From NCBI GenBank assembly GCA_030704615.1, contig CM060732.1:41106001-41170000 (forward strand): a DNA stretch of 64,000 nucleotides, read 5' to 3'. The DNA comes from Takakia lepidozioides (Eukaryota > Plantae > Bryophyta). A program made the translations under genes and the position numbers. Position 1 is the first letter of the stretch. Every line of letters begins with the position of its first letter. Shown piece after piece: positions 1 through 64,000 of the stretch. The notes beneath the pieces are model-generated. The model did no database searches and was not told where the DNA came from. It saw nothing but the letters and a program-made list of their open reading frames with translations.

Positions 1-499
1 CGACGTCCAATAACAACAAACGTCACAAAACAAACAATGACGGGATGTACAATACAATAGAAGTCCTTAACGAAAATGGCTAAAAAATGGATGGACAATC
101 TGTACGTTCAAGGGATCTCGTTGCAATCAAGTGTAACATCCGATATTGGATGAATTTCCGTCACAAGAAACACGGGCTTTCATTCCAATTAAAAGGGGTC
201 AAACTGCTGGCCAAAGCACGAGAAGAGACAGAATCGAACGACGACAACTGGAGCAAAAGCATAGCTTGGTAGAGCTTAAATTAGACACTTCTAAACGTTC
301 CATGTAAGGGCCACCATATTTTATAAAGACCATCCTCCTTCTCCTTTTCAAAAAGTCTATATTTTTCCAATGCATGCTCACAACGGATAATAAAAAAAAT
401 ACTGATTTATCATAGTCCAAATCTACTTGTTGTACCAAGAGGACCCATGGAAAACCCCTCCAACTCTCTCTCAAGTTCCTCCGGTATGGGCCATCCGTC

Positions 500-554
500 C
501 GGGCGTCCTTCTCAGAAGTCGTCGCTAGTAGTGCGGAGCAACGCGAAGCCCTAG
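500..554 (+). mobile_element. Helitron-like 3' terminus (element extends left out of the window)
   Basis: GTCGTCGCTAGTAGTGCGGAGCAACGCGAAGCCCTAG|T ends in CTAG followed by T; near-identical end on the - strand at 29741-29783. Confidence 0.5.
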
Positions 555-677
555 TATATAATATTTTAACGAAATTAGCTATATAATGTTATTGGCCGGT
601 GGGTCCAGGGTTCAATCCCCTGTGTTTCGTCTGGCTAGGGTCTAATTATTGAAGGATGCTGCTAAACCCCAAACCTT

Positions 678-685
678 AACCCTAA
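678..685 (+). promoter_or_regulatory. telo-box-like motif upstream of a translation-factor gene
   Basis: AACCCTAA within AAACCCCAAACCTTAACCCTAA, ~260 bp upstream of the eIF2B-epsilon ATG. Telo-boxes are typical of plant translation-machinery promoters, but this is a short motif. Confidence 0.3.
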
Positions 686-943
686 TTAGAGGAAGAGTGT
701 GAAGTGGAGAGTGTGGGGTGTGTGTGGGTGTGTGAGCAAGCGTGCGAGGGAAATACATTCAAAGAGCGAGCGAGAGAGAGAAAGAGAGCGAGAGAGAAAG
801 GGTGGAGCGTTGCGGGATTTGTTTGATAAGTAGAGAGGCTCGAATGACAGATTGTGGTACATAGGGTGTAGAGAGGGAGAGAATTGTTGGAGACAAAGAG
901 ATTAGGAGATAGACACAAGAGAGTCGGCAGGGAGTTGGAGGAG

Positions 944-1109
944 ATGGCGCAGAAGAAAGGGCCCAGGATCACTGAAATGGCGGACGATGAGGTCCATGTG
1001 CCCCTGCAAGCGGTGGTGTTGGCCGATAGTTTTGCTCAAAGATTTCGGCCGATCACTCTCGAGCGCCCCAAGGTTCGTGGAAAAATCTTACCCCTTGTCC
1101 CTGGCACCG

Positions 1110-1152
<43 letters not shown>

Positions 1153-4100
1153 CTTTCATTGTTTCCTGTGCAATTTTTTTTATGCCGTGCGCTTGAAGGC
1201 ATGATTCCTGCGTGGTCGTGTGGTTTTCCACCATCACCTCAGCCCGACTTTGCCATAGTTCTGTGCGGAGTCGAAAACAGTCTTGTTGCAGTGAGTGAGG
1301 GTTAATTGAGTGCGCAATTGTGCACTCGGATTGGCATCGTGTAGACAGCGGTGATACCAGCATTGCTAAATTTCCCTGACAGGCTTGTTCGACATGTGTT
1401 CCGTTGCCAATCACATCTGGTATGCTGTGGACAGGTCCTGCTGCCACTGGTCAATGTGCCGCTGATAGACTACACACTTGAATGGCTGGCCTCTGCGGGA
1501 GTGGAAGAGGTTTTTGTGTTCTGCTGTGCGCACAGCAACCAAGTCACTACTTACTTGAGCAGATCGAAATGGAGGTCACAACCGAATTTCATTGTGACAC
1601 CCATTGAATCGCATGACTGTGTCAGCGCTGGTGATGCTTTGCGACTGATTGAACAGCGTGGCGTGGTACCTCTACACACGTACCCGTGACAAATTCTGCA
1701 TTAGGTGCTAGAAGGAAGGAAATGAACTCAATTTGTTGTCCTCCCCTATTTTACAGGGCATGGAGATTGGATCAAGAGGGAAGAGGTTTATGTCTGCCTG
1801 TTGTGGTGTAGGTCCGTGGCGACTTTGTATTGGTGAGTGGTGACACTGTGAGCAACATGTCACTTACTCAAGTATTGAAGGAGCATCAGGAGAGGAAGAA
1901 GAAAGATAAATTGGCAGTAATGACCATGGTGGTCAAGAAGTCAAAACCGTGCCCTCTAACACACCAAACACGCCTTGGGAACGATGAATTGTTGCTGGCT
2001 ATCGACCCACAGAGCAAGCAGCTGTTGCACTATGATCCGGGCAGAGAACCAGGGGGTCGTGATGGCTTCCAGCGTCAGTCAATTCGGCGCCATGTCCTGC
2101 TAGACCGCACATTTCTTAATGATCGGCCTGCCCTGCAGCTGTGCACCGACTTGCAGGTGACTGCGCGGATCTCTCTCTCTCCCACTCTCTCCCCCTCTCT
2201 CTTCAGGGCTTCCGCCCAAACTGGGCGCAGGGTTTATGGGGGGTCTATGGCCACAAGGCTACGGCAAACAACGGCTTATGACTTCAGGGTTGGGAGGAAG
2301 AGGCAACATTCTTTCATTTGCCTGAAAACATCAAAGAAGGGAGTATAATGTGTTACCGGATACAACCAGACCTTTGTGAGCTCAAGACCTGCTGCCATTT
2401 ATTCTCACATGAGTGTTAAGCTCTCAATGTGAATGACAGGGTGTTGGAGGGGCCAGGATTGTCATATAGACATTTGTTCACCGGAAGTGCTCCTACTATT
2501 CACCGACAACTTCGATTACCAGCAATTGCGCCGTGATTTTGTCAAGGGTCTTCTCAGTGATGAGGTAATTTGCCCTTGCTCTGCAGACGTGCAAAAGCTC
2601 CAACCTGAGAGAATTCAACTTATGTCTAGGTTAGGACATGTATCTAGTGCATGATTGATGAGTCATTCAAAACAAAAACTAATCTCTTGCTGCACTCCAG
2701 CCTGTATGGATGGTCTGGGTGATATTCAAACTTGTCCTGAACAGCCACGTTAGCTGTTCTAGAGTACGCTGATATGCTCTCTTTGAGCACTGAAAGCTGA
2801 ATGGATTCTAAAGATTTAGCATGGCTGGAGTGGCTATCCTACATGGCAGATGCGCACTCCAAGGTATGCCTAATTATGTTGCAAAGCACGGTCCTTTTAA
2901 CTTCAGTATAAATCCTTCTGCAGAGGAAAAAATTGGTGAGACCCAAAGCTTTGCGTTTAGCTGTTGAACCACTTCATGTATGTACGCATCCTAGTTGCAA
3001 CTGGAGGAAAACTCAACACAAAGGGAGCATGGGGATCTCTTGAGATCCCCTCCTCTGTCCCCACAATCATTGAAGGCCACCACTGGGCTCTGGCCTCCAC
3101 ATGTCAAAGTACCTCTTCACGCAGTCAATCAACTCCTGAAGATAGGGTATCCCTGTGAACTCATCTGCAAAACATAGGAGCTGGTATGGTGGCATCACCC
3201 ACCTTTAACTTAAATCCCTTGCTTGTCATGTGTTCACCCTCAACTCAATTCTACACCGAGCATGAGGCAAGAAGAAGGCTTCCTTTATGCCCTTTCTTTC
3301 CTTTTCACAATCTGAGTATATGTACCAACTAAAGCACGTGAAGCTGCCTCACCTGGATCCAGGTCAAGCCGTTAAAGCCTGTCAAGCATGAAGTTCCACA
3401 GGGATCACTAACCTATTGGTTTGTTGGTTGCCTGTAGTTGTTATCCATGTCCACTTCAGTTACTAGACATTCATGGATTGCAAAACGTAAGGAGAAGACA
3501 GCATACTAGTGGGTGGGAGGGTGGCAACTATCATAAAGATAGCACCAGTAAGCACCTATTGCCATTGCGACCATATAGGGCGGCTGGTTTAGGTTAGGAC
3601 CTCGGGAAACCCTCAACTGTTTCGGCTTTGTTTTAGGCCAAAGAATTCCCTATAGAAAACAGGGTTAGGCAATTCTTGAGTGGTGTTACCAAGAACTTAG
3701 CCACCATCAAGAGAAAGTGAGCGAGAGAGAGAGAGAGACAGACAAGAGGATGGGGGTAGTGATGGTGTTTGTGGAGGATGTATCCGTGTGCTGCAGATAA
3801 TGGGGAACAAAATCTACACGTATGAGATATCAAGTGAGTACGCAGCCCGGGTCGACAACCTGCGGGCTTATGCTGTGGTCAGCCAAGATGTGATCCATAG
3901 ATGGACGTACCCCATGGTTCCTGACATACCATTTACTGGCCCAAACACTCCTATGAAGTTTGAGCGCCGCAACATCTACAAGGGAGATGGTTTGTTTCCT
4001 ATTCTACATATGGTGGCAGTCATGAGATGACATAGCAAGCAATAAATCTGTGTGATCTAACTATGCTGCAGACATCATACTGTAAGATCACTGTTGAGGC

Positions 4101-7100
4101 ATTCAGAGTAGGAAGCTAGAGAGAGAGGCTGTCTTCATCATGTGGTACAAGAGGTAGAGAGACAGAGAGACTATGCCAGTGACTAATCATTTGCATGTCT
4201 TATTAATGGGTGCAGGGGTTGTATTAGCACGGACGTCAACAATAGGAGAGAACACTGTGTTGGGAGAGGGTACGGTGGTGGGGGAAAACAGCATAATTCA
4301 ACAATCTGTTGTAGGGCGCGGCTGTATTATTGGGAAGAACGTGTCAATTGAGGGCTGCCACATCTGGAACAATGTTACAATCCATGACAATGCCCAGCTA
4401 CACTCCTCGGTTGTGTGTGAGGGGTCTACTGTGAAGTCTGAGGCAGTCCTCCAGCCTGGGGTTGTCTTATCTTTCAGGGTAAAGCAGCAATGTACTCTAC
4501 ACCTGAACGAAGTATTCTACTCTGTGAGAACCAATCTAAATTGTGGCAATTTTATTGGGCATCTGTGTTTTGCATGTGTAGGTGGTGATTGGACCCAAAT
4601 TCACAGTGCCAGCATACTCGAAGATATCACTAATGCCTCAACCAACTGAGGAGGATAGCAGTGATGAGGAACTGGAATATGCAGATGCTGCAAGCGGGCG
4701 AGCAGACAGTCCTCATAGCCCTTTCACTGGTTTACTCCATATTTCCTTCTCTTAGTGACACCCCCCCCGCTTTTTTCCTCTCTCCCCTGTGTGGTTCTTG
4801 GTCATTCTCTCGCGTCCCTTCGGTCTCCCACCAACGTAATGAATTTGTTTCTTTTCTTCCTTGATCCACCCGCCAGGCCATCCTCTGTTTTCAGGTGCAT
4901 ATCCCACAGCCCTTAGAGTGCCGATTCCCGTTTTTCCCCTTGCCCTCCCTCCGCACTCCCTCTTGCTCATCAAGGCGTATACTGTGTCTTCATTGTATAT
5001 CGCAGTGTTGTTGGGCAGCCCTTCTCCATGTGATAGTTATACCAGATGCAATGGGCTGGCAATTTCAGAGCTTGTCTTTCTCACGTGCTATCAATTCCAT
5101 AATATTTCTACCCTGAGGTTGTAAGTGTGGTATGCCAGAGGAGCAAAATATGAGGAATGGTGGCATAGCAGGGGCTGTGGACGAGGCTGTTGGGGCTCAA
5201 CACTGGAACCCTGAGGAGGTGATCCCCCCTCGTAACATTATATATGAGATAAGAGACAAAAGTAACGAGAGTGGTATTTCTTGCCCATGAGGCTAACCTC
5301 ATGACCATTTGTTGTGGGGAAGGCTTACTCAGTGGGCTGAAAATGTCAGATGGAAACTTCAGCACTCATTGGCTATATTCTAGTTGACCACCATTCGAAT
5401 GGAGTATTAAGTGGCTAGAGGGGGGCCCAGCCCTGAAAGGGGGCAGTAGCCGCAAGGCGAAGTGGCTCCTAGTTACGCCGGCTTCGGCCGGAGTCTTCTC
5501 TCTCTCTCTCTCTCTCTGGCTAGAGGCAACATATGCCCAACACCAGATATCCTAAGTTAATCGACTCTATATCTTGGAAACAGGACCGCCCTGTCAAACA
5601 GGCTAAGTCTTGGCAGAAGAGAGTAGAAGAGATTCTCAAGGAACCTGGACCTGGATCCGCAAGTCTTGACCCTGCTGGATAAATCTGACTTGGAGGCTGT
5701 AGTGTCCTCAGCCATGTCTGTTGCCATGAGATTGTCTGATGAAAATGAAGTTAGGCAGAAAACTTCCCTGAACTTGTTTCCAGTCAGTGACATGGGGGAG
5801 GACATCTTGGATGACCTCAAGGGTCTACCCACTCTCGGCACTAGACTGAAATTTAAACTCAGGGCAGGAAGCCTACCTTTGAACAGCAAACAGAAGCAGA
5901 GAGGAAAGGGAGAGTGCAATTGCCCGCTGTGTGGGCAATCTGAAGACAGTATTCACTTTCTGATACAGTGTCCGGGGTTCTCTCACCAAAGAGACGCTCT
6001 CTTCAATTCTATCAAGGGAATTGTGCCTGTACCCCTGTTTAACAACTTTGAAAGTCTCGAGGCTGAGCCAAAAGCCCAGGCCCTCCTGAGGCCTAGTTTT
6101 TGGGCAAATCACACACAGCAGATTGATGCTTGTGTGAAGGGATTTCTAGAGGATATGTGGAAAACCCGGATTAATTCTATATATGATGGTAAGTCACACT
6201 ACCAACGTCAGCCCCTGACAGAGGTAGGTTCTGTCCCTTTTGTTCCCGCTCAAACTGGGCGCGGGGTCAATGGCCACAAGGCTACGGCAAACAACGTCTT
6301 ATGAGTACAATCTCTGGCTAGAGGGGTGTGTGCGAGGGGGAGAGAGCCAGAGAAGAAAGATATAGAGCTGTTCACTCAAGCCCTGTGACTGTTGTTGTCC
6401 AATCATTTCTAATGTGTGGATGTGCCAGGTAGGTGAGACAGGGGCTGGGTACAAGTGGGCCATCAAGGATGGGTGGCATGAGGAGGAATGGAGGCATTCT
6501 GTAGCCACCATACCCCCAGAAAGAATTCAAGAGATACTGGCTATGGAGGAGGAGTGTGAGATTGGGGAAGCCGATCATGATTTGGGAGCAGTGACAGGGA
6601 GGGACGATGCAGCTGGTGCTGGTAAGTTGTTGACTATTGCATTTCTTTTCAGCAATGCAGCAGGGTCAATCCATCAAGACCTTACTAGATGACAATATGA
6701 TTATATCTTGTTATTTTTAGAGTGCGAACACCAACATCAACAATACAAAATTATTCCAAAGATAGTTCTACATATTTGGAATCTGCTCTGTAGGAAGATA
6801 ACAAAAATTAGACTCAGGTCCCAAACGTGCAAGAATTTGATCCTGGGTTGCTCAGTTCATCAATCGCTCTGATATTATCTTTCTACATCCAATCCTGACA
6901 GGTACACCAGGGATTGGAAGTCCAGGTTGATGCTGGAAGATGTCGGCAGGATGAACTTGGCTTACATTTGTAATTAGTTAGACGAGTTGTGGAGCTCTTT
7001 TCGTGGTCTCTTATCTGTACAGCCCCGGATGCAGGTGCTGAAGATGATGAGGATGATGAGGAGGCTGAAGAGGAAGACGACTTTGAGAAGGAGGTGTGTT

Positions 7101-10100
7101 ATCTCTGGGAATTTGGATAGACTCTTGATGCATTTAGAGATGCACACAATAGACTTCTTTTGGCACAGCCTTCTGACCTGGCACCAGTTTACGAGAAACA
7201 GGGGGGAGGATATGAGAATGGTATTGACCGCTACAATTGTGGATGGTATAGTATCAGATGTGAAAATCCCACCCCACATTATAGCCAAAGAGGGTAATGG
7301 CTTTGGTAATTTTTCATCATTGCACAATATAGAGAACTGGGGAGGGAGGGAGGTTACGAGGGGCATAAAGGGAGGGCGGAGACATAGGTGCAGTGTGTCT
7401 TGGTGGGTCAATGCTAATGTGCAGTTCTGTGAGTCTACTTTGGAAAGGTGGAAGGCACATTCCTAAGGGCAGCCGAAGGGGTTTCTGGAGTACTACAAGA
7501 GCATGTGGTTATTGAGGTCAACAGCTTGAAGTAAGTACTATGCTTTCCACTTGTGTATGTACACCTCTCTCTGCTTCCCCCACTGATCCTTCCGGTGTCT
7601 CTCTATCTTCCACTGTACTCATCAGCTTTCCTTTCATGGGCTGCCTCTTTCCAGAGATGATCAACCTCAGCTGTGGACATCAACAGTGTAACAATACAGT
7701 TGCTTGGGATTTGACTATCATATTGCATGCTCTATCAGTTCCAAAAGTACAGTGAAAGAAGTGAGCTTTTATGAGTGGCTTGGAGAATAGCGTGACGACT
7801 TCTGTTTTCACCGATATGGTTGGTTAGAAGTTGCAAGGTGGTTACTGGCATCTTGTGGGACTTGAAGAACAGGTTGGCATTCAACAAGACGTTTGTGGAC
7901 TGTTCTGGGGCGATGTTCAAGGCTGTGTTTAACTGGGCGTTGCGAGCTCCCCACCCCACTGCAAGTAAAGTCTCTGTTCCTTTCTGGCGCCTCCGCAGGG
8001 ATGTATGTGGGTGTGCCAGAGACAAAGAGTAAATGTTCATAACATCTGGTGGAACCCTGAAGGCCCTGTGGGCCTATGAATGTTCCCCAATGCCGTTAAG
8101 AACTTCTGGTATAAGTAACTTAAGGCCTCCAACAAGAACATCCGGGAGGGATATGTACACATTGACCAGCCCAGCAACCATCGGCTATGGCATGGTCCCT
8201 GTGATATCTGTTCCTCGGGCACACAGAGAGAGAGTTTCTCATTGGACCGTGCTGGCTTTAGGTTAGGCTAGTGACTACAAGCTTGTCACCCCATCCGGAT
8301 GCATCATGAAAGTGGGATTCAAAAGCCATGTAGTAATATGATAATATCTAGTGCTTGTTTGCTCTGACGTACCCTTGAGGATGTAGTTGCAGTGAACCAG
8401 TGGTGGGCTCTCAACCCACCTGCATCCAGCTTGACAACTATCTATTAAGTTGTTGATAGAATGTGATTTATGTTGCTCGCATTACATTATGATAAAAAAC
8501 GTAATGTTAATTTCAAAGCTGCTAATGATGTGCCATACGTTGAGAATTTGACACATGTGTCTGAGGTTGCAGTGCCAGTGAGACTGGAAAGGGAGGAAAA
8601 CTAGTAGAAGCTTTGGTAACCAGGTAGAGGTGTTTGCTCCACCCTGCGGTTAGCTTTTAACATGTGCTATGGATGCAGAGGAGTTGTTAGCAAACACAAA
8701 GGAGGTTCTCACAAAGTGGGGAGCATTACTCCGCAAATTTTTGAAAGGTTCTGACGAGGAGGTAATGTGGCTGTTCTTAATCACTCTGTTTGCCAGTTGT
8801 ACCAGAGGATATTGTGGTGGAGTGGGTGAGTTTTGGATTCAAAATGGTCTGTCTGCACCATCTACCCACAAATTTCTCCCGAAGTGGTAAAAACCGGGGC
8901 TTTACTGTTTTGAAACTTGGATTGTTCTAGCTACTTAATGCAACAAGTAAGGCCTCATAGGTGTCGAGTTTATTTCTTTGTCCCCCTGGCACAGATGGAA
9001 GTACTCTTTACGCTTGAGGAGATATGTGAAGGTCGGAGGGAGGTGGCTCCTCTCTTTACACATGTAAGCTCCCTCTTTGTCAATCTTACTGTCTCCTTTT
9101 TCCCACATGCCCTTGGGGCCTCTGTGGCCTTTTTCTTTCTTCCTTTCTTTCTCAAGCAAAGTCTAATGATGACCTGTGGAGTGATGTTGCTTCTTACTTA
9201 GTATGATACAGCTCCAACTTAAAGCAATCCGGAATCCATTTTGTTACTGGTGTATTACTAGATGTGCACGAGCAATGTAGTAAGTCCATGCTGAGTTTCC
9301 ATGCTCTACTCGTGGGAAATATCCTAGCAAACAGATGGCTCAGTGTTTAAGGCCTTCCCAGTGGTTTTGGCTTCAAAAACACATAGGTTGTATGTTGGTT
9401 GCTTCCCAGTATAGCTAACCTACGTGTAGTATTGCGTCAGTGGGTTGACTGATCATTTCCGGCTAGACCAGTGGTCTATTAACTTGAGAACCTATATTCT
9501 GTGAAATTGTCATAGGAGGAATTGAGACAGTTGTGGCTTTTGCCAGGAATCTGGCCGTCAAATAGTGCCTACCTCTTCATGTAGCTTCATTAAGACTACA
9601 TTTACACTTTGTGTATCCAAGGGGAACTATGCCATGAAGGATACATCATACATTCAAATGATTGCCATTTTCTTTCCAGAAAAGAGAACATATATGATCG
9701 TTGTCATTGTCCGAAATTTGTTCATTTAACAGTGGGCAGTCTGATAAAGCAAGTTTCTCCTGGAAAGGCCATTGCATGTACCTTTGCAATCCATCAATTG
9801 TGTAGTGTGGTAGCTGTCCAATTGAATGCAATCCCAGTAACCTTCAAGAAATAGCTGAGTCATTTGACCACATATAGTTTGTCCGGGGTTTCAATATGCA
9901 TGAGTCTCTGCTTGAGAGGAGGGCACACAGGTAGAACCCAGTCATGAGATGATAACTCCAAGTATGGCCATTCATGCCTGAAGTGGGACCTTTGATCTGA
10001 GTACTCCATTAAAGATGCACATTTTAAATGTGCGCAATTGCCCAAAAGTAGATGTCTTTCTAGTCGAACTGGGATAAGTCGCTTTATCTGAGTCGCATTT

Positions 10101-11660
10101 AGCTTTTCTTTCTTCTATAGGTGATTCACTAATGCCATCGATTTCCTACAGATATTGCGTTTCCTATATGATGAGAACATTGTACAAGAGGAAGCTATAA
10201 TTTCATGGGCCTCAGAGAAGCAAGATGCAGATGAATCTGATAAGAGGTTTTTGAGGCTAGCAGAGCCTTTTATCCAGGTAACAGTCTACATTTCTGAGCA
10301 TCCAATCTGTCACAGACACTTCTTTGTCCAGGGCTTGCAATGAGGTGTAATCAGCAGGTCTATCTCAAAGAATAGTTGCATACTGTTTTTTCTGTGAGGA
10401 CGTAGTGTACTCGTATGAAGCTACTAATTACTGCCCATGATTGTCAGAAGGTCTCTTTAATCCTGATTTCTCTTCCTCATTTGAGCACATTTAAAAGTAT
10501 TTCCTTAAGTCCCACCCAGCTCAGAAACTGATCATGTGGCTCTGAAGTTTCCTCATTATCAAACCACCAAAGTACATGCCCATAAGTTGATGCATGGTTG
10601 GTCCTAAATGTAGGTCCAGTCACTAGAAGGTGTTGACAATGAGCAATAAATACACATGTGATCTGAAGCTTCACTCTCTCTGATCACTCTCTTTATTTCG
10701 TTCTAGGCTACGTTAAACAACGTCTCATGAGTACTTTTTTTCTTTCTTTCTTTCTTTCTCCCTAAGCCCCACTTCCCCTGGGAACAACAGGGAAATTGAA
10801 GTTCTTGTTTCATGCCCTTTATACTATGAGATCTGTGGGAGATTCCCAGAATACCCAATCTCTCACAGAGGTCTGTCATTGCGAGGATTAAATATGCTTG
10901 GCAGCTTACCTGCATGAAGCGTTGACTCTTCGACAATTCCTTGTGCAGTAGTTGCTTTTGGTCTGCTTGTGGCCCCTCTCTCTTTCTTGTTTCTTTCTTC
11001 CTCTTGTCCCATAAGCTCTTTGAGCTTCCCGCATACGTTATAAAGTAACATTTCATTTCTTTAATCTCTCTTTCAGTCCTCCCCTCCTTTCATGACAGAA
11101 TGGATGTGGCTTCACTCAAATAGCAATAGGAGCTTCTAAGCAACCCATGAATGAAAGATTCCATTGTTTAGTCATCTAGCAATAGCAATGCAATGCTAGT
11201 TGACATGGTTAGGGGTTGAAAATAAACCGGAGGTATGCAGGACAGATATGTCCTAGTCCATACCATTCTGGCACTCAGTCTGAATGGAGCACAATTAGAG
11301 GGTGAGATGGGAGGATAACAGGAATCTACCTTCATAGAAGAGTTGCGACCTCGGTGGGACTTCTCTCAGTGTCAGGTGTTTTGGGGAGAGAGTGAGAGAG
11401 AGGTCTATCAGTTCCTTCAGATTTCGTTGATTATGTGGGACTGTTGTGTAGTGGAGAAAATACATTTGATTTACAACTATATGTTTAGTGCTTTGCTAAC
11501 ATCACTATGTCTGGAGTCAGGTTTTCTGGATTGGACTGGGTTACCTGTTGGAAATACCAGCTATCAAGCAGGCTTGGCACACTCTGATGCTCGTTTTTTT
11601 GTGTTCTCTCAGTGGCTCAAGGAAGCATCAGAGGAAGAGGAAGATGATGATGATTCATAG
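944..11660 (+). CDS. EIF2B5: translation initiation factor eIF2B subunit epsilon (multi-exon)
   Basis: [10 protein letters not shown]...[16 protein letters not shown] nucleotidyltransferase-like N-terminus, hexapeptide (LbH) repeats, and W2 domain ending [19 protein letters not shown] exons in consistent phase: 944-1072, 1435-1665, 1812-2156, 2457-2564, 3797-3989, 4216-4478, 4582-4729, ~6433-6621 (acceptor uncertain; a small extra exon is possible), 7023-7093, 7448-7530, 7873-7964, 8679-8761, 8995-9063, 10152-10277, 11613-11660. Confidence 0.95.
1113..1148. repeat. (GA)n microsatellite in intron 1
   Basis: About 18 AG units. Confidence 0.95.
2209..2281 (+). mobile_element. 5'-truncated LINE 3' end (same family as 5527-6310)
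   Basis: Matches the last ~60 nt of the LINE at 6245-6304; flanked by direct repeat CTTCAGGG (2201-2208 / 2282-2289); follows a CT-rich tract. Confidence 0.75.
5422..5516 (+). mobile_element. short retroposon 3' end with structured RNA motif and (TC)n tail
   Basis: Flanked by TGGCTAGAGG (5412-5421 / 5517-5526); GAAA, GCAA and UUCG tetraloop hairpins; related copy at 23541-23650. Confidence 0.7.
5527..6310 (+). mobile_element. non-LTR retrotransposon ORF2 C-terminal fragment (RTEX/L2-like, CCHC finger)
   Basis: ORF 5666-6304 has KLRAGSLPL...[15 protein letters not shown]...R, a typical post-RT zinc knuckle; flanked by TCTCTGGCTAGAGG (5513-5526 / 6311-6324); second copy at 41530-41770 (-). 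Clade assignment is tentative. Confidence 0.85.
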
Positions 11661-13048
11661 ACTGCAACATCTGCATGCTCAACATTGACCCGTGTCTTTT
11701 GGAAAGGTAACCCACCCTTGCAAATAAGGGGTGTACCACTGTCTAGAGGGGGAGGACAGCTCTCTTTTTTTCTAACAGAAGGCTGTCACTTAAGCTGGTT
11801 TCTGCCATTATGCAACTCATCCCATAAACATTTCTGTTCTAATACAGGACATTACACAAACCTTAGGAATCAATATTCACCCTAGGGATATTAGTTTCTA
11901 ATTCTACGGTGCAGTTGCCCATACGAAAGGTTGTATTGCTGTGAAGAGGTTGTTTTTGTAGCTGACTTGCAGCAGGAACATGATTGGCAATTGCCAACAG
12001 TAGAAGCAATAAGTAAATGAAGCAGGGCTCAAGTCATGCCGATCCAGTTTGGTCAAATTTCATAGTATGTGCATCAAATTTGCAAGCTATGATTCTAGTT
12101 AGGAACTTTTGAAACACTTTTCGTTATTAGAAAGCTAAGAGATATCATGACCATTAGATGACATTTGTTCATAAATGCTTGATTTTTTTTTGTTGCTGGC
12201 CTTTTGTCAATTTAGGTGTCCTGAAGAACTATTTAGTTCTCATTATGCCCAATGTGGAATTTGCGACACTGTGCTTCAACAGGCTTAGTCGCTCTGGAGT
12301 GTTTCTTGAAGGATGAATGCATTGTGTGTTTGAGATTATCAAATAGTTCATCTACTGTAGTAATGTTTGGGACGTTTAAGGCTCATCAAACAGTTGTCAC
12401 TCGTTTTTAGCTTATTGCTATCTTTTGCCCCACTATGCAAATTTTACAACAGCATGCAAAATGACTTCAAAACATGAATGGAATGTAGATGATGAACATT
12501 GATGCAATCAAATCCTAACCATGCAAGGGAAAGAGCCTTGAAATGGTGCCAGGAGGCTTACAAGGGGGATAACCACCCGATTGCTATGAGACCAAAAGCA
12601 AACCAACAGGAATGATGGGGGGACCCAACACTGCAAGCAACCAGGGAAGCCAAAGAGACTATATAAGGCCAAGTACAGGAAAACCAGCTGAACCAGTATC
12701 ATACTGTTTTAATCTATAAATAAATGTCTTCCCAAATAATTTTAATATCAGTAATAAAAACTATATATATATATATATATACTTGAACAGCCTGAGGGGA
12801 CAGAGGCCCTGGATGAAAGTTTATTTTGAAGGGAAAAAAATTAAAACCCTTGAGTGCCCTTAGGCTGTCATAAGGCTTGCTCTCACGGAAGGCTGTGCTG
12901 GATAACTCACGAACTGTAACTGAGAAATGAGACACCATGGGACTTAATTGACGCCATGAGGCCTAATAGGGCTATAATAATAACTTTTACTCAAAGTTCA
13001 ATATTGCGAGTAAATAATACACTAACTTTATGGTTACTGATTATGGTT

Positions 13049-13328
13049 CAGAGTTTTTTTTTCTTAAATTCGGAAAATAGCACGAGTGGCTATAGAGTTT
13101 TGCAAAGATTATATTCTGTTCATCCACTCAAAGTAGGACAGAATCATCCAAATCCGTACTTTCATCCATTCAGATCATCCATATTTGGCGAATTCATCCA
13201 TTATTATTTTTGCTTTTGGAGAAATTTGGCGATTTCATCCATGAAAAAACATGGAATTTGCTACGGAATATTCTTTTCTATTTTTTGAGGTCGCCATTTG
13301 GCGAAAATTCGCCAAAAACAAAACGCTG
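13049..13328. mobile_element. hAT-like MITE
   Basis: Ends CAGAGTTTTTTTT / AAAACAAAACGCTG (imperfect TIR); internal TCATCCA and TTTGGCGA repeats; no clean TSD. Confidence 0.45.
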
Positions 13329-13744
13329 TTAATATGGTTACTGATTAATAAAAATAAGAAAACACTGTATAACACAATATAACTGACTTTCATCTTGTAT
13401 GGAAGTGACTTTGATTGAAGTCTGTGAGGATTTTAGTGTGACATGTTGGCAAATCGATATCTGATTCTTCCCTCCACATCTTTGTATGTTTCATGGCTTT
13501 TGATGCTCACAGAGCATGTGTAGCTTTTCTAGTTTAGTGGCGGATGGGTTGTTATAACCGCTGGTCCTTGAGCAACTCTTGGAATCTTACTTCTTCGCTG
13601 TCAGTACAGAGATCGGAATATTTCGAAGAAAGCGCAACCCACCATTCTGTTGATCAGCCTCAAAATAATAGCAAGGCATATCAATACAATTGAAGCAAAC
13701 CCACCTTAAGAATCCATCTTGAGACTTCATTCTTTCAGGGGTGA

Positions 13745-13924
13745 AGCTACATAAAGCCTACAACATTGTCCTCCAGGACGACAGCTACGTAAAGCCTGCA
13801 GCATTGTCCTGCAGGACGAAAGCCACCTAAAGCCTGCAACATGTTCCTCCATAACGATAGCTACCTAAAGCCTGCAGTATTGTCCTCCAGAACAATAGCT
13901 ACCTAAAGCCTGCAGCATTGTCCT
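13745..13924. repeat. 38-bp minisatellite, ~4.7 copies
   Basis: Unit AGCTACCTAAAGCCTGCAGCATTGTCCTCCAGGACGAC starts at 13745, 13783, 13821, 13859 and 13897. Confidence 0.9.
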
Positions 13925-15709
13925 GGTTCCTTCTCCCAATGTCAAATCATCGCAGTAATGATCAGACTTGGGGGTGAGACTTGCAAAATACTTGGCGAAG
14001 ATGGTGGCTAGTTAGATCAGTCTTCACACACAACGAATGTATCTTGTGGCTAATTAGCTTAAATGAACTATTTAGCTTGGTGTCACTTACCAGTGCTAAG
14101 TTGTAAATGTTTCAATCCCTTCACACCAATTCATAGTGAAAAGAATAATTTGATTCCTGGGCATGTGTCATGCTGAGTAGATCACTAGTTTAATGCCTGA
14201 CTTCAGATAGAAGCCGGTATGGCCCACCTACATGGAACTATGAAAAATTTAAATCCGCAGCAAACTTGAGCTCTCGACTTATCCGGTAGGCTGATCATCC
14301 ATAGCTTGTTTCAATTCATTCCTTAGTAGATCATCACTTCACCATGTCAGCCAAAACATTTCATAAGTCCACGTGGATCCTTTGGCACTAGAGTCTTCTG
14401 TACTCATCTTCGCACACCACTTGGTGTAGCAGGACTAAAAGAGCCATGCAGTAATGTTCATTGTTGCCAGCCATGGTCTGGTTGTCACTTATCTTTTGTA
14501 CCTCTGCTTTCCTTAATTCAGATGAGATGACACTCAAAAACGCAAGTACGGTTGACGAGAGACCAAAATTATGGCGGGAAAAACTGCATTCCACCCATTA
14601 ACAGCAGGTTGGGGATGGGACTTCTGACCATGAAAAGAGTGTTGATATGAGGTTGATATCTCACACACATAAACTGTCAAGACCCATGTGGGCAGGCTAA
14701 CTCACATACACATCCTCTCCGTATGGCACCCAACAAACAATGGGATTTCAAGCCACATCCCCAACAGGACAACACATATAATCTAAAAACATGGATTGGT
14801 TGGATTGTTAGGCTTCCTAGGCTTCCGGACAATGACATTGACCCAAATTTAATTGGCACCACACAAATCTTTCAATCTGTAATTGAAAACTGAAGGTGTG
14901 ATCTGACCTAAATATCACAAGAGAAATTTATGGGTCTTTGGTATAACATTGCATCATGACTGTTTTTGCTTTGAAAAGTATGATAGAAGTGATGCCAAAG
15001 AGGATGATATCTACCATTTGTTGCTCAATCAAAAGCTCCCAGTTGTGTCCCTTGGGATCTGTGGAACCATATATTTATGGACATGCTTTTGAGCCAAATA
15101 TGTACAGTCTGATATAATTGAAATGCATATGCACCACACAACTGCACACATATCTTTATTTATTTATTTATTTCAAATTTAATAATATGGCCCTTTAAGT
15201 CCATTCGTGGGTTCCCCTTGGGGTTTCACAATAAGCCCCTTTATTAAAGTAATGCTTCCATAACAAAAGAAACTTCGAGCATTGGTGACACAAGGAATGT
15301 CTTGGCAGGAATATGGTCCAGATGTGTGTAAGCAAAAGAGTTTAATTCTTCCCAATTTCTACAGTCAAAATATGTTTCGAAGGAAAATCTTTTAAAACAA
15401 GTGCAAACAGGACCATTTTGCAACTCTCTTCTTGTGTTTGATTCTCAACCATGCGAAGGAAAACTAAGTCTACAAACATGGATGTGTGGTTTTTCTCTTG
15501 TGGGGATTGGGAAGAGAACACCAAGATTAGAAACCAGCAGGTATAGTGTCTCTTCCCTCCTTCTCCCTCTTTTAGCAGATTATAAACAAGTCTAGTATCT
15601 ATCCCTCTTTATCCCTCTCCAACCCATAACTTCATAACTACAAGGATGTGCTGTCTCCTCAATTTTGGAATCAAGGGAACAACCACCAAACTAAGAGGGA
15701 TTAGGAGGG

Positions 15710-18700
15710 TCACCTACCCCACCCAAATATATTGAGGTCCAGCCCATTGGACCCAGACACCACCCCATTTCCATGGTTTAAATCAAGAGTATCCCCCTCC
15801 ACCTTCACACGAGTGACCAAAATTGGGCCTGATGTGTGGAAACCAGCCATGTCACTGTGGTAGGTTTCTTGTTGGGATGATGCAAAAGGAGACCCATCAC
15901 CATTCCTTGAATTTTCTGTAATTGATTGGATTGCAACCTGATGAGATGTCAGCCGTTCTAAGGCACAACCTGATTCCATGACAAAGGCTTGGGATGAACT
16001 ACCATCATTGAATCTTCCCTGCATGTTACCTTGAGCAAAAGATTTGTCACCACCTCCATCTACAAAAATCCCACCACTCAATGAGAATGAGACTTGGATT
16101 GGTAAGTCCTCATGCTGTGAGGGAGGACTTTCCATTCCCCTAACTAATTTTAAGGGCAATGTCAGCCTTTACTAAGCTATGATTACTTGAGCCGTACCAT
16201 GGCGGACACTTGGTATTCAACCATCATTATCATGTGAAAAAGTATGAGCACTAAAAAGTATTGTCTAAAAAATTGGTGTCTGGTGCTGGCCATTACCTGA
16301 CGCACCCCTTGTAGGATTCATTGAGAGGCTTGTGAGATAGCTCTTATGTGAGGAGCAATCAGACATATGGGATTCCTGAGGTGGCAAATGCTGGAGACTT
16401 GCTCCACTTGAGTCGCCTCCTTGTTGTGATATCTCAAGAGGGGTAAATGCAGAAACACCTGGCGCTAGGAAAGGACCAAGTTCTCCATTGGCTACCCCAC
16501 TATCAGTAAGGTTCATTGAGAGGCTTGTCAGATAGCTCCTTTGCGAGGAGCAATCTGACATCTGGGATTCCTGATATGGTAAATGCTGTTGAGTTGTCAT
16601 TGGCGTTGAGTTACCCCCATGGTTTGATATATCAAGAGGGGTAAATGCAGATACACTGAGATCTGGGAAAGGGCCAAGTTCTGCATTGGCTTTTGCCAGT
16701 TTTGTGATCTCTGCATGTGCTGCTTCGAATTCTGGAGATGCTATAGAAACGCTTGTCAGTGTATCCTTGGCTTTCTCCAAAATTTGCTGTAAGTACTTGC
16801 CTTGGGCCTCAATTCGTGTTTGCAACTGTTGCTGAATCTGCATACATAGCCCCAGTGGACTTAGTGGTTTGAGAGGTGGTATTGAATTAGGCCACTTTTG
16901 CAACTCACATGTTAAGCAAATCAAGCCCATCCCATAGACTACTGCTCCTATTACAAAGGGTGTGGATGCATGTATTGGCTCACGCCACTCCCCGCGTTTC
17001 ATTTGTTTGAGGGCAACTATCAACTGACTATGAAAAGAAGCTCTACAATTCCCACATGGGAGGAATGGAGGATACCTCGAGTTGAGCTTGTAGCGTTTTT
17101 TGGCATTCGATTTGCATCTCAACAGCCTTCTTTACATCCAAGCTGTTGTGAACGAAGCAAAGCCCCATGTCAAGTGTAGACCACATATGACAATCACCCC
17201 CCAACTATAATAGATGTTTTAGGCAGTTAAAAATGCATGGCCCTATTAGAACGTCCAATCTACAGAATAATGTGCCATGTTATTACAAAGAAAACTCAGC
17301 TCTGTAGAGTTCAACCTGTGTCTTCCTTTCTAAAAAACTTGAGCAGGTCATAATCAGGATTGCTACTCCTTACTTTGCCGGGTTTTGTGTCATTACGACC
17401 GCTCCTTCAGATTCAGATCCGATAGTGTTTGTCCCTTGTGCTTCTTGTTGACCTGACACACACAACCGAGATACATGTACTGATTGATTTGATACACAAC
17501 GTAGTTTTAGATGAACAAAATACCTGCCACCCTTCAGAAACTAGTGTGATCAGTTTCTCTTTCATGATTGGTTTATGAGGTTAATGAAAAACCCATAACA
17601 CTCACAAAGCTTAGAATTAGTTTAACTAGTTCCTCAGAACAACCTTACAGCAGCGACAGTTAGAAAAACCAATCGGATCTCCTTGAATAACCTCCAACAC
17701 CTACAACCCTAAAAAAGGAACAGTAAAAGAGGGAAATAAAGCACCACATCTAGTGACTCGAAGCTAAAAAAGCCTAGGATACTCGCAACCCTAAGGAGTT
17801 CGAGAGATGATGCATTCATATCAGGCGAGAAAGAGGGATGCTCACTCCATTCCCACATTGGCTAAGACATAAACTTGACGCAATAGGGTATGCATTCACA
17901 AAAGCAAGTTGTTGACATTCCACCCACTGATACCCAGAATTGTGGATCTGGTGAAAAGAACATACCACGGGGGGCTTCATGCACATGGACATCCTTCTGA
18001 AGCTGCTTTCCAAGCCTATACTTCTGCAAGCCCAAATACAGTGTGTGCGAATAGTGGAATTATTGCGGTGAAATGTCTAGCTTCATGTAATAACTACTTA
18101 CCATGACGTGGATAGTAAATAAAGACTAGTATAACTTAACTTAGTATTTACACTACTGCAACATATGTCAAAGCACAAAGAATCATTCTGGAATAAATTC
18201 AAATGCACAATCGCTCTCTTTATTGCATTGCAATCACAAAATTTGAGTAGAGTATAACTAAGTAGTAAAAGCAAGAGCATTACCTGGAGGTGGCTTTTTA
18301 GGTGGTAGAGAGTGAGGCCCTTCACACCCATGACCTTCAGCACTGTCTTTGGTGTTGCCTCTGCAAGATTTAAAAATGACAAAGGCTTTAGCAAGTGTGC
18401 AAGTGCTACACAAACAAACAGTGGGGCCTTGTTTACCACATTGCATATTGCTGAACAGTTATGAGCTCTAAGGTAGAAATGTTAGACAGTGAAAGTGCAT
18501 ATACTATGACCACATTGCTATTCTGTCACACCTAGAATTTCCCCTGCACTTTTTAGGGCTGGGAATTGCTCCTGTGATTTCACCTGATGCTTAACCCATC
18601 CAGTGCAGAGTGCTCTAGGACAGAGCCTAAGAGAGGTCATTCTAAGAGCCTCCAACCTGCACTGGGTCCAAAAACTTCAAATAGACAAAATGGAATACAA

Positions 18701-18975
18701 ATATAGGGGATAAAAGAAGGGACTAAAGAGAACTCACTCTCAGAGCCTCCAAGCTGCTCCACTGCTTCTACAAACCGTGTATGAAGCTCTGAAGTCCACC
18801 GCAACCGGGGCTTTGGATCAGTTGGGTGTGCATTTACTGCTGCTATTCCGCAAGGACTCGATCCTCCCCCATCACCAGAGTCGCTGGTACTGAAAAGGGA
18901 TGGTCTCTCTTGATTTGAGGTTTGCCCTCGGTGAGCTAGCAGGGCCGGACTCGTGTACTCCTCCATTTGGTACAT
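15710..18975 (-). CDS. PHL: MYB-CC (GARP/G2-like, PHR1-like, APL/MYR-type) transcription factor
   Basis: [57 protein letters not shown] Myb domain; coiled coil QKTLQAQLE-IQQQLQTRIEAQGKYLQ; C-terminal LDLN motifs. Exons 18975-18738, 18360-18284, 18023-17966, 17452-17374, 17142-17076, then 16837-16265 (stop) or 16837-16297 + 16143-15710. Confidence 0.9.
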
Positions 18976-20874
18976 TGTGTCTTTCACGGACCCTGCAAAC
19001 CTTCCTGTCTTGCGCTAGGGTGCAGGGACTAGAATTCACCTGCTCATTGGAGTTCGGGAAATGGTTTGAAATTTTCGAAGAGTGACTGGAAATGTACAGA
19101 GGGACTAAGGGCTGACTATGGCAGACAGAGACAGTGTGGTCACGAAAACATTGCCATGGTCGATCGGACAACCGACAGACAACTTGAAACCAACTTGTAT
19201 TGGAAATTAGATTCAACCTATAGAGGGCCGATACTCGAAAAACGGATTCGGTCCCCCTGATTAGGAGCAAATTCCAAATGCACCGCCACGAAGAATAACG
19301 CAAAGATTCCCTTACAAGTCGCTCAAAACGAGATCAATATCAGCACATGAATCATCAGGCTGAAGCATACTGCAAGCGATTCTCTTTGTATCAGCACAAA
19401 TCGGCAGACCACGCACTGAGCGAATTCACGAAACTCTCACCACCACGAAGAAACGTTGAAGATTCTCGTTTAAGCCCCACGAAACCCACAAACTACGAAA
19501 CGAAACAACATCGACACCCACAAACTATGAAACGAAACAACATCGGCACATCAAACCGCTTCCATCGCATGAATACAAATTCACGAAAGAATCCACGAAG
19601 AATATGAAGAAGATTCTCGTTTTGGCCGAACACTAACAAGCACCATGAGACCAAATAGCAGCATACGCAATTCACGAGCTCTCTAACAAGCTCCAGCAAA
19701 ACACACGCAGAACGAAACAGGCTGAAATACCAGCACAGCCTGCAGGATTGATCATCAGCGGAGTACACAGCAGCACCAGAGCAACGAAGAACTCACTCCA
19801 CTCCACTCCTCTCGAGAAACGAAACTACGAAGAAATCGAACCCAACAGATATCTTCAGCCCACCACAGAAACCATCACCACCCCCAAACAGAGAGGAAGG
19901 AGCGCATCACAGAAACCATGAAAGCATAGAGTTTGGAGGTGTGAAGACGGTCTTAATAAGCAAGCAAGGACGTGCTCATGACAGCGACACGAGCGAACCT
20001 GGAGAGCCGAGCCGAGCTCCAAATCGTGGACGAAGAAGGCAGCGACGATGCGATGGACCGTCGGAATCTATTCCTATTCCTTCTCTCTCTCCCTTTGTTC
20101 TTTGCATATTCTTAGATGCTCTATTTTGAGACTGCCGGTCAATGATGCCTTCAAGTGGCCCCCTCAATGAAATAACGTGGATGGGAGAGTCTGTGCATCC
20201 ATTGTTCGGGTCGCTACAATACGGAAGGATAATCGTAGATGAATTGGAATTGTTCATCAGGCTCCATAGCCTGGGGTGTTCCGCAAAGGGAGGGATATTG
20301 AATTGGCAGCAAATAATAATAGCTTTCAAAAATTATATATATATATGAGAACCAAGATCCGCTAAATATGGTCGCAAAAATTAGTGATGGGTGGTTGTTG
20401 TTGTAAAAGACGAATGCGATCGGAGTGGTATCGTCTTCCTGCCCTAAAAGTGTTGGTGGTTATCTTAAAAGTATAAAGATTCAATAAAAACAAAATTAAC
20501 ATTTGTACATAATAGGGTCTGTCACCCGCGCACCCCGCCTAGAGTCACCGGAGCACCGCCTAGTGTTATCATACTTGTTCCGCATGATGTTGAAAAAATA
20601 GTATTTGTTGAGAAGATAATTTGACACCGAATCTTGCTATAGGGCCCATGATACTGACTCTACAACTCTACATCTAAAATAAGCGATGCCGACCAAAGCC
20701 AGCGGACATAATCAGAGCCTCCTCCCGTGCGAAAGTGTATAATAATGAATATGGATGTGATCTTGGTCCCCTCGGACAGCTATGGATGCGTCTACGCAAC
20801 GGAGACTGTTTCGGAATCTGAAGAGAAATGCAATGGATACTGTTCTTGATGCAAAACAAAATAAACCTCTTCAC

Positions 20875-20950
20875 AGACCAGTTGATAGCTCAGTTGGATA
20901 TGCCGTCCGGGGGATGCTGAGTTCAAATCTTGCTACGTAGTTGTGTGTAT
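20875..20950 (+). mobile_element. tRNA-derived SINE head (fragment)
   Basis: Box A TAGCTCAGTTGG and box B GAGTTCAAATC, without a tRNA cloverleaf. Confidence 0.5.
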
Positions 20951-21637
20951 TTTGGTATTTTCTCCCCCTTCTCCCTTGGTTAAGCCAGTCGATGTGCAGT
21001 AAAAGAAAACCACACTCCACACAGCAGACGCAATGCAATTTTAAGTAAAGGGACAAAATCCAAACTTAAATATGTGCGAAACCCTCTCTTTGTTCTTTGA
21101 CAGTGGATGTCTTTCTTCTTAAATACAAATAAAACAATCAATTAGTAAAAAAATTCTCATCAATTAGCCAAAACAATCATTGATTTTTTGTTAAGAAACA
21201 ACGAACTTAAGAGAGGACGGAGGCCCTTAAAACATTGATTAAGTGTGGTGACCAATGAAAATTATCCAGATATTACTGGATGAAATCTTGGTGAGCTATG
21301 TATGAAAATTAGTCCTGATGGAACATTGGATGAAAACAAGTACATTCATATCTTTCTTTAATCGATGAATTTCAGTCCTGATCGGATGCAACTACAACAT
21401 TCATTCACAGAAGAAAAATTGGGACACCGGATTTAAATAGGCACAACACAACAAACCAAGACTCAGTTGGTCTTTCTCAATCTTTTATGTAAAAATAAAA
21501 TAAAAATAAAAGTGGGGGGAGACAATGTCTTTCTCAACCATCAGATTCATGCTGCCAACAACACAACAAGAGTTCACTTTCAATGTTTGTTTGCACAGAA
21601 CCCTAAAACTTTGTTGCTTTCGTCACAAACAGAAAGC

Positions 21638-21890
21638 TACCAGTCAGTAGCTCAGTTGGATAGTGCGCCACCAAGTGCCACCCAGATGATTCTGGGGTCA
21701 AATCCTACTACCTTGATGTGTGTGGTATGTTCTTCTTCCCCACCCTCCAAGGGGGTTGGTATCCTGTGAACAGAGTGTGAGCATGCTCAACTCCCGTGAG
21801 CACAACCCACGGTCACGGGGGTTGTATGTTTTTAAACCGTGGTCATAGGAGTTACATGTTTTGAGGCATGTGCATTTATAGGGTAGCACC
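21638..21890 (+). mobile_element. tRNA-derived SINE (family 1)
   Basis: ACCAGTCAGTAGCTCAGTTGGATAGTGC...GGGTCAAATCC head shared with 29520-29708 (-) and 48927-49120; 3' limit approximate. Confidence 0.6.
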
Positions 21891-21954
21891 AAAACGATAA
21901 ACTATTTGATCTATCTTTCAATTTCACGTTGAAAAATTAAAATTAAAGTAGTAG

Positions 21955-22080
21955 TTGATGTGGTTGTGGGTTCAAACCACGGTCTAGTGTGTCATGAAGG
22001 TGTCCACCTTTCAGCTGGAAGGCCGTAGCCCTTGTGGTGAAGAGACACCATAAGTTACGCTCCCTTGGGGAGGCGTCATG
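21955..22080 (+). mobile_element. SINE family 2, 5'-truncated
   Basis: Homologous to 22801-22982 (-) and 53097-53260; box B GGGTTCAAACC. Confidence 0.75.
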
Positions 22081-22800
22081 TAGAAACACCTAAAATGGAT
22101 CATATGAAATGTGCGCAGTTTCAGGTGTGCAGTGTCGTCGTATATATTTTTCTGATGTGGGCACATATAAATGAAATTTAATTAATTTAAAAAAAACCGA
22201 ATTATTTTGTAATATTGGTGAATATTCAATGTGAAATCATGGAATAACCTTGAATGGACCAGTAGGGGGTACTATTTTGAACAGCAAGTGCACTTTGTCT
22301 GGAGCCAAAGGTGCCCAAAAAGTGTGCATCCTCTTTCACTTTACTGATTAAACAACATAGTAACATGGACCATGGCACTCAACTAACATAACCATTTATT
22401 GGCCTTAAAGTAACCTCCCACCTTAAAGAAAACTGGGCTCCATGTCCATTTGGATTAAACTCAATCCTGGATCGTTGATCTAGGTGAAGCTCAATCGGGA
22501 TCGTTGATCACGGAATGTGATCCCCTCTCCTACATGTTAGGATTCGTTCATCATGTCTCGACTTGATACTGCTCTCAAAGTGCGCGCCGGTGGTTATTAA
22601 CTTGTCCATTAAGTGGTGTCATCATGATCATGTATGAGTTAAAAGGGTTCACTGGAGTTCCATTGTGGCCCACCACATGACCTAATTTGGACCACTTCTG
22701 ATCAAAGCACCTTTTATTTTAAAGATGACATATGGTTAGTTTTATGTATTTTTCTAGTCGTTTTGGGTACCGCTCCATTTTAGGTGTTTCTACCTTACTT

Positions 22801-22982
22801 TATATATATATATATATGACGCCTCCCGAAGAAAGCGTAACTTATGGAGTCACTTCACCCTAAAGGGCTACGCCTTCCGCTAGGAAGGTGGACACCTTCA
22901 TGACACACCAGACCGTGGTTTGAACCCACAACCACATCCAACGTGGTATGTGCCCATTACCACTGGGCTACATGCTGGTTGT
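22801..22982 (-). mobile_element. SINE family 2, full length with (TA)n tail
   Basis: Box A TAGCCCAGTGG, box B GGTTCAAACC, structured 3' half, (AT)n tail; direct repeat CTACCTTACTTT on both sides. Confidence 0.85.
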
Positions 22983-23000
22983 CTACCTTACTTTACTTTA

Positions 23001-23240
23001 AGTAGTAATTTCGGGAGTGAGAGTATTAATTTTACATTCAGAAATTAAAATCAAGTAGTAGTTTCGGGAGTGAGAGTATTAATTTTGCATTCAGAAATTA
23101 AAATCAAGTAGTAGTTTCGGGGGTGAGAGTTTTAATTTCGCATTGCGAAATTAAAATTAAGTGGTAGTTTCGGGAGTGAGAGTTTTAATTTCGCATTGAG
23201 AAATTGAAATTAAGTGGTAGTTTCGGGAGTGAGAGTTTCG
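23001..23240. repeat. 53-bp tandem repeat, ~4.5 copies
   Basis: Unit AGTAGTAGTTTCGGGAGTGAGAGTATTAATTTTGCATTCAGAAATTAAAATCA at 23001, 23054, 23107, 23160 and 23213. Confidence 0.92.
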
Positions 23241-23540
23241 TCTCGATAAATTATCCATGGGACGTGACAACCTTTAGAGTCTCTTGGAGTCTCAGCACCC
23301 TTTTCTCAAGTCTACCATGGAAAAGGCCTAATGAGCATAGCGTGAGGGAATCCCACGCCTATAGGGTAACATGTTTATCATATATAGGGGTTACTTGTTT
23401 CTTAAGTGTTGCTGTGCTGGCCTATGTGAGCAGTTAAAAATAGTTTCGCAAATTTTTTAGTTTCTCAATTTTTGTTTCGCTGAAGATTATTCGGAAGGCA
23501 TCTTAGGAATATGCAGTATATTCACTTGTGCTCACTTGCA

Positions 23541-23650
23541 ACCCAACCTCCCCTCAAAAGGGGCAGTAGCCACAAGGTGAAGTGGCTCTTAGTTAGCAGG
23601 GCTACGGCCATTGTCCTCTTTCTCTCTTTCTCTCTCTTATTCTCCCTCTT
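23541..23650 (+). mobile_element. degenerate copy of the 5422-5516 retroposon end
   Basis: GGGCAGTAGCCACAAGGTGAAGTGGCTCTTAGTTA...GGCTACGGCC followed by a CT-rich tail. Confidence 0.7.
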
Positions 23651-23889
23651 CCCTTTTGGTTGTGTCCCACGTGGACGCCTGTATGGCGAGGTTACTGTGA
23701 AAGAGGTTATTTTCTCCTCTCACTATTGAGGCTTTTTTTTTTTTCGATTCTATATAGGCATGGACGTGGCTACAAAATGTATAAGATAAGTGCAAAGGTG
23801 GCAACTATTAGAATGTCCACCTAGATCCCACCTGGCTACAAGTTTGCTGATCTACTATACAATCTGGCAATTTTCTTACAAAATTCGTT

Positions 23890-24291
23890 TTGCCTCCAAA
23901 TGAAGTACTTTTGTTTTTACAAAAAAATTATAAGCCAATGGTGGATGTGTGTATGTAATGCTCACACACCACAAGGTGAAGCGTTTTTTCCAAAATTGCT
24001 AATTTTCTGCCAAAAATGGCCTTTGGAGTGCAATCTGTTTTGGGCTTGTTTACCTGCCACGTCAGCGGTCAACAAGCCCTTTTCAAGCCCCAAAACGTAA
24101 ATGAGAGATCTAAGATATTTTTTGTAGGTCGTAGCTTTTGTTTTTTCTTAATTTTGTTTTTTCATCATACTCGAGACAAATCCCTTGTCATTACAGCTTC
24201 AGGAGTGGGCCCCATCAAATTAGATCTGCAAAAACTAGGTCAAACTGCAAATTCAAAGTGACCCGATTCAGGTCGCTTGGGAACTTAAGGG
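23890..24291. mobile_element. right part of piggyBac-like MITE
   Basis: About 400 bp closely matching 61360-61763; ends GCTTGGGAACTTAAGGG|TTAA. Confidence 0.7.
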
Positions 24292-24349
24292 TTAATATCA
24301 ATGTTTTAGTGGCTAGTATCCATGATGCCAGTGTCTCAAAGGTTTTATC

Positions 24350-27033
24350 CAGTGTTGTACTGTTTATCAACTTTTGATGATAACATGCGGGTCCTGGTAG
24401 AAAGAATTCCTAATTTCATGCTCTGGCAAGTTCTCGAATATTAAAAAAATTATGGATTTTATTACCATTGAGTATCAATATTGCATGTTCTGTAATTTTC
24501 GACTCGGTTATCAAGACTGGTATTGCAAAATGTTATATTGCATGTTAACTATCAACAGAGGGTATCAATAGTTCAGTCAACATAGTGCACACATTCAAAA
24601 CATGTATGCTTCAACATATGCATAATGCAACTACATGTCTTTGAGCACATAGCCATAGTCATCCTCACTAAGCACATAATTTGTAGATGCACATAATCTA
24701 TAGCTGCTCCTACTGCCAACACAGCTAACTACAGATAATTGCAGTAATCCATAGCTGCTCCTGAACTCCATATACTCCAGAAAACCCAACCTGCAAGATA
24801 GTAGAATAACAACAGATTTAGCAACTAAACAAGAACCACAACCAATGACAAACAAACTTAAAGTTGATCAACAAGATCATACATACAGAAATGAAAGGTG
24901 AGGGCATACCTATTCATCACTCTCAAACAAGCCTGCTTCAGAAATGAGCTCCTCATTCTCGTCAACAAGTGTATCCTCGGATTCAAAGAAATCAGCCAAT
25001 TTTCCTGCTTCAACTAGCTTAAAATTTGTCCTGGCATCACTTGACCAATTTTTATAGATCATGACCAGCTTGTCAAGGTTTTCCACACCAAGACGACAAC
25101 GTCGCAATGAAGTGAGCACACCAACCACTGAGAAAATCCTCTCGGTTTCTATTTGAGAACCTAGAATGCCTAAAATCTGCCGAGCAAGATAACCAACATT
25201 GGGAAATCGAGTCTCATTTTCATACCACCATTTCAGAGGGTCCAGGTTTTCAACATCCTCAACATGATACCGACGAAACAAAGACAACTCAGACTTCAAC
25301 AACCCTTCACTTGCTTCCTCATTGGAAGCTGCTGAACCAAACAAAGAATCACTTGGAGCTGGCTGAACCACCACTGGATTCACAGTTTGAGCACGTTCGG
25401 GACTTAAATGGACCAAAACAATGTTTAGAAGAGGGCACCCCTTCCAATGTCATCCACGATACACTGCAATCCTTTGAATCGGGGATCCAGCATTAACGCA
25501 AGTATGTCATGTGCTTTGACTTGTGAGAAAGTTTCAGCAAAAGCCAGAAAAGGCCGTAACACGTCAGTGACCTGAAAAGCCATGCGAGCATACAGTATCT
25601 CTATTTCTTGGTCAAAGTCCCCACAACGCAATGGAGGCACAACATTAGCTCTCCGTTCAACAATCCTCTTCATCGTGCTCATAATGGCAAGAGCAGAGTG
25701 TAGTGCATCTGACAGCAGCCAATAACCTCTACGCTGGTTAAGTAAACATTGATGTACAACAGGGTTTAGTGTTTTAGTCACTGCCCGAGCAATGGCCCAT
25801 GTGGAGCCAATGGGCACCCTGGATTGCAGAGCAGTGGTCTGCCGTGTATAACAGATGTTGATAGCCTGGGCATACTCCAAAGTCTCTTGGAACAATATAA
25901 CTTTGGAAGCAAAACGAGTTTTCACCGGGGTCTTAAATTTCCGCCAAGGCATGCCTGCCTCTATGCAAGCCTTGTCCCATTCCACCTTTCCCTTCCCTGA
26001 TTTTTTTGTCCAAATAATGGTTTTTTGAAGGGCAGCTTGTGCATCTTTTAGGCTTACTTCCTTCATGCCCATACCAACCTTGTCTTGGTTTGTGGCATAC
26101 TGACATGCCTTCGGCATAACAACCAAAGCAGGAACCAGGATATGGAGCAGAACGGTTAAGTGGCGTACATGAAACCACCGATGTAAGGGCAGTAGTAAGG
26201 GTGCCCAAATTGGCGCATTCATCTTTCACATATGTCAGTGCCACTTTGTTTGTCAAGTTGTACTTTGCCAAGAGGGCCTTTATCTATTGGGCAAGAGCTG
26301 TTCCACAAGTGTTGGGTGCCTCAAACAAGCCAACAGTTATGTGACATGGAATCCACACTTCATTGATGAAGTTGATGACCACGGCAAAAGTATCACATCC
26401 AGATCTACTCATCCACAAATCAAAGGTAGTTATCACGGTAGTAGCTTGTGCAATGCAAGGCAGCACATATCATTCCATAGTTTTCTACAACAGATTAGGA
26501 AGATGTTCCTTCACAAGTTGCTTCTTGGTAGGAAATACCACCTGACCACATTGACGCATAACCAACCGCCTCAACCATGGATTCTCTACTGCAGACAAGG
26601 CATATAGCCCTTAGCAATCAGGAGCACTAAATCCTCAATGAAACGTATCTGAGCAGGGTTGTCCTTCCGGCCATTCAAAGCTGATTGTTGTTGCGATTGA
26701 ATGCCCCCTCCCAAATCCCTAGCAGATCGTGCTCCTGAATCCACCAAATCTGCCGCTGATTGCATTCATAAACCTACCATATCTGCCGCCTTAGCCCATG
26801 CTCATACCAGGAACGACAACGGGAGGAGGCGGCTGGTATCAACAACGAGTAGAAACGGCAAACCCTAACCCCAGCCGGTAGGGTTTCTGAGGAAAAACCA
26901 CCTTACGAAGACTCGATAGGTCTGTTACAGGTGAAATTTTCCTACAACCTATAACTGTCGGGTAGGGTACCTGGTAACCGGGTTGATGACCGGGTTGATA
27001 ACCGGGTCAACCCTCTATACCAGTCCAACATTG
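24350..27033 (-). mobile_element. hAT DNA transposon (defective)
   Basis: TIRs CAGTGTTGTACTG / CAGTCCAACATTG (11/13 match); exact 8-bp TSD GTTTTATC (24342-24349 / 27034-27041); subterminal ACCGGGT repeats. Confidence 0.95.
24910..26660 (-). pseudogene. hAT transposase pseudogene
   Basis: TFDLWMS (first D), YVKDECANL, KTRF, MLDPRFK, and the dimerisation domain DPLKWW...SQIETERIFS, spread over frameshifted ORFs. Confidence 0.92.
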
Positions 27034-28204
27034 GTTTTATCCCTTGTCTGGGACTCATACCCAGGTCACACATGACATATGTATTGCCTCAACGCAGTTC
27101 CCATAACGAGACCCTTGGCACGCATCAGTGTCGGGCCGTTCCTACACTGGCGGAGGGGCGTCCGTTCAATGTAGTTTTCTAATGCAAGAGAAACTACGTT
27201 ATGGAGATGGAAGTGCGTTCCTTGAATGTTGCAGCTTGTAATAAGGCGCCGCCAATGTGGGAAGGCGCCAAGAGAGCAGGATTGCCTTATTGGATCTTAG
27301 CTACGAATCCCTCCCTATTGTTCAAATTGGGTCCCAACAAGAAAGGATGGGGCTTGTGTGGCCACTTGCCTTGCAGCGTTGGGAAGACGTCGTTCATCGA
27401 TATGTTCTGCAAACAGAGGAAAATGTTATGTGTGGCCTGGCTATCACTAACTGCAATTCTCCCTCCGCAATCAGCAATATTGCAGCATCAACCCGCCTGT
27501 GCAATCAATAAGGTCTGCTCCCTTGAAGGCCCACTCCATAGAAAAAACTATCATACAAGTACCTGACGACAGTTCCATATTAGGGATGATCGAAGGAGGT
27601 GATACACTCACATTGGAAGACGGCGTGCGGTGGTGACAGACTCTCACTCCAGCTCGCCAAACCCTGACAAGTACAAGTGGCGCGATCGTGGAGCTCTCTG
27701 GTGCAATGGGGCGTCGGCCGTTGGATTTAGGGCGCAAGGGAACTCACTTCCTAGGCGAAAAAGGCACGTTCCCATGGTGCTTTTTTGGCACCACCCGCCC
27801 AACAGCCATTTTCTAGCTATTCTTTTTTTCCAGGCCCGTGTTTTTTGCAAAGGGTGTCGCAGCCCACTTTATTCTGTTGGTATGGCAATGACATTTCTAT
27901 TACATAGTATGGTCCAGCGAACGAATATAATCAGTTAAAAAAATTACAATAAATACAGTATTTGTAAAAATAGAGCATAGCAACAAAACAAACATCTAAA
28001 TTATCATACAACAAACTGCAATGATTGTAAAAGGGTAGTTGAAAAGTGAATCACATACCTAAACTACCGGTTTTGGACCACCAGTACGTCACCAAGCCCT
28101 AACCATCTCTGAACCTTGCCACTACTCCTATATTACTCCTGCAGCAGCCATAGTCACAACCACAACCACTACTTAGTTGCTTCTCAGCCCCACCCACAAT
28201 AGTA

Positions 28205-28415
28205 AAACTATCTAGAAAGGCAGCTACCATAGTGAACTCCACATGGCTATACCAAATGGCTATACACCTACCTGCACAACTATCTACAAACTAGAACTAT
28301 CTAGAAAGTCAACTAGTGAACTCCAAATGGCTATACCAAACTATACTTACCTACAGAACTAAAAAAATCAACTAGTGAAGTCCATATGGCTATACAAAAT
28401 GGCTATATCTACCGC
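28205..28415. repeat. degenerate ~65-85-bp tandem repeat, 3 copies
   Basis: Recurring (AACTATCTAGAAAG)...TAGTGAACTCCAAATGGCTATACCAAA. Confidence 0.65.
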
Positions 28416-28849
28416 CCAATGGGCCCACCAACTACCCCTATATTCGTGGGTGAGATGGCCATAACAAAAATTCCATACATCCTAGGTGGGCCCATCTGCC
28501 CCCTTCTTTCTCTTGGCTTGACACCTCACAAGCCAAATTACCCCTATCCATACCCCTCTCTACGCCATCCCATTGGTCCGACCCTCCATCTCTTATTTTT
28601 GGACCTTCAAAAGAATCCTCATTAATGAAACTTCTCTACAATATTTTTTTGGTGCTAAAAAAAGGAAAAAAAAAAAAAAAAAAAAAAAAAACTGTTGCGA
28701 ACGTAATTCACCTCAAGTGTGGTCCCCAGGTGGTTATTTTTTCCACCTTTTTGTAACTCTTTTATTTAATCTGATTAAAAAGGCCTCCGTCCGCCTTTTT
28801 TTTTTTCATAGTTGAAAAGGGAATCCCCTTTCTGCTTATATATATAAAG

Positions 28850-29400
28850 GGAAACACATGTTGCGCGAAGGGGTGAAGCCCAACCGCATCACATTTGTTT
28901 GTGTTTACAATGCGTATGAAAGCCTGGGAGCCCTGGAAAAGCAAGGACAATGTGGTGAGGGCACCTTCTTCGTCAACCTATTTCAGCCTGTTTTGCGCTC
29001 TCATCAGACTCAGCCTTGAGATGCATATTGAATTCTGTAAGTTAGCTCATTGGGTGGATCTGTGGTGGTTTGGAATGACTTTGACAAGTAACTGCCGATG
29101 TGGCAGCAGGAAAGTATCCAAAAACAGATAACAGAGATGAGGATCTACCAAGCATGGGTGTGGTACGAATTCTTTGGAGACCTATGAGCAAATGATGCAT
29201 GAAGGGGTGAAGCCCCACCACATCACGTTCATTTGTGTTTGCAATGCGTGTGCAAGCCTGGGAGCCCTGGAAAAGGGCAAAGAGGTCCATGATGACATCG
29301 TCAATGCTGGAACTGTACCAGATGTCATTATGAACACTGCCCTAGTGGACATGTATGCCAAATGTGGGTGTATTAAAGATGCAAAGGGAGTTTTCATTTG
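28850..29400 (+). pseudogene. PLS-class PPR fragments
   Basis: ETYEQMMHEGVKPHHITFICVCNACASLGALEKGKEVHDDIVNAGTVPDVIMNTALVDMYAKCG; 5' part homologous to 35320-35490. Confidence 0.85.
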
Positions 29401-29519
29401 GACATGAAATGATTGACACTGGCCTTTTTATGCAGTTGGCTGTTTCACTTGGTAACAATAATACTCTTTACTAGGAAAAGGTAGCAAAAGCACTGTACCC
29501 ATTTTTCTCGAAGGAGAAG

Positions 29520-29708
29520 ACAACAACATCCTACTACGCCCCTTAGTAGTGAGAGGAGAAAATAACCTCTTTCATTTATGCGTCATGGAGGCAAATGAGC
29601 GGGACACCGCCTAGGAACCATACCACACCCGTCAGTAGCAAGATTTGATCCCAAAATCATTTGGGTGGAACTCAGTGCACTTAACCAACTGAGCTACTGA
29701 CTGTTGGT
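29520..29708 (-). mobile_element. tRNA-derived SINE (family 1)
   Basis: CAGTCAGTAGCTCAGTTGGTTAAGTGC...GGATCAAATC head; tail GAAAGAGGTTATTTTCTCCTCTCACTA also present at 23700-23727. Confidence 0.65.
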
Positions 29709-29740
29709 TTTTTTCTGCTTATAAAAACAAAACAAAAAAA

Positions 29741-29783
29741 CTAGGGCTTCACGTTGCTCCGCACTACTAGCGACGAAGTCTGA
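29741..29783 (-). mobile_element. Helitron-like 3' terminus
   Basis: Reverse complement TCGTCGCTAGTAGTGCGGAGCAACGTGAAGCCCTAG|T, matching 519-554. Confidence 0.5.
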
Positions 29784-30049
29784 TAACTATGTTCAATTTT
29801 CACAAAAAGGGGTGGGTTATCCCTATGGTGTTATATACAAACATCCCGTATTTCATTGTTTTTCAGAAGAGTATGGCGAAGTGTTGCCCAAGCTATCATG
29901 TCACGTCTCCACATTTCCTTGTTTGATGCAGCTAATTCTATCTACGCCCAAGAAGTGAGGGGGAGGGATTTAGCATTTGTTTTGTCTAGAGCGGAAGTCG
30001 GTTGAGAATTTATTTATTTATTTATTTAAAGGAAACCTAGGAACGACTG

Positions 30050-30215
30050 CTCACAATTCAAGCCCTTGAGGAGGGGGAAAATTTAACTCAGATAAGCCAT
30101 TAGGCACACAGGTGGGAATGTCACCACCAGACCAACCGGTCACGAACAATCCACACATCAGGCAAGGCAGCGGGTTTGAACCCCCAACCACCAGGGCGAC
30201 ACACTGTGCACTTAC
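30050..30215 (-). mobile_element. SINE family 3 abutting a PPR fragment
   Basis: AAGTGCACAGTGTGTCGCCCTGGTGGTT..GGTTCAAACCC...TTTTCCCCCTCCTCAAGGGC; homologous to 38545-38722. Confidence 0.65.
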
Positions 30216-31135
30216 TAGCTCCAAAGCCTCCATCCCGCATCCTTGTTGTGCATATCCTGCAATCATCGCACTCCACGACACCACATCTCATTCAGTCATA
30301 CTGTCGAACACTCCCTTTGCATCCTCGATGCACTCACATTTGACATATGTCCAGCGCACAGACGTGATGTGGTCGGGCTTCACCCCTTCCCCCATCATTT
30401 GCTCATAGGTCTCCAAGGCCTCCATCCCACGCCCCTGCTGTGCATACTCTGCAAGCTGCATCGCGTTCCACGACACCACATCTTGTTCAGCCATTTGAAA
30501 ACTCCCTTCGCATCCTTCATGCACCCACATTTGGCATACATGTCCACCAGGGCAGTGTTCAGGATGACATCTGGTACAAATCCATTTTTGACGATGTCAC
30601 CATGGACCTCTTCCCCCTTTTCCAGAGCTCCTAGGCTTGCACACGCATTGCAAACACAAACAAATGTGTTGCGGTTGGGCTTCACCCCTTCGCACATCAA
30701 TTGCTCATAGGTCTCCAAAGCCTCCATCCCGCATCCTTGGTGTGTATATCCTGCAATCATCGCACTCCACGGCACCACATCTCATTCAGCCATACTGTTG
30801 AACACTCCCTTTGCATCCTCGATGCACTCACATTTGACATACATGTCCAGCAGGGTAGTGTTCAGAATGACATCGGGTACAATTCCAGATTTGACGATGT
30901 CACCATGGACCTCTTTGCACCTTTCCAGGGCTGCCAGGCTTGCACACGCATTGTCATCGCACTCCACGACACCACATCTCATTCAGCCATACTGTCAAAT
31001 ACTCCCTTCATACATGTCCACGAGGGTATTGTTCAAAATGACACTTGGTACAATTGCAGCTCTAACAATGTCGCCATGGACCTCTTTCGCCCTTTTCCAG
31101 AGCTGCCAGGTTTGCACACGCATTGCAAATGCACA
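30216..31135 (-). pseudogene. tandem PLS-PPR triplets, frameshifted
   Basis: Repeated VVSWSAMIAGYAQQGCGMEALE / CNACASL.ALE.G.EVHGDIVK / NTALVDMYAKCGC motifs in several broken ORFs. Confidence 0.9.
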
Positions 31136-31169
31136 CAATCTCAACAAGTCAATTGTGGTCATAAGATAC

Positions 31170-31268
31170 CTTTTTCCAGTCTCTGCCATATTTTTGAAAT
31201 GCTTGATAGAAGAGCTCCAGGTCCTCTTTGCTCCAGGGAGGTCCAAACATGTCCAACAATTTGCGCTT
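31170..31268 (-). pseudogene. ALY: isolated exon of ALWAYS EARLY (Lin-9 homologue), N-terminal SANT/Myb region
   Basis: AG|99 nt|GT, translating as [33 protein letters not shown] (plant ALY consensus [33 protein letters not shown]). No other ALY exons recognised nearby. Not in the ORF track. Confidence 0.85.
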
Positions 31269-32149
31269 CTAATCACCAGCCCGCCCACTCACCTCAGTCC
31301 CATAAACTGCATTCAAGCAGCATCCAAAATTGGATTTCACTCTTGCTCACGCTGGGTGTGCTACCCATCTGCCCAGTCCCAATGACACCATTGCTCCTGG
31401 ATATGGAATTTTGTCGGGATCCAACAACCTGCAACCTGACATCACCAAAATCAGGCAAATTGTTCAATTGAATGCCTTTGATGAGGATGGATCTATAGGC
31501 AAAACCAGAAAGAGAGCTCAATTTGCTGGGACAGAAAGTGCTATTCCTTCTTCAAGTTGCTTAAAGGGCTCATGCTCAGGTCTATGGGCACTCCCCTCTT
31601 TCATTATCACCACGTTTAACAAAACAATGGTCACAAAAATAATGACCAAGAAGGCTGAAACATGGAAAAAGAGCAACCTTCAGCTTTGAATGTCAGTTTC
31701 ACAGTTTGCATTTATTGTTTCCAGTGAACACTGGTTATAGGGAGATTATGGCGGACAGACAACAATTACAATCTAGTCAATGTAAGATTAGGTTTGAAAC
31801 TTGGGTTTAGCTTCAAGCAGATGTGGGACTTTTGCAACCAGACACAACCTGACATACCCTTTGTGCTCATGGAAAATCAATCATGGAGACTCATTGTGCA
31901 GGTCTGAAACAAGGAAGTAAGGTGTAATCTAAGCTGCATTTTTTTTCCATACCCCCTTGCTGCCCCTAGAGCAATCCTTATTCATGTGGGCCGAACCACG
32001 TGTTGCAACAAGAATAGTGTCATAAAGGCTGATTGTAGTGTGGTCCACAACACATCATGTTGAACTCACAGAGAGACATTTATCTTCAAGTTCATCCATT
32101 TAGTAGGCCACCATGTGGGCAGGGGGAGAGAGAATGTGCTCATCTTGTC

Positions 32150-32210
32150 TCTGTTCTGCCCAAACTGGCTATGGGGTCTATGGCCACAATGCTACAGCAA
32201 ACGTCTTATG
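32150..32210 (+). mobile_element. LINE 3' end fragment (family of 5527-6310)
   Basis: GCCCAAACTGGCTATGGGGTCTATGGCCACAATGCTACAGCAAACGTCTTATG next to (GA)n. Confidence 0.7.
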
Positions 32211-32921
32211 CGTGGAACAGAGAGAGAGAGAAAGAAAGAAAACAAAGACACCAACCATTCTGCTCCAAAACAATGACGCCTGGTGCATAATGTAGGTGAT
32301 GTCAAGTACAAAATCACAGGTGAAACCAGCCTATATCTGATGTGGCATGCAGAGAAAGGAGCCTGATACACTTTGTTACAAAATGTAAACTGGATTCGGG
32401 GCTTCATCTTATATGGCATTTGCCAAGCATTTATCATGCCCACAAACTTTGTGCATTTTCTGCAATGTGAAGACATCTACAGATATAAGCAAGTTGCTGG
32501 TTGAGGGTCAAGATCACATCTAGTCAATGGGCCTACTAAGAAATCCTCAGAAATCTGCTTGTAGTCACTTCTTTGTCCTGATTGTTGATACCCATGATGT
32601 CGCGGCCCTTTGCCTTGAGGGCAGGGGGTCGGGACACGAGAGGGGCTGCCCCTGTGGTGGGGGCAGTGGCGACAATAGATGCGGGGGCTGAAGCACAGAG
32701 GCGCTCACTAGGTGGAGCCCCGCACACCGGATTGCGGTGGGGGTGGTTCCACGAGGGATGGTATTAGCTTAGTAGGACTTAGTGGGGGTGGCATAGGACT
32801 CACCATGAGGGCGAAGACCTTGTGGTGGGAGTCGTGGGGAGTCTTGGGACTCATCACGGTCCAATGAGACCGTGGTGGGTGGGCCAAGACTCACCGCGAC
32901 TCATCACCGGGAATCGAGGGT

Positions 32922-33386
32922 TTTCGTGGTGGTTCGCCATAAAATGGCATGGTTGTTTGTGAAACCCCCACGGACAGTCACAGAAGTATATATAGGGAGT
33001 AGTAACCCCGAGAACGGTGCAAGCCCATTGGTGACCAAAAACTAGTGAGTAAGCGTGCGAGCCGGAAAGCGACCAAGGTGTGGGGAGCTATTCCGGACTG
33101 CCATCGACCAAAGGGAATTTCCACTAGGCCCAAATTGGGAGAGGGTCTTGTGGAGGAGTAAAGAGGGACCGTTATGTCTCGGTGAGCAGCCGAAGCTCCG
33201 AGTTGGCCCGGCGGCCAGTTAGGGAGTTAGGCGCGTTCATCAAAGCGAGTAACTATGACTTGAAGGGGAGCTTACCGAAGTGAGGTGCGCGACACATGAC
33301 AGCTCTAGGCCTGCGCGGACTCGAATACCCTGTGTAAGACTCATGGCGACTAAGGTGTACCTCTGAGGAACTGCTATGCCGCTACA
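32922..33386 (-). mobile_element. probable 5' LTR plus PBS of an LTR retrotransposon (Ty3/gypsy-like), truncated
   Basis: The - strand starts TGTAGCGGC (33386) and ends ...GCCA (32945), followed after 5 nt by PBS-like TGGCGAACCAC; GC-rich leader downstream. Confidence 0.5.
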
Positions 33387-34399
33387 AAGATGCAATTATG
33401 TGACTGACAGAGTGAAGAAAGATTGCACCAATGACAGGTAATAGGCTGCCCTTACTCAGGAAATGGATTGAACTCTGGCTATCAACTTGTGCGTGGTGAA
33501 TGCACAAGTCTACTTAACATCTCCAAACGGGTGTAAGCGATTGCGAGCTGGTATGTGCAGACACATACTTGGACTTCAAGTCTAGTGAATAAATCTGATC
33601 CAAGCAATGCATGACATTCTATTGAAACCTCCAGTCCTCCCACCTTGCATCAAATTTACTCTCGGTAGTGAAGTGCTATCGTATATTTACCTTGTATGCT
33701 ATTATAATGCAGAGATCTGATCAGAAGTGCTACTCAAGATGGCACATTCACGCTCCAATGTGCACGTGCCCTCCTATCCTGGACCCACAATGATGCACCA
33801 CCCATGGAAAAATCCACTTGCCGTCACAACAAATATCCTGGCTCTGAAAAAGGAACCACCCATTTCATCTTTTTATCTCACAACTTCCCACGTGCAAGCC
33901 ACTTGATGTAAGGTGGAGGAAACATTTCAAAAGGTTTAACTATTTGTGAAGCAGAATAGTTTCCAAAATGAGCTTGATGTATATAGTATTGCTTGTGCAT
34001 TGGCTTACAGGTCTGATGCCTCTCTACCCCATGAACCATCAAATCACTTGCACTCTGTAGCTAGGCTACTCGGTCACCATAGATTTGAGCTTACACACAG
34101 TGGGAGAACACAAACCTATTGCTTCTTGAAACGGATGGTGCCCATCACACCCAACATCATCCCCATGCCCTGCAATAGCACAATGACTGCAGCAAAGAAG
34201 GGAGATAAATGACAATCCAAACTGCCACATTGGCTAAAAATTGTATGCAGAAAACAATGTAGATGAGTCTCTCTTGTGATGCATGCGATTTCAAGAAGAT
34301 GCCATTTGCAGTTGGCATGCAAGTGTCCACGAGAGGATTTAGGGTAGGAGTTGCACCTGCATACTCCTGGAGGAAATCCATTGTGGATGGTGACAAAGC

Positions 34400-35322
34400 A
34401 GCGTTCGGATTCCACCATGCACAGCCAAAAAGGTCCACCATGCAGCCATAATGTTCCACAGTAGCATTGAGCCCATGATCTTGACTCATGGAATCAAAAT
34501 AATGTTGGCCTTCATCCAGTAGGCCCCCGTGATTACATGCCAATAGAAGACATACAAAGGTGATACCATTCACCCTTCCTGTTGCATGTGTTCAAATACG
34601 TGGAGAGCCTCCCTACTATATTTGACATGCATCCTTCATGCTTCCACATTTGGCATACATGACCACAAGGGCAGTCTCCACGACACCACATCTCGTTCAG
34701 CCAGAGTGTTAAAAACTCCCTTCGCATCCTCAATGCACCCACATTTGGTAAATATGTCCACCAGTGCAGTGTTCAAGATGACATTTGGTACAATTCCAGC
34801 TTTGACGATGTCACCATGGACCTCTTTCCCCTTTTCCAGAGCCCCCAGGCTTGCACACGCATTGCAAACACAAACAAACGTGATGTGGTAGGGCTTCACC
34901 CCTTCGCGCAGCATTTGCTCATAGGTCTCCAAAGCATTAATCCTACCACACCCATGCTTGGTAAATCTTGCCAACATTATATTCCACGTGATCAAAGATC
35001 GTTGAGGCATTATGTTGAACACTTGGTGAGCATCCATGATGCTCCCGCACTTGACATACATGTTGACAAGGGTGTTGAGTAGGAAAACATTTTGGATAAT
35101 GTGAGTATGCACCTGCTTTCCAGCTTCCAGACCTGTCATCTTGATGCACTTAAGCAAGAGACAGACATACATATCTACATCTGTTGAAATGCCTCCTTGG
35201 TTTAGAGTCTGTAGAGCCTCTGTCAGTCTGCCTGTCGCACAAAGTATCTTCACATGCCCAGAAGTGCCAGAAGAAGCATTGTGGACTCCCTCTCTTGATC
35301 CTCTTTCAGAAGCTGTGGTCAT
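34400..35322 (-). pseudogene. PLS-class PPR gene (RNA-editing-factor type), internally deleted and 3'-truncated
   Basis: N-terminus LCATGRLTEAL..., L/S/P motifs, then L2-S2 (ITFVCLLLACNHGGLLDEGQHYFDSMSQDHG..ATVEHYGCMVDLFG); frameshifts; no E/DYW domain seen. Confidence 0.88.
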
Positions 35323-35504
35323 GGTTGAGGTACTTCCCTGTTGTCACATTGGCAGTATCATGTCAAAGTCACTCCAAACTATCAAAGGTTCACTCAACCA
35401 GCTAACTTGCAAATTCAACATGAAAATTCAGGGCCCATTCTGATAAGAGGGAGAAACAGGGTGAAATGTGTTGAAGAAGGTGCCTTCATTAGCAGTGCCT
35501 GGTT

Positions 35505-35790
35505 CTACCAGCAGGGAAGGCGCTGACAAGGCTGCTGACAATCTAGCCAACAAGCTGGTTATCAAAGGCTTGAGATTGAAGCTTATGTGGGGCAAAACCC
35601 AGGTTGCAAAATCTGAACTTGAGGGGACGGCTGAAGGAGAAGATAGTGGAAGAGGAAACCTTGGAAGCGGAATTCTATCTCATACAGGAATGCTTCCACG
35701 AGCAGTTATCTCCCAACAACAACAACAACATCAGCAAGTCGCTGGCCAAGATCAAGCTCCACTCAACTGTTTCAACGTACCTCCGCATGT
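35505..35790 (+). pseudogene. RBM22: fragment of RBM22/Cwc2-like splicing factor (plant MAC5), RRM C-terminal part
   Basis: SSREGADKAADNLANKLVIKGLRLKLMWGK...ILSHTGMLPRAVISQQQ; zinc-finger exons absent. Confidence 0.8.
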
Positions 35791-36439
35791 CGAAGAATTG
35801 AACTTGATGGTCCTCCACAGATGCAAACCACTACCAACATGGACTGAATATGACGAAATCGTGAATGAGCATTCATGCAGTCTATGTGATGGGCACTAGG
35901 GATTTCCTCTACCACTTGTTCCACCAAGAGCAGGTGGTGTCTGAGAGACAAACAACTCTGGGTTTGAGTTCTTGGATTTGCAGAGGACACGATACAAGTT
36001 ACCACATGGATTCCATAACAGGCCTGGCCAATAGGCAAAGAAGCATCTGCAGCCTACTGGAGTTTCATAAACTGTAGGTGAAGTTTTGAAACAAACAGAC
36101 AATTGGTCTATTTTTCCTAAACACCACAGCAACTGACCTCTCTTTTCTCTTCCGTCCTCCCTCCATTTCTCCTTCTTCCAAAGTGGGGTGGGGTCTGTGG
36201 CATATAGCAATGGCAACCCCTCTCATGAGTAGATCTATGGAGCTTAAGAAGTCTTCCACTAGGAGGATCAGAAATGCTTGGTCTTACATCAGATCAAAGA
36301 AGCAACGTGGTCAGCGTTTGGGAAGCCACCTCACAAGGATGATCAACGTTCGTTCTACCAATGAGAAGCCTTGGCCTGTGAAATTGATGCAATGTGGGAC
36401 GATTTTCAACGGCGTTCACAAGCCTAAGCAAGCAAAATG

Positions 36440-36839
36440 ATGTGATTTGCGGAGCCTTTGCAGGAAAACCGAAGCTAATCGAATGGGGGAAAAGCCACGG
36501 TGTGCATTGAGCAGCGAGACTGTTGAGAGCTTTGCAGCTTGCAAGGTGAACGATGGCGGAAAACGCAGAGCTCCTGCAATTCAAGTACTTCAAGAACCGG
36601 GCAGTCCGGGCACGCTCCGAAAACACTTGGCACTTTGGGGTTTTTTGGGAGGGCAGTCCGGGCAGGAACCAAACAAATTGACGACGAAACGTGGCGACGA
36701 TGACATGGTGACGATGACGTGGTGACAATGACATGACGACGATGACATGGCAATGATGACGTGGCGAAGAAAACGTGGCACTATGGCACCCTATTCCTGC
36801 TCTACACTAAACTAGCTTCCGACCTTCGGTCGTCGCTAG
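36440..36839 (+). mobile_element. GC-rich repeat with Helitron-like hairpin-CTAG end
   Basis: GATGACGTGG repeats; CGACC-TTC-GGTCG hairpin then TCGCTAG; shares GTCGTCGCTAG with 518-528. The next base is A, not the canonical T. Confidence 0.35.
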
Positions 36840-38119
36840 AATGTGGTTTCCTTACTATTTTACTCCGGGATTCCTGAACATAATCACTGGAAGAAAAACG
36901 CGGAATAACCACTGGCCCTTTAACCACCACTGTCTTTTTCCACTCTATAAACCACTAGTAACCACTTGCCAGTGGTTAATCCCAATGAAATGCCACGGTG
37001 GCATCACAGACAATGGTTGGAAGTGGTTTCAACCACTCAGTAGTCCACGTGTAATAATTTGTTTTTATTTATTATTATTTATTTGGTAATATATTTCATT
37101 TAATAAATATAATATTCCACGTGGACGAGTGCAGTGGTACATTGTGAGTGGTTATAGACACCTCGGCGATGGGAAGTGGTTGAAACCACTTGCTACTCCA
37201 CGTGTAATAATTCAAATTTTATTTGTGATTTATGATTTAGAAATATATTTTAATTCATAAATATAATATTCCACGTGGACGGGGACAGTGCACGTTGATC
37301 TTGAGTGGTTAAAGACACCTCATTGATTTGTACCACTTTGATAGTGGTGGAGAGTGGGTGTTGAAAGATACTGCAGTAATTGGAACCACTATTCTAGTGG
37401 TTGCTCATGAGTGGTTGCCTACACAACAGTGATTGGTACCATTTTTGGGTGATACATGAAAAACTTTAAGTGGTTTGTGCAGCTGTGACAGACTTTGAAA
37501 AACAGACAAGTGGCTAGACCATTGTGGGATGATGCTATTGAACAAATGGTTCCAACAATAAACTTTATTCTGAATTTGAAACATATTCGTCACCCTCTGA
37601 ATCACTTTACAACTGGAATAGCGGTTGGTTGCACAAATGCCGCTTGAATGGTAGCCAACATAGCCGGGTCTTCTTTATTTAGAGCCGTGGGACCATCTAA
37701 TGACCTAGGTATTGGCTGATCTGATAAGATAGACGTCGATTGGCACGCCACTCATCACCACATGCCTCTCTGTCTGCTGTGAACTGTGCCTTCTCTGTTG
37801 CATACTTTTTGTCACAAAATGGCAACAAGAATGACACATGTTAGCAATGAAGTATTACATTACTTAGCAAAAAATACCTAGCATGAATGCTACTTTAAAA
37901 ACCACTATTTCAAACCACTGGAGGAGTGAGCAGAATTACTTATAAATGAACATGCTCTTCCAATAAGTCACTCACTCAGACATTCCGTTACTACAGCATT
38001 GGTTATAATCAGGATGAACCACTGACATTTGTGACTTTGTGGGTGGTTTGATTACACTGGTGACAGTCAGAATTGAAATTGAATTTGATATGAATAAGGT
38101 GCAATGAAAAGAAGTACTC

Positions 38120-38460
38120 ACTGCACCCAATGAGCCATGACATTGGTATTGTTCAGCACATACAAAATTTGTGTTGCATCTCTCCTAGCTCCAGTCATGT
38201 CCCGCTTTTTGCCGACACCTTCGAAGACCTCGTCCTCAACCCCTTCCTCCGCATTTGCATCCCAAGTCCGCCGTTGAGTTGCATCAAATGATTATATATT
38301 CAGTCATGAACCCCATGGCCTCATCCAGAACATACCCTGTAGCCGTACTCCCTTCTGGCTTTGCGTAATTCCTAACGTATCCCTTAAGATCTTTCATGTA
38401 ACGCTCCATGGGATACATCCACCGTGAAGACACCGGATGAACAATTTTGTTTATCTCCAT
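38120..38460 (-). pseudogene. CACTA TnpD-like transposase fragment (DUF4218 region)
   Basis: PVSSRWMYPMERYMKDLKGYVRNYAKPEGS..GYVLDEAMGFMTEY, then a frameshift. Confidence 0.88.
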
Positions 38461-38544
38461 GGAATACATCTATGTGCTCACTTGTAACCACTAAAATGAA
38501 TTTAAAAAAAAAAATCAAAGTACAAAAGATTAAAAAAAAACACA

Positions 38545-38722
38545 TCGGCTAATAAGTGCAGAGTGTGTCGCCCTGGTGGTTCAGGGTTCAAACCCGCTGC
38601 ATTACCCCATGTGTGGGATTGTTTGTGACGACGGTATGTCTGGGCGTTGATCCTCCTGTAGGTCTCATGGCCCATAAATGAAAGGGGTTAATTTTTCCCC
38701 CTCCTCAAGGGCATGAGGTTTC
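38545..38722 (+). mobile_element. SINE family 3
   Basis: Homologous to 30050-30215; box B GGTTCAAACCC. Confidence 0.6.
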
Positions 38723-39579
38723 TTTTAAAATTTATAAAAAAAACAGAAACAAAAAGTTGCTTATAGGGTTTGTAAAAAGGTTAAAAAAACTTAAAAAGCT
38801 GCCCATCACGTATGTACAATATATACATACTTTTGGGGGGAGATTTCAAATGTGTGCATGTAGTGTACTGGCAAGGGCTCTTCCTTTGTGTCGACGGGTC
38901 GCGGGTTTAAACTACCCCCGTTGTTTTTTTTCCCCTCATGCACTAAGCCCCACTAAGCCCTCGTGCAGGTTGGTCTTAGCAGGTCGCGTTTAGGGTTTAG
39001 GCTTGCTCAACTGCACCGTGGTGGTTCTCATGGACAATCCAACATTACCTTACTACAGACACAAGCAGCATACACAAGAGGTCCGTTTGGGTTCATGGTC
39101 TGTCAAATCCTCCATGGGTCATGACATAAGGTCGACTACAATGTGGTGAGGGCACCTTCTTCTTCGACCTATTTCAGCCTGTTTTGCCCTCTCATCAGAC
39201 TCGGCCTTGAATTTGCAGCACGGAGCAGAGCTCGCATGAGTTTTTTATAGATCCTTCATGATGGTGGGACAATCGCAATCGCAAGGTGTGGCTTTTTCTT
39301 AATGTAGGATGTGAAGAAGTTTGTCCATCCTGCAAATGTGGGCTTTTGGCTCCTGTTAGTACCGTGATTTGGTATTCTTCCTGATGTTTACAAGGTTCTT
39401 GGGAGAGTCAACGTGGTCTTAGCATGTCATGTTTCAATCTTTGCTCGCTTAGCTGCACCATGGTGGTTCTCATGGACCAATGCGATGTTTTTTTTTCCCC
39501 TCAAGCACTAAGCCCCACTAAGCCCTATCACTGCTGCGCACTTAAGTCCTCGCTGATGTTTACAAGGTTCTTGGGAGAG

Positions 39580-41200
39580 TCAGCTTGGTCCAGGGTATGC
39601 ACGGTAGGGACGTGGGATGGAGGCTTCGAAGACCTATGAGCAAATGATGGGGGAAGCAAATCGTGTTTGTGTGCATTTGCAATGCTTGTGCAAGCCTGGC
39701 AGCTCTCGAGAAGGGCAAGAGGTGCATGGGGATATCATCAAAGCTGGAATTGTGCCATATGTCAATCTGAACATGCCCCTGGCAGCTTTGGAAAAGGGGA
39801 AAGAGGTCCATGGCGTCATCTTCAGAGCTGGAATTGTATCAGATGTCATTCTGAACAATACCCTGGTGAACATGTTTGCAAAATGTGGGTGCATCTAGGA
39901 TGAAAAGGGAGTGTTCGACACTATGGCTGAACGAGATGTGGTGTCGTGGAGTGCGATGCTTTGCAGGGTATGCACGGCAGGGACGTGGGATGGAGGCTTT
40001 GGAGAGCTATGAGCAGATGATGGGGGAAGCACATCATGTTTATGTTCATCTGCAATGTGCGTGCAAGCCTGGCATCCCTGGAGAAGGGCAAGAGGTGCAT
40101 GGGGATATCATCAAAGCTGGAATTGTGCCAAGTGTCAATCTGAACACTGCCCTGGCAGCTTAGGGGAAAGAGGTCCATGGCGACATCTTCAGAGTTGGAA
40201 TTGTACCAGATGTCATTCTGAACAAAACCCTGATGAACATGGTTGCAAAATGTGGGTGCATCTAGGATGCAAAGGGAGTGTTCGACACTATGGCTGAACG
40301 AGATGTGGTGTCGTGTAGTGCGATGCTTGCAAGGTATGCACGACAAGGACATGGGATGGAGGCTTTGGAGAGCTATGAGCAAAGGATGGGGGAAGCACGT
40401 CATTTTTGTGTGCATTTGCAATGTGCGTGCAAGCCTGGCAGCCTTGGAGAAGGGCAAGAGGTGCATGGGGATATCATCAAAGCTGGAATTGTGCCAAATG
40501 TCAATCTGAACACTGCCCTGGCAGCTTAGGGGAAAGAGGTCCATGGCGATATCATCAGAGTTGGAATTGTACCAGATGTCATTCTGAACAAAACCCTAGT
40601 GAACATGGCTGCAAAATGTGGGTGATCTCCTGCCTGTGAGAAGAGACAAGACGCCGCCATTGCGCATCCCCAGGAGCTCGTCCGGCATGGGCACAAAGTA
40701 GTAGAATGCAAAGGGAGTGTTGGACACTATGGCTGAACGAGATGTGGTGTCGTGGAGTGCGATGCTTGCAAGGTATGCATGGCAGGGATGTGGGATGGAG
40801 GTTTTGGAGAGCTATGAGCAAAGGATGGGGGAAGCACGTCATGTTTGTGTGCATTTGCAATGTGCGTGCAAGCCGGGCAGCCTTGGAGAAGGGCAAGAGG
40901 TGCATGGGGATATCATCAAAGCTGGAATTGTGCCAAATGTCAATCTGAACACTCCCCTGGTAGCTTAGGGGAAAGAGGTCCATGGCGACATCTTCAGAGT
41001 TGGAATTGTACCAGATGTCATTATGAACAATACCCTAGTGAATATGTTTGCAAAATGTGGGTGCATCTAGGATGCAAAGGGAGTGTTGGACACTATGGCT
41101 GAACGAGATGTGGTGTCGTGGAGTGCGATGCTTGCATGGTATGCACGGCAGGGACGTGGGATGGAGGCTTTGGAGAGCTATGAACGAATGATGGGGGAAG
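39580..41200 (+). repeat. tandem array of a dead ~366-bp PPR triplet (4+ copies) inside the CACTA element
   Basis: Units start at about 39602, 39975, 40341, 40780 and 41145; they share deletions, a duplicated L-motif half and a TGCATCTAG stop. Confidence 0.92.
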
Positions 41201-41352
41201 GGGGGGCACCTTCTTCAATAGCACAACGGCTACGTGTGGATAGATGGTCAACTGGAAACAGCAATGGCAACAGCGCAATTGATAGAACAAGGCCCACTGC
41301 TAATGAAGGTACCTTCTTCAACATATTTCATTCTGAATTCCCCTGCTATCAA

Positions 41353-41455
41353 AGTCGTCCCTAAGTATCCAAAAACAGGTAACAGATATGAGAAAAAACT
41401 GTGGGATGAATACTTTTCTGACCCCAGTAACTGGTGGGACAACCGAGGCAAAAAG
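41353..41455 (+). pseudogene. fragment encoding an OSB-type PDF motif (first half)
   Basis: LWDEYFSDPSNWWDNRGKK followed by a GT donor; matches the W..FF.NP..WWDNR..K half of the PDF motif of organellar ssDNA-binding proteins. Confidence 0.7.
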
Positions 41456-41529
41456 GTGAATGCCTGTCATATTACAGAGTGTAGCAAATGCAATTGTCCA
41501 TAGGAACTAGTGTGATAAGTTGAGTTGGG

Positions 41530-41770
41530 TGCAATTGCACTCTCCCTTTCCTCTCTGCTTCTGTTTGCTATTCAAAGGTAGGATTCCTGCCCTTAGTTTA
41601 AATTTCAGTCTGGTGCCGAGAGTGGGTAGACCCTTGAGGTCATCCATGGTGTCCTCCCCCATGTCACAGACTGGAAACAAGTCCAGGGAAGTTTTCTGCC
41701 TAACTTCATTTTCATCAGACAATTTTCTGGAAACGGACATGGCTTTGGACACTACAGCCTCTAAGTCAGT
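41530..41770 (-). mobile_element. internal LINE fragment (same family as 5527-6310)
   Basis: Near-identical peptide ...[38 protein letters not shown]. Confidence 0.9.
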
Positions 41771-41819
41771 AGGGTTGGGGCATTTGCTGGAACAATTCTA
41801 AAAGGAGAATGTTTGTCAG

Positions 41820-41975
41820 ATTACCAGATGTCATTCTGAACACTGCCCTTGCCCTGGTGGACATGTATGCCAAATGTGGGTGCATCGAGGATGCCAAGGG
41901 AGTGTTCAACACTATGGCTGAACGAGATGTGGTGTCGTGGAGTGCGATGCTTGCGGGGTATGCACATCAGGGGTG
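41820..41975 (+). pseudogene. PPR S-P motif fragment
   Basis: PDVILNTALALVDMYAKCGCIEDAKGVFNTMAERDVVSWSAMLAGYAHQGCG. Confidence 0.85.
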
Positions 41976-42530
41976 CGGAGGACCCTGCCCCAGCCATCGT
42001 GAAGGGAGCTGAGAAAAAGTACATACGAAAATGAGAGCGTGTAACCAGAGCCACTGCTGCCAAAGGCACAAAGTCCTTGACTGATGCAAATGGTGACATA
42101 ACACCAAGTTCTAGCGGGAGTAAGAGTCAGGTGGGCCTTCAGGATGCTCCTCTCCATGCAGCAGTTTTCGTACTAGAGGTGAGCATGCATGCACTTGTTG
42201 GCTATCAGTTCTGTACAATGTGGTCATTTACATGTTGGGTACTTCAGACTATTAGTAGATGCATTGCTAAATGTAACTGCTAAGGGGTGTTGGGCGTGAT
42301 GTTTGCAGGCTGAGAAAGCCACTCTTGATATTGCCACCGACAGTGCACCAACTACGGCGCCTTAACCCCCCAATATCAACCCCCTGCCACAGTGGCAGAT
42401 ATTCTTATGCTACCAAAAGTACTCTACACTTTGAGTGATTGCTTATACTGGACGGTCCTCATTATCTAGTTTTCAATGTACACGTAAATCTTCATGGGTT
42501 GATTAATGTGGGTTTTATGGTGGGTGTTGT

Positions 42531-42806
42531 GTGCAGTTTAAGTTGAAGGACAAAATCAGCCTGTATGATCCTCATGTACCACGACACAGGGCTGCCAGTG
42601 GAATTGTCAATGGTGTGCTTGACAAAGACACATATCACTGTCGTGTTATACCTGAAGGATTGTGGCGGGTTGAGGTGAATGATATCTATATTGCCAATTG
42701 TGTCTTGCCTCACCCTAACGAGGAAGAGGTCCCACCGCAAACAATGTTGGAAGATGTCGTCGGTCTGAATTGTCTTTGGCCAGAGAAGAACATGAAGATG
42801 GCTTAG
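42531..42806 (+). pseudogene. probable C-terminal exon of the CACTA second (TnpA-like) ORF
   Basis: ASGIV...YHCRVIPEGLWRVEV......LPHPNEE..PPQT.LEDVVG...LWP pattern typical of CACTA accessory proteins; lies next to the right subterminal region. Confidence 0.55.
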
Positions 42807-44781
42807 AATTTCATTCGCCCGGGCGTAGACATTGCTGGCAGTGAGAAGAAGGTAGGAAAGCAGTTCAGTGTTCCTAGCATGCATGCAGAGACGCCGTGTA
42901 AAAGTTAGGCTCAGACTTTTATCATGGCTGGATTTTGTTGACAGTGTTCCAACACTAACTCTCTAGGATTCTATTCTAGTTTGTGGAGCTTGAATCCCCA
43001 ATGGTACTTCTTTCACTACACTAGTGGTATGTGTTCATCTAGTCATGTTCATAATCACTTGCACATCACTGTAATAGTGGTATAATTTAAAACTGTGGGA
43101 GTAGCCAAATGCACACAATGGCCCACATTACCACTCATATAGTGGTATAAGTAATCACCTATATATTAGTGTATTAGTGGTATGGATTCCTCCAGTGGTA
43201 TTCCTAATCACTTACACACCACTCTGTTAGTAATCATTCCAATCCATAGTTCCCACTCATAGAGACACCATGGATGACTCAAACAACTTACATACCACTC
43301 TGTGGGTAATCATTCCAATGACCTGCTGAGAGACGTCATCCACTCACATAACCTCGCTATGAATGATATTGCATATTCTCAGTTTTTATAGAAATGACTA
43401 TATGAGTCATTTTTATTTTGGGGTCATAGTGGTTTAGTGTCTTTTACCACTCAAAATGAGTGGTTAACATAGTGGTTATTCCGCGTTTTTCTTCTAGTGA
43501 ATTCTGGAATTTGAGGGTGGATTCTTCAGGATTCCTGAGTGAACTGTGGAGGCCGTAGTGTATTATGCGGTAGCTCCATCAAGCGGCAGAAATGGATTAC
43601 ACAGCGGAATACATGTGGTTCTGTAAGGAAGGCCTTCAATACCCTCTTTAGTTTGATCCCAGTTTTTTCGCAGCACCCTTCAACAACCAGAGCATGGCAC
43701 ACAACAAAAGCAAGGTTAGAAGCTGCTCACCTCGCGACTAAGCATTGCACGATTATTACGTCTCTCTGTTCTTGGGCGTCACAGAGATCCATGTGTGCTT
43801 TAAAGAAAGAAACATTGCAATCTATTCAGACGAACTCCCCAACAGCAACAGGGGCAATTAGGCGCAGCCCATTACAATTCCACCAAGAACTAAAAACGTT
43901 ATGGAAGACAGAGCAGTAGCAGCTTAAAGAGGGCACTGCTGCTACTTTCCCTCTCATCAAGCTGAAAGCAAAATATGTACTTGTGCTGAGGAAAGAGGGC
44001 ACTAATCCAGATCAACTGAACTTTTGTGGTCACTGGATACTCCTACCTCTGCACAGCGTTGAGGCACGAGCCATGCAGGGGGGAAATGTATCCCTATGCT
44101 CTTTGGGCTTCTTGTGGACATTGTCAAGTCCCTTCTTTTTTGCTCTCTTCTTCCCCCCTTCCTCCACTTTCTGTTCTGTGACAGTAGTGTTTGGTAAGTT
44201 CAAAATCTGACTTCCAAAGAATCGTAAATGGCATTTGTCGGAGAAGTTGAGGGCCTCTTTATCAGGAAGCCTAACAGCCAGGATATTCTCAATGGGGGAT
44301 ATCTAGCCATAATGTTAGGCCTGGAAGTGGGAATGTATATGCCCGGAAATGGAAGTAAGCATTTGGCTTTCCATATTATGAGGCATAAGGTCAGTAGATT
44401 CATTGCTGGAATAGGAAATTGCACCAGACTATACGTTAAGGATGTGTCCAGTCTGCTTGAAATTTATTTAAAGTCGAGTAAGCCTAATTAATTAAAGCTT
44501 TGGGAAAACTGTAATCTGGTGAGAAGCTACTCTTGAGATTCCCCACTTGAGACTGTTCTCCTTGTTCATTCCAGATTCAACAAAGAATGAACTCATGTAG
44601 CCTCCATGACTATGGTATACTACAAACTCATTAGAATGGTATTTCCTCTTGACAATTGTTGGACTTCATCATTAGTCCATAAAGTACTCCATGAAGCTCT
44701 GCGTGAAATCCAGGTTGAAGTAGGACCCAGGAATCCACCAATTCCTGGCAAGATCCAGTTCCATCCCCTTTCTCCCAATCC

Positions 44782-45429
44782 TCATTTCATTCCATTGAGG
44801 TCCACAAGAAACTCCAACCCATTCTTTCCTTCTCTATGGTTTAATAATTTTTTGAACCACACAGTATACACAATGTATTTTTTTCTCCTCCAGTGTAGGC
44901 TCTGGTACCTCCACTTTGACAGCCTCATTAGATGCCCACCCTCTATCAGAGATGCGTCTGTCAACAAAAGTTGAGGATGGCCTTGAATGAGCTTGCCACC
45001 ATCAGCACGTTTCCAACACAGATGACATGAATTGATAAGAACAAGGAGTTCCTTGCTGTCGTCAATCAGAGGATCTACAAATGCTCGAACATGAACTGAA
45101 GTGTTTGGGTCCACACTAGTGACAGCAAGTGTGGTAGGGTCTATATCAAAAACATATGCATTGTCTCCCTCTAGGTAGTGGTCAAGGGCAAATGTCTCCA
45201 GACCAACCAAGTAGTGATACTTTGTATTCCATTTGGCTCGCCATGATTTGCTGCATCCACTATACTCACTAGCATCTTGTTCTTTGGCAAGTGTTCTCTG
45301 GAAAATTTCTTCGGAAATCCCTGCATAGGAGTAACAAACATTTTCATTGACAGGCACTTCCTTGATGAGACAAATAAGAAGAATAGCTCCAACCAATGTT
45401 AGGCACACCTGACCGTTTCTTTCAGACAT
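44782..45429 (-). CDS. uncharacterised 215-aa ORF (gene fragment or TE protein)
   Basis: Open from ATG for 645 nt with globular-looking composition; family not recognised. Confidence 0.3.
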   Translation of the reverse strand: MSERNGQVCLTLVGAILLICLIKEVPVNENVCYSYAGISEEIFQRTLAKEQDASEYSGCSKSWRAKWNTKYHYLVGLETFALDHYLEGDNAYVFDIDPTTLAVTSVDPNTSVHVRAFVDPLIDDSKELLVLINSCHLCWKRADGGKLIQGHPQLLLTDASLIEGGHLMRLSKWRYQSLHWRRKKYIVYTVWFKKLLNHREGKNGLEFLVDLNGMK

Positions 45430-48400
45430 CCTGGCCTTGCACTCTATACATATGTCAATGTTGAGGACATAGTAAACTCTGGACTCACGACTTCAAGGTA
45501 ACCAAAGATCAAAAGGTAGCTCACATCCAAGGTAAAGAAGAGCATATGAGATGAAAGGAAAGGAACAGTCAAGGAAAACAAACAACAACAAGAAGGAAGG
45601 CAACCAGAAAGAATGATGTCCCATCACTTGGAAGGTCCACCCAAGAGACTGAGACCATCAACTATATCATGTATCACAGGACCAGTTCTTATAACTCCCC
45701 CCTGACTTCATCAGTTACTGACAGAGGTTCTAGGGCAGGTCCGATTGTCAATTAGAAGTTCCATGCTCAATTAATTAACTAAAAAACCGCACAGAAAAAG
45801 AGGAGGAAGGAACTACTCTAGCAGTGGAACCTCCCACCCTAAGACAACTGAAAGAGGGGGAAGGTTTTGGTTTCCAAACCTTACTCGCTGTGAGGACCTG
45901 CTTAGATTTGGAGCCTTTTCTTCACAGCATAGCTGTGCAACGATGACGATGGGGTCTTTGTCATTCGAGACTTTCCTTCTAAGTTGTAACCTCGCTCAAC
46001 TTGAAATCCATATGGCTGTCTGGTGCACAAGTTTAGATTTTAGTTACAGCCGAACGCGCTTCAGCGCTCTCCAAAACACCTAGCACTTTATCCAGCAAGC
46101 TTACATTGCACACCATGACCATGACATTGCTTGAATCCGGCGTGTGCCTCTTAGGGCGCTCCAAGGACCAGCCAGGGTCTGTATATCAATGTCAGGCCAC
46201 ATACTGATTTGCGGAATGGTCGAAGTTGTCGGAGAATTGTAGGCCCAGCTTACAAATAGTTCAATTAGTGAGGAGGAAGAGCCATTGCCCGTTACAGATC
46301 CTGGAGAGCCTGACGAGGACGAGGTGGGTTCAGAGACGGGGGACAAAAGTAGTCTAGCGGGTGAGAGAGGTTCACAGAATGTTGGAGAGAGTGGAAATGG
46401 GAGAGGCAGGGATGAGACTTTGATGTATCACGGCCATCATCTTTGGAAGAGCAAAGGTCTTGGTTGCACTGACAGAGGGAGCATGGCGAACCATCATCGA
46501 CAGTTCCATAGCAGGCCGGGAACTGTAGATACTGTGGGCACCAGAAGGAAAGCCTGGAGGCTGCGAAAGCAGCCTGGAGAGCTGGAAACAGAAGGGTTTG
46601 CATAAGAAAAAGATGCTCATTAATCGGATGGGAGGGAGACCCAGGTTGGATTGGAAAGGTGGGGTGAAGCGCCAGATTCCCAACAAACAGATGGAAGGGA
46701 GCCTAGCAGCACAACAAAACATCAGGCAAGTGGAATGAAAGATAGCAGTGAGATGTTTTGGGTCTCTCCAAGACGTCCTGTGTCACAAGAAGAGAAACTA
46801 AATGTCAGAAATACTAGTGAAACTGTGGTTGTTCGACCGTCATTTTTGCACGGAAACGTTGTTGTTGTAAGTATTCTCCCCTTCTGTTTGGGAGAGCATG
46901 CAGTGCACTCACTTGCTGTGGTGCCTCATGTTATATAACTTTATACAGCCAAGTTCTTGAACTGCCCCTTCTTTATTTCAATTTGGTTGAACTCAGCCAA
47001 CATGATCACCCAGACTCTGGTAGGGTGGTTTCGGACCCACAGTTGCAAGACTTAGGGTGTTAAGAGTATTTGTCCACTTAAAGTTGCAACCTGCCATTTC
47101 ATGGTGGTTATGTCAGCATAGTGCCATAGACCTTAACTTGCTACCTGACAGTGTGTTTTCTTTTGTACCAATTTAAAACGTATCACTTGCCTTACCCACT
47201 TGGATTCGTGTTCCTCACTGCAACCTATTGGGTGCATTGAATTGAGCTGAATGGAGGAGTCTTCCTTTCCTCTGTATACATTGAATTGAGCTGAATGGAG
47301 GAGTCTTCCTTTCCTCTGTATGTTGCAGGTCATATGTTTCACATATATTATGATCTATCAGGAATCAACCTGAAGGGCATAAGAAACTCACATCCATAGG
47401 GTACCCAGTTTAGACCAGCAGATGATTGTATGCAATGTCTGTTAGGAATTCCTGCATGTTAATGAGGCTATTAAGATCTTTTCTATTTTTGAAAAGGGGA
47501 ACGAACCCCTGAATTGCATTACAACAGAGGAAGAAACAAGAAACAACCTCCAGGAGCCAAGGCAAGTACAAGCGACGACGCATCTGCCCGATGGTCACAA
47601 CTGGACCACAAAAACGACCTGACTACGCGCTAAGAGCTGCAAAGAACTAACGCTATCAAGCCCCAGCAATCGAAGATTAAACAGTCTAAAGCAAATCCAG
47701 CACAAGCGCCCGAGCAGTTAGACAACAGGGAAACCATCCGAAGAATCATGGCAGAATCCAGGAGCAGCCAAAGCACTGCCCCTGGAAGAAAACAAGCACT
47801 GTAAGTAGAACAGAAACCGAACAGCCACTAGAGAAAACACCTGACAGAATCAGAGGCGAAAACCAGAGGACCAGCGGAGCCAAACGCAAGGACTGAATGC
47901 TCATGCATACAGATAACTGATCTGATACCCAAATATCCAAACCAAGATTGGCCATGATCACAAATAAATGTTAAAATCGTTTAAAAGTCCGAGTGAGCTG
48001 ATGAAAAAGAAGGAGCCTGGTGTAATGATAGTCACAACGGTAGGACCCGCTTGTAACTAGCCAAGGAAAAATGAGGATTGCACTGGAAGTAGCCTTGCCC
48101 GGTGACCTCCACACCATTTTGGGATCCGATAAGTAGTAACCCCTGGCAGCAGCTGCAGCATTGCTGCAGTCACCATCATGGTCATTTTGATAACAGATCC
48201 CATGGTAGCACTGCATTCCACCACCCTCAATAGTCATTCAATCCAGTTGAAACCAGACCCACTGGTTACCACCATGCAGCTCATCTCATTGTCATCCGAA
48301 GCCTCTTCAAAGCAAGTTCAGAAACTCCAATACCGCAACCAACCTCATCGAACAAATATAAAACAAAATCACCTCATGATGCAATAAAGGAGCAAATTAA

Positions 48401-48926
48401 AGATGGAGGAGATTGTCGAAAACATCAGACCTGCAAACTTTGGAGATAGTCGACCCTAAAAGAGAGATAAAATAGGGAGATAATTGGGACGTCCATAGCT
48501 CGTCCGGATAGAGAAGAAGAAAGAAGCTAGATGGCATTTGAGCAGCAACCTCGCCGCCTAATCAAGAGCTCGCTTATATTCAACAAACCTGGATCGATCC
48601 TAAGCTGTCCAACAGAAGCAAGAAGCTCTGAAAACCCCGCTGCTGCAGCAGGAGGAAGTTCAAGTATGGGCAGGATGGGAGAAGCAGGCCTATAGGTGGA
48701 GAGATCAGTGACTACTAACTAGTCCTTCTCTGGGGAGCAGTGATCGCCCAGACTTGTAGACTAGTGTGTGCCGGGAAATATCTACCCAGGGTTAGATGAG
48801 AGTAAAATATCTATTCAAAAGTACATTCTGTTCAAACTACCGGAGGAAAATGAGGTGGGTCGGTTGTGCTCTAAAAGGATAGTGCTACATACTCGTTAAG
48901 TAACAGAATATGCTACTTTATATCTG

Positions 48927-49120
48927 CACCAGTCGGTAGCTGAGTTGGATAGTGCACTGAGTGCCACCCACCCGGGTGACTTGGGCTCAAATCCTCAGAT
49001 CTTATCTTGTCGGCTGTGGTATAAACCAGTGTTGGGAGGTTCTTTGATTCAGCTGCAAACCCCCGGAGATTATCAAGAAGATTATGTGGATATATAACCG
49101 CAGTTCTATAGGTGTCATGT
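48927..49120 (+). mobile_element. tRNA-derived SINE (family 1)
   Basis: CACCAGTCGGTAGCTGAGTTGGATAGTGCACTGAGTGCCACCC...GGGCTCAAATCC. Confidence 0.6.
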
Positions 49121-49492
49121 TTAGTACTCTACCTTTTGATCTTAGTAAGGCCCGTTTTACACTAGGAGTTGAGGCCAAGGGAATGGAACGATCCTATTGG
49201 TCAAGAGCTTAAGGCCGGCCCCAAGAGCTTTCCACTAGGCCAAAATGAAATAATATATTTTATTCTACATAGATATGGCCCCGACATGGCCCCAAGGGCA
49301 AAAAAAACAACCCTCGAGGTTTGGGGGGCCACCAAGGCTCCTTGGGGCCAACACTCACCCAAATAAAATACAATTGTTTTGGTTGCATCTCAACCATACG
49401 ATCAAATGAAGTCATGCTCTCTTCCATCTTTTCCTGTCTCTCGTCCCCCACGCTTCCTCCCTTCCTTCGCCTTCTCGTTTGTCGCGGGTAGA

Positions 49493-50643
49493 ATGGATAG
49501 CTCACAGTATGCCGTATGGAGTACTGAGGGGATTCCAGACATGCAAGAGAGGATCTTGTCTACTGCGGGATCTCTCACATTTCAGCCATTTTGCCCTGTT
49601 GTTGCACAAAGATCAAATCTGCCCCCTTTGAATCCAAGCATTGATGATGACGCTGGTCTGATTAGTGACCCTGGAGTTGGCGAGAAATTGAAATGCAAGA
49701 AGAAGACAGCTTGCCCTAAGCCTATAGGTGTAGACACCCAAGATGAGGATGTGTAGATTATTCCAGAAGTGCAATGTCGAAGAGACAATCTGCACGCAAG
49801 AAAGCTGCACCCAAGACAACCAAATCCAAGAAGGCTTTGAAGAAAGAGGACACCCAGGAAGATGCAGATTCTACCGGTTCAAAAGTCTGGAAAGATTAAG
49901 ATACGGAGGCACTGATTGCACTTCGAGGTGAAATGGAACCCGAGTTTGTGAAGAATGCCAAGAAACAAGGTATTTGTTGTTTTCGCTTCTCGGCTGCCTT
50001 GTTTGACATGCTTGCTTATATATTCAGTTGAAGTTATGACAGCCTTGTGGGGAAGAGATGCAAGCTAACCACCGAGGAGACTCTGTTCCATTCATATCTA
50101 TTTTTGTGCCTATCAATGCTAGTTTAGAAGCTTTCTATTCTCTAACTTCCAAGCTTTCTATTGCTTCAGGAGTTGATGTATGGCTGAAGCTACATGCCAG
50201 AATGGTTGTAGCAGTTCCAGGGTTTACAAAAACAGTCAAAGCATGTAAGAAAAAATTCAACGCCTTGTTTAAACAGTACAAAATTGACAAAATGACAAAC
50301 GGAATATCTGGAGAAGGTAGGCATGAATGCAAGTTCTATGACTCCATTGATCAGTGGTGGCATCAAGCCGGAACAATCATGAAGCATGTCACAACATCTG
50401 CAAATGAATCATCTGACCAGTCATCTACACCTGAAGAAAATACTAAATTCTTGGACAGCGAACTTACATCGGAGACTACCTTACAGTCTGCTCACAAGAG
50501 TGAAAAAAATACATTCCACGACTATTGGTATGCTCTCAAAGATGGTAGAGCACAGTAGTAGTATGATGAAGAATTTTGAGAAAACAAATGCTTTATTAGA
50601 AAGAGTTGATCGTCAAATGGACAGACTCATAGACAAACTGTAG
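49493..50643 (+). pseudogene. Harbinger Myb/SANT (trihelix-like) DNA-binding protein
   Basis: WKD*DTEALIALRGEMEPEFVKNAKKQ|GVDVWLKLHARM...ACKKKFNALFKQYK...CKFYDSIDQWW; intron ~49970-50170; stops and a frameshift. Confidence 0.8.
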
Positions 50644-50869
50644 AGATAGGCTTGATCAGTCACTATCATCAGAATAGCTTGTGGCAGGAAACACGGCATT
50701 GCCTTCTTTCCGCAATTTTACTTCATAAAATATTTTTGCAAATAATTCATGAGCTTGAATTGCTTCGTGCAGTAATTTTTTGATCCTAGTCTCTTTGTCT
50801 CTCCTGGTTTCTGGCCTCTCTTCATTGTTTTCATCACTTGTGTCCACTTCTCCTTCATCAATTCATGTC

Positions 50870-51615
50870 TCAATTTTAGATGCAATATTAAGGTGTTGTA
50901 ATGCTCTCATTTCTTTTATTGCTTGTTCAACAACTTGAAATACATCCGTGTGGCGCAAATCTCCAAGTACATGGTTAGCTTCCCTTTGCATCATTTCCTC
51001 TTTTGCCCATTCCATATCAAACGTATCTCCGTGTATAATTCATAGGTTGTGTAGACACAATGTGGCAATGACCAAATCCGGCAAATTCCTTAGTGGCATA
51101 TCGACTCTTTTCAGTAGAACTCTGCAACGTCCTTTAAGCACCCCAAATGCCCTTTCCACTGACATTCTTGTGCTTGATTGTATGAAATTCCAGTGAGCTT
51201 TTGCTCTTGACAACCCCTCTTTCTCACCTTTGAATGGTAAGTAAAACCAGGGCCTCATTGGATATGCGGCATCACCGATCAATTTGTAAGGTAGAAATGC
51301 ACCCTTCATCACTCTTTTGCCAATTTCACTTTGTTGAAATAATGCCCAGTCATGGCTACGTCCAGCCCACCCGAAGTCGAAATCCCAGAATATACATTTG
51401 GAGTCCACTATCCCTTGCAGTAGAGCTGAATAGAATCCTTTGCGGCAGTAGTAGGCGGTTGGATCAACTTTAGGAGCAATAATTGGTATATAGCTATCAT
51501 CCACGGCTCCAATTATATATGGGATCCCCTGCAATGCTTCAAACTCGGCTGTCATTCTCTTTATGCTTTAACCAGTAGGTTTCTCAAAGACTATGTGCTT
51601 CAAATGTTTTTTGAA
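50870..51615 (-). pseudogene. Harbinger DDE transposase (HARBI1-like), N-terminally deleted
   Basis: IIGAVDDSYIPI..P, YYCRKGFYS, GWAGRSHD, LIGDAAYP, STRMSVERAFGVLKGR, LHN. Confidence 0.92.
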
Positions 51616-52169
51616 GACCCCTAAGAAATACATATTTTAATGCTTACTTGAGGCCACCCTAAGGTCAATTAGTACTAAAAAATGGGCTCCCTTGGCCCCA
51701 AGATTTGTTAGCCTCGATCCTAGTGTAAAGTGGCCCTAAGCACAATGGCTAAGTTTCTTAGCAAGTCGTGAAATTGGAATGCCACCATGAGCGCTGGGGT
51801 AAAAATGAAGCTACGGTGGCTCAAAAAAGTCCATAGGTGGCCTACACATGCAAGAAGTTCCAAGGGTTTTCACAATTTTGATTTAATGATTACGGAAAAA
51901 ATATAGTTACTATATTCATCCATGCTGAAAGATATAACAGACACTATTGCATTATTTCTATTTTTCCTAGTAACAAACATTAATACTATTTTCTTATATA
52001 TATATATATTAATTTTCATTATATTGCATAACACTTGGTATGCAGGCTACACTTCATCTACATGAAATGTACTTATAGTGAAGCAAGTCCATTGTCTTAC
52101 TTTGTTTCCATGCATTCATGTACTTTGGCAAAAATCAGTTTTTTGAGGCTCACAATCAATATATGAATC

Positions 52170-53070
52170 AAGACGTTTGTTTTGTTTTGTTTTGTTTTGT
52201 TTTGTAGCGTCGTTGAGGTCTCCCAAACCGCGGGCCCTAGCGCGGGTGCTTAGTGCCGTTGGAAAGCCCTCGAGGAAGAGGGGTGCACCAGCTTGGTCTC
52301 ATGATTTTTGGACAAGCGGTGAGGGAGATGTGGAATTCCAAGTACTTTTGGTCGCTGGAAATTCACAAAAAATAGCAAAAATGACAAAGTGGGCATTCCT
52401 TGACAAAGGTCGGAGCCCTCGACGGGAGAGATATCAAGGGAAAGGTCTCCGATTCAAATTTGGTCGTAGGCTTTGTGGAAAAAAAACTTACTTAGATAAC
52501 ATTGGACACTTGGACCAACAGCAAAGGTTACCCTAGAGATTGCATTTGGGCAGCTTTGACATAGGAGAAGCACTTTGATACATAAGGGATTGCACTTCGA
52601 CTTAGATGACACTCGACACTTGGGCCAACGGCATACGCTATCCTAGAGGAGGAAATTCGGGAAAAATAGCAAAGTGGGCTTTCCTGGAGCAATGATTGGC
52701 CCTTCATGTAGGAGATTTGGGAATTTCAAGTCTTTTTGGTCGCTGGAAATTCACGAAAAATAGCAAAGTGCATATATCAATATATGAAGCCTCGATAGGG
52801 GAGATTGCAAAAATAGCAAAGTAGGCTTTCGGATTGCACTTGGACTTAGGTGACATTGGATACTAGAGGTCGCACTTTGGACTCTACATAGGAGACGCAC
52901 ATGGAGACATAGGAGATAGCACTTGGGCTTAGATTTTCAATTTTTCACACATGGGCCAATGACACAAGCTACCCAGATCTCCCAAACAGTGGGGTCTCTG
53001 GATACATAGGGGATTGCACTTGGACATAGATGACACTGGACACTTGGGCCAACGGCACAGGCTACCCTAG
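52170..53070 (+). mobile_element. internally repetitive element with Helitron-like end
   Basis: Four copies of CACTTGGGCCAACGGCACAGGCTACCCTAG-like blocks and AAAATAGCAAAGTG repeats; ends CTAG|T at 53070. Confidence 0.5.
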
Positions 53071-53096
53071 TAATATATAAAAATAAGAAATTTCAC

Positions 53097-53260
53097 TTGT
53101 AGCCCAGTGGTAATGGACACATATCACCTTGGAAGTGGTTGTGGGTTCAATCCACCGATTGGTGTCACAAAGGTGTCCACCTTCTTGCTGGAAGGCAATA
53201 ACCCTTCGGGGTCAAGAGACACCATAAATTACGCTTCCTTCGGGAGGCGTCATATTATTT
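53097..53260 (+). mobile_element. SINE family 2
   Basis: Homologous to 22801-22982 along its length. Confidence 0.8.
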
Positions 53261-53658
53261 TTTTTTTCACTTTTTTGAAAGTTTTCTATAGGACTTTAGT
53301 CTCTTTAAGAGTAGAGCAATATGAATATGAGTCCCCACTATCATATTTGTTTTTCTATAGTCAGTGCAAAAAGTCCATAACACTTGTTTTGATAGACTGT
53401 GACACTGTCATATGCAATTTTCTAAAGTCCAATACTTCGACAAATCAACTTCATTTCTTTGTGAAAATTTAAAGATTAGAGCTTATAGTAATTGAAGGCA
53501 TAAGAGTGAGTTACATTTCATCATTGTAATAAAAATTTGTCTCTAAGAAGAAAAATGAAATTCAATTTACTTTGTGTTGTGTGAAGAATGGAATGATGAA
53601 ATGAGAATATAATTTTGAAGGTAATGGTTGAAGAATTATAATTATGTGAGATAGTGAG

Positions 53659-54586
53659 AATGTGCACAAATGGAGTGGATAAAGATTCTGAGCGAGAATT
53701 AATTCCTGGTTTACCCAGAGAAATATCGATTCGGATATTTAAGAGTTTATCTTGCAATGAGGCAGAGTTAGTTCGAATAGAATGTGTGAGTAAAGTTTGG
53801 AGAAAGGATTATCAATTTTATATAAACATCGTCAATTAGGACGTAAATGGATCAATATGTGGTGCTATCCGATAGATGGTTACCCAGAGTTCATAAAGAA
53901 GCAGATTAAGGACATGAAAATAGAAAGTCTTCGATTGGATTAACTGGAGGAATATAACAATGAAGTAAAATCATTTGCATGGCAGAGAGCAATGATGAGG
54001 GAGTAAAATAAGTATCAGAGTTGATCACCGGATTACCGAATCATTTATCGATAATAATCTTTCAGAAGCTTTGTTGTAGCGATAAAGAAGTATTCTTATT
54101 ACAATTAGTCAATAGAGGATGGTACAAAGAGTTATCAATTCTATACACGAATTGTTACTGGAAGCACAGTTGGTTGCAGAAGTGGTACCGACTTTTGAAG
54201 ACTATCCTGAACTTATGAGAGAATGGAGTAATACCTTTGGTGAGGGAAGGTTCCTGGAGCAACTGAAGAAACATGATTGGTGGTGAAGAGCAATCGATAG
54301 TGATGTGTGGAGAAGAACGAATAGTAGATCCTATAGAATTAATTACTAGATTACCTAATAGTCTGTCGATAAATATATTTAAAAGACTGCGATGTAGTGA
54401 CAGAGAGATAATCAATTTATGGCTTGTGAGTAAATGATGGTGTCGAGATTTAGTGACCTTGTATCAAGCAGATTACTGGAGGAGAGAATTAGATGAGCAA
54501 TGGTATTTGATCTCAGCCAATATGATAGAGTTGATAGAGAATGGGAATATCATTGAAACTGGAAAAGTCTTAGTTGCTATAAATTG
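53659..54586 (+). pseudogene. decayed ORF with three tandem F-box-like repeats
   Basis: ELIPGLPREISIRIFKSL..., ELITGLPNHLSIIIFQKL..., ELITRLPNSLSINIFKRL..., each followed by VS/N..W...L..LY....W; in-frame stops and frameshifts. Confidence 0.7.
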
Positions 54587-54612
54587 AGACAAGTAATGGT
54601 AGAAAGCTCTCT

Positions 54613-55219
54613 GTAGAAGCGACGACGTGGCGTGGTCCCCTGTTGTGGGTTTGAGTGGGCGAGGGTCGCCATAACCGACGGCGGGGCGTGGCCCTTTGCG
54701 ACGGGTTTTTTTGGGCAGGGGTTGCTGCAACCGACGGCGAGGCATGGCCCCCTGCAACGGGGGTTTTTTTTTGGCGATGTATAGGGTCGCTAGAACCAAC
54801 CCCTCTGGAACGCCCAGGTGACTGTTGCCACGCCCAGGCGTCGCAAGATGGGGCCCCACACCGCTGGCTGGCAACGCCCCATGGCGCCACGTGTATCAGT
54901 TTTTTATGGCAGTCCTCCAGGCACTTCCAAGAAAAAACACTCAGCGACACCGAGCCGTCGTCCTACACAATGCTGTCGGCTGGAAGGCAGCGACGGCCGG
55001 ACGTCGCTAGCAGGAGGCCCTGCCAGCACTGTGGATTGCCTAAAAGCGACGTCGTCTGGGCGTCGCAGGGGGGTGGCGGTGCTTAGCGACCCCCATCCGT
55101 CGGATAATAGCAACTGTATTCTTGCCACGCCCCTGCGACGAGATTGCGACGCCTGGGCATCTCAAAATGGGGCTTGGACCCTGCCCCAAAATGGCGATTT
55201 GCCACGGCGTCGCTAAACC
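54613..55219. mobile_element. GC-rich MITE-like element
   Basis: Imperfect terminal inverted repeat AGCGACGACGTGGC / GCCACGGCGTCGCT, many internal GCGAC/GTCGC motifs, sharp GC contrast with the left flank. Confidence 0.45.
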
Positions 55220-56329
55220 CCTCCTCCCGTGGTTTCTTGTCGTGAAATGGCTGCCAAGGTGAAACGAGTTACTGAGCGGGAAGAGGTGGTAGCCCAGAAA
55301 CGATTCGGACAGCAAGAACGAGCCCAAAAGAAGGTTTTCGATGCGATTTGGAGCACCAAGGCATGTAGGGTATGCGTCACAAGGCAATGGGAACCCCGGA
55401 GTGAGTGTAACACATGAGAATGGTAGTTATGGTAGCGGCAGGTGATCGTCTACATTTTGCAATAAAAAACAACACCCCATTCTCCTTAACGGGTTCCTGA
55501 CGCCTTACTGCGGCAATGCTCCGCCCCTATGCAGGTACAATCAATGCATCGCCATGGAACGGAGTCACGCCAAGGCCCATGGCGAGGACACTACCCACCT
55601 TGTGGTCTACCCACTACGTCCCCCTGCCATGACAAGAATCCCACTGTAACCATGTAATATGAACTTGAGCCCACTGCAACCACGTAATATGAACTTAAGC
55701 TTCTAAGTCATCTCACCTGCATGCAGCAAGACGACCATGGATCTAAGGGGTTGGTTTACCTGGTGCCCGGGACCCACGTTGATGTCTTTTGTGAATCTCT
55801 TTTGTCAGAGTTGGTTTGGAAGGTAGTAAGTTTTGAGAATGTCTTTGGTCAGAGTTGATTTGGAGTGGTTAGTTTTGAGGTCCGCCGTTGCACATATAGA
55901 CAAATCTCTTTGGCCAGACTTGATTTCGTTGGTGATCAGTTTTAAGACCATCAATGGTTTGACTTTTGATGCATTGAATACCACTATAGAATGGAGGCCA
56001 GGTCATGGGCAATTACTCAAGAAGTTTTGAATTGCTTAAGGAATGCACGTTTGTAGATGCAACACTTGTGCATGTGAGGCAGTTGCAGGCTTTGCATTAG
56101 ATATATTTTGGGTGTGTATTGGTTGGGTCTACCGCACACACATAGGCAAATATGTATTCAGACTTTGATAACTCGTATGAAATGGCCACTTGCATAAGAA
56201 AAAATGTAATTCATATGAGGCCCCGGTTGTTGTATTGCTAATCCAATGGTACCATTATCTCCTCAGTGCACCTCATGTATAAGTCACACTCACTAAATGC
56301 ACACATTTGGGTGTTACTACCTTAGACCA

Positions 56330-57030
56330 GCAACGTTCCTTGATGGCCTCATTAAATGAATAATCCCACATAGAAGAATGTAATGCATTTTCCAATATAG
56401 TCTATATCTAATCCTAAAATTATACATCGGAGACAAACCGGCCACTTTCAAATGTTCTCTACTCAACCAGCCATTTAAGCTATTCGTGAAGATCCAACAT
56501 ACTATCCATTTCCAATTATGCAGCTTAAGGTTTTGTGCTCATTGAATAATGATATATCCATTAAAATATTTCGTCCATATCTTTGTGTCATCTCATCTTC
56601 CTTTCATTATCTCACGTTCCACTACATAGTTTTATGTCTTGGTTATACCTCACATAGTCTCATGTCATGTATCTCAATTCACATTGAAACATGAATTCAT
56701 GATAACATGGGGAGTAAAGTAGTTAACAGATAATTTATAGACATATCATATCATATCAAAGTTAGGATAAGATTAGGATAGCATAACGCATTTCTAGACT
56801 CAAGCCTATAAGCACCGTGGCATATGAATCTGCATCCTAAACCTAATTATGATATAAGCCCTTCCATTTTCAAAAATTTCTCAACAACATACATCAACAA
56901 AACCTTCCTACCAATGGTATTACAAGTTGAGAACCCAAAAGAACAAACCCTCATAACTGAATTCACCACCCAAAAAAAAAAATGAAGGGGATGAGTTGTA
57001 AGTTGTCTAATTGAAAATTTAGTTCAATTT
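56330..57030. repeat. diverged direct duplicate of KNOX downstream flank (57350-58050)
   Basis: Collinear blocks AACGTTCCTTGATGGCCT, ATTCG.GAAGATCCAACATA, CATTGAATAATGATATATCCATT, CCCTCATAACTGAATTCACCACC. Confidence 0.85.
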
Positions 57031-57126
57031 TGCAAGTAAATGGAAAGCAATTGCATCTCATCTTCTCATCTTCAGGAAGTCATTTATAGCAACTTGATGA
57101 TCTTGTTGTCGCATACGAAACTCCAA

Positions 57127-57270
57127 TTATTCAGTGAGTTTGCCATTGCCACTTGGAAACTTGGCATTGCGATGCATCCATTTGTTCACACAAGTCCAAT
57201 GACGCTTCCGCTCATTGATAAATCAATTGTTGATTTGTTTGGCATTCAAGTCGCACATAATGTGATCCAT
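57127..57270 (-). pseudogene. KNOX1: older KNOX1 last-exon remnant
   Basis: [36 protein letters not shown]; W48 codon is TGA. Confidence 0.85.
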
Positions 57271-57486
57271 TCTAATTAGAACTATAACATTAATTCAAAT
57301 AGTTCCACAATTACTATTATATTCCTAGACATTGCTTATACTAAACCAGAAACGTTCCTTGATGGCCTTGAATGAGTACTCCCACATAGAAGAAATTATG
57401 TAACGTATTTCTTGCAACTATTGTCTATACCTTATGGTGAATTACACAATGGAGCCAAATTCACTTTCACATGTCTCCACTCAACA

Positions 57487-60400
57487 TAGTCGATTGCTCA
57501 TATTTGACCTATTCGCGAAGATCCAACATAACATGCATTTTCAATTATGCACCTTAAGTTTTTGTGCCCATTGAATAATGATATATCCATTGAAATATTT
57601 CATCCATGATATCTCGATGTCATCCCATCTTTATTTCAAGTTATCTCCCGTTCTACTATATAGTTTCGTGTCTTGGTTATACCTAACATAGTCCCATGTC
57701 CTGTATCTCAATTCATATATGAGAACATGAGGAATAAAGTTGTTTAAAGATAATTTATATCATATTTTAGTTAGTTAGGATAGCACTTATGATAGCTTAA
57801 GGCATTTCTAGACAAAGCCTAACGACAAGCATATGATTTCTAAACCAACCAAATTATGACGTCTTCACAAATTTCTCAACAACATATATCAACAAAGAGT
57901 TTCCTACCATTAGTACTACATATATGCAACAAAGACTTTCTTACCAATAGTATTATGAATTGAGAACACAAAAGAACCAACCCTCATAACTGAATTCACC
58001 ACCAAAAAAGAGGAAGAAAAAAGTTGAGTTGTAAGTTATCTAATGTTGTCTAATAGATAAGTTTTTGCAAGAACTCAATAACCGCAACGGTGACAAATAC
58101 GGAGTTAATTCCTTGAGGGGTAACAAAATTTGTGTCAGATTGGATAGAGACAACCAGCAACTGTTGATGTACACAACATCCACAAGATCATAGAAATGGT
58201 TGCCACAATATTCACTAGAAGGTTTCTCGGATGTTGTTGAGCATTTCTACCACTTCAAGCCAAGGCTGGATGCACTCATTTGAAGACTAAACTTTATCCA
58301 TATTGATAGATTACATTTACTACAAGGGCTCTAATTCGCTAGCTCTCCGGACTTGCCTCTTCCACTTGTCCATAACCAACTTTAATTGAAAGCTTGGTGT
58401 GTGCAGGAAGCTGTTAGTGAGCTACAACAAAATTCAACAAGAAGACTGCGGACCCAAAGTTACAAGTGTCAACATCAAATAAGTATATTTGGCCGCGGCC
58501 GAGATCCCAGTGTCATACTCTTAACCCCCAAAGAAGTGTCTCTTACTCCATGTAAATGTTGTGTGTGAACCAAGTGACCACAATAGCAAACCGACTAACT
58601 CAATGCAAGTAACTTCTGAAAATTATTCATCAAACCAACTCCAACTATTTCTTCAGTTTGTCCTTGCCACTCGGAAACTTGACATTGGGATGCATGCACT
58701 TGTTCTCACCAGTCCAATGACGTTTGCGTTCGTTGACGAACCAATTGTTGATCTGTATCGCATCCAAGTCGCACATTTCTTGGAGGCGTATCTTCTCAAT
58801 GTCCTACACGCACACAATGTTTGTATGTTTCAGATCCCAAAGGATTTAGAGAATCCACATGTACAAACATTTTTAGGAGAACTATTCGTACATCTAAATA
58901 GAAGTCAATTGCTACCTATCACTGAGGCTGCAAATACATATGTCAATGATGGTAAGTGAAAAGAAAACAAAAATTTATGCTTAAAAAAGACACGTATTCA
59001 CCGTAGGGTAGGGCCATGACTGATGCTTTTCAAACCAATCTTTCAAAATCTGACGAGCATGTAAGGGGAACCTCCCTTTTTTGCTCACAGGGTGAAACTC
59101 ATATATTAGACCCGCAATGTAAGGTCGATATTTTTGATGAAGGAGTCTCTTCAGCTCAAGGTCCGGGGCCATGGGGTCGATGATTATGCTATAGTCAATC
59201 AACGTGGGATCAATAACCCTAAGGTCGATCTCATCATCCTCTCCTGCAACCCAAAGTTCTCATGATTTTCGTACTCCCGCACCGCTTCACAAAATTTCAA
59301 GCTATTGTCAGATCACTCTCACTCTAAGATTCTACGCGTCAGATCAACTTCATGGTTTCATATCCCTAGATAGTTAGATACATGTATAGTATGATACACC
59401 ACTTTCATACCTATCAAATATAATCCAGTATTTTATATATGTGTATATTTGTTCGGATTCGTATAAACAATGTTTTCAAATAAATATGTTTCAGATTCCA
59501 AAGGATTCATATATACTTCATAATCCACATGTACAAACATGATTGGGAGAACTATACATACATCTAAATAGAAGACAAGTGTAATTATCTGTGGAGTCTG
59601 TAAATACACACACACCGATGATAACTTAACGAGCATTCTTAAGCCCAAATGGTAAGAACCGCTGCTGATAGGAGAGCTAGCGAATTAGAGCCCTTGTAGT
59701 AAATGTAATCTATCAATATGGATAAAGTTTAGTCTTCAAATGAGTGCATCCAGCCTTGGCTTAAAGTGGTAGAAATGCTCAACAACATCTGAGAAACCTT
59801 CTGTTGAATATTGTGGCAACCATTTCTATGATCTTGTGGATGTTGTGTACATCAACAGTTGCTGGTTGTCTCTGTCCAATCTGACACAAATTTTGTTACC
59901 CCTCAAAGAATTAACTCGTATTTGTCACCGTTGCGGTTATTGAGTTCTTGCAAAAACTTATCTATTAGACAACATTAGATAACTTACAATTCAACTTTTT
60001 TCTTTCTCTTTTTTGGTGGTGAATTCAGTTATGAGGGTTGGTTCTTTTGTGTTCTCAATTCATAATACTATTGGTAAGAAAGTCTTTGTTGCATATATGT
60101 AGTACTAATGGTAGGAAACTCTTTGTTGATATATGTTCTTGAGAAATTTGTGAAGACGTCATAATTTGGTTGGTTTAGAAATCATATGCTTGTTGTTAGG
60201 CTTTAGTCTAGAAATGCCTTAAGCTATCATAAGTGCTATCCTAACTAACTAAAATATGATATAAATTATCTTTAAACAACTTTATTCCCCATGTTCTCAT
60301 ATATGAATTGAGATACATGACATGGGACTATGTTAGGTATAACCAAGACACGAAACTATATAGTAGAACGGGAGATAACTTGAAATAAAGATGGGATGAC

Positions 60401-60532
60401 ATCGAGATATCATGGATGAAATATTTCAATGGATATATCATTATTCAATGGGCACAAAAATTTAAGGTGCATAATTGAAAATGCATGTTATGTTGGATCT
60501 TCGCGAATAGGTCAAAGATGAGCAATCGACTA
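57487..60532. repeat. 862-bp inverted repeat (57487-58348 / 59671-60532) enclosing a KNOX pseudocopy
   Basis: Arms are reverse complements with only scattered mismatches; 1.3-kb spacer. Confidence 0.95.
58645..59284 (-). pseudogene. KNOX1: KNOX1 partial duplicate (ELK-HD exon plus last exon)
   Basis: Exons 59284-59002 and 58803-58645; 7-bp deletion relative to the 62719-62430 exon frameshifts it; no KNOX2 exon upstream; part of direct duplication 58359-59440 / 61792-62875. Confidence 0.9.
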
Positions 60533-60938
60533 ATAATTATATATTATACAATCCTTAAATGAAAATCAATTAAAAAACAATAAAGATCAACAAATCCAAA
60601 TAATTGCATGACTCCCAAACAAACGTAACGTAGATGTCACTTCATCTTAAAGAGTTACTCAAGTTTCTAAGGGATGTACTTGGAACGGTTGAAAATTCCC
60701 AAGTATATGACCCATTGATCCAACCATCACTTTTTTGGAATAACAAAATTGGTTATAAAGATGAAATCCAACATACACTACACAAACCAATTGACTTTGA
60801 AGTCTGGGATTTGTCATAAAGCTGACTTGTGAATGAAGAATGGTTGATAATAACTTGGCGATGTTGTGTCTTAACCACTACCATTAAGTTTGATGGATAT
60901 CCAACAAAATCATATAAGTTTGTTCTCTGGTCACTTAA

Positions 60939-61763
60939 CCCTTAAGTTCCCAAGCCTTTTTTTGACTTTTTACCAATTTTGGGTACCCAGCTGCAGTAAA
61001 TTGCCCCTAGAAACCTACCATAAATCATCCGGAGATTCCAGCCTTATAGCAATGGGCCCAGCTCATTTATGCATGACATACCAAAAAACGAGCCAAGTCC
61101 ACCGTGGAAAATGTGAGATTATAGCGTTGGCCCGGACCTCAAATATCAGGTCCCAAAGAAAAAGTGAGAAAAAAATTGGTTTGACCAGATTAAAACCTAG
61201 CTTTATCCAATTTTGCTTGCCCCAAGACCCACCATTTCCAAATCGATAGTGGAGTGGCTATGACCCCACTAAATCGCAGGTCCAACTGATTTTTTCACCT
61301 ATGGTTGCTATGCATGCAATTACATGGGGGGTTGAAATCTCAAAATTGACAAGAGAAAATGTGCCTCCAAATGAAGTATTTTTTTTTCTATAAAAAATTT
61401 AAAAGCCAATGGTGGATGTGTGTATGTAATGCTCACACACCACAGGTGAAGCGTTTTTTCTAAAATTGCTAAATTTCTGCCAAAAATGGCCTTTGGAGTG
61501 CAATCTATTTTGGGCTTGTTTACTTGCCACGTCAGCGGTCAACAAGCCCTTTTCAGGCCCCAAAACGTAAATGAGAGATCTAAGATATTTTTTGTAGGTT
61601 GTAGCTTTTGTTTTTTTTAAATTTTTTTTTTTGCATCATACTCGAGACAAATCCCTTGTCATTAAAGCTTCAGGAGTGGGGCCCATCATATTAGATCTGC
61701 AAAAATTAGGTCGAACTGCAAATTTAAAAGTGACCTGATTCAGGTCGCTTGGGAACGTAAGAG
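60939..61763. mobile_element. piggyBac-like MITE
   Basis: TTAA|CCCTTAAGTTCCCAAGC left end; degenerate right end GCTTGGGAACGTAAGAG; the copy at 24275-24295 has the perfect complement plus TTAA. Confidence 0.7.
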
Positions 61764-62077
61764 TTTCAGAGAGTCATGGATAGGATTCTAGCTTCCACTT
61801 GTCCACAACCAACTTTAATTGAAAGCTTGGTGTGTGCAGGAAGCTGTTAGTGAGCTACAACAAAATTCAACAAGAAGACTGCGGACCCAAAGTTACAAGT
61901 GTCAACATCAAATAAGTATATTTGGCCGCGGCCGAGATCCCAGTGTCATACTCTTAACCCCCAAAGAAGTGTCTCTTACTCCATGTAAATGTTGTGTGTG
62001 AACCAAGTGACCACAATAGCAAACCGACTAACTCAATGTAAGTAACTTCTGAAAATTATTCATCAAACCAACTCCAA

Positions 62078-63781
62078 CTATTTCTTCAGTTTGTCCTTGC
62101 CACTCGGAAACTTGACATTGGGATGCATGCACTTGTTCTCACCAGTCCAATGACGTTTGCGTTCGTTGACGAACCAATTGTTGATCTGTATCGCATCCAA
62201 GTCGCACATTTCTTGGAGGCGTATCTTCTCAATGTCCTACACGCACACAATGTTTGTATGTTTCAGATCCCAAAGAATTTAATTCACATGTACAAACATT
62301 TTTAGGAGAACTATTCGTACATTTCAATAGAAGACAATTGCTACCTGTCACTGAGGCTGCAAATACATATGTCAATGATGGTAAGTGAAAAGAGAACAAA
62401 ATTTATGCTTAAAAAAGACACGTACTCACCGTAGGGTAGGGCCATGACTGATGCTTTTCAAACCAATCTTTCAAAATCTGACGAGCATGTGGGGGGAACC
62501 TCCCTTTCTTGCGCACACGGTGAAACTCATCTCTTAGACCTGCAATATAAGGCCGATATTTTTGATGAAGGAGTCTCTTCAGCTCAGGGTCCGGGGCCAT
62601 GGGGTCGATGATTATGCTATGGTCAATCAACGTGGGATCAATAACCCCAAGGTCGATCTCATCATCCTCCCCTGCAATGTCAAACCCAAAGTTCTCATGA
62701 TCTTCGTACTCTGGCACCGCTGCACAAAATTTCAAGTTATTGTCAAATCACTCTAACTCTAAGACTTTACCCCTGAGATCATCTTCATGGTTTCATATCG
62801 CTAGATAGTTAGATACATGTATAGTATGATACACCACTTTCATACCTATCAAGTATAATCCACTGTTTTATATATATATATTTATTTGGATACGTACAGG
62901 CCCAGCCCCCCAAAACCCGCCCCCCCCCCCATTAATTAAACCACAATAGAGTCAACGTCGTGTCTTGCACTGGAGACACATTATACACAATTCTAGATAC
63001 GTTCCGTATATGGTACTCTCCGTTGGCGGCGGAGTTCAATCACAGGACTCTTTCCTCAGACTCACGTCCCTAGTTCTCTTGTAATCTTGGTCAACAACTT
63101 GCTTTCTGTACTGGGTTGTTTGAGAAGTGGAGGTCGCTTCAAAGGACATTGGCTCTGTCAGATCTTGAGCTTTTGGTTTTCACTTTCAGATTTGGTACGT
63201 GACCAGTGCACTTTTAGGTTTGGTCATGCCCTGGTCATGCACGAGTCTATAGAAAACAAGACTGATTAGACACGGGGAGTCTTATTTTTGGCACGAGCAG
63301 ACACTGTGATTCACGAGCCTAGAAAAAAGAAGAGAAATACTGAGAGTCTTATTTGTTCACACTAAGGGAGGACTCTAGATAAACCAGATAAATATTGAGA
63401 TCTCTGTCTAATTTTTGGCACACTGAAAACAAATATTGTGAACGAAGCAGACACATGCGACAGATGCGACAGAGCCAAATTACTGGAGCTGCACAATATA
63501 GCTCAGGCTACCCCAGCATTCATAAAGACTTCAGTCCTCACCGGTTACCATAGATACTTTTAAGCTATCAGATATTGACTTGCTGTTCATGACCGCAGAC
63601 ATTGATTTTTCTTTTTCACAGCACATCTGTATCTAGAGAATATTGATAAGTACTCACTATTGACATGGTGGCCACATATATCCTCAAGTTCCTTGGTAGC
63701 GTGGGCATGATACTCCATGAATCCTTTGAAAGGGTCCTCTATATCATCCCGGAGTCTGGTGAGCAGATCCACATACGTTTT
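62078..63781 (-). CDS. KNOX1: class 1 KNOX (TALE homeodomain) gene, 3' three exons; 5' exons lie beyond the window
   Basis: Exons 63781-63658 (KNOX2: [16 protein letters not shown]), 62719-62430 (ELK + HD: [12 protein letters not shown]...[22 protein letters not shown]), 62236-62078 (EKIRLQ...[14 protein letters not shown]); in phase, with the conserved intron after WPYP. Confidence 0.92.
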
Positions 63782-64000
63782 CTGGGGAGCCATCAAACAA
63801 CAGATCACATTTTGAGTACTAGACTTCAGCAACTCAGCAACTCTCTTAAGTGTCTGACAAAATCTTACTACCAGAAATCAGCACAGTCCCAGTACCTCCC
63901 AATGCGAAACCTCTGCAACATCAAGCTGTTTGAGGCCATGTGCAAGCTGTGCTAGACTTCAACAAGCTTCCATAAAAACACACATGTGACATATGTGAGA

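Follow-up and report, generated by a model that had tools for sequence, protein, structure and literature searches.

Gene-capturing transposons of the CACTA type, known as Pack-CACTA (Pack-TYPE) elements, have been described in Arabidopsis (Catoni et al. 2019, PMC6379663), in soybean as Tgm-Express (PMC1947982) and in maize and rice (PMC8903248). They have CACT-type terminal inverted repeats, subterminal repeats and a 3-bp target duplication, lack a working transposase and contain pieces of multiple host genes that were taken from different loci. A CACTA carrying a PPR fragment has already been published in grapevine (Benjak et al. 2008, PMC2528002). This element, Cactavine-5, retains a transposase open reading frame (ORF) together with one PPR coding fragment and its 3′ UTR, and an antisense regulatory potential was discussed by its authors. 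PPR editing-factor families have grown to about 2000 members in certain early land plants, for which dispersed duplication by retroposition is the published route of expansion (MBE 2026, PMC13386178). Copies made by retroposition pass through RNA, lack introns and carry poly(A) tails.

Here, we describe a locus of the same gene family in the same kind of genome (hornworts, Takakia, lycophytes), with PPR copies likewise lying beside transposons. With a probability of roughly 70%, the locus is a graveyard in which fragments of PLS-class PPR genes were assembled at least partly by a DNA transposon. One of its clusters is cargo of a CACTA element that shares all of the Pack-CACTA features listed above and is thus a gene-capturing transposon of known kind, with unusual cargo. 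Unlike the named Pack-CACTAs, it resides in a seed-free plant, its cargo is a PLS-class PPR segment turned into a 366-nt tandem array, and a small DUF4218 transposase remnant has been kept. Like Cactavine-5 it carries a PPR coding fragment, but this fragment was amplified into an array, is accompanied by further gene fragments and, apart from that remnant, comes with no transposase. In contrast to products of retroposition, a Myb/SANT exon at the locus carries a piece of intron and one cluster lies between DNA-transposon ends, and therefore copying took place at the DNA level; none of the copies is functional.

Sequence and searches

The sequence examined was a 64-kb stretch of Takakia lepidozioides contig CM060732.1 (hereafter the window), which contains no N. 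PPR sequence was searched using tblastn with a 228-aa ORF as query, Pfam, and nhmmer, for which the full P-L-S at 34691-34995 in cluster 3 served as the reference triplet (306 nt). Broken pieces entered the searches individually.

PPR sequence in the window

A total of 20 PPR pieces, amounting to about 12 triplet equivalents, was obtained by nhmmer in the 64-kb window (E-values down to 3e-94). All are confined to 13 kb (28853-41979), and no PPR sequence was detected outside this interval when the whole 64 kb was searched using the reference triplet. The pieces are placed at 28853-28943 and 29140-29396 (plus strand, cluster 1), 30219-31140 (minus, cluster 2), 34364-35322 (minus, cluster 3), and 39594-41225 and 41820-41979 (plus), and include matches that exceed the Pfam cut-offs for PPR and PPR_2. 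Their motifs are arranged in P-L-S triplets with a periodicity of 303-306 nt (Pfam, TRF, nhmmer).

An earlier note, made from the sequence alone, had placed four clusters here, and the tblastn, Pfam and nhmmer positions deviate from it by no more than a few tens of bases. Its description of roughly ten near-identical copies of one triplet was right in that essentially one triplet recurs, but the pieces are 75-95% identical at the DNA level, for which "near-identical" is too strong. The neighbouring L-S pair of the gene itself (34999-35167, cluster 3) is just 46-70% identical to the other pieces. Also borne out were the lack of any intact copy, as stops, frameshifts and internal deletions occur in every cluster, and the interleaving with transposable-element pieces and foreign exons, here the CACTA element, SINE-like repeats, a Myb/SANT exon and an RBM22-like exon.

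The longest PPR ORF in the window is the 228-aa ORF. Its best relative by word search in the collections searched is a Diphasiastrum protein (47% identity), and local identity to a representative protein collection is about 44%. Neither an E2 nor a DYW domain was found in the 64-kb window by motif scan and tblastn; the motif scan gave no DYW signature, and the C-termini of 14 related proteins matched by tblastn only the L2-S2 at 34364-34573. No working editing factor is encoded here.

Amplification of one triplet by a transposon as the sole cause of the similarity among pieces was rejected, since related natural PPR proteins have homogeneous internal triplets. In related intact PPR proteins, internal triplets are up to 81-89% identical to each other, so part of the high triplet similarity may be native. 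Between clusters, substitutions show a mild third-position excess (86/68/107 over the three codon positions), so that the pieces may not all stem from one captured fragment, some going back to separate functional triplets or to other genes of a local family.

The CACTA element and its cargo

The following features were assigned to the element, by the evidence given in brackets.

36885-43499, strand not assigned: Pack-CACTA element of 6615 bp, non-autonomous (terminal repeats, target duplication, subterminal repeats)
38284-38469, minus: TNP2-type CACTA transposase remnant (DUF4218), 61 aa (Pfam PF13960, E 1e-15, 58 bits)
38548-38716, plus: SINE-like repeat, same family as 30058-30219 (repeat alignment)
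39138-39290, plus: module X, copy 3, with a degenerate "WWDNR" stretch (94.5% identical to 28947-29019; motif scan)
39594-41225, plus: PPR-derived tandem array, about 4.4 units (TRF score 1720; repeat alignments)
41290-41458, plus: module X, copy 4 (repeat alignment; sequence; motif scan)
41531-41769, strand not assigned: dispersed repeat in the cargo (93% identity to an inverted copy at 5685-5923)
41820-41979, plus: isolated PPR piece, S and start of P (Pfam PPR, 33.5 bits; tblastn, nhmmer)

The segment 36885-43499 is a genuine CACTA element of the non-autonomous kind, with the PPR cluster 39594-41979 as cargo. Its terminal inverted repeats, at 36885-36913 (CACTGGAAGAAAAACGCGGAATAACCACT) and 43471-43499 (the complement), are of the CACTG type and 29 nt long; they match at 28 of 29 positions, and no such pair was recovered by chance in 100 shuffles. 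Copies of a 3-bp target duplication, AAT, flank them at 36882-36884 and 43500-43502. Over about 36885-37500 and 43000-43470, subterminal repeats with AACCAC/ACCACT-type motifs reach 7-12 motifs per 250 bp vs 0.56 expected, a density confined within the window to these two ends. Apart from the transposase remnant, internal ORFs are short or without Pfam hit. The cargo consists of the PPR array, which is flanked on either side by module X and a PDF-like exon, the isolated PPR piece, and SINE-like insertions.

The array units follow each other at periods of 366, 366 and 439 nt (TRF period 366, 91% matches) and are 91-94% identical, with K2P divergences of 0.07-0.09. A frameshifting 14-nt deletion and an internal duplication of 83-89 nt are common to all full units, and an in-frame TAG to three. 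Because the units have this deletion, duplication and stop in common, the unit was dead already when it was amplified. Within the array, substitutions fall about equally on the three codon positions (46/36/36, p 0.49); it has decayed neutrally since amplification.

DNA transposons can hold internal minisatellites or tandem arrays. As in those, a short inner segment was expanded head-to-tail in a non-autonomous element; the repeat unit here differs in coming from a host coding repeat with a native periodicity of 306 nt. This native periodicity probably promoted misalignment and thereby formation of the array in the cargo.

Clusters 1 to 3 and module X

Outside the CACTA element, the following features were assigned.

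28853-28943, plus: PPR piece, end of P and first half of L (nhmmer 8e-18, triplet positions 77-167)
28947-29130, plus: module X, copy 1 (94.5% identical to 39138-39210; 76.5% to 35488-35331)
29140-29396, plus: PPR piece, P-L-S (nhmmer 2.5e-61; 88% identical to 34967-34712)
30058-30219, minus: SINE-like short repeat (78% identity to the inverted copy at 38548-38716)
30219-31140, minus: PPR cluster 2 (tblastn, nhmmer, TRF; Pfam PPR)
31152-31268, minus: Myb/SANT-domain exon, ALWAYS EARLY-like (Pfam Myb_DNA-binding, 33.1 bits, cut-off 24.4)
34364-35322, minus: PPR pseudogene, cluster 3 (228-aa ORF; Pfam; L2-S2 alignments; TRF)
35331-35510, minus: module X, copy 2
35468-35899, plus: RBM22-like exon fragment, end of RRM and C-terminal tail (phmmer vs PDB: Rbm22, E 1.2e-4)

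Each of these clusters is a dead mosaic of its own; across them, PPR sequence is joined at unique breakpoints to the Myb/SANT exon with part of its intron, the RBM22-like exon and module X. In cluster 1, the first piece is broken off after ALEK and then fused to module X; the second piece together with module X corresponds to a cluster-3-like copy without residues about 9-119, making cluster 1 a deletion derivative of such an X-plus-PPR copy.

On the minus strand, cluster 2 reads L-S, L-S, P-L-S, P, S and start of P, with a period of 303 nt and about 83% identity. The Myb/SANT exon, which retains about 30 nt of its own intron (GT donor), is fused straight onto the first L motif of this cluster, whose truncated end is abutted by the SINE-like repeat at 30058-30219. 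The latter is followed by a (TAAA)n tail, and no target duplication was seen at it. Box-B-like motifs tentatively suggest that the SINE-like repeats are tRNA-derived SINEs, with no Rfam hit and no tRNA detected by ARAGORN.

Cluster 3 comprises a start codon, an N-terminus, L-S, the full P-L-S, start of P, S and L2-S2, the last bearing a 21-nt duplication; it has several internal deletions and lacks E2 and DYW. The RBM22-like exon, whose alignment extends through KLMWG, stands head-to-head with module X and this pseudogene.

Module X is non-PPR sequence present in four copies, two of which adjoin a PPR start and two of which flank the CACTA array. Copy 2 stops 9 nt upstream of the cluster 3 start codon. 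Copy 4 shares one open frame with the "LWDEYFSDPSNWWDNRGKK" exon, which ends at a GT donor. This exon and the "WWDNR" stretch of copy 3 are tentatively taken by us to be OSB PDF-motif-like; no Pfam match was obtained for module X or the PDF-like exons. An assignment of module X to the RBM22 exon was rejected, as no RBM22 similarity was found upstream of about 35480.

What ties clusters 1 to 3 to transposons is their mosaic structure only.

Origin of the locus

The earlier note had proposed that DNA transposons or Helitrons copy and concatenate PPR modules, to be checked by an association with CACTA or Helitron ends. Within the window this association holds for the cluster at 39594-41979, which is bounded by CACTA ends, but was not detected for clusters 1 to 3, around which the window search yielded no matching CACTA ends or subterminal motifs, no other terminal-inverted-repeat pair and no repeated termini. 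Nor was a Helitron-like hairpin of at least 10 nt found at the cluster borders, a search that a single degenerate copy could escape without a family consensus. The further proposal, that amplified modules supply raw material for new RNA specificities, was not upheld: the array is a local tandem duplication of a frameshifted, stop-bearing unit that decayed neutrally. Every product in the window is dead, and therefore the locus does not show transposons creating new RNA specificities.

The CACTA element itself demonstrates the capture of cargo, the order of lesion before expansion and the subsequent neutral drift. This 6.6-kb CACTA lost most of its transposase and contains host-derived cargo. 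One PLS-derived unit inside it first gained the 14-nt deletion, the 83-89-nt duplication and the stop codon, and the damaged unit then grew to about 4.4 tandem copies via unequal recombination or replication slippage, after which the array drifted neutrally. Clusters 1 to 3 most likely originated as remnants of other gene-capturing elements, or in break-repair events using such sequences as templates, as we infer from their structure. A chimeric mosaic of pieces of other genes is present in all clusters, which is the usual signature of transposon-mediated capture and suggests such an origin.

An unlikely alternative is a decayed local cluster, formed by tandem and inverted duplication of one or more PPR-DYW genes and later broken up through deletions and the insertion of SINEs and transposons, from which the CACTA took its cargo in situ. 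Such a cluster would fit the confinement of every PPR piece of the 64 kb to 13 kb, the start codon, N-terminus and L2-S2 tail kept in gene order in cluster 3, and the codon-position bias between clusters, which hints at former coding constraint. Some of the cargo is also closest to pieces outside the element: module X is 94.5% identical to its copy in cluster 1, and the isolated PPR piece at 41820-41979 is 90-92% identical to cluster 2 vs 77-88% to the array of the same element. Moreover, Pack-CACTA elements are thought to take up DNA near their insertion sites (PMC6379663). The capture model of neighbouring insertions, however, leads one to expect terminal-repeat remnants inside the cargo, and none was found there. 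Simple duplication and decay does not yield PPR pieces fused to unrelated genes at differing breakpoints; remains of E2 or DYW are absent from every cluster, and the clusters have no non-PPR flank in common except module X.

It is highly improbable that the locus functions as a source of small RNAs, in which inverted PPR copies (cluster 1 vs cluster 2; clusters 2 and 3 vs the CACTA array) would form hairpins or dsRNA processed to siRNAs acting on the PPR family, much like microRNA genes born from inverted duplications of their target genes. The arms at 29140-29401 and 30491-30752 span 262 nt and are 84% complementary, with a longest perfect run of 28 nt; their predicted duplex energy is -394 kcal/mol vs -108 for shuffles, so dsRNA from inverted copies could physically form. 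Eudicots have PPR-targeting tasiRNAs and miR161. The antisense idea has also been raised for the grapevine CACTA (PMC2528002). An inverted layout, however, is what is expected for randomly oriented fragments, and the copies decay neutrally.

An assembly artefact, with reads from a large PPR family wrongly joined into the array and scattered copies, is scarcely credible: repeat-rich families misassemble easily, but the window contains no N, the array units differ by 6-9% with unit-specific changes (a 73-nt replacement in unit 3), the CACTA ends match and the target duplication is clean.

At this locus, PPR sequence was copied as DNA too, by a cut-and-paste transposon and, most likely, in a patchwork of the break-repair type that includes an intron piece. 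We regard as quite doubtful a broader reading, namely that a whole Pack-CACTA family of this genome repeatedly carries PLS-PPR segments and OSB/PDF-like exons and expands them into arrays within its elements. DNA transposons, and not retroposition alone, would then have spread and recombined PPR modules, and would at times have given rise to new PPR genes that are expressed, or to hairpin loci whose small RNAs control the family of roughly 2000 members. Arrays such as this one will inflate PPR counts, which is useful to annotators of PPR genes and transposons in similar genomes. About a third of the PPR pieces ride within the complete CACTA as an already-dead repeated unit and are no source of working genes.

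PPR pieces in the window

The 228-aa ORF at 34636-35322 (-) was identified as a fragment of a PPR protein, with the Pfam models PPR and PPR_2 both above their cut-offs. Using this ORF in tblastn and its only complete P-L-S (34691-34995, 306 nt; the reference triplet) in nhmmer, 20 PPR pieces were located in the 64-kb window, the rest of which was without further match in either search. Broken pieces were each searched on their own.

PPR pieces detected by tblastn and nhmmer
28853-28943 and 29140-29396 (+): PPR pieces (cluster 1)
30219-31140 (-): PPR pieces (cluster 2)
34364-35322 (-): PPR pieces (cluster 3)
39594-41225 (+): PPR pieces (fourth cluster)
41820-41979 (+): PPR piece (fourth cluster)

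Their content, approximately 12 triplet equivalents in four clusters, agrees with the roughly ten copies counted in an earlier note, and none of the 20 pieces is intact, as that note had also stated. Its description of the pieces as essentially one triplet was fair, since they are 75-95% identical to one another at the DNA level and only 46-70% identical to the first L-S pair of the 228-aa ORF gene (34999-35167); at these identities "near-identical" is too strong. E2 and DYW sequences were absent from the whole window, the most C-terminal remnant being an L2-S2 pair at 34364-34573. The 228-aa ORF had no exact match in the collections searched; its nearest protein there was 47% identical (word search), and representatives reached approximately 44%. 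Part of the similarity among the pieces may be native to the array of the parent gene, since internal triplets are very homogeneous in the long PPR proteins most similar to it in the databases, namely P0001 (mean 61%, maximum 81% amino-acid identity) and P0151 (72-89%).

A Pack-CACTA element and its cargo

Inverted repeats starting with CACTG were found at 36885-36913 and 43471-43499, matching at 28 of 29 positions (none expected by chance) and flanked on both sides by AAT (36882-36884 and 43500-43502). At both ends, subterminal motifs of the AACCAC/ACCACT type numbered 7-12 per 250 bp, compared to 0.56 expected, and they were absent from the rest of the window. The interior retains, as a remnant, 61 aa of a TNP2-type transposase (DUF4218; 38284-38469, -; E 1e-15), beyond which no further transposase sequence was found, and the following cargo.

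Cargo of the CACTA element (36885-43499)
38548-38716: SINE-like repeat
39138-39290: module X (an unnamed non-PPR sequence recurring beside PPR pieces) and a degenerate WWDNR stretch
39594-41225: PPR array
41290-41458: module X in frame with a "LWDEYFSDPSNWWDNRGKK" exon ending at a GT donor
41531-41769: dispersed repeat, 93% identical to 5685-5923
41820-41979: lone S-plus-P PPR piece

The 6615-bp element is a complete non-autonomous CACTA with host-derived cargo, i.e. a Pack-CACTA, an established kind of element (PMC6379663, PMC8903248). A CACTA from grapevine likewise carries a PPR fragment (PMC2528002). PDF/OSB is a tentative name for the exon beside module X: of the PDF motif (described in general terms in PMC6963530), the WWDNR half alone is present, and a Pfam search of this exon gave no match. 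Approximately 100 bp from the insertion site lies a 14/28-nt tandem repeat (TGGCGACGATGACA; 36682-36779).

Periods in the PPR array are 366, 366 and 439 nt, and its units are 91-94% identical. Following alignment to the reference triplet, all four full units displayed a 14-nt frame-shifting deletion at the P/L border and a duplication (83-89 nt) of the latter half of the L motif. A TAG replaces a GAG codon in the S motif of units 1, 2 and 4, and unit 3 carries a 73-nt replacement at this site. Lesions common to the units show that the unit was already dead when it was multiplied. Codon-position differences among units were even (46/36/36, p 0.49) and K2P distances were 0.07-0.09, which together indicate that the array decayed neutrally. 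Its growth was ordinary local tandem duplication within the CACTA, and the native 306-nt periodicity probably helped this amplification. Of the proposal that transposons copy and concatenate PPR modules, carriage by a transposon is borne out; the modules were concatenated, however, by local tandem duplication of a unit already dead. Two long antisense ORFs run through the array (39921-40544, -, 207 aa; 40579-40983, -, 134 aa) and are most likely a by-product of repeat composition rather than genes.

Structure and origin of clusters 1-3

Cluster 3 (-) consists of a start codon, N-terminus, L-S, one P-L-S, P-start, S and an L2-S2 with a 21-nt duplication, with several internal deletions between these parts. 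Module X (35331-35510) lies 9 nt upstream of its ATG, head-to-head with an RBM22-like exon (35468-35899; PDB Rbm22, E 1.2e-4, aligned through KLMWG); the RBM22 similarity, when extension was looked for, stopped short of module X. Cluster 1 comprises a PPR piece cut after ALEK, module X, and a start-region remnant directly joined to P-L-S, corresponding to a cluster-3-like copy without residues ~9-119. Cluster 2 starts with an ALWAYS EARLY-like Myb/SANT exon (Pfam Myb_DNA-binding, 33.1 bits) and approximately 30 nt of its intron, fused directly to L-S, L-S, P-L-S, P, S and P-start. Its end coincides exactly with the 5′ end of a SINE-like repeat (30058-30219, -), which has a (TAAA)n tail but lacks a target duplication; this repeat recurs within the CACTA. 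Instead of a simple insertion, this border could mark a chimeric retrocopy, produced when reverse transcriptase switched templates from SINE RNA to an RNA containing PPR sequence. A GC-rich block between clusters 2 and 3 (32500-33400) contains a 19-nt hairpin (32829-32902) and no ORFs of note.

All cluster junctions differ from one another, and, setting aside the SINE-like repeat at the end of cluster 2, module X is the only non-PPR sequence shared between clusters, CACTA cargo included (copies 1 and 3, the latter in the CACTA, are 94.5% identical). Around clusters 1-3 neither a second CACTA end (ends, subterminal motifs) nor another terminal-inverted-repeat pair was found, and no hairpin was found at their borders. 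The transposon association proposed earlier is proven for the CACTA cargo and plausible for clusters 1-3, where the mosaic make-up, including the intron piece, and shared module X point to it. The intron piece of cluster 2 shows copying as DNA. A decayed local PPR gene cluster is a live rival: differences between clusters by codon position (86/68/107) show a mild third-position excess (nominal p 0.009, pairs not being independent), so that some pieces may derive from different triplets or genes that were once functional.

Relation to PPR expansion

In the published view, the PPR families of hornworts, Takakia and lycophytes expanded mainly through dispersed duplication that bears signs of retroposition (PMC13386178). 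The present locus adds copying of PPR sequence at the DNA level, but of pseudogene fragments only. With no intact piece and an array unit dead before multiplication, nothing at the locus supports a workshop supplying raw material for new specificities. As to the dsRNA/siRNA suggested earlier, the arms 29140-29401 and 30491-30752 could, if transcribed, form dsRNA, with a predicted pairing of -394 kcal/mol (-108 kcal/mol for shuffles) and a 28-nt perfect run.

Other genes and repeats

The left-handed beta-helix domain of eIF2B-epsilon (Pfam LbH_EIF2B, E 3e-31) is encoded by an exon at 4173-4649 (+) that probably belongs to a real host gene. A 285-aa ORF (16265-17122, -) carries the MYB-CC motif LHEQLE of a PHR1-like transcription factor (E 1.9e-8). 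A hAT transposase remnant with the C-terminal dimerisation domain (24910-26222, -; E 7e-14) adjoins a 265-aa ORF without Pfam match. A PIF/Harbinger-type element (50058-51555) comprises a DDE_Tnp_4 transposase piece (51040-51555, -; E 1.4e-23) beside a Myb/SANT-like DNA-binding ORF (50058-50558, +). Box A/B motifs resembling those of tRNA (GTAGCTCAGTTGG...) mark a second short repeat, which ARAGORN and Rfam did not call; copies of it lie at 29547-29711 (-), 21633-21729 and 23698-23725. The 123-nt inverted-repeat pair at 21957-22079 and 22816-22938 (90% identical) spans ~980 bp in all, resembles a MITE-type element and is followed by a 53-nt tandem repeat (23000-23238).
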